A stretch of DNA of 64,000 nt from an uncultured Candidatus Saccharibacteria bacterium (GCA_964610055.1 CAZSUC010000002.1:82283-146282); one strand, 5' to 3'; counted from the first letter of the stretch, positions 1 through 64,000 are shown. Notes: generated by a model not told the origin, from the letters alone. Numbers and translations are program-made.

Positions 1-2300
1 GACAAGAGACAGCTGACCGATTAGGTCGGATGATTATTCAAAAATTAGAAGAGCAAGCAACGGTTGGTTTGGTTTCTGATGTTGAAAGAGTGCAAGACTT
101 GGTTGAGTTGGTTTTGATTGAAGAAGGGTTAGCTCGCACAGTGAAGTCATATATTTTGTATCGAGAAGAACATCGTCGAGTACGAGAAGCGCAAAAAGGA
201 ATTTTGGGCGGAAAAACAACAAAATTGCCCTTTTCTTTGAATGCTTTACAAGTGGTAGCGAAAAGGTATTTACGTCAGGATGAAAATGGGATTCCATCGG
301 AAACGCCGGAAGAGATGTTTCGACGGGTGGCTGATAGCTTGGCGCGAGTAGAGGAGCGATATGGGAAGAGCGGAGAAGAAATAGGGGAATGGTCAGACAG
401 ATTTTATGAAGCTCTGAGTCGTTTTGAGTTTACTCCGGCTGGTCGGACGGTAACGAATGCCGGAGCTGATACGCCAGTTGTGGCAAACTGTATCGTGTTG
501 CATTTTCAAGACAGCATGGAGGGGATTTTTGAGACTTTGAAAGAGGCGACTTTGTTACAGCAACAGGGATCTGGGTTAGGATTTGCGTTTCATTTGTTAC
601 GTCCCGCTGGGATTAGAGCAAAACGTACTCAGGGAAGAGCGTCAGGACCAGTGTCTTTCTTGCAAGTGTATAACACGGCTTTCGGTATTATTCAGCAGCA
701 AAATCGGCATGGAGCAAATATGGCAGTAATGCGAGTTGATCATCCGGATATTTTAGATTTCTTGCACTGTAAGGAGACAGAAGGAACATTGGTAAACTTT
801 AATATTTCGGTAGGGTTAACAGATCGGTTTATGGAGGCGGTGGAAAAGGATGCGAGTGAGCCGTGGATGTGTGAATGGAATGGAGTCAGAATGTATCCGC
901 GTCGGGTCAAAAGAAGTGCCCGGGGGGTGGTGGAGGAAATTATTGAAGAAAAAATGACAGCACGAGAATTATTTGATGAAATTATTTCTGCAGCTTGGAA
1001 TAACGGTGAACCGGGAGCAGTGTTCTTGGACGAAGTAAACCGAACTAACCCGGTGCCAGATTTGGGGCAGATTGAGACATGTAATCCGTGTGGCGAGCAG
1101 TTTTTGCACGATGGGGATGTGTGTAATTTAGGTTCGATTAATTTAGCGCAGTTTGCGGAAAGGGGAGAATTAAAAGAAGAGCGTTTGCGAGAAGTAACTC
1201 GATTAGCTGTGCGCATGTTGGATAATGTGATTGATTCTTATGGATTTGCGGTGGAGCGAGTGCAGCGTACAGCAACCGGTAACCGTCGTATTGGATTGGG
1301 CGTTATGGGATTTGCTGATTTGTTATATCAAATGAAGATTGGATATAATACGCCGGAAGGATTTGCGATGGCAGAAAGAGTAATGGGAATTATTCAAGAG
1401 GAGTCGCATCGGACTAGTCAAAAACTAGCGGAAGAAAAAGGAATATTTGCTAATTGGGACAAGTCGGTTTATGCCAAGCAGGGAGTTAAGATGCGTAATG
1501 CGGCTTTAACGACAGTTGCTCCGACAGGTACGATCTCAATGATGTTAGATGCTTCTGGTGGAGTTGAGCCGTTTTTTGCCTTGGCGTATCACTATAAAGG
1601 GATTCTGGGGGGGCATGTGAGCTTGAACTATGTTAATAAATATTTGGAACAAGAATTAAAAACGCGAGGACTGTACACAGAAGCATTGATTGAAAGAATT
1701 ATTGAAGAGGGTTCATTGCAGAATATTGATGAAATTCCAGCAGATATGAAGCGGGTGTATGTCACGGCGATGGATATTGCCGCTCAAGATCATATTAAGA
1801 TGCAAGCGGCGTTTCAACGACATGTTGATAATTCGATCTCTAAGACATGTAATTTTACATATGATGCGACTCATGAGGATGTGCGGGATGGTTATCTAAT
1901 GGCTTGGAGGCTAGGGTGCAAGGGGCTGACGGTTTATCGTGATGGTAGTCGTGAGGAGCAAGTGTTGAATTTGAACAAGACGAAGAAAAAAGAATTGCCG
2001 AGTGAGCCTGAAATGAAGCCAAGCGCGGAAAGTAGCGTAGTGGCGCCGCAACCACAACCAGTGATCATGCAAACTGAACCGCAGCCAGCGGTGCCGGTAG
2101 CTGCGGGTCAAACGATGATGGCGCAAGCACCAATGGTTGCCTCGACGGGAATAATGACTGCGACTTTGGAAAAAGCCAAAGAGATGTCCGCAAAGGAAAA
2201 GATAGCAGCCGGAATTTGTCCGGAATGTGACGGTACTTTAAGGCCAAGTGAAGGTTGTACGAGCTGTCCGAGTTGTGGGTGGGCATTATGTACTTTATAG
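1..2300 (+). CDS. nrdJ: Ribonucleotide reductase, class II (adenosylcobalamin-dependent) large subunit; 5' end lies outside the window
   Basis: The frame stays open to base 1, and the first residues (VERVQDLVELVLIEEGLARTVKSYILYREEHRR) look like the second half of an ATP-cone, so the true start is upstream. It carries the NPCGEQ active-site motif. The C-terminus has a P/Q-rich linker followed by a CPECDG...CTSCPSCG zinc ribbon, which is typical of NrdJ. Confidence 0.85.
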   Translation, partial: QETADRLGRMIIQKLEEQATVGLVSDVERVQDLVELVLIEEGLARTVKSYILYREEHRRVREAQKGILGGKTTKLPFSLNALQVVAKRYLRQDENGIPSETPEEMFRRVADSLARVEERYGKSGEEIGEWSDRFYEALSRFEFTPAGRTVTNAGADTPVVANCIVLHFQDSMEGIFETLKEATLLQQQGSGLGFAFHLLRPAGIRAKRTQGRASGPVSFLQVYNTAFGIIQQQNRHGANMAVMRVDHPDILDFLHCKETEGTLVNFNISVGLTDRFMEAVEKDASEPWMCEWNGVRMYPRRVKRSARGVVEEIIEEKMTARELFDEIISAAWNNGEPGAVFLDEVNRTNPVPDLGQIETCNPCGEQFLHDGDVCNLGSINLAQFAERGELKEERLREVTRLAVRMLDNVIDSYGFAVERVQRTATGNRRIGLGVMGFADLLYQMKIGYNTPEGFAMAERVMGIIQEESHRTSQKLAEEKGIFANWDKSVYAKQGVKMRNAALTTVAPTGTISMMLDASGGVEPFFALAYHYKGILGGHVSLNYVNKYLEQELKTRGLYTEALIERIIEEGSLQNIDEIPADMKRVYVTAMDIAAQDHIKMQAAFQRHVDNSISKTCNFTYDATHEDVRDGYLMAWRLGCKGLTVYRDGSREEQVLNLNKTKKKELPSEPEMKPSAESSVVAPQPQPVIMQTEPQPAVPVAAGQTMMAQAPMVASTGIMTATLEKAKEMSAKEKIAAGICPECDGTLRPSEGCTSCPSCGWALCTL

Positions 2301-2366
2301 GAATAACGGAAGCACGTATAATTTTAGAGTATGATTTGTGAACGGAAGGAGGTGGCGTAAGAACAT

Positions 2367-2582
2367 ATGGAAAAAAGTGATAGTTTGCATTTATGGGCGG
2401 CGGTATTGTTGCTGGTAGGAGGATTGGTACATTTAATTCCGAGTGTATATAACGCGTTAGCAGCTTTAACTGACGGAACTCCGTGGGTTCAGATTGTTGT
2501 CGGTGCGTTATCAGTTGTAGTGGCTCTAGTTATGTTTGCCGGTGACAAGCAAGAAGGAATAAAGAAATCAGAGCTAAAATAG
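2367..2582 (+). CDS. small hypothetical membrane protein (two predicted TM helices)
   Basis: 71-aa ORF with hydrophobic segments and an SD-like GGAGG upstream. No motif was recognised. Confidence 0.35.
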   Translation: MEKSDSLHLWAAVLLLVGGLVHLIPSVYNALAALTDGTPWVQIVVGALSVVVALVMFAGDKQEGIKKSELK

Positions 2583-2586
2583 TGGC

Positions 2587-3234
2587 ATGAATACAGAAGA
2601 ACTAAGCAATAATCAACATTCCTGGTCGGCGCGAGAGGAGTGGTGGCTAGGGTCAACATGGCATCGGTTTTTTGTGCGTCAGCGAGTATCGCGATTTTTA
2701 GAGTTGTGTCCAGAACCTTTTCGAGGAGAAGTTTTAGAAGTAGGGGCAGGGAAAGGTTGGACATCGCGACGTATTTTAGAGATATATCCGCAGGTAGAAC
2801 TAACTGCAACCGATATTAATGAAAAATCGGTAGAAGCGTTTCGAGATATGCGCAAGCAGTATGGTCGTCGATTATATGTAAAAAAAGCGGATGTGAGAAA
2901 GTTACCGTTTGATCGTTCGTCATTTGATATCGTGATTGCTGATCATGTGTTGCACTATGTGCAGGATTATAATCAAGCCTTGCAACAATTATTGCGTGTA
3001 TTACGGCCGGGTGGATTATTAGGAATAATTGGAAGTGAAAGACTGGGTGGAGCAAGTATGTCTCGTTGGTTGTGGCCGTCAGCAGGTAAATTGCCGCGGG
3101 CTGAATTGTTGAGCGATTTAACCCAAGAGAGTTGTACGATTTTGGCTGATAAAAAAAGAGGGCCGGAGTATTATTTATGGGTACGTAAATCATATCCGGT
3201 AGAAACTGAGGAAGAAAGATCGGGGCGAGCTTGA
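2587..3234 (+). CDS. class I SAM-dependent methyltransferase
   Basis: Motif I LEVGAGKGW, an acidic residue after beta-2 (TATDIN), and post-I VIADHVLHYV...LRPGGLL. This is the Methyltransf_11/12-type architecture. Confidence 0.8.
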   Translation: MNTEELSNNQHSWSAREEWWLGSTWHRFFVRQRVSRFLELCPEPFRGEVLEVGAGKGWTSRRILEIYPQVELTATDINEKSVEAFRDMRKQYGRRLYVKKADVRKLPFDRSSFDIVIADHVLHYVQDYNQALQQLLRVLRPGGLLGIIGSERLGGASMSRWLWPSAGKLPRAELLSDLTQESCTILADKKRGPEYYLWVRKSYPVETEEERSGRA

Positions 3235-3266
3235 CTGAGTTTGAAATCTGGGTACAGTGAAGGGCT

Positions 3267-4742
3267 ATGCAAATTAAGATTTTGCCAGTTAAGGCATCTT
3301 TGAAAGAGACTGAACTTAGTCTTTTTTTAATTAATATTGATCAAACACAGGGGCTAACGGAAGGATTGGAGATAAGAAAAGAACTAGCAAAATTAATTGA
3401 TCAATTACCAGATAAATTAACGGCTGGAGATAGTCACGTATTTTGGCAACAAAAAATCGGTGTAATCGGAGTAAATTGTAGCGATTCAGTAGTACGTCAG
3501 AATGAATGGGTGCGTAGAGGAATAGCTCAAGTGATCAGTCAGGTTCGCGCGTTTGGAATCCAAAAATTGACAATAGATTTGTCTGGTTGGAAAAGTGAGG
3601 ATGGCGCGAGGGTGGTAGCAGAAAGTTTGTGGTTGAGTCACTATACTTTTACGCAATTTTCAAATAAAGCACGAAAAGAGCATGAGAATCAGCGTATTAA
3701 AGAAGTGGGGATATATGTACCCGAGGATAAGGTATCTGCAGACCGAAAGAAGGTTAAAGAAGCGGAGAAAGTAATTAAAACGGTAGCCGAGGTACGTGAT
3801 TTGGTGAACTTGCCAGCAAATGAGATGTCTCCAAAAAAATTAGTACAGGTTGCACGAGAAATGGGGAAAAAGTATACCAATATCAAAGTTCAAATTTGGG
3901 ATAAAACAAGGATTAAGAAGGAAAAGATGCGCGCGTTTTTAGCGGTTTCGCAAGGTTCGGCTGAAGCGCCGTATGTGATTCGTTTGTCATATAAGCCAAA
4001 AGGAGCGCAGGTTAAATTAGCAGTTGTAGGGAAGGGCATTACTTTTGATTCAGGCGGATTAAGTATAAAACCAGCGGATTATATGCATGCTATGAAAATG
4101 GATATGGCGGGAGCGGCAGCCGTGATTGGTTTGTTTAAGATTTTAGGTGAAATGGGAGCGTTGATTGAGGTGCAAGGATACATTGCGGCGTGTGAGAATA
4201 TGCCGTCTGGAACGGCGTATCGACCAGGAGATGTAATTAAGAGTCGAAGCGGAAAAACAATTGAGATTAAAGATACGGACGCGGAAGGAAGAGTAACGTT
4301 AGCTGACATGCTGGATGTAGCGGTATCAGATCATCCGGATGCAATTATCGATATAGCAACTTTAACGGGAGCGTGTATGGTTGGTTTAGGTGAATCGGTA
4401 GCCGGCATGATGGGAAATGATTCAGGGTTGATGGAGCGAGTAGTGAAGGCATCTGAGCAAACAGGAGAACAAGTAGCGACATTGCCTTTGCCGTTAGAAT
4501 ATCGCAAGGATATTGAAAGTAAGGTGGCTGATATATGTAATTTATCAGCGGTAGCCTATGGCGGAGCGTTAACGGCAGGATTATTTTTACAGGAATTTGT
4601 TAAAGAGAAGCCATGGGTACATTTGGATATTGCGGGGCCAGCTTACATGGAGCGGGCAACATTGATTCCGTATTACACAGAAGGAGCGACAGGTTTTGGA
4701 ACGCGATTACTGTGGGAGGTTGTGCGAAGGTGGCGAAAATAA
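3267..4742 (+). CDS. pepA: leucyl aminopeptidase, M17 family
   Basis: VGKGITFDSGGLSIKP and NTDAEGRVTLAD signature motifs, and a length of 491 aa. Confidence 0.9.
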   Translation: MQIKILPVKASLKETELSLFLINIDQTQGLTEGLEIRKELAKLIDQLPDKLTAGDSHVFWQQKIGVIGVNCSDSVVRQNEWVRRGIAQVISQVRAFGIQKLTIDLSGWKSEDGARVVAESLWLSHYTFTQFSNKARKEHENQRIKEVGIYVPEDKVSADRKKVKEAEKVIKTVAEVRDLVNLPANEMSPKKLVQVAREMGKKYTNIKVQIWDKTRIKKEKMRAFLAVSQGSAEAPYVIRLSYKPKGAQVKLAVVGKGITFDSGGLSIKPADYMHAMKMDMAGAAAVIGLFKILGEMGALIEVQGYIAACENMPSGTAYRPGDVIKSRSGKTIEIKDTDAEGRVTLADMLDVAVSDHPDAIIDIATLTGACMVGLGESVAGMMGNDSGLMERVVKASEQTGEQVATLPLPLEYRKDIESKVADICNLSAVAYGGALTAGLFLQEFVKEKPWVHLDIAGPAYMERATLIPYYTEGATGFGTRLLWEVVRRWRK

Positions 4743-4755
4743 GGAAAAAGAGTTT

Positions 4756-5229
4756 CTAAATATTGTCGAGCAGTGAAGGAGTCCAAGTAGGGTAATCAGT
4801 TTGATCTTCATTGTCGTGATCAGTTTGATCGTAATAGAAAGACAAGTTGTTAGTTTCGTCAGCGGTGACAAGTGTGATCGAAACTTTTAGATCATGACCA
4901 GAGTCGGTTTCGGCGGGGATAATAGTGATTGTGTGTAGTTGATCGGATTTGGTGGCGTAATAGGAGCGCATAGGGATAATAAGAAGTCGGTTCAAATAGT
5001 CTTGGGTGGTGTCAATTTCTGAAGCAATACGAATATCGGGCTCAAGACCAAGATTTAAGCTTTGAGTAGGAGCGGGAGTAATAGCAGCCGGTAAGACTTT
5101 GTTGGTATTTAGGGAAGCAAGCTGGCCGGTTTGAAATAGTTTCCAGGTAATCCAAATAGCGGCGAGAGCAGCGATGAAAAAGCAGCACAGGGCGAGAGTA
5201 AAGAAAGAAATGAAACCATGACGAGACAT
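4756..5229 (-). CDS. hypothetical membrane-anchored protein
   Basis: N-terminal TM helix (FFTLALCCFFIAALAAIWITW). No recognised domain. Confidence 0.35.
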   Translation of the reverse strand: MSRHGFISFFTLALCCFFIAALAAIWITWKLFQTGQLASLNTNKVLPAAITPAPTQSLNLGLEPDIRIASEIDTTQDYLNRLLIIPMRSYYATKSDQLHTITIIPAETDSGHDLKVSITLVTADETNNLSFYYDQTDHDNEDQTDYPTWTPSLLDNI

Positions 5230-5238
5230 AGGCTGAAA

Positions 5239-6048
5239 TTAGTGATGGATAAGACGAAATAATCCAGAGAGAACAAAAAGAAAAGCAGATGTAAGAATAA
5301 TAGTGGGTCCAGAAGGAAGATTAAGAAAGGCACTGCAGATTAGACCAAATATAATAGCAATAATATTGACAATGACACTAATAACAAACATGCCAGCTAA
5401 ATTGCGAGAGAGGTTCTGAGCAGTGGCGGCTGGAATGATTAATAAAGCGGTAACTAAAATAATACCGACGAGTTTGATAGCAAGAGCGATGGTACCAGCT
5501 AAGGAAACTAAGAAGATGGTTTCATATAGATTAGCTCGTAATCCTTCGGCGCGAGCGAGGGATTCATCAAAACTAAGGGCAACCATTGGTTTGCCGATGA
5601 AGTATAAAATAATAAGGATCGCAAGAGATAAAATGGCGCTGAGGGTGACGTCGGTGGAAGTAATTGCCAAAATGTCACCGAATAGAAAGGCAATAAGATC
5701 GGATTGATAGCCGGGTGATAGTTGGACCAAAATAACTCCCAGAGCCATGGCAGTCGGGAAAGCGACGCCAAGGAGGGTATCGATTTGAATTTTTGAGCGG
5801 ATGCGTGCGGCGGAGATGAGGCCAGCAATAACTAAAGAGAAAGCAAAAGCCCCGAGGAAAGGATTAAAATTAAACAGAATACCTAGAGCGATACCGGTTA
5901 AAGCAGAATGACCAAGGGCATCCGAAAAGAAAGCCAGGCGACGTAAGACGACCAGAACGCCAAGAAAGGACATGGTTATACCGAGCATAAGTCCGGCTAG
6001 CAGAGCGCGTTGAAAAAAAGGCGATAAAATGAGATCAGTGATGGTCAT
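5239..6048 (-). CDS. znuB: metal (Zn/Mn) ABC transporter permease, ABC-3 family
   Basis: Polytopic membrane protein with ZnuB/MntB-like composition. Its start overlaps the stop of the upstream ATPase gene. Confidence 0.8.
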   Translation of the reverse strand: MTITDLILSPFFQRALLAGLMLGITMSFLGVLVVLRRLAFFSDALGHSALTGIALGILFNFNPFLGAFAFSLVIAGLISAARIRSKIQIDTLLGVAFPTAMALGVILVQLSPGYQSDLIAFLFGDILAITSTDVTLSAILSLAILIILYFIGKPMVALSFDESLARAEGLRANLYETIFLVSLAGTIALAIKLVGIILVTALLIIPAATAQNLSRNLAGMFVISVIVNIIAIIFGLICSAFLNLPSGPTIILTSAFLFVLSGLFRLIHH

Positions 6049-6796
6049 AGTGGTCGTGATTCATATGAACATGATGAGCGACAGGGGTGCCATACATTTG
6101 CTCTAAGACGTCATCGGACAGGACTTGATGGGGAGCCCCGGTGCAAAAAAGTTTTTGATTAAGACAAATGACTTGGGTGGCGAAACGAACAACAACATCA
6201 AGTTCATGACTAACTAAAACTAAAGTAAGATGATGTTCGGATTGGAGGCGAGCCAAGAGATTGTAGACGGTTTCTTGTCCTTGAACATCAACTCCGGAGA
6301 CGGGTTCATCCATAAGAATGAGACGTGGAGAATCCATTAAACTGTAAGCAATCAAGACGCGTTGTAACTGTCCGCCGGATAACGAGGATAAAGGAGCGGG
6401 AAGAAAATCAAGCATGGCCACCTCGTTCAGAAGATGTTTGGCTCGTGATAGTTCGTCTGGCTTAAGTCCGAGTCTGCGGCGTGATTTCAGGGAAAACAGA
6501 CCCTGAACGGTTAAGGGGAAATTATCCGGAAAATTCAGTCTTTGAGGGATGTAGGAGAGTAGAGGTGCAACAGCGGAAAAATTTTCATGGGGAATGCCAA
6601 AAATTTGAATCTTACCGGAGCGCTTAGGATTTAGCCGCAAGATGGTTTTTAAGAGGACTGATTTGCCGGCTCCGTTAGGGCCAATCACAGCAGCAGTTTC
6701 GCCAGTATTAACGGTTAAAGAAATATCGTTTAAGATCTGGTGGTTATTAAGAACCACTGAAAGCTGGTCGATAGATAGGGCGGGTGAGTTAGTCAT
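6035..6796 (-). CDS. znuC: metal ABC transporter ATP-binding protein
   Basis: Walker A GPNGAGKS, ABC signature LSGGQLQRV, and a His-rich C-terminal tail (HHVHMNHDHYDHH) typical of metal-sensing ZnuC/MntA. Confidence 0.85.
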   Translation of the reverse strand: MTNSPALSIDQLSVVLNNHQILNDISLTVNTGETAAVIGPNGAGKSVLLKTILRLNPKRSGKIQIFGIPHENFSAVAPLLSYIPQRLNFPDNFPLTVQGLFSLKSRRRLGLKPDELSRAKHLLNEVAMLDFLPAPLSSLSGGQLQRVLIAYSLMDSPRLILMDEPVSGVDVQGQETVYNLLARLQSEHHLTLVLVSHELDVVVRFATQVICLNQKLFCTGAPHQVLSDDVLEQMYGTPVAHHVHMNHDHYDHH

Positions 6797-6858
6797 TGGT
6801 TTTACTATATCTTTGAAAGGGGATAGTTTGCCAGAGGGTGTGATATAATAAAGTTCGT

Positions 6859-8586
6859 ATGGCTAACAATGAGGTAGTCCAGGTCGTAAAAGTACTGCTT
6901 GAAGCAGGCAGATTAAATGAAGAGCAAGCCAAAACGGCTGAGGCGGCAATTGGTGGTGGTCGAGGTGGGTATGACGTATTAGTCGGAGGGCAGTTGGTTG
7001 ATGAGGAGGCATACACTCAGGCTGTGGCACAAGTATTACAGGTACCATATATTTCGTTAAAAGGAGTTGCGATTTCTCGAGATGTGTTAAACGTGATTCC
7101 AGAATCAACTGCACGGGAACATTCAATTGTTGCTTATGAACAAGATGAAAGCAGCTTAAAAGTAGCAATGTTGGATCCGAGTGATCGTCAGATTGTGGAA
7201 TTTATACATAAAAAAGTAGATCAGCCAGTAACAGTAGCACTGGCAAGTGCTACGAGTATTAAGTGGGCGTTAGCTCAATATCGTGAAAGCTTAGAAGCGG
7301 AACTACAAAAGATACTGCAACAGTCTTCAGCTGGAATGGACGTAACGGATGATTTGAATAAAATTGCGGAAGATTTGCCGGTGGTGCGAACAGTTGACTT
7401 GATGTTGAGACACGCGATTTTACAGGGAGCGTCGGATATTCATATTGAGCCGTTAGAAGATAAGGTAGTAATTCGGTTTCGGGTGGATGGTTTGTTAAGG
7501 GATGTTCTATCGTTACCGAAAACATTTTTGGCGGGGTTGGTCGCTCGAATTAAAGTGTTAGCACATTTGAAGATTGACGAGCATCGTTTGCCTCAGGACG
7601 GCAGATTTAAAATCCAGTCTGATGATTATAAAGTGGCGTTTCGTGTGTCAGTGTTGCCAGTATACGACGGCGAAAAGTTAGTCATGCGTTTGTTGGATGA
7701 GTCGGGTAAAGGATTGGTGTTGGATTTATTAGGAATGAGACCAGATGTATTAGACGTATTTCGTCGTAATGTCCAAAAGCCTCACGGTATGATCTTAGTA
7801 ACAGGGCCAACTGGGTCTGGTAAAACTACGACTTTGTACGCCGCAATGAAGGAATTGAATGTGCCAGAGGTCAATATTAGTACGATTGAAGATCCAATTG
7901 AATATCGCATGCCAAGAGTTAACCAAACGCAGGTGAATCCTCAAATTGGATTAACTTTTGCATCGGGGTTACGAGCTTTAGTGCGTCAGGATCCGGACAT
8001 TATTATGGTTGGTGAAATTCGAGATGAAGAAACAGCCTCGTTAGCAATTAATGCTGCTTTAACAGGTCATTTGGTGCTATCTACTTTACACACTAATAGT
8101 GCATCTGGTGCATTACCGCGGTTGTTGGATATGGGGGTAGAAGCGTTCTTGGTGGCGTCGACGGCTAATTTATTGTTGGCCCAACGATTGGTGCGGCAAT
8201 TATGCAAGGATTGTCGGCAAGCAGCTAAAATTGATGAAAAAGTTTTGGCGGATGTTTTGAAGTTAGTCAGTGAAGAAAGATTAACAAGTGTTTTGCATCA
8301 GGAAGGCGTGTTAAAGGAAGGACAGAACTTGAAAGATATAGAAGTCTATCAGCCGGTGGGATGCAGTGTGTGTGGCGACGGGTATAAGGGGCGAGTTGGG
8401 ATATATGAAGTAATTGAAATGACAGATGAATTACGGGAGATGGTTTCAGAGAAAACAACTTCTCAGGATCTAGAAAACCTGGCCAAGACTCAACAGAAAA
8501 TGACCACGATGTTTGAAGATGGGTTTATAAAAGTGATGGCAGGTGAAACTTCGATTGCGGAAATCTTACGCGTAGCTAAGGAATAG
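6859..8586 (+). CDS. pilB: type IV pilus assembly ATPase (GspE/PilB family)
   Basis: N-terminal GSPII_E_N domain, Walker A GPTGSGKTTT, and a tetracysteine motif CKDC...CSVCGDG. Confidence 0.9.
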   Translation: MANNEVVQVVKVLLEAGRLNEEQAKTAEAAIGGGRGGYDVLVGGQLVDEEAYTQAVAQVLQVPYISLKGVAISRDVLNVIPESTAREHSIVAYEQDESSLKVAMLDPSDRQIVEFIHKKVDQPVTVALASATSIKWALAQYRESLEAELQKILQQSSAGMDVTDDLNKIAEDLPVVRTVDLMLRHAILQGASDIHIEPLEDKVVIRFRVDGLLRDVLSLPKTFLAGLVARIKVLAHLKIDEHRLPQDGRFKIQSDDYKVAFRVSVLPVYDGEKLVMRLLDESGKGLVLDLLGMRPDVLDVFRRNVQKPHGMILVTGPTGSGKTTTLYAAMKELNVPEVNISTIEDPIEYRMPRVNQTQVNPQIGLTFASGLRALVRQDPDIIMVGEIRDEETASLAINAALTGHLVLSTLHTNSASGALPRLLDMGVEAFLVASTANLLLAQRLVRQLCKDCRQAAKIDEKVLADVLKLVSEERLTSVLHQEGVLKEGQNLKDIEVYQPVGCSVCGDGYKGRVGIYEVIEMTDELREMVSEKTTSQDLENLAKTQQKMTTMFEDGFIKVMAGETSIAEILRVAKE

Positions 8587-8587
8587 T

Positions 8588-9805
8588 ATGTCCATTTTTG
8601 CATATCAGGGCAGAGATGAAAAAACAGGCGAGGTCGTATCGGGAATGCGAGAGGCGCCTAATCATGCGCAGCTAGGTCAAGATCTATTACAAGATGGGAT
8701 TTTATTAACTCGATATTCATTACAGAAAAAGCAGAGGCGCGGTGCGACTTTATGGGAATCGGTTTTTGAAAGAGTGCCATTGTTGGAGAAGATATTGTTT
8801 ACGCGATATTTTGCTTTGATGTTACGCGCCGGATTAGATGTTAAGCAGTCCTTACAAGCTTTGAGCGAGCAGACTAGGAATAAGTTTTTGAAAAAAGCAA
8901 TTGAGGGAATTATGCAGGCAGTTGATCGCGGGGTGGGGCTGTCAGATGCAATGAGAAATTATCCTATGTCGTTTTCTGATTTATTTATTAGTTTTGTGCG
9001 GGTAGGTGAGAGCACTGGTCGTTTGCAAGAGTCATTGTCAGTGTTATCGATTCAGATGCAGAAGGAGTATAACTTAAGGCGAGCGGTACGTGGTGGTTTG
9101 ATGTATCCCCTGGTAATTGTTGTTGTTTTAGTGGTGGTGGCGTTTGCGATGCTTGTATTTGTAGTACCGAAGTTGGCAGAAGTGTTTGAAGGGTTTGATG
9201 TAGAATTGCCATTAACAACAAGAATTTTAATAGCAGTTGGTGCTTTTTTTGAAGTGTATTGGTGGCTAGTGATTATTGGGGCAGTTATTTTAGGATCAAT
9301 TATCTGGATGTTAATGCTGGTGGATAAGGTTAAAGGCGGAGTGATGCATGCATTATTATTTATGCCAATTGTCGGTCCAATCATGAAACAAGTAAATTTA
9401 GCGCGATTCTCGCGTAATTTAAGCTCATTGCTACAGAGCGGAGTAAACTTTGTGGATGCTTTAGGAATTATGGGTGAGAATACGGCTCACCATAGTTATG
9501 CGCGAGTGTTATTAGGGGCGAGGGAGCATGTTCGGAAAGGTAAATCGTTGAGTGAATATCTGGCGGGACATGAGCGACTTTTTCCCCCGTTAGTTGTAAA
9601 TGTAGTTAAAGTTGGTGAGGAGACAGGGGCGTTAGATGAAGTGTTACGTGAGATTGCTTTGTTTTATGAAGAAGAAGTGGATCAGGTGATGAAGAATCTG
9701 ACGTCGGTAATGGAGCCAGTTTTGATGGTTGTGATTGGAATTGCAGTGGGGGCACTGGCGATTGCGGTTATCTCGCCGATTTATGGGTTGGTCAATGTTA
9801 TTTAA
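8588..9805 (+). CDS. pilC: type IV pilus platform protein (GspF/PilC family)
   Basis: Two T2SF domains and three TM segments. Its stop overlaps the start of the next gene (ATGTTATTTAA). Confidence 0.9.
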   Translation: MSIFAYQGRDEKTGEVVSGMREAPNHAQLGQDLLQDGILLTRYSLQKKQRRGATLWESVFERVPLLEKILFTRYFALMLRAGLDVKQSLQALSEQTRNKFLKKAIEGIMQAVDRGVGLSDAMRNYPMSFSDLFISFVRVGESTGRLQESLSVLSIQMQKEYNLRRAVRGGLMYPLVIVVVLVVVAFAMLVFVVPKLAEVFEGFDVELPLTTRILIAVGAFFEVYWWLVIIGAVILGSIIWMLMLVDKVKGGVMHALLFMPIVGPIMKQVNLARFSRNLSSLLQSGVNFVDALGIMGENTAHHSYARVLLGAREHVRKGKSLSEYLAGHERLFPPLVVNVVKVGEETGALDEVLREIALFYEEEVDQVMKNLTSVMEPVLMVVIGIAVGALAIAVISPIYGLVNVI

Positions 9806-11294
9806 TGAAAGTCGGACTAATGGGTTAACGCTGATCGAGGTTCTGTTAGCCACGGTTATTATTGGGATTATTGCGGTAGGAGCGTCAAATTTATTTTTGC
9901 TATCTATGCGGAGTTCACAGGAGGCGGAACGAAGAGTGGTGGCGATTGCGTTAGCAAATGAACGAATGGAAATGATTAGAAATTTGCCGTATGAGAACGT
10001 CGGTACGATAGGTGGGATACCGTCAGGCGCAATTGCGCAGGCAGAGACTATCACAAGAAACTCAATCAATTATGAAGTCAAAACAGAGGTGCGATATGTA
10101 GATGACGTATATGATGGTTCGGCGAGTGGGTCAACGGAAGAGGAGGATTTTATTATAATTTGTCATATTCCACCTGGACATCCGGAAAATCAGACGACAA
10201 TTAGAGTCGCAGCTTCAGCGTTGGATGCTCATTTAGCGCATGGTGATTACACGGGAGCCTGTGGCTCTGGCGGCGGTGATGGTACTGATGAAGGAGATGA
10301 TTATAACGGAGATTATAAATTGGCGCGGGTTGAGGTTGATTGGGCGAGCCAGTATGAGACTCAACCCGTACTTTTAATGACTTATATTGCACCAAAAGGA
10401 ATTGAGGGAGGTAGTCTAAGCGGAACATTAGACTTACAGATTGCATCAGCCGAAGGAGTGGGGATTGCGGAAGCAGATGTAGAGATTATTAGCGATCAAA
10501 CTGATCCGACAATTGATATTACAACCGAAACAAATGCGGAGGGGCGAGTAGTTATGCCTGGTTTTCCGGAAATGGCAGAAGCGTACCAAGTAATAGTGCA
10601 CAAGGACGGATATACGAGCGAACAAACTTATGCTGCAACTGATGATTTTTTACCTGATGCCGAACATACAAATTTGACGATGTTGGTGCAGCAAGTGACT
10701 TCTAAGTTGCTATTTATTGATTTGGTGGCACAAGTTGAATTAAAAACAGTTGACGCTGAGGGAGTAGTGATTGGAAATGTGCCGTATCATTGGCAAGGCG
10801 AGAAAACAATTGGACAAAATATTGATGAAGAGGGAAATACGACCGATGTGTATAAATTTGATCAAGATGGAACCACGGATCAGGCTGGCATAGCTTCTTT
10901 AGAAGACTTGGAGTGGGATACATATTCTATGTCCATTCCAGCCGAGAGTGGTTATATCGTAAAAGAATATTGGCCAGTGCATCCGTTTCAGATTGATCCG
11001 GGAACAGATACCGATGTAGAAGTAGTGTTAGTGCCGTATACGGATTATTCAGTGCAAGTAACAGTATTAGATTTGACGGGGGTGCCAGTGGATAATGCAA
11101 CGGTTCGTTTGGAAAAGGATGGCTTTAGCGAAGAGAATGGGACGGGTGTACGAGGTCAAGTTATATTTACTGATTTGCCTGAATTAGGAAACTATGACTT
11201 GTTTGTCGATGTGGGCAACTATGAGACTTATTCGCAAACAGTTCAAGTGTCAGGCAATGAAACGGTACAGGTATCATTAACTCCAGTAGTCTAA
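9795..11294 (+). CDS. large pilin-like protein with a class III (prepilin) signal peptide and CarboxypepD_reg/Ig-like beta domains
   Basis: Start chosen at the internal ATG (MLFNESRTNG|LTLIEVLLATVIIGI). Prepilin signature G/LTLIE with Glu+5. C-terminal repeats such as ATVRLEKDGF...GQVIFTDLPELGNYDL resemble carboxypeptidase-regulatory-like folds. Confidence 0.7.
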   Translation: MLFNESRTNGLTLIEVLLATVIIGIIAVGASNLFLLSMRSSQEAERRVVAIALANERMEMIRNLPYENVGTIGGIPSGAIAQAETITRNSINYEVKTEVRYVDDVYDGSASGSTEEEDFIIICHIPPGHPENQTTIRVAASALDAHLAHGDYTGACGSGGGDGTDEGDDYNGDYKLARVEVDWASQYETQPVLLMTYIAPKGIEGGSLSGTLDLQIASAEGVGIAEADVEIISDQTDPTIDITTETNAEGRVVMPGFPEMAEAYQVIVHKDGYTSEQTYAATDDFLPDAEHTNLTMLVQQVTSKLLFIDLVAQVELKTVDAEGVVIGNVPYHWQGEKTIGQNIDEEGNTTDVYKFDQDGTTDQAGIASLEDLEWDTYSMSIPAESGYIVKEYWPVHPFQIDPGTDTDVEVVLVPYTDYSVQVTVLDLTGVPVDNATVRLEKDGFSEENGTGVRGQVIFTDLPELGNYDLFVDVGNYETYSQTVQVSGNETVQVSLTPVV

Positions 11295-11297
11295 GGT

Positions 11298-11906
11298 ATG
11301 GAAAAAGGCTTTACAGTTATTGAAGTGGTGGTTGTTTTAGGTATTACTTCGGTTTTGATTACGGCCTTGTTGCGATTTGTAGCAGCTGGGTATCCTTTAT
11401 CGCGAGTGACATATTTGCAGCAGCGCTCAACTGAAACAGCGAGATTGCAATTAAAGCGGATCGCAAAAGCAATTAGAGAAGCGCGTCCATCGGATGCGGG
11501 TGCTTATCCGCTAGTAGAAATGGAGGATCAGAAATTAGTTTTTTATGCTGATGTTGATGACGACGGGGCGACAGAAATGGTGCGATATGAATTAGACGGG
11601 ACAGATTTAATTTATGGGATTATTGAGCCGTCCGGAGATCCGATTGAATATGACCCTGGGAGTGAAATTACGAGAATTGTGACTCATGATGTACGGAATG
11701 GATTTGATCCTATTTTTGTATATTACTCAGGTGATTATCCAGACGATCAAACTCCTCTAACTCCGGTTGATGTAACTGAGGTGAAATATATTCAGTTTGC
11801 ACTGGTAATTGATGTAAATCCGGATGTGGATCCGCAGCCGATTCAGGTTATTTCACAGGTTCAAATTCGAAACTTAAAAGATAATTTAGGCGACACAGTA
11901 GAATAG
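11298..11906 (+). CDS. pilin/pseudopilin with a prepilin-type N-terminal cleavage/methylation domain
   Basis: MEKG|FTVIEVVVVLGITSVL is a canonical class III signal with Glu+5. It is 202 aa long and has no Cys. Confidence 0.75.
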   Translation: MEKGFTVIEVVVVLGITSVLITALLRFVAAGYPLSRVTYLQQRSTETARLQLKRIAKAIREARPSDAGAYPLVEMEDQKLVFYADVDDDGATEMVRYELDGTDLIYGIIEPSGDPIEYDPGSEITRIVTHDVRNGFDPIFVYYSGDYPDDQTPLTPVDVTEVKYIQFALVIDVNPDVDPQPIQVISQVQIRNLKDNLGDTVE

Positions 11907-11952
11907 GTGAGCTCTTGTCAGGTGAGTTAAATGGCTTTTAAGATAGAGGGAT

Positions 11953-13320
11953 ATGAAAAAGCCTGATCAAATAATAATTGTGTTTCTGCTAGCGGTGGGG
12001 ATCTTGGTGCATTTTATTGGTTTGAAGTATCCGGACCAGGTTGTCTTTGATGAAGTCCATTTTGGTAAATTTGTCACTGCTTATTGTTGTACGCATCAAA
12101 ATTTTTTTGATATTCATCCACCGCATGCCAAGTTGCTAATTGCAGGGGCGGCTTGGTTGGGTGGCTATCGGGGTGGTTTTTCGTTTGATCATATTGGTCA
12201 GGAATATGCGGAAGTGCCAATTGAAGCGTTAAGATTTATCCCAGCTTTGGCGGGGTCGATTTTAGCAGCAATTATATATGGTTTGTTACGGAAATTAGGA
12301 GTAAGTCGACAATTAGCAGTAATTAGTGGGTTGGCGGTGGTATTAGAGAATGCCACGATAGTGCAGACAAGGATGATTTCGTTGGACGGAGTGTTGTTAG
12401 TCGCTATTTTTGGAAGTCTGAGCTGCTATTTGTCAGCTGAGAAAAATAGTGGTCGGAAGAAATATTACTGGCTAGTAGGGGCGGGCGCTTTAGCCGGCTT
12501 AGCAGTCGGGACTAAATTTACAGGGCTAACAATTGTGGGGTTATTAGGAGTAATGCTTGCGGTTGAGTGGATAAAGCGGATTTATCGAAGAGAAAATTGG
12601 CGCGAAACAATACGCTCAGGGGGAGTGATAGCGATAGCAGCGATCTTAGTTTATTTAACTGGCTGGGTAATTCATTTTAGTTTGTTAGATTTACCGGGTA
12701 GCGGTGACGCGTTTCATAAAACTGATTTTTCTGAGAATGTTGTGATTGATTTTTTCCGCGAAACATACGAATTACATAAGGTTATGCTGTCAGCTAATTA
12801 TGGCTTAAAAGCAACACATGATTATGCGAGTCAGTGGTGGCAGTGGCCAATTATGCAGAGATCGGTGTTTTATTGGCAGAGCGAGGGGCGAATGATTTAT
12901 TTCTTAGGTAACCCAGCTGTTTGGCTAGGCAGCGGTTTATTGTTAGCGGTGGCCATGATTAGTGCGTTGATTTTGTTTGGGCAGAAAATACAGTCTCGCT
13001 GGGTGCAGCAAGCAAAATCGGTCCGAATTTGGATTCCAGTGATTGGTTATTTGATTGGTTATATACCATTGATGCGAGTGCCTAGGTCTTTGTTTTTGTA
13101 TCATTATTTAACTCCCTTATTGTTTGGCATCTTAACAGGAACTATATGGTTAGAGATCGTGACTAAGGACAGTCGGGATAAAAGTTGGTATCAGATTGGA
13201 ACAGGAGTGATTTTTGGCCTAATAGTTTTAGGATTCGTATGGTGGTCACCGTTAACATATGGTTGGCTAGCGCCGGATAATTGGATGAGTAATTTATTTT
13301 GGGTGCCAAGTTGGCGATAA
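11953..13320 (+). CDS. PMT/GT39-family (dolichyl-phosphate-mannose-protein mannosyltransferase-like) polyprenyl-phosphate-sugar-dependent glycosyltransferase
   Basis: VVFDEVHFGKF...FDIHPPHAKLL matches the PMT loop-1 DE motif and HPPL(A)K(L/M)L. It is a polytopic membrane protein of 455 aa. Confidence 0.65.
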   Translation: MKKPDQIIIVFLLAVGILVHFIGLKYPDQVVFDEVHFGKFVTAYCCTHQNFFDIHPPHAKLLIAGAAWLGGYRGGFSFDHIGQEYAEVPIEALRFIPALAGSILAAIIYGLLRKLGVSRQLAVISGLAVVLENATIVQTRMISLDGVLLVAIFGSLSCYLSAEKNSGRKKYYWLVGAGALAGLAVGTKFTGLTIVGLLGVMLAVEWIKRIYRRENWRETIRSGGVIAIAAILVYLTGWVIHFSLLDLPGSGDAFHKTDFSENVVIDFFRETYELHKVMLSANYGLKATHDYASQWWQWPIMQRSVFYWQSEGRMIYFLGNPAVWLGSGLLLAVAMISALILFGQKIQSRWVQQAKSVRIWIPVIGYLIGYIPLMRVPRSLFLYHYLTPLLFGILTGTIWLEIVTKDSRDKSWYQIGTGVIFGLIVLGFVWWSPLTYGWLAPDNWMSNLFWVPSWR

Positions 13321-13343
13321 TTCGGTTGTGATACAATTTAAAT

Positions 13344-14735
13344 ATGGAGGATGTGAGTTGGCGGCTTAATTGGAAGCGACGCGGCAGTTTGTTAGTCATG
13401 ACACTGGTGTTTGTGTCGATGTTTGTTGTGGTCTTTATGGCGTTGGCAGGTATGGTAAATCGAACATATCATGAGAGTGTTTTACAGGCTCAAGATGAAA
13501 CGGCTTTCCAGGTGGCGGAGGCAGGGTTGAATTATGCTCGGTGGCGTTTGGCTCATGATCCTTCAAATTTTGAGGTTGAAACTAAAGAAGTCTCTGATCC
13601 ACAAGCAGGGGTGTTAGGAGAATATCATGTTGAATTTGCAGAACCGCAAGAGGGCAGCACGATCGTGATTATTACATCGGAAGGCACGACTTCAGCGCAG
13701 CCGTCTAGAACCGTAACGTTGCAGGTACGGTATGGAAAAGCATCATTAGCTCAATATGCTTCTATTACAAATGAAGATGTGTGGTATGGCAGTGAGATAA
13801 AAGGGGCAGTTCATTCGAATGGAGGTATTCGGATGGATGGTTATTCGGATGGATTAATGACTAGTGCGAAAGAGACTTATGCATGTCAAACCTATCACGG
13901 ATGTTCTTCTCCTTATGAGACTAAACCGGGTATTTGGGGAGAAGGCGAGCGGTCGGAATTGTGGGAGTTTCCAGTTGTAGCGGTGGATTATAACTCATTA
14001 ACAATGGATTTGCTGGCAATGAAGGAAGCGGCGGTAGAAGCGGATACTTATTATGGATCATCGTCTAAATATGGGTATCAAGTAGTTTTTAATAGTAATA
14101 ATACGATGACGATTAGCAAGGTGACGCGAAAAGGGCAGAATGTGTGGTCGAAAGCACCGGGGGAAAATTATGAATATAGTTCATATGATGTTGGGCAAAC
14201 TCAAGTAATCGAAACAAAAGAAGTAGAAAGTGGGAGTATTTATTTTTTTGAAGATGATGTGTGGGTGTATGGTGAGATTCGAAGTCGGGTGACTATAGCA
14301 GCGGGAGTGTTTCCAGATCGATCTAGTACGAATGCTAGTATTATCTTGAATGGAAATATTACATATGGCGATGTGCATGATGGGTCGCGTGTATTCGCGG
14401 CAGTGGCTCAAAAAGATATATTGATTCCTTGGTCAGGTGCTCCAGATGATATGGTGTTAGAAGGCGCATTCGTGGCGCAGAATGGAGCATTTTATCGGAG
14501 ATATTATTGCCCTGGGTCATGTGGAGCAGATGCACATCGAATTAAAAATAGTTTAACGCGTTATGGCATGATCGCGAGTAATGGCGTTCCGGCAACGGCT
14601 TGGGTGAGCGGAGAGACTTTGTTAAGTGGTTTTCGAGAAGGTTCGGCTGAATATGATCCTAATTTATTGTATGCTCCACCTCCTTATTTTCCGACGAGTG
14701 GAGAATACGAGTTTATTTCTTGGGAAGAAATGTAA
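13344..14735 (+). CDS. hypothetical secreted/anchored protein in the pilus locus, with a PilX-like N-terminal hydrophobic segment and a beta-rich C-terminal domain
   Basis: N-terminus RRGSLLVMTLVFVSMFVVVFMALAGMV resembles a PilX_N minor-pilin anchor. The rest is G/S/Y-rich. Confidence 0.4.
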   Translation: MEDVSWRLNWKRRGSLLVMTLVFVSMFVVVFMALAGMVNRTYHESVLQAQDETAFQVAEAGLNYARWRLAHDPSNFEVETKEVSDPQAGVLGEYHVEFAEPQEGSTIVIITSEGTTSAQPSRTVTLQVRYGKASLAQYASITNEDVWYGSEIKGAVHSNGGIRMDGYSDGLMTSAKETYACQTYHGCSSPYETKPGIWGEGERSELWEFPVVAVDYNSLTMDLLAMKEAAVEADTYYGSSSKYGYQVVFNSNNTMTISKVTRKGQNVWSKAPGENYEYSSYDVGQTQVIETKEVESGSIYFFEDDVWVYGEIRSRVTIAAGVFPDRSSTNASIILNGNITYGDVHDGSRVFAAVAQKDILIPWSGAPDDMVLEGAFVAQNGAFYRRYYCPGSCGADAHRIKNSLTRYGMIASNGVPATAWVSGETLLSGFREGSAEYDPNLLYAPPPYFPTSGEYEFISWEEM

Positions 14736-14766
14736 AAAGAGCGGAAATACAGTATGCTAAAGAAGT

Positions 14767-15792
14767 ATGTTGGGCGTAGACATATCTGAGCGTTCGATTA
14801 AAGTTGTACGTTTGAGTAACAGCAAACGACACAAGCTGTTGGCACGAGCGTGGTGTGAAATACCGGCGGAAGCAATTCAGCATGGAGTGATAACCGAGCC
14901 AGATGTAGTGGGTAAGGCTCTGCGTCAAACAATAGAAAAGTGTGGAGTGAGATCAACGCATCAAGATGTAGTGGTGGCGTCTATACCAGAATCAGAATCT
15001 TTTTTAAGTGTAGTAGAAATTCCAGCGATGGATGAACAGGAAGTGTCGGAGGCGGTGCAATGGGAAGTAGCCCAGCATATGCCGTTTGGATTAGAGAATG
15101 TGTATTTAGATTGGCAATGGGTCAGTCCAAAAGGATCCGTAAAAAAGGATCGTCAAGAAGTGCTGGTGGGAGCAGCTGAGAAAAAAGTAGTCGATCCTTT
15201 GGTGGGGTTGTTGAATCGGTTAGGGTATGACGTGGCGGCTTTGGAGTTGGAAAGTCAAGCGATTGTGCGAGCATTGATATCAGAGGATTTATTGGATAAA
15301 CAAGGGCTATTGATGGTTGATTTAGGCGCAACTGTTACTAATGTCGTGGTGCATGACAGAGGAGCGATTCGATTTTCAGCGACGTTGAAGCGGGGAGTGC
15401 AAGCAGCGATGGCAAATTTAAATCCAGAAGAAGAGGGTTTGGTTAAAGATCCATCAGCGAAAACAAGTGAGCAAATTAGTGCTCAGTTAGAAGAGAAATT
15501 ACGTTTTCCGTTAGAGGAAATAGTGGCTGAGGTGCATGGTATTTTGGAATATTACACTGGGTTATCGACCGAGCATCGAGTGAATGAAATCTTGTTGACT
15601 GGTGGTGGAGCAAATTTACCGGGCTTGGATCGGATTTTTCAAAGATTTTTTTCTGATGTTCATTTGAGTCGTGCAAATCCATGGATCAATATTCGTTCTG
15701 CTCAGCAAAATGCAGCTCCGCTGATGAGTTTGTCAGAGTCAGTACATTATTCCACAGCGTTGGGATTGGCGCTGCGGGACGTTGTTTTTTAA
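14767..15792 (+). CDS. pilM: type IV pilus assembly protein PilM (actin-like ATPase fold), copy 1
   Basis: MLGVDISERSIKVV start typical of PilM. It is followed by NLLP-motif and PilO-like genes. Confidence 0.8.
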   Translation: MLGVDISERSIKVVRLSNSKRHKLLARAWCEIPAEAIQHGVITEPDVVGKALRQTIEKCGVRSTHQDVVVASIPESESFLSVVEIPAMDEQEVSEAVQWEVAQHMPFGLENVYLDWQWVSPKGSVKKDRQEVLVGAAEKKVVDPLVGLLNRLGYDVAALELESQAIVRALISEDLLDKQGLLMVDLGATVTNVVVHDRGAIRFSATLKRGVQAAMANLNPEEEGLVKDPSAKTSEQISAQLEEKLRFPLEEIVAEVHGILEYYTGLSTEHRVNEILLTGGGANLPGLDRIFQRFFSDVHLSRANPWINIRSAQQNAAPLMSLSESVHYSTALGLALRDVVF

Positions 15793-15805
15793 AGCCGCAG
15801 GTGCT

Positions 15806-16342
15806 ATGAAAGACGAGATTAATTTATTACCGCCACGAGCAGTTGTTACTCGTCGAAAATTAGTAGTTACGAGAAGATTGGCAAAATTAATGCGACGAGT
15901 GTTGATGGGAGAAGCTGTTTTGGCAGTCATGATTATTATTGGCTTAAATGCAAATCAGACTTTAGGAAAGATTGTAGCGCAGCAGTTTTCTGAAAGCAGT
16001 TCGAAACAATCAGAGTTGCAAACTGAGGTGAAACAATTTAATGCGTTGATACGAGATGTAAATAAGTGGCGCTCAAAGTACTCCGCATGGTCGCCGATGA
16101 TCAAAGAAATTCTGAATGCATTGCCGGAAGGAGTGCAAATTAATAGTTTAGCAGCGGGAGAAACGGGACAAATTACGGTTCAAGGCGAGTTTGAAAACGC
16201 AGAACAAATTGTGAGCTATCAGCGTAAACTAGAGCAGATATCAGGGGTGGCAAGAGTAGAAGCGCCACTAAGTAATTACTCAACAGGCAGCAATCAGCAG
16301 TTTAAGTTAATTGTGGTGTCGCAATATGAAAACGAAAAATAA
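15806..16342 (+). CDS. pilN: PilN-like inner-membrane pilus alignment protein, copy 1
   Basis: INLLPPRAVVTRRK (NLLP motif) followed by a single TM helix. Start placed at the internal ATG, because the track's start codon is TTG. Confidence 0.7.
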   Translation: MKDEINLLPPRAVVTRRKLVVTRRLAKLMRRVLMGEAVLAVMIIIGLNANQTLGKIVAQQFSESSSKQSELQTEVKQFNALIRDVNKWRSKYSAWSPMIKEILNALPEGVQINSLAAGETGQITVQGEFENAEQIVSYQRKLEQISGVARVEAPLSNYSTGSNQQFKLIVVSQYENEK

Positions 16343-16961
16343 GCAGCAATTAAATAGTTGGGCCGGGATAACACTGGGATTAGAAGTGCTGTTGATACTG
16401 GTGCTGGGAGGAGGAATTTGGTGGGGGTATAGCCAGGTGCAAACGAATCGACAAGCATACGCCCTAGGGCGGTATAAGTTGGAGAATTTGCCCAATGATT
16501 TACAAGCATGGTCGAAAGCAAATGCTGAGTTGCATCAGTACGATAGTGATTGGGAGAAGTTGGAGGCTATGCTGATTCCGATTGATAAAGCGGGGGAAAT
16601 TGTGAAGGACTTACAGAATTTAGGAGCAAAACAGCAAATTCAAGTTCAAGTTCCTGAAATCCAAGAATATATTGAGACTGATGAGAATAAACATCAGCTT
16701 AATCAATATACTGGTATGCAGGAAGTGGAGATTTCGTTTAGCGCAGTGGGCAATCCAGATGATTTAATGTTGTATTTACATGATTTAGAAGCTTTGCCGT
16801 ATGCTTTGGCGGTTCGAGAATGGCAGTTGCAAACAGGAACTAATGCAGCACGTGGCACGGTACGCGCGGCACCGGAAGCGTTAGATGGGGATGATAAAGA
16901 GACGGTCCAGCAAACCAGTGTCTTGTCTGGGAAAATTATGGTGTTGTTTGAAGAGGAATAA
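16326..16961 (+). CDS. pilO: PilO-like protein, copy 1
   Basis: Single N-terminal TM helix plus a coiled-coil/periplasmic domain, positioned after pilN. Start placed at the internal ATG, because the track's start codon is TTG. Confidence 0.55.
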   Translation: MKTKNKQQLNSWAGITLGLEVLLILVLGGGIWWGYSQVQTNRQAYALGRYKLENLPNDLQAWSKANAELHQYDSDWEKLEAMLIPIDKAGEIVKDLQNLGAKQQIQVQVPEIQEYIETDENKHQLNQYTGMQEVEISFSAVGNPDDLMLYLHDLEALPYALAVREWQLQTGTNAARGTVRAAPEALDGDDKETVQQTSVLSGKIMVLFEEE

Positions 16962-16965
16962 ATAT

Positions 16966-17283
16966 ATGTCCAAGTCCAAAAAACTAAAATGGAATAAAAA
17001 GAAGATTATGAGCCTAACATCGTATCAAGGTTGGGCTTGGCTCTTAACCAAACAAATGACATGGTTTGAGATAGTGGTTTTAATAATCTTTTTGATGTTA
17101 GGTGGTTGGTTGTATATCAAGATGTTTGTGCTATTACCGCAAGTTAACACGGAAACTTCGCAATCTGTTACGAATGTTGATCAAGATGACTTAAAAGCTG
17201 TACAGGATTGGAGCGAGGTAAAAGCTGAACAAAGAGAAGCAGGGGCGGGATTGGTGCGGGGGAAATATTTTATTGGATCATGA
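16966..17283 (+). CDS. small single-TM protein (PilP-like position), copy 1
   Basis: ATG lies 5 nt after the pilO stop. One TM helix. Shares an EQREA motif with the ORF at 19485. Confidence 0.4.
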   Translation: MSKSKKLKWNKKKIMSLTSYQGWAWLLTKQMTWFEIVVLIIFLMLGGWLYIKMFVLLPQVNTETSQSVTNVDQDDLKAVQDWSEVKAEQREAGAGLVRGKYFIGS

Positions 17284-17297
17284 TGTAAGATGACATT

Positions 17298-18344
17298 ATG
17301 GTAGGGATTGATGTATCGGAAAAATCAATAAAAGTAGTTGAGGTTTCGGATGGCCAAAACCCATCTTTACATACCGTATGTTGGTCGGCCATTAGTAATG
17401 ACATGATCAAAAATGGAGTAGTGCAAGATAAAGAAGAAATGGCACAGGCTTTGTCTTTGGCATTAGGCAAGTGCACGCCTGTACCGGTGACAGGGAAAAG
17501 GGTTGTAGTTTCGATTCCGGAATCACAGTCGTTTGTGCGAGTTCTTGATTTACCACAGATGTCAGATGAAGAAACTGACGAAGCGGTACAGTGGGCTGTG
17601 CGACATCATATTCCGTTTGATTTAGAAAGAGTGTATATAGATTGGCAGCCAGTTGGCATAGGTGGTGCGGATAATAATCGACGACAGATTTTAGTGGGGG
17701 CAGCACAAAGAATCGTTGTGGATCCGTTGTTAGAGGTGCTGGATAGTTTAAAGTTGCAAGTTGAAGCCTTGGAGTTAGAGGCGCAAGCGATTGTGCGGAG
17801 TCTATTGCCTTTTCAGGCTCAGGATGTGCAAGGAGTTTTAATTGTAGATTTAGGAGCGGAAGCGACTAACGTAATTTATTTTGATCAGGGCGCAATGCGT
17901 TTTACTACTAGTATCCGCAAAGGCGGAGAATATCTAACAGAACAGTTGGCTCAAAACTTGCGTATTCAACCCGGTTCGGCGGCTGAGAAAAAAGCATTAG
18001 TAGGAATTACTAGCGCGAGTGCGGATGATGCACAGGTGGCGGCAGTATTGCGAGGAGCGTCATTGGAAATTGTGCAACAAATTGAGCAGGTTGTACGAGA
18101 AGTGGCAGTGCCGGGAGCAAGCGACAGTGGAGTGAGGGCGATAATTTTATCTGGAGGGTCAGCTAATATGCCGGGATTAGTATCGGTTTTTAATGAAGTG
18201 TTTGTGGGGGTACCAACGCAATTAAGTAATCCTCTGATTAATTTAACAAGCGAACGAGGAGCGGTTTTGTCGGGTAATGATGCTGTGCATTTTGCAACGG
18301 CAATTGGGTTGGCTTTGCGCGAAGCATGCGAGGAGGGAAGTTGA
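17298..18344 (+). CDS. pilM: PilM, copy 2 (paralog of 14767..15792)
   Basis: MVGIDVSEKSIKVV start. Clear paralogy runs across the whole length (SIPES(Q/E)SF, DEAVQW, VDLGA). Confidence 0.8.
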   Translation: MVGIDVSEKSIKVVEVSDGQNPSLHTVCWSAISNDMIKNGVVQDKEEMAQALSLALGKCTPVPVTGKRVVVSIPESQSFVRVLDLPQMSDEETDEAVQWAVRHHIPFDLERVYIDWQPVGIGGADNNRRQILVGAAQRIVVDPLLEVLDSLKLQVEALELEAQAIVRSLLPFQAQDVQGVLIVDLGAEATNVIYFDQGAMRFTTSIRKGGEYLTEQLAQNLRIQPGSAAEKKALVGITSASADDAQVAAVLRGASLEIVQQIEQVVREVAVPGASDSGVRAIILSGGSANMPGLVSVFNEVFVGVPTQLSNPLINLTSERGAVLSGNDAVHFATAIGLALREACEEGS

Positions 18345-18350
18345 TGTTAT

Positions 18351-18929
18351 ATGCGCCAGGTTAATTTATTACCACCAGATAGAAGAACGAGATTAAAGAG
18401 ATTGGAGCTTTGGAAACAGTTGGCTCAGTCGTTGAATAAAACGGGATTAGCACTGTGGTTTATGATGTTTGTAGGCATTATTTTATTGGTATCGTTATGG
18501 ATATTATCAGTGGCAGCGGAAAGCACGACGACAATTGAATTGCAGGCTGAGGTGGCAAATTATAAAAGCATTAGGAAGGAAGTGGCGCAGCAGCGAGCGT
18601 TGCTAGAACAAGTATATGGAGTAGCAGAAAACCGGGTGGTGTGGGCGGATGTTTTTGAGCAGTTATTAAAAACAGTGCCGAGCGGAGTGCAAATGACGGC
18701 ATTCACTGGTCAGTCAGAAATTAGTGATGATGAAACTATGGCGAGCTTAGTGATACGGGGTCAAGCAGTAACACGTAATGTGCTGAAGGCATTTGAAAGT
18801 CGTTTACAAAATATTGTTCTAGTGACAGGCATTGAATCTCCGACCAGTAATTTACTTGATCGGGAGAATCCGACTTTTGAATTAAAACTACTGATCCAAC
18901 CAGCAACAACGGAGGATAATGAAGTATGA
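18351..18929 (+). CDS. pilN: PilN-like, copy 2
   Basis: VNLLPPDRR motif plus a TM helix. Confidence 0.7.
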   Translation: MRQVNLLPPDRRTRLKRLELWKQLAQSLNKTGLALWFMMFVGIILLVSLWILSVAAESTTTIELQAEVANYKSIRKEVAQQRALLEQVYGVAENRVVWADVFEQLLKTVPSGVQMTAFTGQSEISDDETMASLVIRGQAVTRNVLKAFESRLQNIVLVTGIESPTSNLLDRENPTFELKLLIQPATTEDNEV

Positions 18930-19495
18930 AAAAAGTAACGTCAGAAAAACAGGTTTTTTGGTTAGCGCTAGCGGTAATGTTTGGTTTAGTAGTGGTGCAG
19001 GTGCCAATTTGGTATGGGGTCGGTGTATTTGCTCAAAAATTATTTGACAATCGAATGATAGAACAGCAGCTATGGGTAGTCAGGCAAAGAAATGAGAGTG
19101 CATGGGAGCAGTTAACAGCACAGACGAATTATTTATCTCAATTAGATATGGTGGTGCCGAATATTAGTACGTTGGCACAAGAGATTGAGCGCATGGAACG
19201 TTTAGCGGATGAGGCTGGGATTGTGCTAAATACTAATGAAATTAAGGAAGAGGATTTGGTGGGATCGCAAGCGGGGAGTTTGTTAAAAGTGGCGAATGTG
19301 ACATTGGACTTGGTGGGTGATCCAGAGCAGCTGTTGGTTTTTCTCGGCCAATTAGAGCATTTACAAGAGTTAACTGAAGTAACAGAAATTTCATTGCGAC
19401 AATGGACGAGCGAAGCGCAAGTGACTGAAGATGGACGACAGGCTTATATTTTATCAGTACGAGTTAAGTTTTATATGCAAAATAATGGCGAATAA
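18926..19495 (+). CDS. pilO: PilO-like, copy 2
   Basis: N-terminal TM helix and coiled coil. Its start overlaps the pilN2 stop. Confidence 0.55.
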   Translation: MKKVTSEKQVFWLALAVMFGLVVVQVPIWYGVGVFAQKLFDNRMIEQQLWVVRQRNESAWEQLTAQTNYLSQLDMVVPNISTLAQEIERMERLADEAGIVLNTNEIKEEDLVGSQAGSLLKVANVTLDLVGDPEQLLVFLGQLEHLQELTEVTEISLRQWTSEAQVTEDGRQAYILSVRVKFYMQNNGE

Positions 19496-19802
19496 AGCAA
19501 AAATTAGCTGGAAGGGTTTATCCTGGCAAATGGTTGCGGATCAGGCGCAGGCCTGGGTGACGATAGTGGTGACTGCGCGCGTAACGACTATATTAGTATG
19601 GGGAATAGTTGTGATGGTAGTGATATATTTAGCGTATATGCAGGTGTGGCGTATATTAACTGGAGATTTAACATTGCCAGCAGGCGTGGTTCCGACTCAG
19701 TTAAGTGTGGATGCAGACATTTTGCAACAGATTCATGAGCAACGTGAGGCGAGAGAAGACTACATTGTGCCGGCTTTTAGAGTAGAAAATATATTACCGT
19801 AA
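19485..19802 (+). CDS. small single-TM protein (PilP-like position), copy 2
   Basis: MANKAKISW start, one TM helix, and EQREA motif. Paralog of the ORF at 16966. Confidence 0.4.
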   Translation: MANKAKISWKGLSWQMVADQAQAWVTIVVTARVTTILVWGIVVMVVIYLAYMQVWRILTGDLTLPAGVVPTQLSVDADILQQIHEQREAREDYIVPAFRVENILP

Positions 19803-20227
19803 TGAACACACAAGGGGGAAAACGAGTGTTGTTGTTTGGGACATTTGATCCAATACACGAAGGACATAGGCAGATGTTGCAAGAGGCGCGTAAATACGGT
19901 GACTGGATAATAGTGGTGGTAACGGCGGATGAAGTAGTGAAGCGACAAAAGAAACACGAACCATATCAACCAGAAGCAGAACGATGTGCGGTCGTGCGAG
20001 AAAATGGAGCAGATGAGGTGGTAGTCGGAGATCAACAGCCAGAAAAGTACCAACTTTTGCGTGAATTGGAGTATGATGTTTTGGCGTTAGGTTATGATCA
20101 GCCAGTGTCTCTAAAAGAAGCAAAATCTTTGTTAATGGAATGTGATCATTCAATGGTACAGGTAGTGCGGTTAACTGCTTTTGAACCAGAAAAATATAAA
20201 TCAAGTTTAATACGAGGGTTGAGTTAA
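19802..20227 (+). CDS. cytidylyltransferase-like nucleotidyltransferase (RibL/TagD/PPAT-like)
   Basis: LFGTFDPIHEGH (HxGH nucleotidyltransferase motif), 141 aa. Confidence 0.65.
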   Translation: MNTQGGKRVLLFGTFDPIHEGHRQMLQEARKYGDWIIVVVTADEVVKRQKKHEPYQPEAERCAVVRENGADEVVVGDQQPEKYQLLRELEYDVLALGYDQPVSLKEAKSLLMECDHSMVQVVRLTAFEPEKYKSSLIRGLS

Positions 20228-20263
20228 TTGCATAAGCAGCCGAACAAGCGATAGGATGAAAGA

Positions 20264-20941
20264 GTGAGTAAATATCCTTCGCAAAACGGATGGGGGTTAG
20301 CGGTAGCGATTTTGATGATCGGAAGCGTAGTGGCGGGTGGGTTATATATTTTAAAGGCACCGCGCGCGGAAGTGCAGAATAGTGTCGGGGAGCAAGGGCA
20401 GGTGGCGGGTGAAGTATTCTCAAATGAAGATCAGACTGAACCGCAAGAAGGTTCAGTGACGGCGCCGGTAAAAATAGTGCTGTATACCGATTTGGATTGT
20501 GATTTTTGTCGTCATTTTTATCAATCGGTGTGGCAGCCGGCTCGGGATCAGTATTTTGAAACCGGAAAAGTGCAAGCTGTTGTGCGAGTTTTTCCGTTGG
20601 GAAAACTGTATAATCAGGAGAATGATGTGGCGGAATTAGCGTATTGTGCCTATCAACAGGGTGAATTTTTTGAAATTATGAACGCGGTTTTTGAAGGGGA
20701 GAAATATATGCCGACCGAGCAAATTAAAGAAATAATTAATACTTATGTTGATAAAGTGGCGTTAGATAATTGTCAGCAGTCAGGTATAGGAAGAATGATG
20801 TTGGGGCAAGCATCGCAGCAGGCTTTAGAAGTGGGGGTGACGTCGGTGCCGGCTATAGAAATCAATGGACAGGTTTATGAAAATGTAACGACCTTCGCGC
20901 AGCTACAAGAAATTTTAGCGCAGGTTTTAGAAGAAGTATGA
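20264..20941 (+). CDS. DsbA-like thioredoxin-fold thiol:disulfide oxidoreductase
   Basis: N-terminal TM/signal segment, CDFC (CxxC) motif, and a DSBA-like domain. GTG start. Confidence 0.65.
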   Translation: MSKYPSQNGWGLAVAILMIGSVVAGGLYILKAPRAEVQNSVGEQGQVAGEVFSNEDQTEPQEGSVTAPVKIVLYTDLDCDFCRHFYQSVWQPARDQYFETGKVQAVVRVFPLGKLYNQENDVAELAYCAYQQGEFFEIMNAVFEGEKYMPTEQIKEIINTYVDKVALDNCQQSGIGRMMLGQASQQALEVGVTSVPAIEINGQVYENVTTFAQLQEILAQVLEEV

Positions 20942-21867
20942 ATGAAGTAGTTACATTGCCACCCGGAGTGTCGATTGGAATTTTAGCGTTTTTGCTGAGC
21001 TTGTTACCGGCGGGTTTATTTTTGTGGGTGTGGTATTTGCGACGTCATGATCGACCAGTCCCGGTATCAGTAGTAGTACGAGGCATGATAATTGGGATGT
21101 TGTTAGTTGGGCCAGCGTTTGTGCTGGAATCATGGGCGCCAAAACTCTGGACGGCTTTATCGCCGGGCACAGTTCATTATTTTGACAGTGCCGTGTTACC
21201 GTTAGAAACTTTTGGCGATATATTTTGGCCAGCAGTCGGTACTTTTGGAATAGTGGCTTTAATTGAAGAAGGATTGCGATTTTTAAGTTTGAGTTGGTGG
21301 TTTCGTAAAAGTCCCGTGATTGATCAAGTGTTTGACGGATTAGTTGTGGGGTTAGCAGTTGGTTTAGGATTTGCCACGTTAGAAAATACGTTATATTTTT
21401 TCCAACTGTTTTGGCAGGGTAATTTTGATACTTTAGTATTTGTGTTTTTCTTGCGCTTTATAGTGTCGACGATGGCGCATGTAAGTTTTGGCGGTATCAT
21501 GGGCGTGTTATTAGTGCGAGGATATTTTACCTGGTATCGACGTCGGTATTATTTAGCGCAAGCGTTTATAGTGCCGTGGTTAATGCATGGGGCATACGAT
21601 TGGATGTTGGGTGTTAATCAAACAGCATATGCAATCGTAATGTTGTCAGTGCCCCTAGTTTTGTTGGTGACTTGGAGTAATAGAAGAGAATTTTTTGCAG
21701 TTAATCGGGAAGGGGCGCAAAACTTGATTACACCAAAACCACCGCATGGATATGAAGACTTGCAGCTCAAGACAACAAAATGGCAGCCAACTGGTACGTG
21801 GAATAAAGAAGCGCAATGGTTACGTTATCGGCGCTTAACAAAAAGACCTAATTCGTTAGATAATTAA
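20938..21867 (+). CDS. PrsW-family intramembrane metalloprotease
   Basis: EEGLRF, FATLEN and HVSFGGIMG motifs (EExxK/R, FxxxE, HxxxxG), in a polytopic protein. Confidence 0.6.
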   Translation: MNEVVTLPPGVSIGILAFLLSLLPAGLFLWVWYLRRHDRPVPVSVVVRGMIIGMLLVGPAFVLESWAPKLWTALSPGTVHYFDSAVLPLETFGDIFWPAVGTFGIVALIEEGLRFLSLSWWFRKSPVIDQVFDGLVVGLAVGLGFATLENTLYFFQLFWQGNFDTLVFVFFLRFIVSTMAHVSFGGIMGVLLVRGYFTWYRRRYYLAQAFIVPWLMHGAYDWMLGVNQTAYAIVMLSVPLVLLVTWSNRREFFAVNREGAQNLITPKPPHGYEDLQLKTTKWQPTGTWNKEAQWLRYRRLTKRPNSLDN

Positions 21868-21870
21868 AGT

Positions 21871-22281
21871 ATGACACGTTTTGCTTTAGCAGTTACAATG
21901 TTGTTTGTCATTGTAGGACTGTTGGCGGTGTTGGTGTTGTCGGCTCAAGTAGGTGGCGTAATGATGCGCAATAATGTGGTGCGGGGAGAGTATTTAGAGT
22001 TAGGAGTATTAGAACCAGTTGTGCCGGGTGTTCCCGTAACAGTGCGGTGGGAGAAAATAGACAGTATGCCAGCAGCGGAGGTGAAATTATGGTGGCGCAC
22101 AACTAAGCAAGAAGAACAAATAGGTACCGGGAATTTAGAAAATAATTCTGCTCAGGCAGTATGGCCGTGTGATAATCAAGCGCAACAAGGCACGCTGGAG
22201 ATTGCAGATGCGGAATCGGGGCAGGTATTTGGTTACCAAGAGATTACGGTGCAGGCGGCTGGACCAGAGTGTTTACCTTAA
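21871..22281 (+). CDS. hypothetical secreted/anchored protein
   Basis: N-terminal TM/signal segment. No recognised domain. Confidence 0.3.
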
Positions 22282-23210
22282 CTAAGTTCGGAGCGGAAAT
22301 ACTCGATTGTGGAAGTGAGGCCGTCGGCTAGGGAAATAGATGGTTCCCAGTTTAGGTATTGGCGAGCGCGAGAAATGTTGGGCTGGCGTTGATGGGGGTC
22401 ATCTTGTGGTAAATCCCGAAATTCGATTTTTGACTGAGATTTGGTGGCGGCAATAATTTGCTCGGCCATTTCTTTAATAGTTAGTTCTTGAGGATTACCA
22501 AGATTAAGTGGGCCGATAGTCTCGTCTTGATTCATCATTTTAATCATGCCGTCAATTAAATCGTCAACATAACAGAATGAACGGGTTTGCGAGCCATCGC
22601 CGTAAATAGTGATAGGCTCATTACGGAGCGCCTGAACGATAAAATTACTAACGACACGACCATCTTGAGGATGCATGCGTGGTCCGTAAGTATTGAAAAT
22701 ACGAATAATGCGAATGTCGACATCGTTTTGGCGATGATAGTCCATACATAAAGTTTCGGCGACACGTTTGCCTTCGTCGTAACAAGAACGAGGGCCGATT
22801 GGATTAACATTGCCCCAGTATTCTTCAGTTTGAGGATGGATTTCGGGGTCGCCGTAAATTTCAGAGGTTGATGCCTGTAAAAGACGAGCGTGAACACGTT
22901 TGGCAAGGCCAAGCATGTTAACCATGCCAACAGTAGAAGTTTTAATGGTTTTAATCGGATTGTGTTGGTAATGAATCGGAGAAGCGGGGCAAGCAAGGTT
23001 ATAAATCTGATTGACTTCGACGACTAAAGGCTCGGTAATATCGTGGCGTAGGAGTTCAAATTTAGGATGGCTGAGTAAGTGTTCAATGTTTTTTTTGCGG
23101 CCAGTAAAAAAGTTATCAGCGCAGATAATAGTATGACCCTCGTTGATAAGGCGATCGCAAAGGTGGCTGCCGAGAAATCCAGCGCCACCGGTAACTAAGA
23201 TGGTACTCAT
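22278..23210 (-). CDS. uxs: UDP-glucuronate decarboxylase (UDP-xylose synthase)
   Basis: Start placed at the internal ATG ([16 protein letters not shown]). It aligns across its full length with eukaryotic UXS1 ([26 protein letters not shown](V/I)HPQ, GPR(A/S)[15 protein letters not shown](S/A)F). Confidence 0.9.
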
Positions 23211-23237
23211 ACGCTTAAGCCTAGTATAGTAAAAGAT

Positions 23238-23603
23238 ATGAAACAACTGTGGTGGTGGGGATTAGTGCTGGTTTGGATGGGAATGATTTGGTATCTATCC
23301 GATCAACCAAATTTGTCATCTGGATTAGAGGCGGATTGGTGGTTAAGAAAAGGCGCGCACATAACAGAGTATGCAATTTTAACATGGTTGTGGTGGCAAG
23401 CTGCAGGCCGGAGAGGACTGTGGTGGGTGATATGGGGAGTGATAGCTTACGCTGTGAGCGATGAAATACACCAATCTTTCGTAGTTGGGCGGCACGGAAG
23501 CGCATTAGATGTTGTGATTGATAGTACCGGTGCAGTAATAATGACCGGTTTGATAAAATGGGCGCGTAAATTTAACCGTAACCCTATTTTGAAACTTCTT
23601 TGA
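23238..23603 (+). CDS. VanZ-family membrane protein
   Basis: The [24 protein letters not shown] motif is characteristic of VanZ. Confidence 0.6.
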
Positions 23604-23931
23604 CGACAGCGGCGAAAGATTCAGGCTGTTTGATGGCAAGTTCAGCTAAAGCTTTGCGATCTAAAATTATACCTTTGCCTTTAATGAGGCTCATAAATTG
23701 AGAGTAAGACAAATCAAAGGGACGAACAGCGGCATTGATGCGGGTTTGCCAAAGGGCGCGAAAATCTGATTTCTTTTGGCGACGGTGCGCGTAAGCATAC
23801 TGGCCGGCTTTCAAGACAGCTTCTTTGGCTAACTTGAAGTTGGTTTTGCGGCGGCCGCGATAACCCTTGGCTCGGTCAAGCCACTTACGGTGTCGTTTGC
23901 GTTTAGGAACGCTGCGGGATGCTTTAGGCAT
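23584..23931 (-). CDS. rplT: 50S ribosomal protein L20
   Basis: RKRHRKWLDRAKGYRGRRK... canonical L20 sequence. Confidence 0.95.
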   Translation of the reverse strand: MPKASRSVPKRKRHRKWLDRAKGYRGRRKTNFKLAKEAVLKAGQYAYAHRRQKKSDFRALWQTRINAAVRPFDLSYSQFMSLIKGKGIILDRKALAELAIKQPESFAAVVKEVSK

Positions 23932-23939
23932 AGGTCAAA

Positions 23940-24140
23940 TTACTGCAGATTATAGGGAATAAGCTGATCAAGACGACCGCGATCACTGCCAGATAAGCCG
24001 CCGCGGACATGCTTTTGACGAGTTGTGTTGCCATCGGCACGGGAATTAAAATGAGCTTGGCCGATTGCGAGATGCTGGACTTTACCTTTGGCGGAAATAT
24101 GGAAGCGCTTTTGAGCGGCTTTTTTAGAACGTTGTTTCAT
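23940..24140 (-). CDS. rpmI: 50S ribosomal protein L35
   Basis: MKQRSKKAAQKRFHISAKGKV, 66 aa, lying between infC and rplT. Confidence 0.9.
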   Translation of the reverse strand: MKQRSKKAAQKRFHISAKGKVQHLAIGQAHFNSRADGNTTRQKHVRGGLSGSDRGRLDQLIPYNLQ

Positions 24141-24190
24141 ATAACTAGAGGTATACGGTAAATTAACGGGATAAAACTGTCAATATTAAC

Positions 24191-24745
24191 TTAATGCGAA
24201 GGGCGGACAAGAAGAGCGGAAATGTTATTAGCCGCTTGGGCGACATTGCCTTCAATCAGAGCGCCGTTGGGTACTTGCTGGGCAAAATCACGAATTTTTT
24301 GAACAGCCTGTTCGCGGCGGCTTTTTTCTCGGCCGCGTAAACGCATTTCAACTTTGACTTTATGACCTTCGGCTAAGAAGCCGTCAGTTTGTTTTAAGCG
24401 CATTTGTAGGTCATGTTCTCCAATCTTAAAACCGACGCGAACACCTTTAATCTCGCCACCTTTAGTTTTGGCTTTTTGTTTGGCTAACTTTTTACGTTTG
24501 TCATAAAGATGCTTGCCTAAATCCATTAGACGAACAACGGGAGGATTCGCGCTGGCCGAGACCATAACAAGATCAGTTTCTGATTCTTGGGCCATACTCT
24601 TGGCTTCGGCGAGAGGCACGACGCCTAATTGAGCGCCATCAAGGCCAATAAGGCGGATTTCGGGAGCGAGAATTTCTTCGTTAGCCGATGGTTTTTTAAT
24701 TTGTGGTTTGGGACGGGTACGGTACCGTCGACGGCGACTAGGCAT
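24191..24745 (-). CDS. infC: translation initiation factor IF-3
   Basis: NEEILAPEIRLIGLDGAQLGVV, and the conserved infC-rpmI-rplT gene order. Confidence 0.95.
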   Translation of the reverse strand: MPSRRRRYRTRPKPQIKKPSANEEILAPEIRLIGLDGAQLGVVPLAEAKSMAQESETDLVMVSASANPPVVRLMDLGKHLYDKRKKLAKQKAKTKGGEIKGVRVGFKIGEHDLQMRLKQTDGFLAEGHKVKVEMRLRGREKSRREQAVQKIRDFAQQVPNGALIEGNVAQAANNISALLVRPSH

Positions 24746-24816
24746 GAGGTCAAGTAAGAAAAACTAAAACATAGGATGCCAGGCATCCTGGTCTAAAATT
24801 AGCTTAAAAAGGGGAT

Positions 24817-25284
24817 TTGAGCAATACTCAAGGTATGAAAGATTTGGCGTACAATAAGCGGGCAGTGTTTGATTATGACTTGCTGGAAAAGTTTGAAGGC
24901 GGGTTAAAATTGATGGGAACAGAGGTAAAATCGGTGCGAGCAGGGAATGTGAGCCTTAAAGGCGCGTTTGTGACATTGAAAGACGGAGAAGTGTGGCTGA
25001 CAAATGCGACGATTTCGCCTTGGCAGCCAGCCAATGCACCGACTGATTATGACCCAACTCAGCCCCGGAAGGTGCTTTTGAGCCGAGCCGAGATTAAGAA
25101 ATTGATTGGAGCCAAGGAAGCAAAGGGATTGACAATAGTGCCTATTAAGATGTATAATAAACGTTCACGGATTAAGTTAGAATTGGCTTTGGCACGGGGA
25201 AAGCGGCAATACGAGAAGAAAGAACAAAAGAAAGAGCATGATATTAAGCGGGATATTGACCGAATGTTAAGAGGAAAGGAATAG
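24817..25284 (+). CDS. smpB: SsrA-binding protein SmpB
   Basis: NKRAVFDYDLLEKFEGGLKLMGTEVKSVR. The track's start is TTG; the true start may be the ATG at 24835. Confidence 0.95.
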   Translation: MSNTQGMKDLAYNKRAVFDYDLLEKFEGGLKLMGTEVKSVRAGNVSLKGAFVTLKDGEVWLTNATISPWQPANAPTDYDPTQPRKVLLSRAEIKKLIGAKEAKGLTIVPIKMYNKRSRIKLELALARGKRQYEKKEQKKEHDIKRDIDRMLRGKE

Positions 25285-25326
25285 CTGGCGAGCGCTTCGG
25301 ATTACGGATATAATCGGTAATCGGAA

Positions 25327-25731
25327 GGGCATGCTAGGCCTCGATAAGATGTAGCTTTGACAATATGCGTGTCGTGAGGGGATTAGCTCACGTAAATCCC
25401 ATAGTCCAACGTTCAAGTGCAAACGTATTTCAGCGCGTGAAGACAGCATTTGCTAACGCATTTGCTACCCCTTCTTTTGCGCCTGTTGTCGCTTAATCTC
25501 GACAGCCATCGCTTCTAATCAGCCGTTGGGTTAATAAGCGGTGTCATTTCAAACGGCTCTCAAGTGTGAGTTTTATTAGTGCTAACACTTGGAAAAGCAC
25601 CAACTGATAGGTGGCTAACAGGCTTTTCTGTTTTGTAGCTGGCTAGGTACCTAAAACTTTTTAAGACAGATACGCACGTAGATTATTGTCGAATCACATT
25701 TTACACGGCGGTTCAATTCCGCCCATGTCCA
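25327..25731 (+). ncRNA. ssrA: transfer-messenger RNA (tmRNA, SsrA)
   Basis: Immediately downstream of smpB. The 5' GGGCATG pairs with the 3' CATGTCC (with a G3-U wobble) plus a discriminator A. A T-arm GGCGG-TTCAATT-CCGCC precedes the acceptor 3' strand. A candidate tag ORF (...ANAFATPSFAPVVA*) ends with TAA at 25494-25496. The CCA is not encoded. Confidence 0.7.
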
Positions 25732-25894
25732 CTGTTGTAAACAAAGCAAAAATATACCAAAACAAGGTGAGACATTTGGAATACCTTGGCATTATTACTA
25801 TCATGTTCTACTATCGTTTGTTGAGATTGTAGCATGAGTGTCCTTTTAACCTGGCTGTATTAAGCAGCCAAAACCTCTCAGCGGAGAAAGTGAA

Positions 25895-26326
25895 ATGAGG
25901 AAACTGCTAAGCAAACAGATAGGTGTTCATTTCTTGTTCTGTGCGAGCCCGGTCACGATCGACAAGCGAGCGGAGTGGGGTGATAGCGCCGACAATCTTC
26001 AGCAGGCACCGAACGGCGCGTTTCTGAAAACGTCATCGCCGACGGAAATCAGCCATCTGGTACAGCCTAACGCCGACAAGACGGCACCTATCGGCTGGAT
26101 GCCTGGATCTGCTCCCGGCCTCTTTAACAAATTGCCGATCTGGGTTGATGATGAGTACCTTCTTCAAGTTGGTGAGGTCAAGAAGCTCGCTACGGCCGAT
26201 GGCGAAATCGAGTACACGGCTAAGGAGCTCTCGATGGTGTGCTATAACGACCTGAATGGCACCCCAAACGAAGCCGATGCCTGGGTACAGACGGTCGCCG
26301 CCGTCAAACAAAACTACGAACTGTAG
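25895..26326 (+). CDS. hypothetical protein; compositionally foreign ORF
   Basis: GC content visibly higher than the flanks (roughly 57% versus 45%) and GCC/GGC/CTC-rich codon usage unlike neighbouring genes. No recognisable motif. Confidence 0.4.
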   Translation: MRKLLSKQIGVHFLFCASPVTIDKRAEWGDSADNLQQAPNGAFLKTSSPTEISHLVQPNADKTAPIGWMPGSAPGLFNKLPIWVDDEYLLQVGEVKKLATADGEIEYTAKELSMVCYNDLNGTPNEADAWVQTVAAVKQNYEL

Positions 26327-26347
26327 ACGAGGCTCTCTCTACTTAAT

Positions 26348-26385
26348 CGAGGATGGTTAGTTTTAGTAACACCCTGTGCGTGATG
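26348..26385 (+). terminator. intrinsic terminator after the GC-rich ORF
   Basis: aacaccctg-N11-cggggtgtt hairpin followed by TTTTTCTTT. Confidence 0.55.
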
Positions 26386-26452
26386 TGCGGGGTGTTTTTC
26401 TTTACAAAGAAGTGATTTACGGCGCGCAAGGTGCATAGATGACTCTTTCTAC

Positions 26453-26481
26453 TTGACAATTATGAAATAAGGAGCTATCAT
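26453..26481 (+). promoter_or_regulatory. sigma70-type promoter, TTGACA-17-TATCAT
   Basis: Perfect -35 hexamer, 17-nt spacer and a 5/6 match to the -10 consensus, about 25 nt upstream of the ORF at 26507. Confidence 0.5.
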
Positions 26482-26506
26482 ATAGTTTGAAATTAAGGAT
26501 GGTTTT

Positions 26507-26797
26507 TTGAAAATTGAGAATTTTGAAAAAGGAGAGACCGATGCCTTTGTTGTTTGTGTTGTTTGTTTGGTTGCTGGGCTTTGTGGCGGGGTATTTTTCG
26601 CATTTCCCGTGCTTGTTGGGATTTCGATCCTTTGTTTCGTGATCGGAATCTGGCTGTGTGTTACGTGTAAGGAGGCGGAACAGCTGGTATCAATGCTGTT
26701 TGTTGGGATTGCGACGATCATTAATGTTGTAATGTGGATGACTTACTACATTACAACGGGGCAAACTTGGTTGGGAGATTTCTTCTTACGCAGGTAG
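26507..26797 (+). CDS. small Cys-rich membrane protein (three TM helices), hypothetical
   Basis: TTG start 8 nt after AAGGA. 96 aa, very hydrophobic. Flanked by its own promoter and terminator. Confidence 0.35.
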   Translation: MKIENFEKGETDAFVVCVVCLVAGLCGGVFFAFPVLVGISILCFVIGIWLCVTCKEAEQLVSMLFVGIATIINVVMWMTYYITTGQTWLGDFFLRR

Positions 26798-26827
26798 GCA
26801 GAATAATCCGCGTTGTCTCTTTCCGCA

Positions 26828-26866
26828 CCACCTCTTGAGTTGTTCTCTTGAGGTGGTTTTTTGTTT
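26828..26866 (+). terminator. intrinsic terminator
   Basis: ccacctcttgag-ttgtt-ctcttgaggtgg hairpin followed by TTTTTTGTTT. Confidence 0.7.
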
Positions 26867-26934
26867 AAGAACATGTTGTCAATGGCTATTAGTTGTGTTT
26901 CAAAATTGCCAAGCTATTAAACATTACGCCACTG

Positions 26935-26962
26935 TTGACAGTGTGACTAGAAATAATAAGAT
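26935..26962 (+). promoter_or_regulatory. sigma70-type promoter, TTGACA-16-TAAGAT
   Basis: Perfect -35 hexamer. The same TTGACA-N16-TAAGAT architecture recurs at 27655. Confidence 0.45.
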
Positions 26963-27002
26963 TACTGGTTCTAACCTGCTCTTTTCATAAGGAGAATATG
27001 TC

Positions 27003-27446
27003 GTGAAAACCAACATGAAAGACTGGATTAATCATGTAGAAACTGTGCGGCCAGTGATGGATGCCTTAATCAAACAGTTGGAATCGTATGGCGCTGTTGT
27101 GGCGGCTAAAAAAACTAGAGAAGTAGGTAGCTTACCTTACACGGTGACGTTCAGATGGTCACGAGAGAGGGCAATTACCACTATCGGCGTCACGCTGAAA
27201 GATCACCAAACAGAGTCGGACGTAGTCATTACCAACATGACCACTTTGCCTAGAGAAAAGCGCCGACTAGGTTTTGGGGGTCAAGCCGTACATCGGGTAA
27301 TAGCGTGGGCTAGAGAGTGCCGGTTCAATGAAGTTAGGGCTACTCAAGTGAGCGGAGCAGAATCATTCTGGCGCAATAATGGTTTTGTTCAATGCCCTCA
27401 ACCTAATCCGTGCAATGACTTTGTGTATCGTCTTAGCAGCTCATGA
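27003..27446 (+). CDS. GNAT-family N-acetyltransferase-like protein
   Basis: GTG start 9 nt after AAGGAGA. RRLGFGGQAV fits the GNAT motif A (R/Q-x-x-G-x-G/A), followed by FWRNNGF. Confidence 0.45.
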   Translation: MKTNMKDWINHVETVRPVMDALIKQLESYGAVVAAKKTREVGSLPYTVTFRWSRERAITTIGVTLKDHQTESDVVITNMTTLPREKRRLGFGGQAVHRVIAWARECRFNEVRATQVSGAESFWRNNGFVQCPQPNPCNDFVYRLSSS

Positions 27447-27472
27447 CCTGCAAGTGAGAATCGGTTTGCTAT

Positions 27473-27514
27473 AACCGCTGCGTTTCTTCGGAAATGTCAG
27501 CGGTTTTTCTTTTA
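27473..27514 (+). terminator. intrinsic terminator
   Basis: aaccgctg...cagcggtt stem with an inner tttc-[ttcg]-gaaa tetraloop, followed by TTTTTCTTTT. Confidence 0.7.
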
Positions 27515-27590
27515 CTATATCTGAAACCAACTCCAACTCCGGATCCGAGTTTAAGTCCGACACCGTAATACAGTAATTGTTCGGGGCAAG

Positions 27591-27627
27591 AAGCGCTATC
27601 AGGTTGATCTGATGGCGCTTTTATATT
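27591..27627 (+). terminator. second hairpin followed by a T-run (terminator-like)
   Basis: aagcgctatcag-gttgat-ctgatggcgctt followed by TTTATATT. Confidence 0.4.
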
Positions 27628-27654
27628 GGCGAATAATTATTACTTTTAGTCAAT

Positions 27655-27682
27655 GATAGGGCTATTGACAATTTAGATAGAA
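27655..27682 (+). promoter_or_regulatory. sigma70-type promoter, TTGACA-16-TAAGAT
   Basis: The -10 element ends only 8 nt before the first ATG of the SulP ORF, so the transcript would be leaderless or nearly so. Confidence 0.45.
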
Positions 27683-27690
27683 AACATAAG

Positions 27691-29112
27691 ATGGGCGCTG
27701 CGGTGAAACAAACCGCTTTTTTTTTATTGATTCTTTATAAAGTTATGCAGCAAGAAATGAATGTGAATCGGATTTTTCATAATGTAATGGCCGGTTTGAC
27801 GGTGAGTTTTGTGGCCTTAAGTTTAGGTGCGGCATTTGGATTATTGTCAGGAAGAGGGGCATTTGCGGGCATGATGTCAGCGGCAATTATTGCTAGCGTA
27901 ACGGCAGCTTTTGGTGGAACGCGTATTCAAACCTCAGGGCCAACAGGGCCAATGACGGCAGTAACGGCGGTGGCAGTAGCGGCGGCACATGATGGAATTA
28001 CTGCTGTCGGTACAAGTAACCCAGAACATTTTATTAATATAGTTGTGATATTGACCGGGGTGTGTTTATTGATAATGGGTGTGTTACGACTAGGTAAATT
28101 TATTACCTATGTACCAAATGTAGTTATATCTGGGTTTATGAATGGGATAGCTATTATTATTTGGATGGATCAGATAAAAAAGCTTTTTGGGTGGGGAGGA
28201 AAGGTTGCTTTTACAGGATCAGTGACAGTGAATGTCTGCGTGACGATCATAACTACAGTGTTAGTGTTTGGTTTGCCGGTGTTAGTACGACGATACTGGT
28301 CAAAAATGGCTAGTCTGTTATCTGGGACATTATTGGCGATTTTGATAATGACGGCTATAAGTGTGTGGTTGCATTTGCCAATTGAACATGTGTCTTTAAC
28401 TTCTTCCATTAAATCTTGGAATGATGCAGGGCAATTAATATTGTCCCAATGGCCACGAGATTGGTCTAAAGGTGTGTTGATGGCCGCTTTGCCATTTGCT
28501 TTACAATTGGCAGTGTTGGCATATTTAGACACTTTGTTAACGTCGTTAGTAATTGATAAAATGACTAGCGAACGGACTAGACAAAATAAAGAATTGATCG
28601 CGCAAGGATTTGGAGCGGCATTAGTAGGGTTAGTAGGAGGAATTCCTGGGGCGCAGGCAACAATCCGGTCAGTATTGATAGTAAAAGAAAAGGCGGATAT
28701 GCGTTTAGCTGGGATTATGGTAGGAGTCTTTGCTTTAGTTGAAATGTTGGCATTTCAGAATCTAATTAATTTAATTCCTCAGGCAGTGTTTGCAGGAGTG
28801 TTAATAAAAGTTGGTTATGATGTATTTGATTGGGTGCCAGTGAAACTGTATTTAAAAGAATTATTAAAAGGTAAAAGTGAGATGTGGCGTAATTTTTTAG
28901 CGCGGCATGATAGTAATCCAATATTTGTAACTAATCGAGAAATGTTAATGATTATTGGAACAACACTAGTGACAGTTTTGTTTGATTTAAATACGGCAGT
29001 TGGGGTGTTTACGGTGTTGTATTACGTATTAAATAAATGGTTAATGAAACAGAATCCAATGCGTGATTTGAAACCAGTCTTAGAGACTGAAGGAGTGGCA
29101 GACGAAGGGTAG
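27691..29112 (+). CDS. SulP-family inorganic anion transporter (no STAS domain evident)
   Basis: Sulfate_transp-like N-terminus (NVMAGLTVSFVALSLGAAFG..., GGTRIQTSGPTGPMTAVTA). Polytopic, 473 aa. The start is uncertain; downstream ATGs are possible. Confidence 0.75.
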   Translation: MGAAVKQTAFFLLILYKVMQQEMNVNRIFHNVMAGLTVSFVALSLGAAFGLLSGRGAFAGMMSAAIIASVTAAFGGTRIQTSGPTGPMTAVTAVAVAAAHDGITAVGTSNPEHFINIVVILTGVCLLIMGVLRLGKFITYVPNVVISGFMNGIAIIIWMDQIKKLFGWGGKVAFTGSVTVNVCVTIITTVLVFGLPVLVRRYWSKMASLLSGTLLAILIMTAISVWLHLPIEHVSLTSSIKSWNDAGQLILSQWPRDWSKGVLMAALPFALQLAVLAYLDTLLTSLVIDKMTSERTRQNKELIAQGFGAALVGLVGGIPGAQATIRSVLIVKEKADMRLAGIMVGVFALVEMLAFQNLINLIPQAVFAGVLIKVGYDVFDWVPVKLYLKELLKGKSEMWRNFLARHDSNPIFVTNREMLMIIGTTLVTVLFDLNTAVGVFTVLYYVLNKWLMKQNPMRDLKPVLETEGVADEG

Positions 29113-29169
29113 TTCTATGTAAGGGTGTGTAAGGGTGTGGTTCTTTGACAAGAAATAAAAGGGTTAACA

Positions 29170-29571
29170 ATGAGGAAGCAAGGTTCGTCGGTTGTTGTGA
29201 TTTGTGGTGACAATGCAATCGCGAGTGTTCGAGAGCAGATGGAAGAGCAGTTGTTTGGAGGGGTGCCGCACTATATTTGTGTGCCAGGTGGTCCTGTGCA
29301 GTTGTGTTTGGAGGAGTCCAGGGCAATTATTATGGATATGGTATTGTTTATGGTTGGTGCTAAAAAGGCAACGAGGGTTTTTTTAGTGATGCATGGTCCG
29401 AATTGTGGCATGGTGAATCATTGTTTGGGACATGCAGCTACTGCAGAAGAAGCTACTGAAGTGGCTCAGGATATTTTGCTTGCGTCTCGGAAGTATCTGA
29501 GTGGATTTTTGCCAGTTGGGGTAGACCTGCGAATACTGTATTTATCTCGTGGTCAGATTTGTGAGTTTTGA
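29170..29571 (+). CDS. hypothetical small Cys/His-rich protein
   Basis: 133 aa with conserved-looking VICGDNA, HYICVPGG and HGPNCGMVNHCLGH segments. No confident family assignment. Confidence 0.35.
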   Translation: MRKQGSSVVVICGDNAIASVREQMEEQLFGGVPHYICVPGGPVQLCLEESRAIIMDMVLFMVGAKKATRVFLVMHGPNCGMVNHCLGHAATAEEATEVAQDILLASRKYLSGFLPVGVDLRILYLSRGQICEF

Positions 29572-29618
29572 GTGATTTTGATGTGTAATACGATTACATG
29601 ATAATCAGAATCCTTGAT

Positions 29619-29642
29619 AGAGCGGTTTCATCCGCTCTTTTT
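29619..29642 (+). terminator. intrinsic terminator
   Basis: agagcgg-tttcat-ccgctct hairpin followed by TTTT. Confidence 0.6.
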
Positions 29643-29656
29643 GATATAATTAATAT

Positions 29657-29875
29657 ATGAGAATTGTAGTTACGGTAAAAACGAGAGCACGAGCGGAGAA
29701 GATTGAGAAAATAGATGACGGGCATTATCGCTTAGCGGTAAAAGCAGCGCCACAGGCAGGACAAGCAAACGAAGCGGTGTGTAAATTAGTTGCAAAATAT
29801 TTAAGAGTTGCGCCGAGTCGGGTGCATATTAAGTTGGGTAAAACAAGTAAAGAGAAGTTACTTGAAATAATTTAG
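29657..29875 (+). CDS. DUF167/YggU-family small protein
   Basis: MRIVVTVKTRARAEKIEKIDDGHYRLAVKAAPQAGQANEAV...HIKLG, 72 aa. Confidence 0.65.
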   Translation: MRIVVTVKTRARAEKIEKIDDGHYRLAVKAAPQAGQANEAVCKLVAKYLRVAPSRVHIKLGKTSKEKLLEII

Positions 29876-30816
29876 TGAAATGGTTAGATAATAGTATGCA
29901 AGAAATTGGTGTAGGTATAGATGCGGGGGGAACATGGATAAAAGCGGGAGTAGTGTCAGTTGCTGGAGAAGTATTAGGCATGGTGAAGGTTGAAAGCGGG
30001 GCGGCGCAGGGAAGAATTGAATATATTAAGAGTATTGATCGGGCAATACAAGAACTTACTGATCAGTATGTGGAAGCAAAATCAAAAAACATGCCGATTG
30101 GATTGGCTATACCGGCTTTGTTAACAACGGATCGACGAGCGATCAGGGCAATGGCAAATGTGAAAGGGTTAGAAAGTTTGGAGGCGCCTGTGAGCGTACG
30201 TGAACTATTAGCTGGAAGTGAGTGGGCAGAACGGGTGAAGATAGTGGAGAATGACGCTGGGGCAGCGGCGTGGGCGGAATGGAAAAAAGCTGGAAGCAAT
30301 ACGAACGAAAAAATGTTATTAGTCACTTGGGGAACTGGAATTGGTACGGCGTTAATATCAAATGGATGTAATCAGTCAGGATGGGAGGGTGGTCATATTC
30401 CGATTGAGAGTAGTAAAGGAGATGTTTTAGAGAAAAAAGTGGCAGTACCAGCGATTATAAAGCGAGTGGCAGACAGGATGAAAATAACAAACGATATGAA
30501 CGAAGCGCCTAAACAGATATTACAGGCAGCGATAAAAGGTGATCTGGTTTGTCGTGAAGAAATTTATCGGGCAGCGGAATGGCTAGCGTGGGGGATTCAA
30601 GTGTGGTCGGTGATCGCTTGTCCAGATATGGTGCGGTTAGGAGGAGCTTTCGTGGCAGATGATTGGATTGTTGAGGAAGTACGCGCGGCGTTGGATCGAG
30701 TTGATAATGATTTTATGCGTATGGTCATTAAGCCGGAAATGGTGCAGAAGGCGGCGTTAGGAAATCAAGCAGGTATAGTGGGAGCGGCACAATTGGCGTT
30801 AGGTTCGGGTGATTGA
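29875..30816 (+). CDS. ROK/BadF-type sugar kinase (glucokinase/N-acetylglucosamine-kinase-like)
   Basis: IGVGIDAGGTWIKAGVV N-terminal phosphate-1 motif of the ASKHA fold, and GTGIGTALI. No ROK zinc motif is present, so the subfamily is uncertain. Confidence 0.55.
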   Translation: MKWLDNSMQEIGVGIDAGGTWIKAGVVSVAGEVLGMVKVESGAAQGRIEYIKSIDRAIQELTDQYVEAKSKNMPIGLAIPALLTTDRRAIRAMANVKGLESLEAPVSVRELLAGSEWAERVKIVENDAGAAAWAEWKKAGSNTNEKMLLVTWGTGIGTALISNGCNQSGWEGGHIPIESSKGDVLEKKVAVPAIIKRVADRMKITNDMNEAPKQILQAAIKGDLVCREEIYRAAEWLAWGIQVWSVIACPDMVRLGGAFVADDWIVEEVRAALDRVDNDFMRMVIKPEMVQKAALGNQAGIVGAAQLALGSGD

Positions 30817-31562
30817 GTCGGTAATAAATCTTTGTCGATAGCTACTTGACTGGATAAGGCTTGCATGATTTCGGTGACAACAGCATGAACAGGCAGAACG
30901 TTTAAGACCTGAGGTGTAACTGCTTGGGAATGGAAAGGAGTGTCAACGGCGGAAGGGGCAATGCGATGAATTAATAATTTCTTTTGGCGCACTAAAGGAC
31001 TGTGGCGGTAACCCATAATAATTTTATCGAGGGCGGCTTTAGTGGCGATATAGTGCCAAGCGTGCAACCAAGGCGGGCAAGTCTCAGGTGTTAGTCGAGT
31101 AACAGCGGAGCTTAATGCAACAACATGGCCATGATCTTGAATGTGCCGCAGAAAATTGCGGCCAACATTCATAAAACCAGTGACGTAAAGACGAAAATCA
31201 TGTTCCATTTTTTCATTACTGATTTCATAAAGTGGAGTTGAGACCTCGTGTGTAAATCCGCCAGGTGGACAGGCGCCAACAGCGTAAATGACAGCTTGAA
31301 GGCGAGCGCCAGTGTAGGCGTGTCGAAGACGAATTTCTTTTTCGAGCTGAGTGAGGGAGTGTTGATTAAGAACATCAACTGTATAAGTGGTGAGACGACG
31401 ATTTAGTTCAGGGCGAGTATTAGTAAGATTTTGGCGTAGCTGGAGAAGATCATTTTCGGAGTTAGCGGCGACAATGGTGCGGTAGCCTTGCGCACATAAT
31501 TCATAAGTAATAGCTCGACCTAAAGATCCGGCGCCAAAGACGAGAACGTAATTATTAGACAT
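30765..31562 (-). CDS. short-chain dehydrogenase/reductase (SDR) family oxidoreductase
   Basis: Start placed at the internal ATG (MSNNYVLVFGAGSLGRA Rossmann motif). Catalytic S (ALSSAVT) and YIATK (YxxxK). It overlaps the 3' end of the kinase gene on the opposite strand. Confidence 0.65.
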   Translation of the reverse strand: MSNNYVLVFGAGSLGRAITYELCAQGYRTIVAANSENDLLQLRQNLTNTRPELNRRLTTYTVDVLNQHSLTQLEKEIRLRHAYTGARLQAVIYAVGACPPGGFTHEVSTPLYEISNEKMEHDFRLYVTGFMNVGRNFLRHIQDHGHVVALSSAVTRLTPETCPPWLHAWHYIATKAALDKIIMGYRHSPLVRQKKLLIHRIAPSAVDTPFHSQAVTPQVLNVLPVHAVVTEIMQALSSQVAIDKDLLPTQSPEPNANCAAPTIPA

Positions 31563-31740
31563 AAGATGTGTATAGATAATTGTCAGAAGATTATAACATT
31601 TTATGACATGTTGATATAAAATAGCAAAATCTTGATATTTAAGGGCTTGTTGGGCAAAATTAAGATGATGTTTGTTTATAAAAAATTTTGACAAAGTATA
31701 TAATTTTCCACAGGATGTTTGATTAGTGTAGGATAAAAGC

Positions 31741-33450
31741 ATGATTATTAACCTGAAAAAAGCTTTAACAGAGGATGTGACGCTGGGACTGAAGGCAGCG
31801 AATGAAAAGTATGGATGGAAAATTGATAAGACGGATTTGCCGACAGTAATTGTGACTCATTCACAAGGGGCGGGACGTGGTGATTATGCTTCGCCAGTGG
31901 CGTTGTCTTTAGCAAAGAAAACGGGATTAAATCCAATGGAGGTGGTGGAGAAGATTGCGGAGCAGATGTTGAAGAAAGAATATGTTGGGAAGTTAGAAGC
32001 AGCGGCGCCAGGGTTTTTGAATATTTGGATTAATCCAGGCTGGATGACGGCGCGCTTAGACGACATGATTGAACAGAATATGTGTGGATTGACGGGTGAA
32101 AGGCAGGCGAAGAGATATAATTTAGAATTTATCTCAGCAAATCCGACTGGTCCCATTACATTAGGCAATGCACGAACGGCGTTTAGCGTAGACACTTTAG
32201 GCAGAGTCTTAGAGTGTGCAGGGGATGTAGTAGTGCGTGAATATTATATCAATGATGGCGGGGAGCAGGTACGAAAGCTGGGTGAATCAGTGTTGCGGCG
32301 AATTTTGCAAGCGCAGGGGGAAAAAGTTGAGTATCCAGAAGAGATGTATCAAGGGGAATATATAAAAGATGTGGGAGCGGTGTTGGCGGAGCAACTGCGC
32401 GAGGATGAAGGAAAAGAATATGAGCCAGGTGATTTAGATAATGCCGAGGTGATTGGTTCAGTCGGTGACAAGGCGGCGGCGATGCTTATGAATAAGATTA
32501 AACAAATGATTACGGATGCGTTACGGATTAAGTTTGATGTATGGACAAGTGAGAAGACTTTACGGGCATCGGGTAAGGTAGATGCCGTGCGTAAATTATT
32601 GGAGGAAAAAGGTGCTTTGTATGAAAAAGAAGGGGCGGTGTACTTAAAGACCACGACCCAGGGTGATAGCGAAGATCGGATATTTGTAAAAAGTAACGGA
32701 GCGTATGCGTATATTGCGCCGGATGTGGCTTATCATGTTGATAAATATGAACGTGGTTTTGACGAAATCTTTACTTTTGTAGGAGCGGATCATCAAGGGC
32801 ATGGACCGAAGTTAGCAGCAGCTCTGAAGATGGCCGGGTTTGATACTAATAAATTACATGTAGTAGCGGCGCAGTGGATGCAGATGGTTCAAGGCGGCAA
32901 ATCGGTAAAGTTATCAAAACGTAAGGGAGTGTTGTACACACCGGCTGAACTAATTGATGAAGTTGGTTATGATGCGGCGCGATTTTTCATGGTTCAGCAT
33001 GCTTTAACAACGCATATGGAGTTCGATTTGGATTTAGCGAAAGAGCGGAGTGAGCGTAACCCGGTTTATTATGTTCAGTATGCGTATGTAAGGATACAGT
33101 CAATTTTACGGCGAGCCAAAGAAGGCGGGTTGGTGGAAGGAATAGGAGAAGGAGTGCGGCTTTCAAGTCATAGTAAATTAACCTATGAACATGAATTAGA
33201 AGTGTTGCGGCGGATGTATGAATTTAGAGAAGTGGTTGACGATATTGCGGAGACGTTAGAAGTGCATCGATTACCTTATTACGCCGTAGAGTTAGCGCGT
33301 TCAGTGCATGCTTTTTATCGGAATGTGCCGGTATTGGCGGAAGAGAATGAAGAAGTGCGGCGAGGCCGGTTACAATTGGTGCTAGGAGCACGCAAGGTCT
33401 TAGGGCAAACACTAGATTTACTAGGAATTAGCAAACCAGAAGTGATGTAA
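31741..33450 (+). CDS. argS: arginine--tRNA ligase
   Basis: SANPTGPITLGNARTA (HIGH-class motif of ArgRS), DALR-type C-terminus, 569 aa. Confidence 0.95.
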   Translation: MIINLKKALTEDVTLGLKAANEKYGWKIDKTDLPTVIVTHSQGAGRGDYASPVALSLAKKTGLNPMEVVEKIAEQMLKKEYVGKLEAAAPGFLNIWINPGWMTARLDDMIEQNMCGLTGERQAKRYNLEFISANPTGPITLGNARTAFSVDTLGRVLECAGDVVVREYYINDGGEQVRKLGESVLRRILQAQGEKVEYPEEMYQGEYIKDVGAVLAEQLREDEGKEYEPGDLDNAEVIGSVGDKAAAMLMNKIKQMITDALRIKFDVWTSEKTLRASGKVDAVRKLLEEKGALYEKEGAVYLKTTTQGDSEDRIFVKSNGAYAYIAPDVAYHVDKYERGFDEIFTFVGADHQGHGPKLAAALKMAGFDTNKLHVVAAQWMQMVQGGKSVKLSKRKGVLYTPAELIDEVGYDAARFFMVQHALTTHMEFDLDLAKERSERNPVYYVQYAYVRIQSILRRAKEGGLVEGIGEGVRLSSHSKLTYEHELEVLRRMYEFREVVDDIAETLEVHRLPYYAVELARSVHAFYRNVPVLAEENEEVRRGRLQLVLGARKVLGQTLDLLGISKPEVM

Positions 33451-33496
33451 GGGGGAAAAATTATGAAGCAACTATGAGGACGACCTGGTTTACGGG

Positions 33497-34258
33497 TTGG
33501 CTGAATTAGACTACGCTGGAGATATGAGGATTGGAATTGACGCGCATATTATTTTGCCGAAGCATAAGCGGTATAATCCTAAAATTGCGCGGTATACGGA
33601 AAATTTAATACGGAATCTGATAGACTCTGATACAAAACACGAACATACCTGGGTTCTGTTTTTTGACGAGAGAATGGATGACCAGCAGTATTTAGATAAG
33701 TTTAAACAACCGAATGTTGAGATTAGACGGTTTCCGTTTGTGCAATATCGTCGCTATTTGCCGGTTGTTTATTCTCACATGTTGATTTCGGCATTTTTGC
33801 GGTCGGCGCATCTGGATGTTTTTCATTCTCCAGAGGGTTTAATTCCTTTTCTGTATTCAGGGCACATTGTCGCGAGCTTCCATTATGTGCCGCGAGGAGC
33901 GATGGAAAGCAGCTTGTTTGCTCGGACATTTATGATGGGGGCGCGAGTGGCGTTTGCGCAGTTGTGTCGAAGAGCATGGCGCATTGTGGTGAATACGAGA
34001 AATGATAAAAAGTTGTTGGTGGAGCGACATCACTACCCTAAGGATCAGGTGGTTTTAATTGAAGAAGAGGACATGGAGAGAATTGATTGGCCGCGAAGAG
34101 TTAAGATTTTAATGAAGGTTTATAAGGAGGCGTTAAAGAAGGAAGTGCGAAAAACTAAGACTAAGCCTCAAAAAGAACCTAAGCCGGCTAAGAAAAAAGC
34201 ACGTAAGTCAGGACGAGCAAAAAAATCACAGTCAAAGAGTAAAAAACGGCGGAAATAA
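33497..34258 (+). CDS. hypothetical protein: GT4-like N-terminal half fused to a Lys-rich basic tail
   Basis: The MRIGIDAHIIL...DVFHSPEGLIPF start resembles the N-domain of group-1 glycosyltransferases. The C-terminal roughly 60 aa is K/R-rich (KTKTKPQKEPKPAKKKARKSGRAKKSQSKSKKRRK). Confidence 0.4.
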   Translation: MAELDYAGDMRIGIDAHIILPKHKRYNPKIARYTENLIRNLIDSDTKHEHTWVLFFDERMDDQQYLDKFKQPNVEIRRFPFVQYRRYLPVVYSHMLISAFLRSAHLDVFHSPEGLIPFLYSGHIVASFHYVPRGAMESSLFARTFMMGARVAFAQLCRRAWRIVVNTRNDKKLLVERHHYPKDQVVLIEEEDMERIDWPRRVKILMKVYKEALKKEVRKTKTKPQKEPKPAKKKARKSGRAKKSQSKSKKRRK

Positions 34259-34317
34259 AGGGGTGTTTGAATAAGGAGTCAGGTTGACCTACAGTAGGTT
34301 TACGAGGTTATTTTTTT

Positions 34318-37287
34318 ATGTCTAAAAAAGATTCACAATTTAATTTTCGAGACGTGCCAGCTTGGGTGGAGAGTGAGCAATTAGAGCAGGGCATATTGGA
34401 CTATTGGGATAAAGAGCAAATTTTTGCCAAAATTTTGCAGGCGACTGCTGAGAAAGAATTATTCTCTTTTTACGATGGCCCACCTTATGCAACTGGCAAG
34501 CCTCATTATGGGCATATTTTGCAGTCAGCGATTAAGGATACGGTCTTACGTTATAAGACGATGAGAGGATATTATGTTCCGCGGAGAGTAGGTTGGGATT
34601 GTCATGGTTTACCGGTTGAGACTTTGGTAGAAAAAGAATTGGAATTTAAGAGCAAGAAGGATATTGAGCAGTATGGTGTGGGGGAATTTAATCGTCGCTG
34701 TCGTGAGACTGTATTCCGGTATATTGATGATTTTACGCAAACATTGCAGCGAGTAGGACGATGGTCGCAGTATGACCAGGCTTACGCCACTTTGGATCAG
34801 AAATACATGGAAACAGAATGGTGGGTGTTTAAGCAGTTGTGGGAACAAGGACTGATTTATGAAGCGTTTCGAACTACGCCGTATTGTGTGCGCTGCGCGA
34901 CTCCGCTATCAAATTTTGAAGTTAGCATGGCGTATAAAGATAAGACGGACGTGGCGGTTTATGTGGCTTTTCCAGTAGTTGGAACAAATGATTTACACCT
35001 ATTAGTTTGGACAACAACGCCATGGACTTTGCCCGGCAATGCGGGAGTGGCGTATAACCCGGAGATCAAATATGTGATCGTGAAACAAGGAGAGCGGCGG
35101 TTTGTGGTAGCAGCTGATCGGGTCGGGGTCTTGTTTGGTGAGGAGGGTGAGATTGAGCGAGAGCTTAAAAATGAAGAATGGTCAGAGATGCGGTATCAGG
35201 CGCCATACGGAGAAACGTTAGAAAAGTTAGGAATTGATGCGAGTAAGGCATTCCGAGTTGTGCCGGGTGAACATGTGACTGCTCAAGATGGAACTGGTTT
35301 AGTGCATACCGCACCGGCATTTGGAGAAGAAGATGCTTTAGTGGGAGAAAAGGAAGGTTTACCAGTCGTGAAGACGGTGGATGGAGCAGGTAAGTTTTAC
35401 TCCGCAGTTCCTCAATGGGGTGGCCAATTTATTTTTAAAGCGAACGGAGCGATTGTATCGAATTTACAAGAGCGTAATTGGTTATGGAAATCAGAACCGC
35501 ATAAACATAGTTATCCGCACTGTTGGCGATGTGATCAGCCTTTGATTTATTACGCTTTGGATAGTTGGTTTGTGCGAGTACAGGAATTGAAAGATAAGAT
35601 GATTGCTTTGAACGAAGGAATTACTTGGATTCCAGAACATATTAAACACGGACGTTTTGGCAAAGGAATGGAGATGGCGCCGGATTGGGCAGTGTCGCGG
35701 AATAGATTTTGGAGCGTACCGTTGCCGGTTTGGAAGTGTGATAAATGTCAGGCAACGGAATGTACAGGGAGCATTGATGAGCTGAAAGTAAAAACCGGAT
35801 TAAATGAGATAGATGATCTGCACCGTCCAGGAGTAGATGCGTATACATGGACGTGTGATAAGTGCGGTGGGATGATGAAGCGTGTCAGTGAAGTATTAGA
35901 TGTTTGGTTTGATTCAGCTTGTATGCCGTATGCGCAATGGCATTATCCATTTGATAATCAAGAGGTAGTAAAGAAAACTTTTCCGGCTGATTTTATTGGC
36001 GAGGCAATTGATCAAACGCGAGCGTGGTTTTACGTTCTGCATGTGATTGCGACTGCTTTAACAAGAAAAGATCTTGGGCTAGGCAAGGACCATGCGGCTT
36101 ATAAAAATGTAATCGCTTCCGGATTGATTTTTGCGGAAGATGGACAAAAATTATCCAAGAAATTGAAAAATTACCCGGAGCCGGAGCCGACAATTGCGAA
36201 GTACGGAGCGGATACATTACGACTGTATTTGTTGACGAGCACGAGCTTAGGAGAGCCGTATCGATTTTCGGAAAAGGAATTACAACAATTAAAGCGCGGT
36301 ACGTTTGCAACTTTTTGGAATGTGTATAGTTTTTTTGTGAGATATGCTAACACGCATAAGTGGCAACCGGGGCAAGATCAAGTAAGCCAAGCGATGCTAG
36401 ATGTGTGGTTGAAAGCGCGGTTTAAGCAGCTTAAGGCAGGATTGTTAGAGAAGATGGATAAATATCAGTTAGACAGTGCGGCAAGAATGTTACCGGAATT
36501 TATTGATGATCTAAGTAATTGGTATGTGCGACGTTCTCGTAATAGATTCCAGCGTCCTAAAGATGCGACTATGCGCGAGGAGGCTTTTGGAACGTTGTAT
36601 CAAATTCTAACTGAATTAGTCGAAATTATGGCTCCGTTTATGCCGTTTGTAACTGAAGAAGTATATCGCAATTTAACTGGGGCAGAGTCGGTGCACATGG
36701 TAGAGATTAGTGACCAGAATTTAGAGTTAAACGAAGAAGAAAAGCATTTGTTGGATGAAATGCGTAAAGTTAGGACAGCAGTTTCGGAAGGATTAGCATT
36801 ACGTGCGCGGGCGGGAATTAAAGTGAGGCAACCTCTGGCTCGAATGTATGTTCAGGAAGAGATTAGTTCAGATGAATTACGAGAGATTATTAAAGAAGAA
36901 GTGAACGTTAAGGATGTTGTAACACAAGCAGTTTTACCGGATGACAAAAGTTTTGTTGTAAGTATAGAAGAGGCACGTGTAAAAGTTGCCTTAGATATTG
37001 ATATTACTTCAGAGCTAAAACAGGAAGGCTGGGCACGGGAATTAGTGCGGCATGGTCAGCAATTACGACGGCAAGCAGGATATGCGTTGAATGAGCGGAT
37101 CAGAGTGGCAATTGTAAGTGACAATGAAATGGTAACGGGAGTATTAGATAATTTTGGTGATTATATTGCTAACGCTTTACAGGCAGATGTGCTTGAACGC
37201 GAATTGTTAGATGTTAATGATGTTGATCGAGAGGTGCAATTAGAATCGGGCGTCAAAATTAAGCTAGCTGTTTGCCGCAAAAAATAA
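34318..37287 (+). CDS. ileS: isoleucine--tRNA ligase (type 2)
   Basis: PPYATGKPHYGHIL (HIGH), WDCHGLPVE, DWAVSRNRFWSVPLPVW and KLSKKLKN (KMSKS). 989 aa. Confidence 0.85.
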   Translation: MSKKDSQFNFRDVPAWVESEQLEQGILDYWDKEQIFAKILQATAEKELFSFYDGPPYATGKPHYGHILQSAIKDTVLRYKTMRGYYVPRRVGWDCHGLPVETLVEKELEFKSKKDIEQYGVGEFNRRCRETVFRYIDDFTQTLQRVGRWSQYDQAYATLDQKYMETEWWVFKQLWEQGLIYEAFRTTPYCVRCATPLSNFEVSMAYKDKTDVAVYVAFPVVGTNDLHLLVWTTTPWTLPGNAGVAYNPEIKYVIVKQGERRFVVAADRVGVLFGEEGEIERELKNEEWSEMRYQAPYGETLEKLGIDASKAFRVVPGEHVTAQDGTGLVHTAPAFGEEDALVGEKEGLPVVKTVDGAGKFYSAVPQWGGQFIFKANGAIVSNLQERNWLWKSEPHKHSYPHCWRCDQPLIYYALDSWFVRVQELKDKMIALNEGITWIPEHIKHGRFGKGMEMAPDWAVSRNRFWSVPLPVWKCDKCQATECTGSIDELKVKTGLNEIDDLHRPGVDAYTWTCDKCGGMMKRVSEVLDVWFDSACMPYAQWHYPFDNQEVVKKTFPADFIGEAIDQTRAWFYVLHVIATALTRKDLGLGKDHAAYKNVIASGLIFAEDGQKLSKKLKNYPEPEPTIAKYGADTLRLYLLTSTSLGEPYRFSEKELQQLKRGTFATFWNVYSFFVRYANTHKWQPGQDQVSQAMLDVWLKARFKQLKAGLLEKMDKYQLDSAARMLPEFIDDLSNWYVRRSRNRFQRPKDATMREEAFGTLYQILTELVEIMAPFMPFVTEEVYRNLTGAESVHMVEISDQNLELNEEEKHLLDEMRKVRTAVSEGLALRARAGIKVRQPLARMYVQEEISSDELREIIKEEVNVKDVVTQAVLPDDKSFVVSIEEARVKVALDIDITSELKQEGWARELVRHGQQLRRQAGYALNERIRVAIVSDNEMVTGVLDNFGDYIANALQADVLERELLDVNDVDREVQLESGVKIKLAVCRKK

Positions 37288-37312
37288 GAGTGGCGTGGTA
37301 TAATAAGGGGAT

Positions 37313-38059
37313 ATGCCAAGGATGGATAAAATCCACGCGTTAGTTCTTTCTCGACGTGACGTGGGGGAAGCTGATAGGATAGTGACTTTATTAGCGCGAG
37401 AAAAGGGTATAATTAAGGTGGTGGCCAAGGGAGTAAGGATGGTGCCTTCAAGACGAGGAGGTCATTTAGAACCGTTGACGCATGTATTGTGTGTCGTTAA
37501 TGGTTCTCGCGGACATTATTATTTGTCTGGAGTTGAAACGCTGGATTATTACGCTTCTTTGCATCATGATCCCATTGCTTTAGCACGCATACAAGGAGTG
37601 TTACGGGTAATGAGAAGTGTGATTGAGGAAGGAAGAGAGGAAGAAAGTATTTTTGATGCGGTGCATCAGGCGTGTGGCTTAATGCCAAAGTTGTCGTCCG
37701 GAAAACAGGATATGTTAGAGGCGGCTTTATTATTGTATTTATTGAAAGAAGCCGGGTTAATGCCGACTTTAGAAACGTGTCAAAGATGCGGACGGAGTCC
37801 GGTGGACACAGTTGTTTTGCAACCGCAAGAAGGCGGTTGGTTGTGTTTATCTTGTTGCCATTCTTTAGCTGAAGCAACCTGGTCAATCACGCCTCGATTG
37901 TTGAAAGTGGTGCGGTGGTTAAGTGTATACCCGGAACGAGCTCTAAAAGTTATGATTACAGAGGCAGAGAGTGAGCAATTAGTCCGAGTGGTGCGAGGTT
38001 ATGTGCAAGCAGTGGCAGAAAACATGGTGCCAGAGAAACGAATGAGTGTGTATCGTTAA
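37313..38059 (+). CDS. recO: DNA repair protein RecO
   Basis: MDKIHALVLSRRDVGEADRIVTLLAREKGIIKVVAKGVR OB-fold N-terminus, and a C-terminal Cys4 (CQRCG...CLSCC). Confidence 0.85.
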   Translation: MPRMDKIHALVLSRRDVGEADRIVTLLAREKGIIKVVAKGVRMVPSRRGGHLEPLTHVLCVVNGSRGHYYLSGVETLDYYASLHHDPIALARIQGVLRVMRSVIEEGREEESIFDAVHQACGLMPKLSSGKQDMLEAALLLYLLKEAGLMPTLETCQRCGRSPVDTVVLQPQEGGWLCLSCCHSLAEATWSITPRLLKVVRWLSVYPERALKVMITEAESEQLVRVVRGYVQAVAENMVPEKRMSVYR

Positions 38060-40052
38060 GAGAACTATGGAACAGACTAACAACAATTCAGGATCGAAAC
38101 AGGAGGATGAGCCGCGAATGATTCGGCGAGAATTGCCAAAGCTAGAAAAGCAATTATATGCGCGACAAGAGTCTGACGTGATTAAGCAAAGAGCCGAAGA
38201 AATTAGTCGTTTAGGGGCGCGAGAAAATCAGATAGCAGAAGAGTACCAAAATGCCCAAACAGCTCCACGAGTGTATCGAGATATTCAGAAAGAAAGAGCG
38301 CGGAAATGGCGCAAGGTGTTATTAATTGCGGGATTAGGGGTAGGGGTCGCAGGATTATTAGCGGCCGCAATTGGTGGGTTTGTTTGGTATCGTTTGCGCG
38401 TGAGTGTGAATGCAGAACAATTGCAAGTTGAAGTGCTGGCCGCTGAAGCAATTACATCGGGTGATCTAGTGACGTATACAGTGAAGTATGGCAACGATAG
38501 TTATGTAGATTGGTTAGATGTAGAGCTAGTTATTGAGGTGCCTTTAGGTTTTCAGGTGACCAGTGTTCCGGAAGGAGCAGAATTAAGTGGGCGGACATAC
38601 GTGGTAGCGATTGGGCAGTTAAATAAAGGAGAAAGCGGGGAAGTTGAGTTATCTGGCCGGTTAGTGGGGGAATTAAGTTCTTCAGCGAAAGCACAAGCGA
38701 CGCTATATGCTTCACCAGAAAACTATCAAAAGGTTCAGTTTGAAAAATCAGCAATTGTCTCAACGACCTTTATTGCGGTGCCCTTAGATTTAGCTTTAGA
38801 GGCTCCTAGTCGCATAGTGCCAGGAGAACAGATGCTGGTTAAAATTTCGGTAACAAATACGAGTGAAGATGCGATTGATAATAGCTATTTAAAACTAAGT
38901 ATTCCGGCGGGTATGCAAGCTGTGACTGAAGATCCGCAGTTTACGGATGATTTTTCAGTAGTGGATAGTCGTTGGATGTTACCAGCTTTAGAGCCGTATG
39001 AAACAGTGACTCGACAAGCTGTAATGTTGGTTGAGGGTCAGTCCGGAGATAAACGAATTTTAGAAGTGTCACTAGGGATTTTGAATGATGAAAATTCGTT
39101 TGTACAACAAACGCAATCAGTGATTGCGGTCTTAACATCGCCGGAATTACAAATTGAACAACAATATAATGGAAGTAGTGATTCGATTGTGGCAGCAGCA
39201 GGAGAGACGGTGAGCGGAGTAATTACTTATCGCAATGTCGGGCAAATCGCTTTGCAAGACGTGGTGGTGACAGCGCAGATTGAAGGTGATGCTTTTGATC
39301 CGGAGACATTAAAGTTAACCAGTGGGGCTTATGATATTGAGACTAAGAAAATTACTTGGACAGCGGCGTCAGTGTCGCAATTGGCAGTATTGCAACCGCA
39401 AGCGGAAGGGCAATTAGAATATTCATTCAAAATTAAGGAGATTGATAATTTTGCGACTGATGAATCATCGGAAAATAATGTGGTGGTAGTGACGGCGAAC
39501 GTTGATAGTCCGACGATTACCAATACGGGTCAGGAAGCAAGTGGAAGTGACCGGAAATTAATTTCGATTCGATCAGATATGACTTTGGATATAACGGCAT
39601 TTTACGATGACGGTCGGTTAGGGTTGGTGAGTAGTGGTCCATTACCGCCGGAGGTTGGGCAGGAGACGACATATACAGTGCGAGTGAGGGTAGGATCGGT
39701 GTTGAATACTTTGGGGGATGTGCGAGCAACGATTATATTAGCTGATGGAGTGAAATATACTGGGCAATCAGTTAAAACTGCGGGTGAGATCTCGTTTAAT
39801 GATAGAACAGGTGAGATGGTTTGGAATATTGCGCAGGTGGGAGCGGGAGCGGGCAGAATTGATCCGGCGGAGGAATTATATATTCAGGTAGCGGTGGTGC
39901 CGGCGGAGTATCAGCGAGGTAATACAATTCAATTAGTGAATAAAGTTGAGGCGTCCGGTCAGGATATCTTTACGGAAAGTAATTTAAGCGCTCAGTTGGA
40001 TAAATTGCCAACGACAGCGACAGCTTCGTCTCAGCAAGGCGTTGTGCAGTAG
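38046..40052 (+). CDS. membrane-anchored surface protein with about 4 DUF11 (conserved repeat) domains
   Basis: Charged N-terminus, TM helix (VLLIAGLGVGVAGLLAAAIGGFVWY), then repeats of the form ...Y.V.Y.N.G...A..V.V...P.G... (for example YTVKYGNDSYVDWLDVELVIEVPLGFQV). Confidence 0.5.
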   Translation: MCIVKRTMEQTNNNSGSKQEDEPRMIRRELPKLEKQLYARQESDVIKQRAEEISRLGARENQIAEEYQNAQTAPRVYRDIQKERARKWRKVLLIAGLGVGVAGLLAAAIGGFVWYRLRVSVNAEQLQVEVLAAEAITSGDLVTYTVKYGNDSYVDWLDVELVIEVPLGFQVTSVPEGAELSGRTYVVAIGQLNKGESGEVELSGRLVGELSSSAKAQATLYASPENYQKVQFEKSAIVSTTFIAVPLDLALEAPSRIVPGEQMLVKISVTNTSEDAIDNSYLKLSIPAGMQAVTEDPQFTDDFSVVDSRWMLPALEPYETVTRQAVMLVEGQSGDKRILEVSLGILNDENSFVQQTQSVIAVLTSPELQIEQQYNGSSDSIVAAAGETVSGVITYRNVGQIALQDVVVTAQIEGDAFDPETLKLTSGAYDIETKKITWTAASVSQLAVLQPQAEGQLEYSFKIKEIDNFATDESSENNVVVVTANVDSPTITNTGQEASGSDRKLISIRSDMTLDITAFYDDGRLGLVSSGPLPPEVGQETTYTVRVRVGSVLNTLGDVRATIILADGVKYTGQSVKTAGEISFNDRTGEMVWNIAQVGAGAGRIDPAEELYIQVAVVPAEYQRGNTIQLVNKVEASGQDIFTESNLSAQLDKLPTTATASSQQGVVQ

Positions 40053-40086
40053 CCAAAGGATGCAATTTTAGGTAGGATGCGCGCAT

Positions 40087-41253
40087 ATGGCAAAAAAGAA
40101 TGGTTTTAAATTTGAGATAGAAAGAAAATTGGGTCGAGCTCGACGCGGGCAGATAACAACGCCACATGGTCGAGTTGAAACGCCTTTTTTTCAATTTGTT
40201 GCAACTCAGGCGGCGATTAGAGGGCAAGTGTTTACGGAAGATTTGGAGGCATTAGGTGTGCAGGTGGTATTATCTAACACCTATCATTTACATTTGCGGC
40301 CAGGTGAGGATTTGGTGGCGGAGGCAGGCGGATTACACGGATTGATGCAATGGCCCGGAGTCATGACAACTGATTCAGGAGGATATCAAGTGTTTAGCTT
40401 AGGTAAAAATGTAACACGAGATGAAGAGGGGGTAACGTTTAGGTCGCCATTGGATGGAAAAGAATATCGGTTAACGCCTGAAAGCGTGATGAAAATCGAG
40501 GAAAAGTTAGGGGCTGATATGATTATGCCGCTTGATGTGTGCACGCCATATCGAGCGGAGCGCGAAGAAGTGGCGGCAGCAGTGCGAGTAACGCAGTTAT
40601 GGGCTAAACGTTGTTGCGATGAACACGCGCGTTTGCAAGCAGAGCGTTCTAATCAGCAAGCATTATACGGTATCTTGCAGGGCGGAGTGTATCCAGATTT
40701 ACGAGAAAAAGCCGCGGAAGGTTTGGCGGAGCTAGGATTTTTTGGGCATGCGGTTGGAGGTGAGTTACGAGACGGAGAAGAATCAGCCATGGGAATGCAG
40801 CTAGACTATATTGCTGATTTGTTACCATCAGATGGACCGAGATATGTTATGGGAGCGGGAGCTCCGGAAGATATTGTACGAGCGGTGCGGTCCGGTTTAG
40901 ATCAATTTGATACAGTTTTTCCGGTGCGGAATGCGCGTCATGGTCGAGTGTATCGCAACTTAAATGTTAATTATTTAGAAGAGGTTCTGATGGATCCGGA
41001 GCAGCCGGTTGAAGCTGATAGGTTGTACCAGGCAGTTAATGTCAAAAGAGCAGAGTTTGCTCGGGACTGGTCAGAGTTTTCGCCTGGAAATCCAGCGATA
41101 AAAAAACCATATACGGTTGCTTATGTGCATCATTTATTTCGAGCAGAAGCGCCGAGTGGTTTTCGATTAGCGGTGCTGCATAATATGCATTTTTATTTAG
41201 ACTTGATGCGATCTATCCGAGCAGCAATCGAAAAACGTGGCGAACAAGTTTAG
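40087..41253 (+). CDS. tgt: queuine tRNA-ribosyltransferase (tRNA-guanine transglycosylase)
   Basis: TPFFQFVATQAAIRG, TDSGGYQVFSL and LDVCTPY motifs. Confidence 0.9.
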   Translation: MAKKNGFKFEIERKLGRARRGQITTPHGRVETPFFQFVATQAAIRGQVFTEDLEALGVQVVLSNTYHLHLRPGEDLVAEAGGLHGLMQWPGVMTTDSGGYQVFSLGKNVTRDEEGVTFRSPLDGKEYRLTPESVMKIEEKLGADMIMPLDVCTPYRAEREEVAAAVRVTQLWAKRCCDEHARLQAERSNQQALYGILQGGVYPDLREKAAEGLAELGFFGHAVGGELRDGEESAMGMQLDYIADLLPSDGPRYVMGAGAPEDIVRAVRSGLDQFDTVFPVRNARHGRVYRNLNVNYLEEVLMDPEQPVEADRLYQAVNVKRAEFARDWSEFSPGNPAIKKPYTVAYVHHLFRAEAPSGFRLAVLHNMHFYLDLMRSIRAAIEKRGEQV

Positions 41254-41270
41254 CGTGATATAATAGAAGT

Positions 41271-41804
41271 ATGGATATTCATGGATTATTAAATCGTGAG
41301 CAAGCCGAGCGGAGGGAGAATGATACGTCTGGATTACAGGTGGCAAGTCATAATGATTCGTTAAATCGTGGTCTAGAAGGCGGCGACGAACCGATAGTGA
41401 AACAGCCGGATATGGCTGATGAAATTAGGAAGATGAGACAAGAGGTAAAAGGGAAATATAAGGTGGACAGAGAGCAATTGTCTCGAGAACATCGAAGGGA
41501 GAAGGTGGATTTTCGGCGAGATTGGAAGAAACGAGAAGATGAGATTAAGCAGGCGTTAAAGCAGGGCGGAGAGAAAAGACGAAAGTTATTACGGGCAGCC
41601 GGAGTATCTCAGTCTCGAGAGCATAGGTTAGATCCCGAGAAAGCAGATCGGATTGTATGGCAAGAGCACATGAAAGATAAAAATTTAGCGTATCGGCATT
41701 TAGAACGACAGAACAGTAAAAGCATACGGTCATTAGGCAGACAAAGAGATGAGAATATTAGTCGAGGAAGGACAGAGTTGCGTCGAGATGTTAGATTCAT
41801 GTAA
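41271..41804 (+). CDS. hypothetical highly charged (R/K/E-rich) soluble protein
   Basis: 177 aa with no TM helix and repetitive RREKVDFRRDWKKREDE-type segments. Confidence 0.35.
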   Translation: MDIHGLLNREQAERRENDTSGLQVASHNDSLNRGLEGGDEPIVKQPDMADEIRKMRQEVKGKYKVDREQLSREHRREKVDFRRDWKKREDEIKQALKQGGEKRRKLLRAAGVSQSREHRLDPEKADRIVWQEHMKDKNLAYRHLERQNSKSIRSLGRQRDENISRGRTELRRDVRFM

Positions 41805-41815
41805 GGTGAAACGTT

Positions 41816-43201
41816 ATGAGTGAAGTAAAAGCCAATACAGAGTTAGATAAGATAGTTGATTTGTGCAAGCGACGAGGATTTATTTTTCCGGGGTCGGAAA
41901 TTTATGGCGGTTTACGGAATAGTTGGGATTATGGACCGTTGGGGGTGCAATTAAAAAATAATTTACGGGATGAATGGTGGCGGCATTATGTGGAGAAACG
42001 GGCGGATATAGTTGGTTTGGATGCGGCGATTTTAATGAATCCGAGAGTATGGGAAGCGTCGGGACACGTCGCTGGTTTTACTGATCCGTTGGTAGAAGAT
42101 AAGGTGACACATAAGAGGTACCGAGCCGATCAGTTGGTGGCGGAAGTGACAGGCACAGAAGTGGATGGGTTAAGCTTAGAAGAATTAGCGCAGCTGATTA
42201 AAGAAAAAGGAATTAAAAGTCCGGATGGAAATGAACTGTCTGAGCCGCGGAAATTTAATTTATTATTTGAAACATCTTTAGGGACAGTGGAAGGGGAGAA
42301 ATCAGCAATTTACTTGCGAGGAGAGTTGGCACAATCAATGTTTGTGGATTTTAAGCGGATTTTAGAGACGACGCGGGCGCAAGTGCCGTTTGGCATCGCG
42401 CAGATTGGACGTGTATTCCGTAATGAAATTACGCCGGGCAATTTTACGTTTAGGACGTTGGAATTTGATTTGATGGAGTTTGAATATTTTGTTAGAGAGG
42501 AAGAATGGGAACAGTGGTTCAATTACTGGTTGGAAGATATGCAAGCGTGGGTGACAAAAGTAATCGGGATAACACCGGAGCGAATTCGAGTACGTGAACA
42601 TTCACCGGAAGAACTGTCACATTATTCGAAAAAGACAGCGGATTTGGAATATTTAACTTCTTTTGGGTGGAAAGAAATGTTTGGGATTGCATATCGGCCG
42701 CGCGATTTACAAAATCATGCGGAGCAAAGTGGAGAGGATTTGCGTTTTACTAATCCGCAGACGGGAGAAAAGTTTTTCCCGCAAACTATTGAGCCAACCT
42801 TTGGTCTGACGCGTTTAGTGCTGTTTGTTTTACTGGACGCATTTGCTGAAGAAGAAGTGCGAGGAGAAAAGAGAACTGTTTTACGCATTAAGCCGAGTTT
42901 GGCGCCGTATCAGGTGGCTGTTTTGCCATTATCAAAGAAGCAAGAATTGATGGAAGTTGCAGAGCCATTAGCGGAACGACTAAGAGAAAATTGGCGATGC
43001 GATTACGATGTAACTCAGTCAATTGGAAAGCGATACCGGCGACAAGATGAAATCGGAACGCCAATATGTATAACAGTTGATTTTGATACCTTAAAAGATG
43101 AAGCGGTGACAATTCGGCATCGAGATAGTATGGAGCAGGAACGAATACCCCTAGATAAATTAGAAGAGAGAATAAGGGAAGAATTGACAAAATCTTTTTA
43201 A
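41816..43201 (+). CDS. glyQS: glycine--tRNA ligase (alpha2 dimeric type)
   Basis: GYGPLGVQLKNNLRDEWW and class II motifs, 461 aa. Confidence 0.9.
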   Translation: MSEVKANTELDKIVDLCKRRGFIFPGSEIYGGLRNSWDYGPLGVQLKNNLRDEWWRHYVEKRADIVGLDAAILMNPRVWEASGHVAGFTDPLVEDKVTHKRYRADQLVAEVTGTEVDGLSLEELAQLIKEKGIKSPDGNELSEPRKFNLLFETSLGTVEGEKSAIYLRGELAQSMFVDFKRILETTRAQVPFGIAQIGRVFRNEITPGNFTFRTLEFDLMEFEYFVREEEWEQWFNYWLEDMQAWVTKVIGITPERIRVREHSPEELSHYSKKTADLEYLTSFGWKEMFGIAYRPRDLQNHAEQSGEDLRFTNPQTGEKFFPQTIEPTFGLTRLVLFVLLDAFAEEEVRGEKRTVLRIKPSLAPYQVAVLPLSKKQELMEVAEPLAERLRENWRCDYDVTQSIGKRYRRQDEIGTPICITVDFDTLKDEAVTIRHRDSMEQERIPLDKLEERIREELTKSF

Positions 43202-43264
43202 GGTGGTTTGACGCAGTTATATAGGTGTTGTGCGTAAGGCGAATTTACGATAGGCTAAGAGGCT

Positions 43265-44545
43265 ATGTCAAAATTTTCTATAACCAAAACAAAATTATCT
43301 AATGGAATTGATGTGGTTTTGATGCCACGACGGGAGAGTCAAACGGTGACTTTTCAAGTGCTATTAGGAGTGGGTTCACGATACGAGACGCCGAAACAGG
43401 CGGGGTTGTCACATTTTCTGGAACATATGTTTTTTAAAGGAACGAATAAGCGTCCGAGTTCCAAACAGATTGCCGAAGAGTTAGAAGCGTTAGGGGCAGA
43501 TTTTAATGCTTTTACAGGGGAAGAATACACGGGATATTACGTAAAAATTGCGGCGAAGTATTTGCAGCAAGGAGCAGAGGTAGTGAGTGATATCTTATTA
43601 GACCCGTTATTTGAAGAGGCAGAGATTGAGAAAGAACGAGGCGTGATTCAGGAAGAGATAAAAATGTATACCGATACACCCATGCGGCATATTTGGCATT
43701 TATGGAATCAAGGGCTATACGGATCACATGCCTTAGGCCGGCGCATTGACGGAACGCCGGAAACAGTTGATGCCTTTAAACGGAAGGATATTGCGGGGTA
43801 TGCCCGAAAGCATTATTTATCTGGTAATGCTGTGATTACTGTGGCGGGTCGGTTTCAGGAAAAGTCAGTCATGAAATATTTGGAAGATATGTTAGGGGTA
43901 TTGCCGCAAGGTGAAGCAACTCAGCCAAAACCAGCTCCCAAAAAACGACCAGCACAGAGAGTGGTGTTTCAGTCACGTCCATCTTTAGATCAGACCCATA
44001 TTATGGTCGGGGTGCCAGGGTGTGGCTTAAACGATAAGGAGCGATGGACAGCGGAAGTGTTAGCAACAATTTTAGGTCAAGGGATGAGTAGTCGTCTGTT
44101 TGAAGAGGTGCGGGAAAAACGAGGGTTGGCGTATTCAATTAAAACCTATGTCGATATGATGACGGATACAGGTGCCTTTGTGACCCAAGCCGGGGTGAGA
44201 ACGTCGGCGGCTGAAGAAGCGGTACGAGCCATTTTAGAGCAATATGATTTGCTGATAAAAGAACCGGTAGCAGATGCAGAGCTAGATAAAGCAAAACAGA
44301 TGATCAGAGGTAATCTTTTGATGGAATTAGAGGAAACAAGTGCGTTGGCTTTGTTTGCCGGGGCGCAAGAAGTTTTACAGGGCAAGATTATGACTCCGGA
44401 TGAAATGTTGGAAAAAGTAGAGGCAGTGACAGTAGGTGACGTACAGGCGTGGGCGCAGAAAGCATTGCAGCCTAAGTTGAGAATGGTAGCAGTCTTAGGG
44501 CCGCAAAGATCAGCGCGAGCGTTTGAGAAGCAACTTGGGGTATAA
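43265..44545 (+). CDS. M16-family (insulinase/pitrilysin-like) zinc peptidase
   Basis: HFLEHMFFKGT (inverted HxxEH zinc motif) and a downstream E for the third ligand. 426 aa. Confidence 0.8.
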   Translation: MSKFSITKTKLSNGIDVVLMPRRESQTVTFQVLLGVGSRYETPKQAGLSHFLEHMFFKGTNKRPSSKQIAEELEALGADFNAFTGEEYTGYYVKIAAKYLQQGAEVVSDILLDPLFEEAEIEKERGVIQEEIKMYTDTPMRHIWHLWNQGLYGSHALGRRIDGTPETVDAFKRKDIAGYARKHYLSGNAVITVAGRFQEKSVMKYLEDMLGVLPQGEATQPKPAPKKRPAQRVVFQSRPSLDQTHIMVGVPGCGLNDKERWTAEVLATILGQGMSSRLFEEVREKRGLAYSIKTYVDMMTDTGAFVTQAGVRTSAAEEAVRAILEQYDLLIKEPVADAELDKAKQMIRGNLLMELEETSALALFAGAQEVLQGKIMTPDEMLEKVEAVTVGDVQAWAQKALQPKLRMVAVLGPQRSARAFEKQLGV

Positions 44546-44552
44546 TAAAAGT

Positions 44553-45590
44553 ATGGATCGGGAAAATCGAATTAAAGTGGATATCTCAAGCGGGACTGTT
44601 TTTCGAATAGTCTTTATTATTCTGGGATTTGCGTTGTTATATTACATTGCTGATATTGTCATGATGTTGTTGGCGGCCGTGGTGTTGGCGGCGGCGATTG
44701 AACCAGTAGCAAATTATTTGCAAAAGTATCGTATCCCACGGGCAGTTTCGGTACTGGTGGTTTATGTGGCTATTTTGGCGGTGGTATCAGGTGCAGTAAC
44801 TTTAATGATTGAACCGTTAGCTGAGCAAACACAACAATTAGCGGTCGCGATTCCACGTTTGGCTAATAGCGTTGAGGAGTGGTTGCCTAACATTTTGCAT
44901 TATGATCAGGAAACTATTGCTGCGAATTTGCAAGGAGCGGTAGCAAAATTAGGGAGTGAGCTCGGTAATTTAAGCGCTAATATTTTTGTGCAGACTAGAA
45001 TGGTGTTGTCAGGAATTACGGCGGCGATTTTTGTGTTTGTGATCGCGTTTTATTTAGTCATTGAACAAGATGCGATGAAAAAATTTGTGCGGTTAGTGAC
45101 ACCAAAAGCACATGTGGCTTTTGTTGAACAGAGTGTGGATCAAGCGCAAAAGAAAGTAGGACGTTGGATTGTGGCTCAAATTACCCTAGGGGTAATTGTA
45201 GGGATTGTAGTGGGATTAGGATTGTGGGTACTGCGTATGCCGTATGCTTTGCCTTTAGCGGTGCTAGCGGGGATTTTGGAATTGCTGCCAGTAATTGGGC
45301 CGGTGATTGCAGCAGTGCCGGGGGTAATTGTAGGCTTTGCGCAGTCATGGTTAATTGGATTACTAGCTTTGGCGCTGTATATTATTGTGCAGCAATTAGA
45401 GAATAACGTGTTGGTGCCAGGGATTATGAGACGGGCAATTGGTTTGCATCCGTTAGTAACAATTATTGCAATTCTATTTGGAGCGCGCTTAGCTGGATTT
45501 ATGGGGGTTATTTTAGCAGTGCCGATTGCGACAATTATGGGAATTTTCCTAAGTGATGTTTTTGGAGAAGGGCGTGAGCAATCAGTTTAA
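44553..45590 (+). CDS. AI-2E family transporter (UPF0118/PerM-like)
   Basis: Polytopic membrane protein with the characteristic LxVIG/PVIAAVPGV region. Start placed at the ATG after the peptidase stop. Confidence 0.7.
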   Translation: MDRENRIKVDISSGTVFRIVFIILGFALLYYIADIVMMLLAAVVLAAAIEPVANYLQKYRIPRAVSVLVVYVAILAVVSGAVTLMIEPLAEQTQQLAVAIPRLANSVEEWLPNILHYDQETIAANLQGAVAKLGSELGNLSANIFVQTRMVLSGITAAIFVFVIAFYLVIEQDAMKKFVRLVTPKAHVAFVEQSVDQAQKKVGRWIVAQITLGVIVGIVVGLGLWVLRMPYALPLAVLAGILELLPVIGPVIAAVPGVIVGFAQSWLIGLLALALYIIVQQLENNVLVPGIMRRAIGLHPLVTIIAILFGARLAGFMGVILAVPIATIMGIFLSDVFGEGREQSV

Positions 45591-46045
45591 CGAGCTAGGA
45601 AAATCAAGGCGATAGTGATACAGAGGCTTTGAGGAATAAGGCCAAGGAAAACATTTTTTGTTTCCCATTGAATTTGGTTATGAAAGTTAATAAATGGTTT
45701 TAGCCAGGTTAATTTAGCTTTAATGCGTTCAGAAGAGAGATGCCAAAGACTATGGATGATGTCAGGTAAGTTGCCACCAAGAATGGCAAGTAAAATGGGC
45801 CAAGTGAAGAATTGTGATCCCAGTAAAAGCAAAGCAATAGCGGGTCCAAGACTGACATCTAAGGCAACTTGAAGATAAGGGAAGCTGGCATAGTCGGCAG
45901 GGTCAAAGTTCCAGTGATAAATAGTATCGGCAGTAAAGTGCCAGATAATAGTGCTAATGAAAATAAGGATGGGATTGTCAAACAAAAAAGCAAAAGGCAA
46001 ACTAGTGAGAGTGTGAGTGGTTGAGAGCATATTGTTAATATACAT
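45587..46045 (-). CDS. hypothetical polytopic membrane protein
   Basis: The ORF extends to 46216, but an internal ATG at 46045 avoids an antisense overlap with tatD, so the start is uncertain. Confidence 0.35.
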   Translation of the reverse strand: MYINNMLSTTHTLTSLPFAFLFDNPILIFISTIIWHFTADTIYHWNFDPADYASFPYLQVALDVSLGPAIALLLLGSQFFTWPILLAILGGNLPDIIHSLWHLSSERIKAKLTWLKPFINFHNQIQWETKNVFLGLIPQSLCITIALIFLAR

Positions 46046-46050
46046 ATCAT

Positions 46051-46842
46051 ATGATAGATGCGCACGCCCATTTAGGAAGTAGCCAATTTGATGAAGATCG
46101 AGCGGAAGTAATAAAACGCGCGCAGGCAGCGGGAGTTGGGGCTTGGATTGAGATTGGAGCGGATATGTCGAGCAGTCGGCAAGCAGCACAGATGGTTCAT
46201 CAATATCAACAAGCATGGGCGACAGTGGGGGTTCATCCGGATGATATTGAGGAATTATCAGAAACTAATTGGGAAGAATTAGCGGAATTAGCGCGAGATG
46301 AAAAAGTGGTAGGTATTGGGGAAGTTGGTTTTGATTATTTTCGAGGAGGTAAGAGGAGCGTACAAGAACCAGTCTTGCGAAGATTTTTGGAGCTAGCCGT
46401 GCAAGTGCATAAACCCGTAGTTTTACATATGCGTAGTAGTGAAACGCAAGATGCAAATGCGGATATGATAGCGTTGTGGTTGTCATTGCCAGAGTCAGCG
46501 CGTCCACAAGCGATATTGCATTCGTATAGCGGGTCGTTGATGCAGGCAAAACAGTTAGTGAAACTTGGTTTCTATTTAGGGATTTCGGGGATAGTGACGT
46601 TTAAGAATGCCGGGGAATTGTTACAGGTAGGGCGCGAAATTGCATTAGACCATTTATTAATTGAGACGGATTCACCATTTTTGGCACCTCATCCATATCG
46701 AGGTCAGCGTAATGAGCCGGCGTATGTGAGGTTAGTGGCGGAAAAGATAGCTGATTTAAAAGGAATTGATTTCGTAGAAGTAGTGTCTGCAACGGAAGCG
46801 AATACGGAAAAAGTTTTTGGAATCAAGATAGAACATGACTGA
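46051..46842 (+). CDS. tatD: TatD-family metal-dependent hydrolase (DNase)
   Basis: MIDAHAHLG start (HxH), and the conserved E, H and D of the TIM-barrel amidohydrolase fold. Confidence 0.85.
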   Translation: MIDAHAHLGSSQFDEDRAEVIKRAQAAGVGAWIEIGADMSSSRQAAQMVHQYQQAWATVGVHPDDIEELSETNWEELAELARDEKVVGIGEVGFDYFRGGKRSVQEPVLRRFLELAVQVHKPVVLHMRSSETQDANADMIALWLSLPESARPQAILHSYSGSLMQAKQLVKLGFYLGISGIVTFKNAGELLQVGREIALDHLLIETDSPFLAPHPYRGQRNEPAYVRLVAEKIADLKGIDFVEVVSATEANTEKVFGIKIEHD

Positions 46843-48109
46843 TATGTACGTGCCATTAGCAGCGCGCATGCGTCCTCGTAATTTAGATGAATTTGTTGGT
46901 CAAGAAGAAATAGTAGGTAAGCAGACGTCTTTGCGACAAGCGATTGAAAAAGGTGAGATAGGATCGTTGCTTTTATGGGGTCCTCCCGGTGCGGGAAAGA
47001 CAACTTTAGCACATTTGATCGCAGCTCAGTTAGATGCAGCCGTAGAGCGGGTGAGCGCAGTAACGGCAGGCGTGAAGGATTTGCGAGAAGTAATTGGCAG
47101 AGCACAAGAATGGCGAAAAATTAAAAAACGAACAGTGTTAATTGTGGATGAAATTCACCGGTTTAATAAGGCACAGCAAGATGTGCTTTTGCCGGTGGTG
47201 GAAGAAGGATTAGTAACATTGATTGGGGCGACAACCGAAAATCCGTATTTTGAGGTGGTAGCAGCGTTAGTTTCTCGAGCACAAGTAGTGCAATTGAAAG
47301 GCCACGCCGATGAGGATATTATCAAAATTTTAGAGCAAGCTCTCAGCGATTCAGAGCGGGGCGTTCAGGTGAAAATGCTAAAAGGGACGAAAGAGGCAGT
47401 GGCAAAATTATCTAACGGAGATGGGCGTCGGGCGCTAAATATATTAGAACAAGTTGCGCAACGTGCTAAGAGAAACGGCGTGACAATTAAAATGGTGGAA
47501 GAAGCGGCGCACAAAGCAGTGATTCAGTACGACAAAGCAGGAGATGCTCATTACGATACAATATCGGCGTTTATAAAAAGTATGCGCGGTTCAGATCCGG
47601 ATGCGGCCCTATTTTATTTGTTTCGCATGGTATTGGCCGGAGAAGACCCGAAATTTATTGTGCGGCGGATGATGATTTTTGCATCGGAAGATATTGGCAA
47701 TGCTGATCCGCATGCTTTGATGGTGGCAGTATCGACAGCACAAGTGATTGAGCGAGTAGGGATGCCAGAAGGAGAATTTGCGTTAGCTCATGCGGCAACG
47801 TATTTAGCGGCAGCGCCGAAAAGTAACAGTGTATACATCGCCAAGGAGCGGGCAAAAGAGGACGTGCGTTTACATGGAAATGATGTCCCGCCAGGTAATG
47901 TAGTTAATGCGCCGGTGGCTGCGCTGAAGTCTCACGGTAAAGGGGTAGGGTACAAATATCCGCATGATTTTGTCGGACATATTGTTCAGCAAGAATATCG
48001 GCCTAGAGCTATCCAGAATAATATATATTACGAACCGGGATCGGACGGGTTTGAGAAGGAAGTAAAACGGAGAGTAGATGAAGCGCGAAAGATATTAAGA
48101 GGAAAGTAA
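46835..48109 (+). CDS. rarA: replication-associated recombination protein A (AAA+ ATPase)
   Basis: [19 protein letters not shown] Walker [14 protein letters not shown] sensor region, and a MgsA C-terminal domain. Confidence 0.85.
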
Positions 48110-48150
48110 GTTGGCTTGTGTGTAAAGGGAAGTGACAGTAATGTGTATTT

Positions 48151-50565
48151 ATGACAGAAATATACGATTTTAAGAAAATAGAGCCGAAATGGCAGGCAAA
48201 GTGGGAGGAAGCGAGTATTTTTCAAGCGCATGATTTTACGGATAAACCAAAGAAATATGTTTTGGTAGAGTTTCCGTATCCTTCTGGAGACGGTTTACAT
48301 GTGGGGCATTGTCGAAGTTATACCGCGTTAGACATAGTTGCCCGCAAGGCGCGAATGTCTGGATTTAATGTGATGTATCCGATGGGATGGGATGCGTTTG
48401 GCTTGCCGACAGAAAACTATGCCATTAAAACCGGAGTGCACCCAGCAGTGGCGACCCGAAAGAACACGGATAATTTTAGACGGCAAATGAAATCATTAGG
48501 ATTTTCGTTTGATTGGTCACGAGAAATTAATACGACTGATCCGCAGTATTACAAATGGACACAGTGGATTTTCTTAAAGTTATTAGCGGCGGGGTTAGCA
48601 TATAAGGAGAAAATGCCGATTAATTGGTGTCCGTCGTGTAAAATTGGTTTGGCAAACGAAGAAGTAGTTAATGGTGCGTGTGAGCGATGTGGGGCAGAAG
48701 TGGAACAGCGCGAGATTGAGCAATGGATGCTTAAAATTACAGCGTATGCGGATAAATTACTGGAAGGTCTGGAACAGGTGGATTTCTTGGATCGGGTAAA
48801 GGAGCAACAGCGCAATTGGATTGGGAGATCAGAAGGAGCGGAGATTGATTTTGTGGTGGGGAGTGAAAAAGTAAGCGTATATACAACTCGAATTGATACG
48901 ATATTTGGGGTGACAGCGTTGGTTTTAGCGCCGGAACATGCATTGGTCAAACAATGGTTGGATAAAATTGAGAATCGTAAGGAAGTGGAGGAATATATTA
49001 ACCAGACACGCAAGAAATCAGAATTTGAGCGCAAAGAAACAATACAAGAGAAAACAGGAGTGGAGTTGAAAGGGATTCGGGCAATTAATCCGTTTACGCA
49101 AGATGAAGTGCCGGTTTGGATAGGTGATTACGTGATAGCAAGTTATGGATCGGGAGCAGTAATGATGGTGCCGGCGCATGATGAGCGGGACTTTGCATTT
49201 GCGCGCCAATATAATGTGCCGATTAAAATGGTAGTGAAATCAGAAAAACATTTAGATAATGAAGTGATGGATGCGGCTTTTACGGCGGATGGGGTGTTAG
49301 TTAATTCCGGAGAGTTCTCAGGGCAAAAAAGCCAAACTGCTCGAGACAATATGATAAACTGGGTTGAGCAAAATGGGTGTGGTCGGAAACGCATACAGTA
49401 TCATTTGCGTGACTGGGTGTTTTCTCGGCAACATTATTGGGGCGAGCCGATACCAGTAGTTTATTGTGAGCAATGCGGAATTGTGCCAGTTCCGGCAGCT
49501 GAATTACCGGTAACTTTACCAGAAGTGGAGAGATATGAGCCAACAGATACAGGAGAATCGCCGTTAGCGAGCATAGATGACTGGGTCAAGACGTCGTGTC
49601 CAAAGTGTGGTGGCGAGGCGAAACGAGAAACAGACACTATGCCGAACTGGGCAGGGTCAAGTTGGTATTTTTTACGATACATTGATCCGAAAAATGATGA
49701 GATGTTAGCGGATCCACAGAAATTAAAGTATTGGTTACCGGTTGATGTCTATAACGGAGGGATGGAGCATACTACTTTGCATTTACTGTATTCTCGTTTT
49801 TGGAATCAATTTTTATACGATCAGGGTATAGTGCCGGTCAGTGAGCCGTATGCTAAAAGAACTTCGCACGGTATGGTTTTAGGCGAAGGTGGGATTAAGA
49901 TGTCAAAATCGCGTGGTAATGTAATTAATCCGGATGATGTGGTGGCAGAGTACGGAGCTGATACATTAAGAACATATGAAATGTTTATGGGTCCATTTGA
50001 TGGGGCTAATGCGTGGAGTACGGACGGGATTGCAGGAGCGTCGCGATGGTTACGACGAGTTTGGGATTTAATAACAACAAGTGAGATTGGAACTGAAATG
50101 AACGAATCGTGGCAGTTGCGGATGCATGAAAGTATAAAACGAGTTACGGAGGCAATTGATCAGTTTAAATTTAACACGATAGTATCGGCTTTGATGGAAT
50201 GGTTGAATGCTTTAGAAAAACAAGAAGGCCAGAGCCGAGTAGAATTAGAGACATATGTTATTTTATTAGCACCATTGGCGCCTCATATTGCGGAAGAACT
50301 GTGGGAGTTTTTGGGGCATAAAGATTTAGTTGCAACGCAAGCTTGGCCAAAATATGAGGAGGAAATTTTAAAAAGCGGTTTAGTAACGCTAGCAATTCAG
50401 GTGAATGGTAAATTGCGTGGCAAATTAGAGTTAGAGCGTGGTGTCAAACAAGCAGACGTAGTGAAAGCAGCACAAGCCTTACCAAATGTAGCTAAATATT
50501 TAACGGGGGGGAAAGTAAAGAAAGAGATTTTTGTACCGGACAGGCTGATCAATTTTGTTGGTTAA
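48151..50565 (+). CDS. leuS: leucine--tRNA ligase
   Basis: HVGHCRSYT (HIGH), KMSKSRGNV and editing-domain motifs. 804 aa. Confidence 0.95.
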   Translation: MTEIYDFKKIEPKWQAKWEEASIFQAHDFTDKPKKYVLVEFPYPSGDGLHVGHCRSYTALDIVARKARMSGFNVMYPMGWDAFGLPTENYAIKTGVHPAVATRKNTDNFRRQMKSLGFSFDWSREINTTDPQYYKWTQWIFLKLLAAGLAYKEKMPINWCPSCKIGLANEEVVNGACERCGAEVEQREIEQWMLKITAYADKLLEGLEQVDFLDRVKEQQRNWIGRSEGAEIDFVVGSEKVSVYTTRIDTIFGVTALVLAPEHALVKQWLDKIENRKEVEEYINQTRKKSEFERKETIQEKTGVELKGIRAINPFTQDEVPVWIGDYVIASYGSGAVMMVPAHDERDFAFARQYNVPIKMVVKSEKHLDNEVMDAAFTADGVLVNSGEFSGQKSQTARDNMINWVEQNGCGRKRIQYHLRDWVFSRQHYWGEPIPVVYCEQCGIVPVPAAELPVTLPEVERYEPTDTGESPLASIDDWVKTSCPKCGGEAKRETDTMPNWAGSSWYFLRYIDPKNDEMLADPQKLKYWLPVDVYNGGMEHTTLHLLYSRFWNQFLYDQGIVPVSEPYAKRTSHGMVLGEGGIKMSKSRGNVINPDDVVAEYGADTLRTYEMFMGPFDGANAWSTDGIAGASRWLRRVWDLITTSEIGTEMNESWQLRMHESIKRVTEAIDQFKFNTIVSALMEWLNALEKQEGQSRVELETYVILLAPLAPHIAEELWEFLGHKDLVATQAWPKYEEEILKSGLVTLAIQVNGKLRGKLELERGVKQADVVKAAQALPNVAKYLTGGKVKKEIFVPDRLINFVG

Positions 50566-50587
50566 TAAGACCTGGTAAGATATAGGT

Positions 50588-53500
50588 ATGCCTACCTATA
50601 ATCGGCAAGCTTCGTTGCGACTACGATATCGAAGTAGTGGGTGGCGCGAAGTGTTGCCAAGTGTGCGTGGTTTAGCAACGATTATTTTAGTTGTGTCGTT
50701 AGTTGTAGGGGCGTGGCGATGGATTACTCAGCCGGCTGGGGTAGTAGCGTTACAGTTTACACCACATACGATTGGGAGCATGCCGGGATTGAGAGGAGTT
50801 TTGATTAAAGATGTTGATGGTGATGAACAGACAGATATTGTGACGGCAAGCCAGTACGGAGTTAAAGTTTGGCGTCAGACGGAGGCTTGGAAATTTGAGT
50901 GGACGCTAGTAACGGACAAGGATTCAGAACGAGTCTATGCTGATGATTTGGATGAAGATGGTGATGTTGATTTATTGATTACATATGCGAGTAGTACAAC
51001 CGGAGCGGAATGGTTTGAAAATTTGGGTGAGATGGAATTTACTGATCATCCTTTAACTGGTTGCGGAAAACAGGCAGTGGCAGCCATAGGAGATATTGAT
51101 GGAGATGGAAGTAAGGATATGGTTACAGCTGGTTCGTCGGGAGATAAACGAATATTAATACGATGGATCAATGACGGATCAGGCTCGTTTACAAAGACAC
51201 AATTAAGTGCCGACAGTGGAGTTAAGGCGGTCGCGATCGGAGATTTAGATGATGATGGATATAACGATATTGTGACTGGTGGCTCTCAGGGTTTGCAGCG
51301 CTGGGACACAGAAGATGGGTATAGCTGGACACGTAAGGATATTCAGGATGATCAAGAAGATCAGATTAGTTTAGATATTGCAAAAGATGAGTCGCAAGAA
51401 GATGTAGTGATTGGAGGAGTGGACGGAAGTGCGGTTAAATTATTTCGTTCAAATCAATATAATACGCAGACAATAAGTGAAGACGTAGACGGGAAAACTG
51501 TAGTGTTGGTGGATATGAATAATGACACTTATTTAGATGCAGTGGTGGCAGCACAAGATGATAATGAAGTTTATTGGTATCGAAATACGGGGGATGGAGA
51601 GTATGAGCGAGAGACCTTAGCTGCTGGGCTGCAGAGCGTATATGGAGTGGCCGTGGGGGATATTGATGGTGATGACGATTTGGATTTTGTGACAGGAGAT
51701 TTGTATGAGGGGGATATTCAAGTTTATGAGCGAACACGAACGGAGCCAGTGGCAGAAAAGCCCAGCAGTATTCAGCAAAGCACGAATGGATCCGGTTTAG
51801 TGACATTTGACGTAAAAGTGTCGGATGAAGATTATGATGAGACGCGCTTACGGGTACAATATTCAACTGATGGGGTTAGTTGGGATAAGCCTTGGATTAC
51901 AAAGATTAGTACTGATAATGGCGAAGCCGATATCATTAATCGAAATGGATTTCAAGTTGGAACAAGTGATGGGATTGATACAGATACAAATGATGACGTA
52001 ACGGTAACGTTTACATGGGATACAAAATCTATTCTGAATACAGGAGGCGCTTTAACCGGGGAATACACTAAGGTGTGGTTACGGGCTTTGCCCCGAGATG
52101 ATTACAGTACGGGAACGCATGCAGTGAGCGATGTTTTCGTGGTGGATAACCAGGCTCCCACCGGAGTGGGGGGATTAAAGATAGTATCTTTCACGAATGG
52201 CTCGGCAAGTATGAGTTGGAATAAACCGGCTGACAGTAGTAAGTATACTTATACAATTTATTACGGGACGGATAGTGCGGCAGTTTTAGATAAGGAATCG
52301 GATGTGTGGGATGGAGAAGACGATGAAAGAATGGATAAGACTGATACGTTGGATACGGTGATTACGGGATTGAAATCAAATACCGCGTATACGTTTAAGC
52401 TCTATGTAACGGATATCTATGGGAATGAAACAGCTGCTTCAAGTGTACGAGGAACTTCGCAAACGGTGACAGGTAGTGTTACACCAACACCGACCAGTAC
52501 AACTGCAACTGGAACGCCAACACCAACACCAAAAGAAACGACAGTACAGAGCGCGACACCGGCGGTAGAAGCAACGCCAACGTCAACCCCAGTGCCAACA
52601 TCGGTAAAATTACCAAGCACTTTGGAAGATAATCGAGCACCGGTGGCGGACGCGGGAACGGATCAAGTGGTGAATCCGAAAGCGTTAGTTGTATTAGATG
52701 GGTCAGCATCTTATGACCCGGATGTTGGCGATACTGGTTCATTAAGTTATCGTTGGCGTCAATTAAGTGGATCGGCGGTTAAATTACAATCAGCATCAAC
52801 TTCGCAAGCCTCTTTGGTGGCGGGGAGTGAAAATGATTCGTATGTATTCGCTTTGACGGTTAGCGATACGATGGGGGCTTCAGCGACTGATACGGTAACA
52901 GTGGCGGTAAGAGCTTTAGCAACTGAAAGCACAGTGCCGATTGCAGTGGGTGGTGAAACGTCGCCTGTACCAACGCAATTACCAGAGCCAGAAGAAACTG
53001 AACCGGCTTTTGTACGCCACGTGCTTAAGCCGGCGGATATTGTGTTGTTTATTCTGTCAGTATTATCAACTTTAGTGTTAGTAATTGAGCGTATTTTGCG
53101 ATCTTGGAATAGTCGAACTAATCGAGTTCCGCGTGCGGTGCTAGGGGGAGGTCGGGACAGTTTACAAGGGAAAGTGATTCATTATAAAACGGGAGAGCCA
53201 ATTGTAGGGGCACGCATAATGATTTATGACGGAGAGGGTAAATTGCGAGCAACAGAAGTAACAACTGATCAAGGTACGTTCCCAACATTTTTCCCGGCTG
53301 GACAATATACTTTAGGTGTTAAGATGACTGGATTTACATTTGCGCCGGCGGCAAAAGCCGTTGTGCCAGAAAATAGTATTGTTTATAGTGGCGGTAAGTT
53401 AACAGTGCAAGATCCGAATCAACCGCTTTCGATTGTGATTCCTATGAAGCCAACGGCGGGAGAAGTATCGTCAATGCGAGTACAAGTTTTGCATGCATGG

Positions 53501-53980
53501 CAATCGGTGCAGCGATGGGGAAGAATGTTGTCTTGGCCGTTATTCTTAGCTGGTTCATTGCTAAATACAGCCTTAATTTTTATTGTGCCATCGCTTTCAT
53601 ATTTGGCATTAGAAGGGTTGTATATAGGTTTGATTATTGCGAAGATTGCGTTAGAAGTGAGGATGCGTCCAGCGTATGGGTTAGTTAGAGACGCGATTAC
53701 GCATGTGTCATTAGATTTAGCAGTGGTACGATTATTAGAACAAAAAACAAATCGATTAGTGATGACGCGAGTAACAAATAGTCAGGGAAAGTTTTTTGCC
53801 TTACCGCCCGCAGGAGTATATCGAGTAACAGTAACAAAGCCGGGATATGCGAGTTTTAGTCGAGATGATGTTGAAATTAAATCGGAGCATGATACAACAT
53901 TGCAAATGACAGCTGATTTAATGCCGATTGCTCCGCAAACGACGCGAGGATTGGTAGGCGCGCGAGCAGCAGTGTTGTAA
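50588..53980 (+). CDS. giant polytopic surface protein: N-terminal anchor, FG-GAP beta-propeller, FN3, T/P-rich linker, PKD-like domain, then TM helices alternating with two CarboxypepD_reg-like domains
   Basis: Seven FG-GAP-like repeats (DVDGDEQTDIVTAS, DLDEDGDVDLLIT, GDIDGDGSKDMVTAG, GDLDDDGYNDIVTGG...). FN3-like segment APTGVGGLKIVSFTNGSASMSWNKP...YTFKLYVTDIYGNE. PKD-like segment ADAGTDQVVNP...LDGSASYDPDVG...SYRWRQLSG. TM helices near aa 820 and aa 985-1030. GKVIHYKTGEPIVGARIMIYD and NSQGKFFALPPAGVYRVTVTKPGY are CarboxypepD_reg-like. Confidence 0.55.
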   Translation: MPTYNRQASLRLRYRSSGWREVLPSVRGLATIILVVSLVVGAWRWITQPAGVVALQFTPHTIGSMPGLRGVLIKDVDGDEQTDIVTASQYGVKVWRQTEAWKFEWTLVTDKDSERVYADDLDEDGDVDLLITYASSTTGAEWFENLGEMEFTDHPLTGCGKQAVAAIGDIDGDGSKDMVTAGSSGDKRILIRWINDGSGSFTKTQLSADSGVKAVAIGDLDDDGYNDIVTGGSQGLQRWDTEDGYSWTRKDIQDDQEDQISLDIAKDESQEDVVIGGVDGSAVKLFRSNQYNTQTISEDVDGKTVVLVDMNNDTYLDAVVAAQDDNEVYWYRNTGDGEYERETLAAGLQSVYGVAVGDIDGDDDLDFVTGDLYEGDIQVYERTRTEPVAEKPSSIQQSTNGSGLVTFDVKVSDEDYDETRLRVQYSTDGVSWDKPWITKISTDNGEADIINRNGFQVGTSDGIDTDTNDDVTVTFTWDTKSILNTGGALTGEYTKVWLRALPRDDYSTGTHAVSDVFVVDNQAPTGVGGLKIVSFTNGSASMSWNKPADSSKYTYTIYYGTDSAAVLDKESDVWDGEDDERMDKTDTLDTVITGLKSNTAYTFKLYVTDIYGNETAASSVRGTSQTVTGSVTPTPTSTTATGTPTPTPKETTVQSATPAVEATPTSTPVPTSVKLPSTLEDNRAPVADAGTDQVVNPKALVVLDGSASYDPDVGDTGSLSYRWRQLSGSAVKLQSASTSQASLVAGSENDSYVFALTVSDTMGASATDTVTVAVRALATESTVPIAVGGETSPVPTQLPEPEETEPAFVRHVLKPADIVLFILSVLSTLVLVIERILRSWNSRTNRVPRAVLGGGRDSLQGKVIHYKTGEPIVGARIMIYDGEGKLRATEVTTDQGTFPTFFPAGQYTLGVKMTGFTFAPAAKAVVPENSIVYSGGKLTVQDPNQPLSIVIPMKPTAGEVSSMRVQVLHAWQSVQRWGRMLSWPLFLAGSLLNTALIFIVPSLSYLALEGLYIGLIIAKIALEVRMRPAYGLVRDAITHVSLDLAVVRLLEQKTNRLVMTRVTNSQGKFFALPPAGVYRVTVTKPGYASFSRDDVEIKSEHDTTLQMTADLMPIAPQTTRGLVGARAAVL

Positions 53981-54043
53981 TGGTCTGGACTTTAGGGGGA
54001 GAGTTAGTTTAACGTAATAACAAGATTAATAATCATACGATAT

Positions 54044-54730
54044 ATGAAAGCAGTTGTTTTAATGGCCGGGAAAGGCACGAGAATGGCTAAATATTATGAA
54101 GGTCCAAAGCAACTTTTGCCTGTGCAAGGTAAGCCGGTAGTTGAGCACGCCTTAGATATGTTGCCAGCAGAAATTGAGAGTCTTGTGTTTGTGGTGGGAG
54201 GACCACATGAACAAACGATTCGAGAGTATTTTAAAGCTGGTGAGTATGGTGGTCGTCCAATTGAATTTGTACAGCAAAAAGAACAATTAGGGTTAGCGCA
54301 TGCGTTTAAGACAGCTGCTCATTTATTGGAAGGACGTTGGTTGGGAATGGTTGGTGATGATATTTTTGGACCAGAGGGGATGAAGAGTTTGGTAAAAGAA
54401 CCTTTGTCAGTGTTAGCGTCACGAGTACCGAATCCACAGAATTTTGGTGTATTAGTAACGGATGAAAATGGTTATTTAGTGAAGTCAGTTGAAAAGCCCC
54501 AAGAGTTTATTTCTGATTTAGCTTGGAATGGGGCGATGGTGATGGATGAATCGTTTTTTGAATTAGAGGTAGCGCCGTCAGCGCGAGGTGAGTACGAAAC
54601 GCCAGATGTCTGGATGAAGATGATTACTGATAGAAAAGCGCAGATTAAAGTGGTGGAGGCTGATTTTTGGTTGCCAATCAATGATAAAGACCAGCTAGAA
54701 GAAGCAGAAAGAATTTTGGCGGAGAAATAG
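54044..54730 (+). CDS. sugar-phosphate nucleotidyltransferase (NTP_transferase family)
   Basis: MKAVVLMAGKGTRM (the G-x-G-T-R motif), 228 aa. Confidence 0.7.
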   Translation: MKAVVLMAGKGTRMAKYYEGPKQLLPVQGKPVVEHALDMLPAEIESLVFVVGGPHEQTIREYFKAGEYGGRPIEFVQQKEQLGLAHAFKTAAHLLEGRWLGMVGDDIFGPEGMKSLVKEPLSVLASRVPNPQNFGVLVTDENGYLVKSVEKPQEFISDLAWNGAMVMDESFFELEVAPSARGEYETPDVWMKMITDRKAQIKVVEADFWLPINDKDQLEEAERILAEK

Positions 54731-54746
54731 GTTGTAACGCTAGGGA

Positions 54747-56066
54747 TTAAGCGCGGCCAACAGAGTGATAAACAAAGCCGCGCTTTTCCATGTCGGTCGG
54801 ATCAAACATATTGCGGCCATCAACAATAATAGGGCTGGTTAACATTTGGCTAACTTTATCCCAGTCTGGTTCTTTGAATTCATCCCAGTCAGTGAGAATA
54901 ACAAGAGCGTCTGCGCCTTTAAGGGCATCATATTTATCAGTAACGTACGTGACTTGATCACCAATAACCTCTTGGGCAGTAACACGTGCTTCAGGATCGT
55001 AAGCTTGCAGCAAGGCGCCGTCGTGGTGGAGTTGTTTAACAATATCAATGGAGGGAGCATTGCGCATGTCATCGGTGTTGGCTTTGAAAGCTAGTCCCCA
55101 GATGGCAATGGTTTTGCCTTTAGTGACCCAAAGCGCTTGCTCGATTTTTTGCAGAAAGAGCTGTTTAGCTTGTTCATTGATTTGAGCAACTTCTTTTAAA
55201 AGGCCAAAGCCATAACCTAGTTCTTCGGAAATGGTAATAAAAGCAGAAACGTCTTTCGGAAAGCAGGAACCGCCATAACCAACTCCGGCTTTTAAGAAAT
55301 GAGAGCCAATACGTTTGTCGGAGCCCATACCGGCAACAACTTGATCAATGTTAGCGCCAGATAATTCACAGATTCGAGCCAAAGCATTAGCAAAAGAGAT
55401 CTTGGTGGCTAGAAATGAGTTGCTGGCATGTTTGATTATCTCGGCGCTTTTAACGTCAGTGACAATGAAGGGTGCGTTAATGGGAGCATAGATTTCGCGC
55501 ATAATTTTTTCGGCGCGAGGATTGTCGACGCCAACTACGACGCGATCTGGCTTGAGAAAATCTTCAATAGCCGAACCTTCGCGTAAGAATTCAGGGTTGC
55601 TAACAACGTCAAAATCAATGCCACGCTTGTTGTATCGAGCAATAGTTTCGCTAACACGTTCGCCGGTTTGGACTGGAACAGTGCTTTTGTCGACAACAAC
55701 TTTATAGCTATCAGCGACTTCAGCGATTTCACGTGCGGCTCCAGCAACGTAAGAAAGGTCAGCTCGGCCGTTGGCCTGAGGCGGAGTATTAACAGCAATG
55801 AAAATCACATCAGAAGCTGCAACAGCATCTTTAAGACTGGTAGTGAATGAAAGGCGTTTGGCTTTGACATTTTTTAGAACCAATTCTTTGAGTCCAGGCT
55901 CGTAAATTGGAATAGTGCCTTCTTTAAGACGGTCAATTTTTTGTTTGTTATTATCAACTAAAATGACAGTGTGGCCGATTTCGGCTAAACAAGTACCGGA
56001 TACGAGACCAACATAACCGGCGCCAATGAAGGCTAATTTGTGAGTGCGATGTGTTTGGTTTGACAT
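54747..56066 (-). CDS. ugd: UDP-glucose 6-dehydrogenase
   Basis: Start placed at the internal ATG (MSNQTHRTHKLAFIGAGYVGLVSG NAD-binding motif). Catalytic GGSCFPKD. 439 aa. Confidence 0.9.
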   Translation of the reverse strand: MSNQTHRTHKLAFIGAGYVGLVSGTCLAEIGHTVILVDNNKQKIDRLKEGTIPIYEPGLKELVLKNVKAKRLSFTTSLKDAVAASDVIFIAVNTPPQANGRADLSYVAGAAREIAEVADSYKVVVDKSTVPVQTGERVSETIARYNKRGIDFDVVSNPEFLREGSAIEDFLKPDRVVVGVDNPRAEKIMREIYAPINAPFIVTDVKSAEIIKHASNSFLATKISFANALARICELSGANIDQVVAGMGSDKRIGSHFLKAGVGYGGSCFPKDVSAFITISEELGYGFGLLKEVAQINEQAKQLFLQKIEQALWVTKGKTIAIWGLAFKANTDDMRNAPSIDIVKQLHHDGALLQAYDPEARVTAQEVIGDQVTYVTDKYDALKGADALVILTDWDEFKEPDWDKVSQMLTSPIIVDGRNMFDPTDMEKRGFVYHSVGRA

Positions 56067-56133
56067 AAGAGAAAAATAGTTGATGAATGTATAAAAGTCA
56101 AAATGGTTTTCTAAATACAGTATACTAAAGAGG

Positions 56134-57309
56134 ATGCATATGCACATCCAACCGGCACCGCGATTTTGGGGGTGCGCGTTTAGTTTAACGGCCAAGCGTC
56201 AAATTAGGGAATTATATGCCTTTTTGGCGATTTTTTCGTTGGCTTTGGCGATGATTACAGTTTTTGAGCCGATTTTTTTCTATCAACTTGGATTCTCAGT
56301 TAGCAAAATTTTAGGATATTATGCTTTGCACTATAGTGCATATGTTTTATTGATGCCGTGGGGAGCAAAGTTTGCGGCACGGTTTGGTTATGAAAAATCA
56401 TTAGTTGTTTCCACGCCAATTTTGGCAATTTATTTTTTAGTCTTAGCAAGTTTGCCAGCAAGACCCGAATTATTTTGGGTGGCGTTTGTATTGTTAGCAG
56501 CACATAAGTCATTTTATTGGCCGGCATATCATGCAACTTTCATGGCATATTCGGTAGACGGAAATCGAGGAACAGAGCAGGGATGGCAAAGATTAATTAT
56601 TTATGGGATCGGAATAATTGGTCCGTTAGCTGGTGGAGTTGTAATTACTTGGTTTGGATTTCCGGTGTTATTTGTGATTGTGGCAGGAACGTTGGCGTTG
56701 GCTGGTATACCTTTATTAAGAACACGAGAAAAGCAAAGTGGTCGGACGTTGTCTTATAATGCTGCGTGGGAAATAGCAAAACGTCCAAGTGAACGCCGAT
56801 TACGTTGGTCAACCATTGGATGGGCAGAACATTTAGTGCATACCGTGATATGGCCGATTTGGTTATTTATGGTGTTAGAGAGTGCAGATATGTTAGGTTT
56901 GGTAGTTTCGATTAGCGTGGCTATTATGACGGTGTGGGGGTTTGTGGTAGGAGAATTAGCGGACCGGCGGACGCCGAGACAGGTTTTGCAATGGGGAGCG
57001 GTTGGCTTGGCCGGGACTTATATAATCAGAGCTGTGTCAGGAACTCCAATTAGTGTCATTGGTGCCGACGTGCTGGCTCGTGTCGGGAACACGTCGATGG
57101 AAGTGCCGTTGTTAGCCAGATTATATAAGTTGGGCAAACAAAAAGGAGCTTTGAAATATGCCTTAACGTTCGAAACGTTGCTGGCAGTGGCGAAAGCGGC
57201 GATGGCGATTATATTGTTAGTAATGTTTTGGTGGTTGCCGTCGTCGACAGCATTTGTGATGGCATTTGCTTTAGCTGGGGTAGCTGCGTTGTTTTATCGC
57301 GCTTTATAA
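56134..57309 (+). CDS. MFS-type transporter
   Basis: About 12 predicted TM helices and an MFS-like loop (GAKFAARFGYEKS). It is divergent from ugd. Confidence 0.6.
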   Translation: MHMHIQPAPRFWGCAFSLTAKRQIRELYAFLAIFSLALAMITVFEPIFFYQLGFSVSKILGYYALHYSAYVLLMPWGAKFAARFGYEKSLVVSTPILAIYFLVLASLPARPELFWVAFVLLAAHKSFYWPAYHATFMAYSVDGNRGTEQGWQRLIIYGIGIIGPLAGGVVITWFGFPVLFVIVAGTLALAGIPLLRTREKQSGRTLSYNAAWEIAKRPSERRLRWSTIGWAEHLVHTVIWPIWLFMVLESADMLGLVVSISVAIMTVWGFVVGELADRRTPRQVLQWGAVGLAGTYIIRAVSGTPISVIGADVLARVGNTSMEVPLLARLYKLGKQKGALKYALTFETLLAVAKAAMAIILLVMFWWLPSSTAFVMAFALAGVAALFYRAL

Positions 57310-57365
57310 TAAAAGGAAGTTCGGTGGTATTGGTTGTAGTTCTTTAACAAGAAAGGAGGTAACAC

Positions 57366-57752
57366 GTGTTATTGACTAAGACGAATGTTGGGCGTGTGGC
57401 AGAGTTGTTACAGTTAGTGTTGGGAACTGACCCGTATGCCATGGTAGTGGGGGATGCGGGGTACGAAGAAGGCGAGTTGCAAGCGTTAACGGGCTTGCGT
57501 TTGGATGCAGGTGGGGCAATGGAAATCGTGCAGGAAGAGGGGGCAGTACGGCTGATTGTGCATGGAGTGCCATGGGAATGGAACTGCGCTACGAGGGCTG
57601 ATGATGATGGCCATGATGACTATGGATATGACTTGCCAGATTTTACATTTAGGGAGGGATGGGTGCTGGTCACGGATTGCAGCTCCGAAGGGAATAGGCG
57701 GTATACGGTCTTTGTGCCCGGAATTACTGCTTATGCAGAAGAATCGGAGTGA
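57366..57752 (+). CDS. hypothetical protein
   Basis: GTG start 7 nt after AAGGAGG. 128 aa, acidic, with no recognised domain. GC content is somewhat higher than the flanks. Confidence 0.3.
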   Translation: MLLTKTNVGRVAELLQLVLGTDPYAMVVGDAGYEEGELQALTGLRLDAGGAMEIVQEEGAVRLIVHGVPWEWNCATRADDDGHDDYGYDLPDFTFREGWVLVTDCSSEGNRRYTVFVPGITAYAEESE

Positions 57753-57791
57753 ACCCAAAAGGCTCTGCTGAACTATGTTTAGCAGAGCCTT
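57751..57791 (-). terminator. intrinsic terminator downstream of tRNA-Leu (minus strand)
   Basis: aaggctctgct-N11-agcagagcctt hairpin (11-bp stem). On the minus strand it is followed by TTTTGGGTT. Confidence 0.55.
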
Positions 57792-57804
57792 AATACTTAA
57801 TTAG

Positions 57805-57888
57805 TGCCGAAGGTGGGACTTGAACCCACATGAGTGTAAACTCACACGATTTTGAGTCGTGCGCGTCTGCCAGTTCCGCCACTTCGGC
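57805..57888 (-). tRNA. tRNA-Leu (anticodon CAA)
   Basis: The reverse complement gives GCCGAAGTGGCGGAACTGGCAGACGCGCACGACTCAAAATCGTG(long variable arm)GTGGGTTCAAGTCCCACCTTCGGCA. It has a 7-bp acceptor stem, GTTCAAGTC T-loop, anticodon loop CTCAAAA and a long variable arm, for 84 nt in total. Confidence 0.85.
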
Positions 57889-57988
57889 TCAATTTGACCC
57901 GTAGCATCAGGGTAAATGAAGTCTGGATTCCTGCCAAGGGTTGTAAAAATATGAAGGTTTCACGTACACTAGAACTAAATAAAGCAAT

Positions 57989-58753
57989 ATGCCTGAAGTT
58001 TTAGCAATCGTTAATCAAAAAGGGGGCGTAGGTAAAACTACGACGAGTGTTAATTTGGGCAGTTATTTAGCAGAAGCAGGTAAGCAAGTGGTGGTCATTG
58101 ATATGGATCCGCAAGGAAATGCTTCTTCTAGCTTAGGGGCTAAGTTAGGCGAAAATGATCCGTCGGTGTATGAGGTGTTGATTGGCCAGAAGACGGCAGC
58201 TGATGCTATTTATGAAACTAATCAAAAAAATCTGTATATTATTCCAGCTGTGCCGGATTTAGTTGGGGCTGGGATTGAATTGATGGATCAAACTTATCGC
58301 GAATATCGTTTACGACGAGCGGTGAAAACAATTTTGCCGCATTTTGATTTTGTTTTAATTGATTGTCCTCCGAGTTTAGGATTGTTGACTGTAAACGCGT
58401 TAGCAGCGGCGCACAAAGTGTTGATTCCTGTGCAGTGTGAATATTATGCCTTAGAAGGATTGCATCAGCTGCTCAATACAATTGAAATGGTGCGACAGCA
58501 TTTAAATCCGCAAATCCAGGTGTTGGGGGCAGTATTGACAATGTATGATCGCAGAACGGCTTTTTCTCGAAAAATTGTTAAGGAAGTGCGACGAACTTTT
58601 CCAGGATATGTCTTTGATAGTGTGATTCCGCGAAATACAGAATTAGCGGAAGCGCCGGCGAGCGGCAAAACTATTTTGGAATATGCTCGGCATTCACGCG
58701 GGGCGAGAGCGTATGAATATTTATCAGAAGAAATCTTAAACTTATATCTATGA
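57989..58753 (+). CDS. parA: chromosome partitioning ATPase ParA/Soj
   Basis: IVNQKGGVGKTTTSVNLG deviant Walker A. Confidence 0.9.
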   Translation: MPEVLAIVNQKGGVGKTTTSVNLGSYLAEAGKQVVVIDMDPQGNASSSLGAKLGENDPSVYEVLIGQKTAADAIYETNQKNLYIIPAVPDLVGAGIELMDQTYREYRLRRAVKTILPHFDFVLIDCPPSLGLLTVNALAAAHKVLIPVQCEYYALEGLHQLLNTIEMVRQHLNPQIQVLGAVLTMYDRRTAFSRKIVKEVRRTFPGYVFDSVIPRNTELAEAPASGKTILEYARHSRGARAYEYLSEEILNLYL

Positions 58754-60228
58754 CACCATTAGGAAGGGGGCTAGCGTCATTGATTCCGCGGCGGGAGCCG
58801 CAGGAGGCGGATGATATGCTGGCGCAAATTGATTCAGTGGAGGAATTTGAAGGGCAAGAGCCCAAGATTGTGACAGAGCTAAAAGAAAGAGAGGCAGCGC
58901 GAACAGAAGAAAAAGCAGAAGTTAATAAAGTAGAAGTTGAAGCGACCGTGCGAGCGGCGCGACCGAAGCGGTTAGATGTGGTTGAAGAAGAGGAAGCAGA
59001 TGTGATGGAAGCAGAAACAGAGAATGAGAATGAAGAGGAAGGCGACGATATTTTTGCTGAGATTGAACAGGACGAGATTGATGAAGAAGAGCAAGAAGAA
59101 CTGAAAGAAGATGATGAACTTAGTCATGTGGATGATGATGTATTGGAATTTGAAGTTATAGACGAAGAGGATGAAGACGAAGAAGAACCAGAAGAGGAAT
59201 CAAGTGAAGAAGTTGAAGAAGATGAGAGTGACGAAGAAGACGAAGATGATTCTGATTGGAATAATGATGAGAGTGAAGACGTTGAAGAAGAAAAGGAGAA
59301 TGTACGAGAAGAAATGGTGGCAGAAATGAAAGAAGGCGCGTTCACATCTGAACCAGAAGATGGAGTCAAGCATTTGTTAGGTGAGAAGGTGGAATATATT
59401 CCAGTCGGCAATATTGCTGTAAATCCTTTGCAACCTCGATATCGATTTGATGATCATGAATTAGAAGATTTGAAACGATCGATTGATCAGCACGGATTAT
59501 TGCAACCATTAGTAGTTAATGTGCGTGATGATGGGTCGTATCAATTAGTAGCAGGTGAGCGGCGGTTGCGCGCGGTTAAACAGTTGGGATGGAGAGAAGT
59601 TCCTTGTGTGATACGAAGTGATATTGCGGGTGATCGGAATCGTTTGGAATTGGCATTAATTGAAAATGTGCAGCGTTCTAATTTGAATCCGATTGAAGAG
59701 GCAATGGGATACCAGCGCTTGAATGAAGAGTATGGCATGACCCACGAAGAGATTGGAGAAAGAGTAGGACGCAGTCGAGTGGGTATAACAAATATTATTC
59801 GGGTATTGCAGTTACCGGCTGAGATTCAGCGTGGATTGATTGAGGGAAAAATTTCAATTGGGCATGCTCGGGCGATTTTAATGATTCCGGACGAGGAAAA
59901 GCAAATTAGATTTTATCATCATGTTGTTGATGAAGGATTGACTGTGCGCAAAGCGGAGAATCGGGCGCGTCGTATTCAGCGAACAATGAAATTGAATGAT
60001 CCGTTAAGGCAAAAGACTCGAGGGCGAGCGCCATTAGCGGTTAAGTATGACGGGCCGTTACAGGATAAGTTTGGTTATAACGCACGGATTAAGTTTGATA
60101 CCACGAAAAATCGTTATGAAATTGTTTTTCATGCGTTTAGTGAAAACGAAGCGGAAGACTTGATTAGTAAATTGTTATCAGGACAAGGACTGCCGGAAGA
60201 ATTAGACGAAGACGTGATTGAAGGGTAA
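58750..60228 (+). CDS. parB: chromosome partitioning protein ParB with an approximately 300-aa N-terminal extension that includes a long poly-acidic tract
   Basis: The C-terminal 200 aa has the ParB box (LLQPLVVNVRDDGSYQLVAGERRLRA), an HTH motif and a dimerisation domain. Residues roughly 60-200 are D/E-rich low complexity (EEDEDEEEPEEESSEEVEEDESDEEDEDDSDW). Confidence 0.85.
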   Translation: MTPLGRGLASLIPRREPQEADDMLAQIDSVEEFEGQEPKIVTELKEREAARTEEKAEVNKVEVEATVRAARPKRLDVVEEEEADVMEAETENENEEEGDDIFAEIEQDEIDEEEQEELKEDDELSHVDDDVLEFEVIDEEDEDEEEPEEESSEEVEEDESDEEDEDDSDWNNDESEDVEEEKENVREEMVAEMKEGAFTSEPEDGVKHLLGEKVEYIPVGNIAVNPLQPRYRFDDHELEDLKRSIDQHGLLQPLVVNVRDDGSYQLVAGERRLRAVKQLGWREVPCVIRSDIAGDRNRLELALIENVQRSNLNPIEEAMGYQRLNEEYGMTHEEIGERVGRSRVGITNIIRVLQLPAEIQRGLIEGKISIGHARAILMIPDEEKQIRFYHHVVDEGLTVRKAENRARRIQRTMKLNDPLRQKTRGRAPLAVKYDGPLQDKFGYNARIKFDTTKNRYEIVFHAFSENEAEDLISKLLSGQGLPEELDEDVIEG

Positions 60229-60236
60229 GTTTTGTG

Positions 60237-62447
60237 CTAATTTTCCGAGGTGGTTTTATAGCCGCATTCTTTGTTGGAGCATCTAATAGTGTTTTTGGCA
60301 CCAAGAACTAAGAGAGAGTTGCACTGTGGGCATTTGTCGCCTGTGGGTTTGCTCCAAAAAGCAGTTTTACAGTCTGGATAACGGTTACAAGCGTAGAAAG
60401 TCTTACCATGGCGGGATTTTTTCTCGATAATTTCTCCTTGGCCACAGGAGGGGCATTTAACGCCAGTACTTTTCTCGATCTTTTTGATTGTTTTGCATTC
60501 AGGGTATCCCGTACAGCCTAAGAATGGTCCGAAGCGGCCTCGTTTGAGAGCCATAGGGCGGCCGCAATTAGGGCAAGTTTCTTTGGAAGCCTCTTCCTCC
60601 ATCTTTTTTTCTTCGCCGATGGCTTCGGTATGTTTACAGGTGGGATAATTAGAGCAGGCTTTGAATTTGCCGAAGCGACCGAGTTTGATCACCATTTCGC
60701 TGCCGCAATCTGGGCAGGCTTCGCCGGTTTTTTCTTCGACTAAATCAGACTTTTTAATTTCTTTGTCTTTAGTTTGAATAGTGGCGTGAAAAGGAGTGTA
60801 AAAAGCCTTAATAACTGGTTGCCATTGTTTGTCGCCCGCAGCAATATCATCGAGAGATGTTTCCATGCTGGCGGTGAAATTAATATCGACAATATTAGGA
60901 AAATGCTCTTTGAGTAAGTTTGTGACAATGGTTCCTATTTCTGTAGGGGTAAACCGTTTATCTTCGTCTTTAGTCACATATTCGCGGCGTTGAATAGTGT
61001 CAATGGTGGGGGCATAAGTACTTGGACGACCAATACCGTGTTCTTCTAAAGCTTTGACAAGGGTGGCTTCAGAGTAGCGAGCAGGCGGTTGGGTAAAGTG
61101 TTGTTCGGGGAGAAGTTTAGATAAATCAATTTTGTCGCCGACGGTTAGTTCAGGCAAAATTGTTTCTTTAAGGTTCGCGTTAGATCCGTAAATTTTAAGG
61201 TAACCATCAAAAGCAACGGTGCTACCATTGGCGCGAAAGATATGATCAGCGGCGGTGACATCGACGCTAACTTGTTTGAGTTGTACCTCTGCCATTTGGC
61301 AGGCCAACATGCGTTGCCAGATCAGACGATAAAGTTTGTACTGACCAGGATCTAAATAATCTTTAATTTTTTCAGGAGAACGGGAAGGATCCGTGGGGCG
61401 AATAGCTTCATGAGCTTCTTGAGCGCCGCGAGATTTGGTCTTATAAAAACGCGGTTTAGGCAAGGTGTATTCAGGACCAAACTGGTATTCAATGGTGCGC
61501 GTAGCAAGAGCAACAGCTTCGGCGGCTAAATTAGTTGAGTCGGTACGCATGTAAGTGATTAATCCAGTCGGGCCTTCATCGCCAATATTGATACCCTCGT
61601 AAAGTTGTTGGGCCAACATCATAGTTTTCTTGGAAGAGAAGCCAAGAGAATTAAAGGCAGTTTGCTGTAAGGTGCTGGTAGTAAAAGGTGGAGGAGGGGT
61701 GCGTTTGCGATCTTTAGCTTCAAGATTTGTAACGGTATAAGTTGCTTTAGCGGTATCAGCGACAATTTGATCAATATCAGTTTTAGATTTTAGACTAAGT
61801 TTGGAAAGTTTTTTCCCGCGAACAGAGAAGAGCTGCGCAGTAAATTCTTCGGCATTTTTAAGAAGGTGAGCAGTAAGTGTCCAATATTCTTCAGGTTTGA
61901 AAGCATTAATTTCTTCTTCGCGTTCAACGATGAGACGAGTTGCAACAGACTGAACGCGACCGGCGGATAAACCACGTCGAACTTTGCGCCATAGTAAAGG
62001 TGATAATTCATATCCAACTAAACGATCTAGGACGCGGCGTGCTTGTTGGGCGTCAACTAGATTTTGGTCTAAGGCGCGTGGATGTTTGATAGCGTTTGTG
62101 ATGGCTGATTTAGTAATCTCGGCAAAAGTGATGCGCTGCATCTGGTCAGGTTTAGTACCGAGAATGTGTGCCAGGTGCCAAGCAATGGCTTCACCTTCGC
62201 GGTCTTCATCAGTAGCGAAGTAAATAGTATCAGCTTTAGCGGCAGCGGCTTTAAGGTCTTTAACGCGCGGGCGAGCTTTTGTGGGAATGAGATAACTAGG
62301 TTCAAAGTTATTTTCAACGTCAACGCCTAATTTACTTTTTGGTAAATCGCGGACGTGACCGTAACTGCTTTGGACTTTAAAACCTTTGCCCAAGTATTTT
62401 TGAATGGTCTTGGCTTTGGCTGGGGATTCGACGATAACAAGTTGCAT
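60237..62447 (-). CDS. topA: DNA topoisomerase I
   Basis: MQLVIVESPAKAKTIQKYLG Toprim start, and four C-terminal C4 zinc-ribbon repeats. 736 aa. Confidence 0.95.
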   Translation of the reverse strand: MQLVIVESPAKAKTIQKYLGKGFKVQSSYGHVRDLPKSKLGVDVENNFEPSYLIPTKARPRVKDLKAAAAKADTIYFATDEDREGEAIAWHLAHILGTKPDQMQRITFAEITKSAITNAIKHPRALDQNLVDAQQARRVLDRLVGYELSPLLWRKVRRGLSAGRVQSVATRLIVEREEEINAFKPEEYWTLTAHLLKNAEEFTAQLFSVRGKKLSKLSLKSKTDIDQIVADTAKATYTVTNLEAKDRKRTPPPPFTTSTLQQTAFNSLGFSSKKTMMLAQQLYEGINIGDEGPTGLITYMRTDSTNLAAEAVALATRTIEYQFGPEYTLPKPRFYKTKSRGAQEAHEAIRPTDPSRSPEKIKDYLDPGQYKLYRLIWQRMLACQMAEVQLKQVSVDVTAADHIFRANGSTVAFDGYLKIYGSNANLKETILPELTVGDKIDLSKLLPEQHFTQPPARYSEATLVKALEEHGIGRPSTYAPTIDTIQRREYVTKDEDKRFTPTEIGTIVTNLLKEHFPNIVDINFTASMETSLDDIAAGDKQWQPVIKAFYTPFHATIQTKDKEIKKSDLVEEKTGEACPDCGSEMVIKLGRFGKFKACSNYPTCKHTEAIGEEKKMEEEASKETCPNCGRPMALKRGRFGPFLGCTGYPECKTIKKIEKSTGVKCPSCGQGEIIEKKSRHGKTFYACNRYPDCKTAFWSKPTGDKCPQCNSLLVLGAKNTIRCSNKECGYKTTSEN

Positions 62448-62481
62448 ATGTTTTGGAGTAAAACGTTATTTAAAGATTGAG

Positions 62482-63354
62482 TCAAGTGTGGACATATTTG
62501 AGGTTGCCGAGATGACGAACGAGTTCGAGTAATTCTAACTCGATTAAGGCAGCAGATAAGTCGGCAGCGGATAGATTTGTGGCTTGAATAATATCATCAA
62601 TGTGTTGAGGTTCGGCGGTAAGAGCCGCCATGATTTTTGTTTGAACAGGAGAAAGATCGGTGACTGGTAGTGGCGCGGTTTCGTCTTGTTCAAGATGAAA
62701 AAGTTCGTAAATATCAGCCGGTTCAATGATAGGGTAGGCGCCGTCATGTAAAAGATGGTTAGGACCGTAGCTAAGAGGATCGGTGATGGGGCCGGGAATA
62801 ATAGCAACATCACGACCTTGTTCTAAGGCGAGGCGGGCAGTGATTAAAGAGCCGGATTTAGCGGCGGCTTGGACAACTAGAGTAACAGGACAGAGTCCGG
62901 AGATGATCCGATTGCGTTCCGGAAAAAAGTGAGGACGAGCAATAGTACCTGGAGAATGTTCGGTGATAAGGAGGCCGTGATTACCAAGGATTTCCTGGGC
63001 AAGCTTGAGGTGATTACGAGGATAGATAGACGCGTCATCAATACCGGAACCTAAAACAGCAATAGTAGGTTGACCGGCGGCGAGGCTAAAGCGATGAGCT
63101 AAAGCATCAATTCCAAAAGCTAGACCAGAGACGGTTATAAGTCCGCGACGGATAGCGGGAGGGAGAACATGTTGTAAACTTTGTTTGCCATAAGCGTTAG
63201 CTTTGCGGCTGCCAACAACGGCCAGAAGAAACGGATGAGTGAGAAGGTCGAGATTGCCACGGCAATATAATTGAGTCGGGGGTTGGGGAATGTGACGTAG
63301 TAAAGAAGGAAAGCCGGGGTTATCGGCGGAAAGGATGTGGATGTCGGAATCCAT
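62482..63354 (-). CDS. dprA: DNA processing protein DprA (Smf)
   Basis: LVVQAAAKSGSLITARLALEQGRDVAIIPG Rossmann-like DprA core. Confidence 0.85.
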   Translation of the reverse strand: MDSDIHILSADNPGFPSLLRHIPQPPTQLYCRGNLDLLTHPFLLAVVGSRKANAYGKQSLQHVLPPAIRRGLITVSGLAFGIDALAHRFSLAAGQPTIAVLGSGIDDASIYPRNHLKLAQEILGNHGLLITEHSPGTIARPHFFPERNRIISGLCPVTLVVQAAAKSGSLITARLALEQGRDVAIIPGPITDPLSYGPNHLLHDGAYPIIEPADIYELFHLEQDETAPLPVTDLSPVQTKIMAALTAEPQHIDDIIQATNLSAADLSAALIELELLELVRHLGNLKYVHT

Positions 63355-63370
63355 GTGGTTAATTGAACCA

Positions 63371-64000
63371 CTATTTTAAACAATCAACCAGCCGGTTAAT
63401 TAAGTTAGGGGTAATTTGGTCTACTCCTAAAGAGAGGGTTTGATTAGAGGCCTGCCAATTACCGAGAGAGCCAATTGTTTGTAAGAGTGCGACGGGATTT
63501 TTTACGGTTAGAATAAGTCGATAATATGGATCTTCATCCGAAGGAGTAATTTCTTGATACGTGAGGCGAGTAATGCCGTGAGTGACAGCGTGGTGCTGCA
63601 ATGTAAGGATTAAAATAAGCTGAATGGTTTCAGGCGGAAGGGGGCCGTATTTTTGAATAAGTTGATTAGTTTCTTGATTTAAGGAAGCGAGATCGCGGGC
63701 ACGAGCTAAACGTTGATAAGTATGAACTCGCAGAGTTGAGTCGGCAATGTAATGTTCAGGAATAGCGGTACTAAAAGGAACACTGATTTCAATATCGCGT
63801 CGAGAAGGTCCGGTGATTTGGTGGTGAACAAAATCTTGAACTAAATCAAGGTAGAACTGAATGCCGACAGCGTTAACACTGCCGGATTGCTCGGCGCCAA
63901 GTAAATTGCCAGCACCGCGGATTTCAAGGTCGCGTTGAGCTAACGACCAGCCTGAGCCAAGACGCGAGGCTTCTGTTAAAGCAGTGAGACGTTGGCGTTG
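63371..64000 (-). CDS. mfd: transcription-repair coupling factor Mfd, C-terminal part; continues beyond the window end
   Basis: The minus-strand frame stays open to base 64000. DLEIRGAGNLLGAEQSGSVNAVGIQFYLDL (end of helicase motif VI/TRG region) is followed by a TRCF C-terminal domain (...LIQKYGPLPPETIQL...). Confidence 0.6.
   Translation of the reverse strand, partial: QRQRLTALTEASRLGSGWSLAQRDLEIRGAGNLLGAEQSGSVNAVGIQFYLDLVQDFVHHQITGPSRRDIEISVPFSTAIPEHYIADSTLRVHTYQRLARARDLASLNQETNQLIQKYGPLPPETIQLILILTLQHHAVTHGITRLTYQEITPSDEDPYYRLILTVKNPVALLQTIGSLGNWQASNQTLSLGVDQITPNLINRLVDCLK

What the first reader, a model, noticed from the sequence alone, without database searches (positions are those of the whole stretch)
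50588..53980. 1130-aa polytopic surface protein combining FG-GAP propeller, FN3, PKD and two CarboxypepD_reg domains separated by TM helices
The architecture is unusual. A signal-anchor is followed by a roughly 350-aa FG-GAP, integrin-alpha-like beta-propeller with Ca-binding D-x-D-x-D-G loops, an FN3-like domain, a T/P-rich probable O-glycosylation linker, a PKD-like domain and a TM helix near residue 825. After that comes a CarboxypepD_reg-like domain, two or three further TM helices, and a second CarboxypepD_reg-like domain. This implies beta-sandwich domains on both sides of the membrane, or a re-entrant topology. It might be a host- or cell-attachment protein relevant to an epibiotic lifestyle.
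Basis: partly seen in the sequence, partly recalled or inferred. Interest (0 to 1): 0.55.

Follow-up and report, generated by a model that had tools for sequence, protein, structure and literature searches.

The report
Surface protein on a CPR membrane module
This 1130-residue protein from an Andersenbacteria-like ultrasmall bacterium carries a calcium-loop propeller and a stalk outside the cell, mounted on a conserved but uncurated three-helix membrane module whose two small beta-sandwich domains most likely face the cytoplasm; the module is widespread in CPR bacteria and is the real core of the gene.

Summary
Pfam and AlphaFold2 give: TM1, a 7-bladed FG-GAP propeller with six Ca-loop motifs, an unlisted beta-sandwich (393-520), FN3, a T/P linker, PKD, TM2, a transthyretin-like (TTL, CarboxypepD_reg) sandwich, a 2-TM hairpin and a second TTL sandwich. 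The hydrophobic segments are confident helices, not buried strands.

Positive-inside statistics over about 100 relatives, plus ectodomain-less relatives, put both TTL domains in the cytoplasm: four TM passes, N-in and C-in, not re-entrant.

About 40 full-length orthologs (41-51 % identity) occur in Candidatus Andersenbacteria, not Saccharibacteria. In the same syntenic slot (LeuRS - X - NTP-transferase - UDPG dehydrogenase - MFS), X can be 1130, 550, 464, 407 or 302 aa. The shortest is the membrane module alone, so the module is the conserved core and the ectodomain is an add-on.

A profile search finds the module (TM - TTL - hairpin with a WP..G..NT..P..E..Y..K signature - TTL) in hundreds of CPR proteins with very different adhesin-type ectodomains. 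In Uhrbacteria-type genomes it sits beside a Pam-pilin-like gene and a WxLIP-like gene. No Pfam or NCBIfam model covers the hairpin, and I found no paper describing it.

Function is inferred: a surface lectin or adhesin on a conserved CPR membrane platform.

The parts
50588..53980 (+). Whole ORF, 1130 aa, including the stop codon
   Evidence: an identical protein is on record on two contigs
50669..50725 (+). TM1 (residues ~28-46): signal-anchor or uncleaved signal sequence, preceded by an Arg-rich N-tail (6 R in residues 1-27)
   Evidence: hydropathy 2.23; AF2 helix 19-47. Whether it is cleaved after 'VVA' (residue 54) was not testable
50756..51733 (+). 7-bladed FG-GAP beta-propeller (residues 57-382) with six Ca-loop motifs
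   Evidence: Pfam FG-GAP_3 6.8e-26; 28 strands, block pLDDT mostly ~85-94 with a dip to 65-80 in the fifth blade (~250-300); motif count 6 against 0.14 expected; Foldseek to ITFG2 TMt 0.63 and PVL lectin TMt 0.52
51764..52147 (+).
   Evidence: AF2 pLDDT 90-97, no Pfam hit at E<=1; many invariant columns
52172..52456 (+). FN3-like beta-sandwich (residues 529-623)
   Evidence: Pfam fn3 1.4e-4, below cutoff; AF2 sandwich; fn3 hits in orthologs
52466..52627 (+). Disordered Thr/Pro-rich linker (residues 627-680)
   Evidence: 18 T, 10 P, 6 S of 54 residues; pLDDT in the 30s
52640..52912 (+). PKD domain, K319L-like (residues 685-775)
   Evidence: Pfam 3.5e-17; AF2
53030..53092 (+). TM2 (core residues ~815-835; helix 807-844), crossing from outside to inside and followed by RILRSWNSRTNRVPR
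   Evidence: hydropathy 2.45; AF2 helix, pLDDT 86-95 over the hydrophobic core; positive-inside 36:5 across the family
53162..53452 (+). Transthyretin-like / CarboxypepD_reg domain 1 (residues 859-955), inferred cytoplasmic
   Evidence: Pfam CarbopepD_reg_2 5.4e-8; AF2. The Foldseek hit to 5aq0 (TMt 0.90) covers one of the two sandwiches; which one was not determined
53471..53533 (+). Amphipathic, Arg-rich juxtamembrane helix (residues 962-982; W971 and Q972 invariant among the 39 orthologs)
   Evidence: AF2 helix 963-999; conservation
53534..53659 (+). TM3-TM4 hairpin (983-1001 and 1003-1024) with signature W-P-x4-G-x3-N-T-x6-P-x7-E-x2-Y-x6-K; uncurated
   Evidence: hydropathy; AF2 pLDDT >90; conserved in 35 distant members: P984 31, G989 33, N993 28, E1009 27, Y1012 35, K1019 23; no Pfam or NCBIfam model
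53672..53920 (+). Transthyretin-like / CarboxypepD_reg domain 2 (residues 1029-1111), inferred cytoplasmic; the best-conserved part of the protein, followed by a conserved DLMPxAP tail
   Evidence: Pfam 1.5e-17; AF2; conservation
48151..50565 (+). Upstream neighbour, leucyl-tRNA synthetase; 22-nt gap; conserved synteny
   Evidence: 14 of 17 close loci
54044..54730 (+). Downstream neighbour, sugar-phosphate nucleotidyltransferase (NTP_transferase); 63-nt gap; conserved synteny
   Evidence: 16 of 17 close loci

Best explanation
The gene encodes a four-pass membrane protein of an Andersenbacteria-like CPR bacterium.

Shown or strongly supported:
- An Arg-rich N-tail and TM1 export about 760 residues.
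- The exported part is a distal 7-bladed FG-GAP propeller with six Ca-loop motifs, followed by a stalk: an unannotated beta-sandwich, FN3, a 54-residue T/P linker and PKD.
- TM2 returns the chain to the cytoplasm.
- There a transthyretin-like (TTL) sandwich, an interfacial amphipathic helix, a tight TM3/TM4 hairpin and a second TTL sandwich form a conserved module.
- This module, not the ectodomain, is the conserved core of the gene. It is a CPR-wide family element attached to many different adhesin-type ectodomains, or to none.

Inferred:
- The propeller acts as a Ca-dependent lectin- or adhesin-like binding head, held away from the membrane.
- The module acts as a stable membrane platform. 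Its intramembrane polar set (N993/T994, E1009, Y1012, K1019) and its cytoplasmic TTL domains mediate self-association or docking to a conserved partner.
- That would physically link a variable surface ligand-binder, or in other CPR lineages a pilus-like surface complex, to the membrane and cytoplasm.
For: Anatomy:
- Pfam.
- AF2 of the module: pLDDT 84.9, with helices 807-844, 962-999 and 1003-1024 flanking two sandwiches.
- AF2 of the full length: 7 blades plus four sandwiches.
- Ca-loop motifs: 6 against 0.14 expected.
- The propeller resembles ITFG2 and the GlcNAc-binding integrin-like lectin PVL.
- One sandwich of the module matches the carboxypeptidase D TTL domain at TMt 0.90; no solved structure matches the whole module, TMq <= 0.28.

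Topology:
- Hairpin loop median 6 residues with 0.42 K/R, against 2.9 and 3.1 K/R on its flanks, n = 124.
- TM2 flanks 36:5 in favour of positive charge after the helix, net charge +2.0 against +0.27.
- Ectodomain-less members have 0 K/R before the first helix and 1-5 after.

The module is the core of the gene:
- Positional orthologs of 1132, 550, 464, 407 and 302 aa sit in the same slot, LeuRS-X-NTP_transferase-UDPG_DH-MFS.
- The 302-aa form overlaps the LeuRS stop by 4 nt.
- The highest conservation lies in residues 960-1116.

Family:
- Profile search: 13,199 hits at E <= 1e-3 and 804 at E <= 1e-30.
- 124 of 161 proteins inspected carry the module, mostly within ~30 residues of the C-terminus, in proteins of 200-3557 aa.
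- Ectodomains include fn3, SdrD_B, SpaA, Big_5, PKD, DUF4215, FG-GAP, LDL-receptor propeller and BNR.
- Lineages: Andersen-, Uhr-, Magasanik-, Falkow- and Buchananbacteria, and Paceibacter.
- The hairpin signature is kept in distant members.

Link to surface-structure assembly in other CPR:
- 40-42 of 63 distant loci have the order Pam-pilin-like gene, WxLIP-like TM-anchored gene, module gene, giant protein.
- The Pam system itself is described in bioRxiv 10.64898/2026.03.03.709456.
Against: - No experiment supports any of this. The topology rests on the positive-inside rule and AF2 helices only, and no dedicated topology predictor was available.
- CarboxypepD_reg / TTL domains are, from general knowledge, mostly extracytoplasmic, so a cytoplasmic location is unusual.
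- No ligand, partner or oligomeric state is known.
- Module-only orthologs show that the module has a function independent of any adhesin, and that function is unidentified.
- The window (64 kb) contains no Pam-like or WxLIP-like gene, so the pilus link may not apply to this organism.
- The conserved neighbours may reflect frozen gene order in a small genome and not shared function.
- The Pam hits of the neighbour genes are far below the curated cutoffs: 52 against 240 bits, and 34 against 55 bits.
Confidence: 0.55

Rival explanations
1. Envelope-glycopolymer factor. The membrane module works with the flanking sugar-nucleotide genes (NTP-transferase, UDP-glucose dehydrogenase, MFS), for example as a membrane scaffold or export and attachment factor for a cell-surface polysaccharide or glycolipid. 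The propeller would be a lectin that binds or organises that polymer outside the cell.
For: - Tight, co-directional order LeuRS-X-NTP_transferase with 9-63-nt gaps, followed by UDPG_DH and MFS. This is conserved from the 1130-aa form to the 302-aa form and down to about 35-40 % module identity.
- No promoter- or terminator-like sites in the flanking gaps.
- The module-only orthologs need an ectodomain-independent function.
- The propeller resembles a GlcNAc-binding lectin.
- An NTP_transferase-glycosyltransferase fusion also lies near the minimal member P0141.
Against: - The same block also holds RarA, LeuRS and ParAB, which are plainly unrelated functions. Synteny may simply be conservative gene order.
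- In Uhrbacteria-type genomes the module sits in a completely different operon with no sugar genes.
- The module has no glycosyltransferase or polymerase signature.
Confidence: 0.15
2. Outside-in sensor. The ectodomain is a ligand sensor, and the TM2/hairpin bundle transmits binding to the cytoplasmic TTL domains, which signal to an unknown effector. This would resemble integrin-style or one-component-receptor-style signalling.
For: - There are folded domains on both sides of the membrane.
- Intramembrane polar residues are conserved.
- A conserved interfacial helix precedes TM3.
- The head is integrin-alpha-like.
Against: - There is no recognisable output domain: no kinase, cyclase, HTH or similar.
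- The sequence of TM2 is poorly conserved.
- Ectodomain-less orthologs would have nothing to sense.
- No signalling genes lie nearby.
Confidence: 0.1
3. Alternative topology. The two CarboxypepD_reg domains are extracellular like most members of that Pfam family, because TM2 or the hairpin does not span the membrane as inferred. The protein would then be a conventional, wholly external adhesin with a C-terminal anchor.
For: - From general knowledge, CarboxypepD_reg / TTL domains are overwhelmingly extracytoplasmic.
- The closest solved folds are extracellular: carboxypeptidase D, CnaB, SdrD and pilins.
- No topology predictor or experiment was available.
Against: - Three independent charge-bias tests all put the flanks of TM2, TM3 and TM4 that adjoin the TTL domains on the K/R-rich side.
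- Ectodomain-less members have no signal-peptide-like n-region.
- The 3-6-residue hairpin loop cannot place the two TTL domains on opposite sides.
- All three segments are confident helices with 19-22-residue hydrophobic cores.
Confidence: 0.1
4. Channel or transporter. Oligomerised hairpins, with the conserved intramembrane Glu, Lys and Asn, form an ion- or substrate-conducting pore, or act as an FtsX/MacB-like mechanotransmission unit with the same TM1 - ectodomain - TM2 - TM3 - TM4 topology.
For: - E1009, K1019 and N993 are conserved inside the membrane.
- The topology is identical to FtsX/MacB-type permeases (inference).
Against: - No FtsX or any transporter family hit.
- No ABC ATPase next to the gene in any locus examined.
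- Only three TM helices per chain in the minimal forms.
Confidence: 0.05

Closest known systems
Integrin alpha subunits and other FG-GAP propeller proteins (ITFG2; Psathyrella velutina lectin PVL)
   Same: - 7-bladed FG-GAP propeller with D-x-D-x-D-G-type Ca loops, carried at the end of a stalk of Ig-like sandwiches and followed by a TM helix.
- Foldseek TMt 0.63 to ITFG2 and 0.52 to PVL.
   Different: - There is no evidence of a beta-subunit partner, thigh or calf domains, or a GFFKR tail.
- The cytoplasmic part is a 290-residue 2-TM / 2-TTL module, not a short tail.
- FG-GAP is only one of many ectodomains found on this module.
Carboxypeptidase-regulatory / transthyretin-like (CarboxypepD_reg, PF13620 and PF13715) domains, CnaB-type domains, and NOMO of the ER BOS complex
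   Same: - Both C-terminal sandwiches score above the Pfam cutoffs.
- One sandwich superposes on the TTL domain of human carboxypeptidase D: TMt 0.90, rmsd 1.6 A.
- NOMO is likewise a TTL array joined to a TM segment.
   Different: - Here the TTL domains are inferred to be cytoplasmic and are separated by a conserved 2-TM hairpin.
- No solved structure matches the helix-TTL-hairpin-TTL arrangement (TMq <= 0.28).
Pam pilus system of CPR bacteria (PamA/B pilins, TM-anchored PamC/D chaperones, TM-anchored PamR; bioRxiv 10.64898/2026.03.03.709456) and WxL / DUF916 (WxLIP) surface-complex loci of Firmicutes
   Same: - Both are monoderm surface structures anchored directly in the cytoplasmic membrane.
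- In Uhrbacteria-type genomes the module gene follows a gene with weak PamT and Pam-pilin-C similarity, and a signal-peptide + beta-rich + C-terminal-TM gene whose profile hits EfmWxLIP1 at 4e-5.
- PamR, like this protein, combines FnIII-type domains with a membrane anchor.
   Different: - None of these partner genes is in the window or in 17 Andersenbacteria-type loci.
- The Pam hits are far below the curated cutoffs.
- The Pam paper mentions neither a CarboxypepD_reg / TTL protein nor these lineages.
FtsX / MacB-type four-TM permeases
   Same: Same inferred topology: N-in, TM1, large extracytoplasmic domain, TM2, cytoplasmic segment, TM3, short outside loop, TM4, C-in.
   Different: - No sequence-family match.
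- No partner ATPase gene.
- The cytoplasmic segments are folded TTL sandwiches, not coupling helices.

Membership tests
FG-GAP / integrin-alpha-like beta-propeller | Repeated FG-GAP units scoring above the curated Pfam cutoff | tested here: met
   FG-GAP_3: 91.1 bits against 26.9, 5 stretches. FG-GAP: 39.4 bits against 22.1.
FG-GAP / integrin-alpha-like beta-propeller | Seven four-stranded blades forming a closed propeller | tested here: met
   AF2: 28 strands in residues 57-382, block pLDDT mostly ~85-94 with a dip to 65-80 around residues 250-300. Foldseek matches to FG-GAP propellers.
FG-GAP / integrin-alpha-like beta-propeller | Ca2+-binding D-x-D-x-D-G-x-x-D loops that actually bind Ca2+ | tested here: inconclusive
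   Six motif matches against 0.14 expected, and the Asp positions are invariant in orthologs. Metal binding itself cannot be tested with these tools.
Integrin alpha subunit proper | Heterodimer with a beta subunit; thigh and calf domains; short cytoplasmic GFFKR tail | tested here: not met
   The sequence after TM2 is a 290-residue module with no GFFKR. No beta-subunit-like gene is adjacent.
PKD domain (K319L-like, PF22352) | Score above the curated cutoff, and a beta-sandwich fold | tested here: met
   62.6 bits against 27. AF2 sandwich at 685-775.
Fibronectin type III (PF00041) | Score above the curated cutoff | tested here: inconclusive
   22.4 bits against 25. The fold is modelled as a sandwich, and orthologs and relatives reach fn3.
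CarboxypepD_reg / transthyretin-like domain (PF13620, PF13715) | Score above the curated cutoff, and a TTL fold | tested here: met
   64.1 bits against 32.3, and 33.2 bits against 32.2. Foldseek TMt 0.90 to 5aq0 for one of the two sandwiches.
CPR membrane module proposed here (TM - TTL - 2-TM hairpin - TTL; uncurated) | Single-stretch match to the module profile, at or near the C-terminus | tested here: met
   Window residues 855-1129 match HMM positions 4-279. 124 of 161 proteins inspected share it.
CPR membrane module proposed here (TM - TTL - 2-TM hairpin - TTL; uncurated) | Hairpin signature WP-x4-G-x3-NT-x6-P-x7-E-x2-Y-x6-K | tested here: met
   All positions are present in the window protein and conserved in both close and distant members.
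CPR membrane module proposed here (TM - TTL - 2-TM hairpin - TTL; uncurated) | Both TTL domains cytoplasmic | tested here: inconclusive
   Positive-inside statistics support it strongly, but no experiment or dedicated predictor was available.
Pam pilus system component (for example a PamR-like anchor) | Encoded in an operon with Pam pilins and PapD-like, TM-anchored chaperones | tested here: not met
   No homolog of the pilin-like or WxLIP-like neighbour families in the 64-kb window, by tblastn or by HMM. The window protein has no NCBIfam Pam hit.
Pam pilus system component (for example a PamR-like anchor) | N-terminal donor strand that inserts into a pilin | not tested
   This would need complex prediction (AF-Multimer), which is not available here.
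Sortase-anchored (LPXTG) adhesin | C-terminal LPXTG motif, then a hydrophobic stretch, then a short basic tail | tested here: not met
   The C-terminus is a folded TTL domain plus a DLMPIAP...AAVL tail. The only LPxT-like string (KLPSTLE, about residue 673) lies in the linker (sequence).
FtsX / MacB-type permease | FtsX domain match and an adjacent ABC ATPase | tested here: not met
   No Pfam or NCBIfam hit. The neighbours are LeuRS and an NTP-transferase.

The most novel reading that the evidence does not exclude
The TM - TTL - hairpin - TTL unit is a previously unrecognised membrane platform specific to CPR bacteria. It has a conserved intramembrane N/T-E-Y-K network and cytoplasmic transthyretin-like domains. 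On this reading it forms the base that anchors, and possibly helps assemble or regulate, the variable surface adhesins and Pam/WxL-like donor-strand fibres of these ultrasmall bacteria. The window protein would be its integrin-like version: a Ca-dependent lectin head physically coupled across the membrane to a cytoplasmic partner.
Probability: 0.25. Interest if true: 0.8.

Novelty: new variant of a known kind. Interest (0 to 1): 0.55.

Why it matters
- CPR/Patescibacteria are thought to live attached to other cells, yet how they mount and anchor their surface proteins without an outer membrane is largely unknown.
- This finding defines a widespread, uncurated membrane module: 804 cluster representatives at E <= 1e-30 in the profile search (a minority of the top hits are plain CarboxypepD_reg repeat arrays).
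- The module carries highly variable adhesin-type ectodomains, and in several CPR classes it is encoded next to pilin-like and chaperone-like genes.
- It appears to place transthyretin-like sandwiches, normally extracellular, in the cytoplasm.
- It gives a concrete, testable handle for studying surface-structure anchoring in CPR: a sequence signature, a predicted topology, and a natural series of positional orthologs running from module-only to 1130 aa.
- It would also improve annotation of many 'hypothetical' or 'FG-GAP / fibronectin / carboxypeptidase regulatory-like domain-containing' proteins.

Tried and rejected
- **Fusion or assembly artefact:** rejected; 39 full-length orthologs come from independent assemblies.
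- **Paralogs in the window:** none by tblastn.
- **Saccharibacteria origin:** not supported. Named orthologs are Andersenbacteria. Some third-party bins titled 'uncultured Saccharibacteria' or 'uncultured Gammaproteobacteria' carry the same CPR-type genes, and I treat those titles as unreliable.
- **A curated family for the hairpin:** none in Pfam or NCBIfam, even at E <= 1 and in minimal members. The PDB sequence profile finds only generic TTL/CnaB hits.
- **Literature:** searches for CarboxypepD_reg + Patescibacteria, 'carboxypeptidase regulatory-like' + CPR, FG-GAP + CPR, and Andersenbacteria found nothing on this protein family.
- **Pam / WxLIP partners in the window:** none.
- **First TM2 charge analysis**: it used a crude TM2 placement and gave an ambiguous result (32 against 52). 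It was redone with uncharged-core boundaries.
- **NJ tree of modules**: it suggests ectodomain gain, but it is too weak to settle the direction.

Full report
**1. Observation**

The window holds an ATG-initiated ORF at 50588..53980 (+) of 1130 aa, exactly as reported. The identical protein is on record on two independent contigs.

- FG-GAP_3: five stretches, E = 6.8e-26.
- FG-GAP: 5.3e-10.
- K319L-like PKD, residues 689-774: 3.5e-17.
- CarbopepD_reg_2, residues 859-917: 5.4e-8.
- CarboxypepD_reg, residues 1031-1108: 1.5e-17.
- fn3, residues 529-613: 22.4 bits, just under the cutoff of 25.

Kyte-Doolittle peaks lie at 22-46, 815-833, 985-1003 and 1004-1024.

AlphaFold2 was run twice: on the C-terminal 331 residues with 38 sequences (pLDDT 84.9), and on the full length with 39 sequences (pLDDT 79.3). 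The models give:
- a helix at 19-47;
- a 7-bladed propeller at 57-382 (28 strands);
- FN3 at 529-623;
- a disordered T/P linker at 627-680 (18 T, 10 P and 6 S of 54 residues);
- PKD at 685-775;
- a helix at 807-844;
- a sandwich at 861-955;
- helices at 963-999 and 1003-1024;
- a sandwich at about 1029-1111.

Six nine-residue Ca-loop motifs occur in the propeller, roughly one per blade, against 0.14 expected from shuffles.

**2. The hydrophobic segments are helices, and the topology**

It fails. In the module-only AF2 model, all three C-terminal segments are long helices whose hydrophobic cores have 10-residue-block pLDDT of 86-97. They have uncharged cores of 19-22 residues.

I tested topology with the positive-inside rule across divergent relatives, not on the single sequence:
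- In 124 family members the TM3-TM4 loop is short (median 6 residues) and nearly free of K/R (mean 0.42). The 15 residues before TM3 carry 2.9 K/R and the 15 after TM4 carry 3.1 K/R.
- For TM2, with uncharged-core boundaries, K/R after the helix exceeds K/R before it in 36 of 48 members and is lower in 5. Net charge is +2.0 after against +0.27 before.
- Five relatives with no ectodomain start directly with the TM2-equivalent helix. They have 0 K/R before it and 1-5 after. For example, P0164 begins MIMID, then the TM helix, then GRVRKKTR. This is the signature of an N-out/C-in helix, not of a signal-anchor that would export what follows.

All three tests place both CarboxypepD_reg (transthyretin-like, TTL) sandwiches in the cytoplasm. 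The inferred topology is N-in, TM1, about 760-residue ectodomain, TM2, TTL1 (in), amphipathic helix, TM3/TM4 hairpin, TTL2 (in). This is inference from sequence statistics and models. No experiment or dedicated predictor was available.

**3. Who has it, and what is conserved**

A word-indexed search found about 40 full-length orthologs (41-51 % identity, 1085-1170 aa) with the same architecture. The few that are named are Candidatus Andersenbacteria. A scan of species-representative genomes agrees. The organism is therefore an Andersenbacteria-like member of the CPR/Patescibacteria, not a Saccharibacterium.

In the 39-sequence alignment the best-conserved stretch is 960-1116, that is, the hairpin and TTL2. 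The sequence of TM2 is poorly conserved.

The decisive result is positional. The gene order is RarA - LeuRS - X - NTP_transferase - (UDP-glucose dehydrogenase on the opposite strand) - MFS - ParA/ParB. It is conserved, but X varies:

| Form of X | Length | Content | Source |
|---|---|---|---|
| Window gene | 1130 aa | full ectodomain + module | window |
| P0035 | 1132 aa | full ectodomain + module | |
| P0136 | 550 aa | PKD + module | |
| P0138 | 464 aa | PKD + module | |
| P0139 | 407 aa | ~60-aa ectodomain + module | |
| P0164 | 302 aa | module only; start overlaps the LeuRS stop by 4 nt | |

In 17 close loci the neighbours NTP_transferase, LeuRS, MFS and UDPG-DH recur in 16, 14, 14 and 14 loci. 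The conserved core of this gene is therefore the three-helix / two-TTL membrane module. The propeller-FN3-PKD ectodomain is a lineage-specific addition.

A rough NJ tree places the complete short forms basal to the long clade. That fits gain of the ectodomain, but I do not regard the direction as settled.

**4. A CPR-wide family**

I searched a profile of TTL1 + hairpin + TTL2 (280 positions) exhaustively against 1.84 billion cluster representatives. It gave 13,199 hits at E <= 1e-3 and 804 at E <= 1e-30. Some of the strongest hits are plain CarboxypepD_reg repeat arrays.

Of the 161 proteins I could inspect, 124 carry the module in one stretch, mostly within about 30 residues of the C-terminus. 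They range from 200 to 3557 aa, and the typical layout is signal or anchor - variable ectodomain - TM - module.

The ectodomains of 45 diverse members include fn3 (16), SdrD_B, SpaA, Big_5, PKD, DUF4215, FG-GAP (3), an LDL-receptor-type propeller, BNR, DUF11 and Big_2. This is an adhesin-like repertoire.

Named genomes with distant members are Uhr-, Magasanik-, Falkow- and Buchananbacteria, Paceibacter and 'Parcubacteria/Patescibacteria group'.

The hairpin carries a signature that survives in the 35 most divergent members:

| Residue | Conserved in |
|---|---|
| W983 | 21/35 |
| P984 | 31/35 |
| G989 | 33/35 |
| N993 | 28/35 |
| T/S994 | 29/35 |
| P1001 | 25/35 |
| E1009 | 27/35 |
| Y1012 | 35/35 |
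| K1019 | 23/35 |

These are conserved polar and charged residues inside the membrane. That argues for a specific helix-helix or partner interaction and against a passive anchor.

No Pfam or NCBIfam model covers this element. One of the two sandwiches superposes on the TTL domain of human carboxypeptidase D (TMt 0.90), but no solved structure matches the whole module (TMq <= 0.28). Four literature searches found no description of the family.

**5. Context in other CPR lineages (a lead, not part of the window)**

In 40-42 of 63 distant loci the module gene lies in a co-directional cluster of four genes:
- a signal-peptide protein of about 300 aa;
- a protein of about 307 aa with a signal peptide, a beta-rich body and a C-terminal TM helix plus a basic tail;
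- the module protein (about 900-1150 aa);
- a protein of 1000-1800 aa with no Pfam hit.

The first has weak, sub-threshold NCBIfam matches to 'CPR-type pilus protein PamT' (4.8e-14, 52 against 240 bits) and to 'Pam pilus system pilin subunit' (2.7e-8, 34 against 55 bits). A profile of the second hits the solved Enterococcus faecium WxL-interacting protein EfmWxLIP1 at 4e-5. Its layout also matches the description of the TM-anchored PamC/D chaperones in the 2026 preprint that defined the Pam pilus (bioRxiv 10.64898/2026.03.03.709456).

That paper does not mention TTL / CarboxypepD_reg proteins or these lineages. Neither partner family has a homolog in the 64-kb window or in the Andersenbacteria-type loci. 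The lead suggests that the module family serves as a membrane base for surface structures in CPR. It does not show that the window protein does.

**6. How it most likely works**

Shown:
- the domain anatomy;
- the helical membrane segments;
- conservation of the module, its wide distribution and its variable ectodomains;
- the positional ortholog series.

Strongly inferred: cytoplasmic TTL domains and a 4-TM, N-in/C-in topology.

Inferred function, with confidence about 0.55 for the package:
- The propeller is a Ca-dependent lectin- or adhesin-type head. Its nearest propeller-sized structural matches are ITFG2 and the GlcNAc-binding integrin-like lectin PVL.
- The head sits on a stalk with a flexible T/P linker.
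- The module is a stable membrane platform that self-associates or docks to a conserved partner through the hairpin's polar network and the TTL domains.

Rivals:
- **Envelope-glycopolymer synthesis or export** with the flanking sugar-nucleotide genes (0.15). This is attractive because module-only orthologs keep that neighbourhood. It is weakened because the same block holds unrelated housekeeping genes and because other lineages use a different context.
- **Outside-in sensor** (0.10). There is no output domain.
- **External TTL domains** (0.10). This is contradicted by three charge-bias tests.
- **Channel or FtsX-like unit** (0.05). There is no family match and no ATPase.

**7. Comparison, novelty and score**

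The ectodomain is a known kind of bacterial surface protein. The individual folds are all known.

What is new is the anchoring module:
- its probable cytoplasmic TTL domains;
- its conserved intramembrane signature;
- its breadth across CPR;
- the natural series from a bare module to an 1130-aa integrin-like protein at one locus.

I rate this a new variant of a known kind, with interest 0.55. It is a solid and moderately surprising structural-genomic finding with a testable topology, but no function has been demonstrated.

The most novel reading still open is that the module is the conserved base that anchors or assembles CPR surface adhesins and Pam/WxL-like fibres. I give that about 0.25 probability, and it would deserve about 0.8 interest if true.

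Noticed in passing
Loci L023-L085, e.g. L033:1685-2674, 2676-3551, 3589-6798, 6819-9935; L078; L030: In Uhrbacteria, Magasanikbacteria, Falkowbacteria and Buchananbacteria-type genomes there is a conserved four-gene cluster. Gene 1 is a ~300-aa secreted protein with weak PamT / Pam-pilin-C similarity. Gene 2 is a ~307-aa signal-peptide + beta-rich + C-terminal-TM protein whose profile hits EfmWxLIP1 (PDB 9i25, 4e-5). Gene 3 is the module-bearing protein. Gene 4 is a 1000-1800-aa protein with no Pfam hit. This may be a distant Pam/WxL-like surface-fibre system in lineages the Pam preprint does not cover.
   Followed up: partly
window 1-64000: GC skew is very strong and uniformly positive: +0.14 to +0.40 in every 2-kb bin, with cumulative skew rising monotonically. 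27 of the 34 ORFs of at least 250 aa are on the + strand. There is no skew switch in the window, although ParA/ParB (57989-60228) lie here.
   Followed up: no
window 51764-52147 (residues ~393-520): A confident beta-sandwich (pLDDT 90-97) with many invariant residues and an Asp-box-like 'YSTDGVSW' motif.
   Followed up: partly
window 54747-56195 (-) and 56134-57309 (+): As listed, the UDP-glucose dehydrogenase ORF (TTG start, 482 aa) overlaps the divergent MFS-like ORF by 62 nt. Orthologs are 438-473 aa. The true start is probably the internal Met just before 'SNQTHRTHKLAFIGAGYVG', about 40 residues downstream.
   Followed up: no
window 57804-57888 (-): A single tRNA-Leu (CAA) lies between the MFS-like gene and ParA. 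It is the only tRNA in the 64 kb, and it is about 7 kb downstream of the leucyl-tRNA synthetase gene.
   Followed up: no
P0141 in L005:4253-4810; L005:9092-12810: The minimal family member (185 aa: one 2-TM hairpin plus one TTL domain) is encoded a few kb from an array of nine tandem T4SS_pilin (PF18895) genes, and near an NTP_transferase-glycosyltransferase fusion.
   Followed up: no
Distant family members P0172, P0176, P0183, P0204, P0231 and others; L023, L031, L034, L037: Distant members carry a recurrent motif at the cytoplasmic end of the TM2-equivalent helix, 'QLPYLL-RLWQGLLGLLGF(R/K)'. In some the module is followed by 100-250 further residues, or they show several TTL hits, which suggests repeated [hairpin-TTL] units.
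   Followed up: no
Loci L008-L010, L017-L019, L021, L023, L026-L028 and others: Many third-party-assembled bins titled 'uncultured Candidatus Saccharibacteria' or 'uncultured Gammaproteobacteria' carry genes and operons otherwise seen only in Andersenbacteria or Uhrbacteria-type CPR genomes. These record titles look like unreliable placeholder taxonomy.
   Followed up: no
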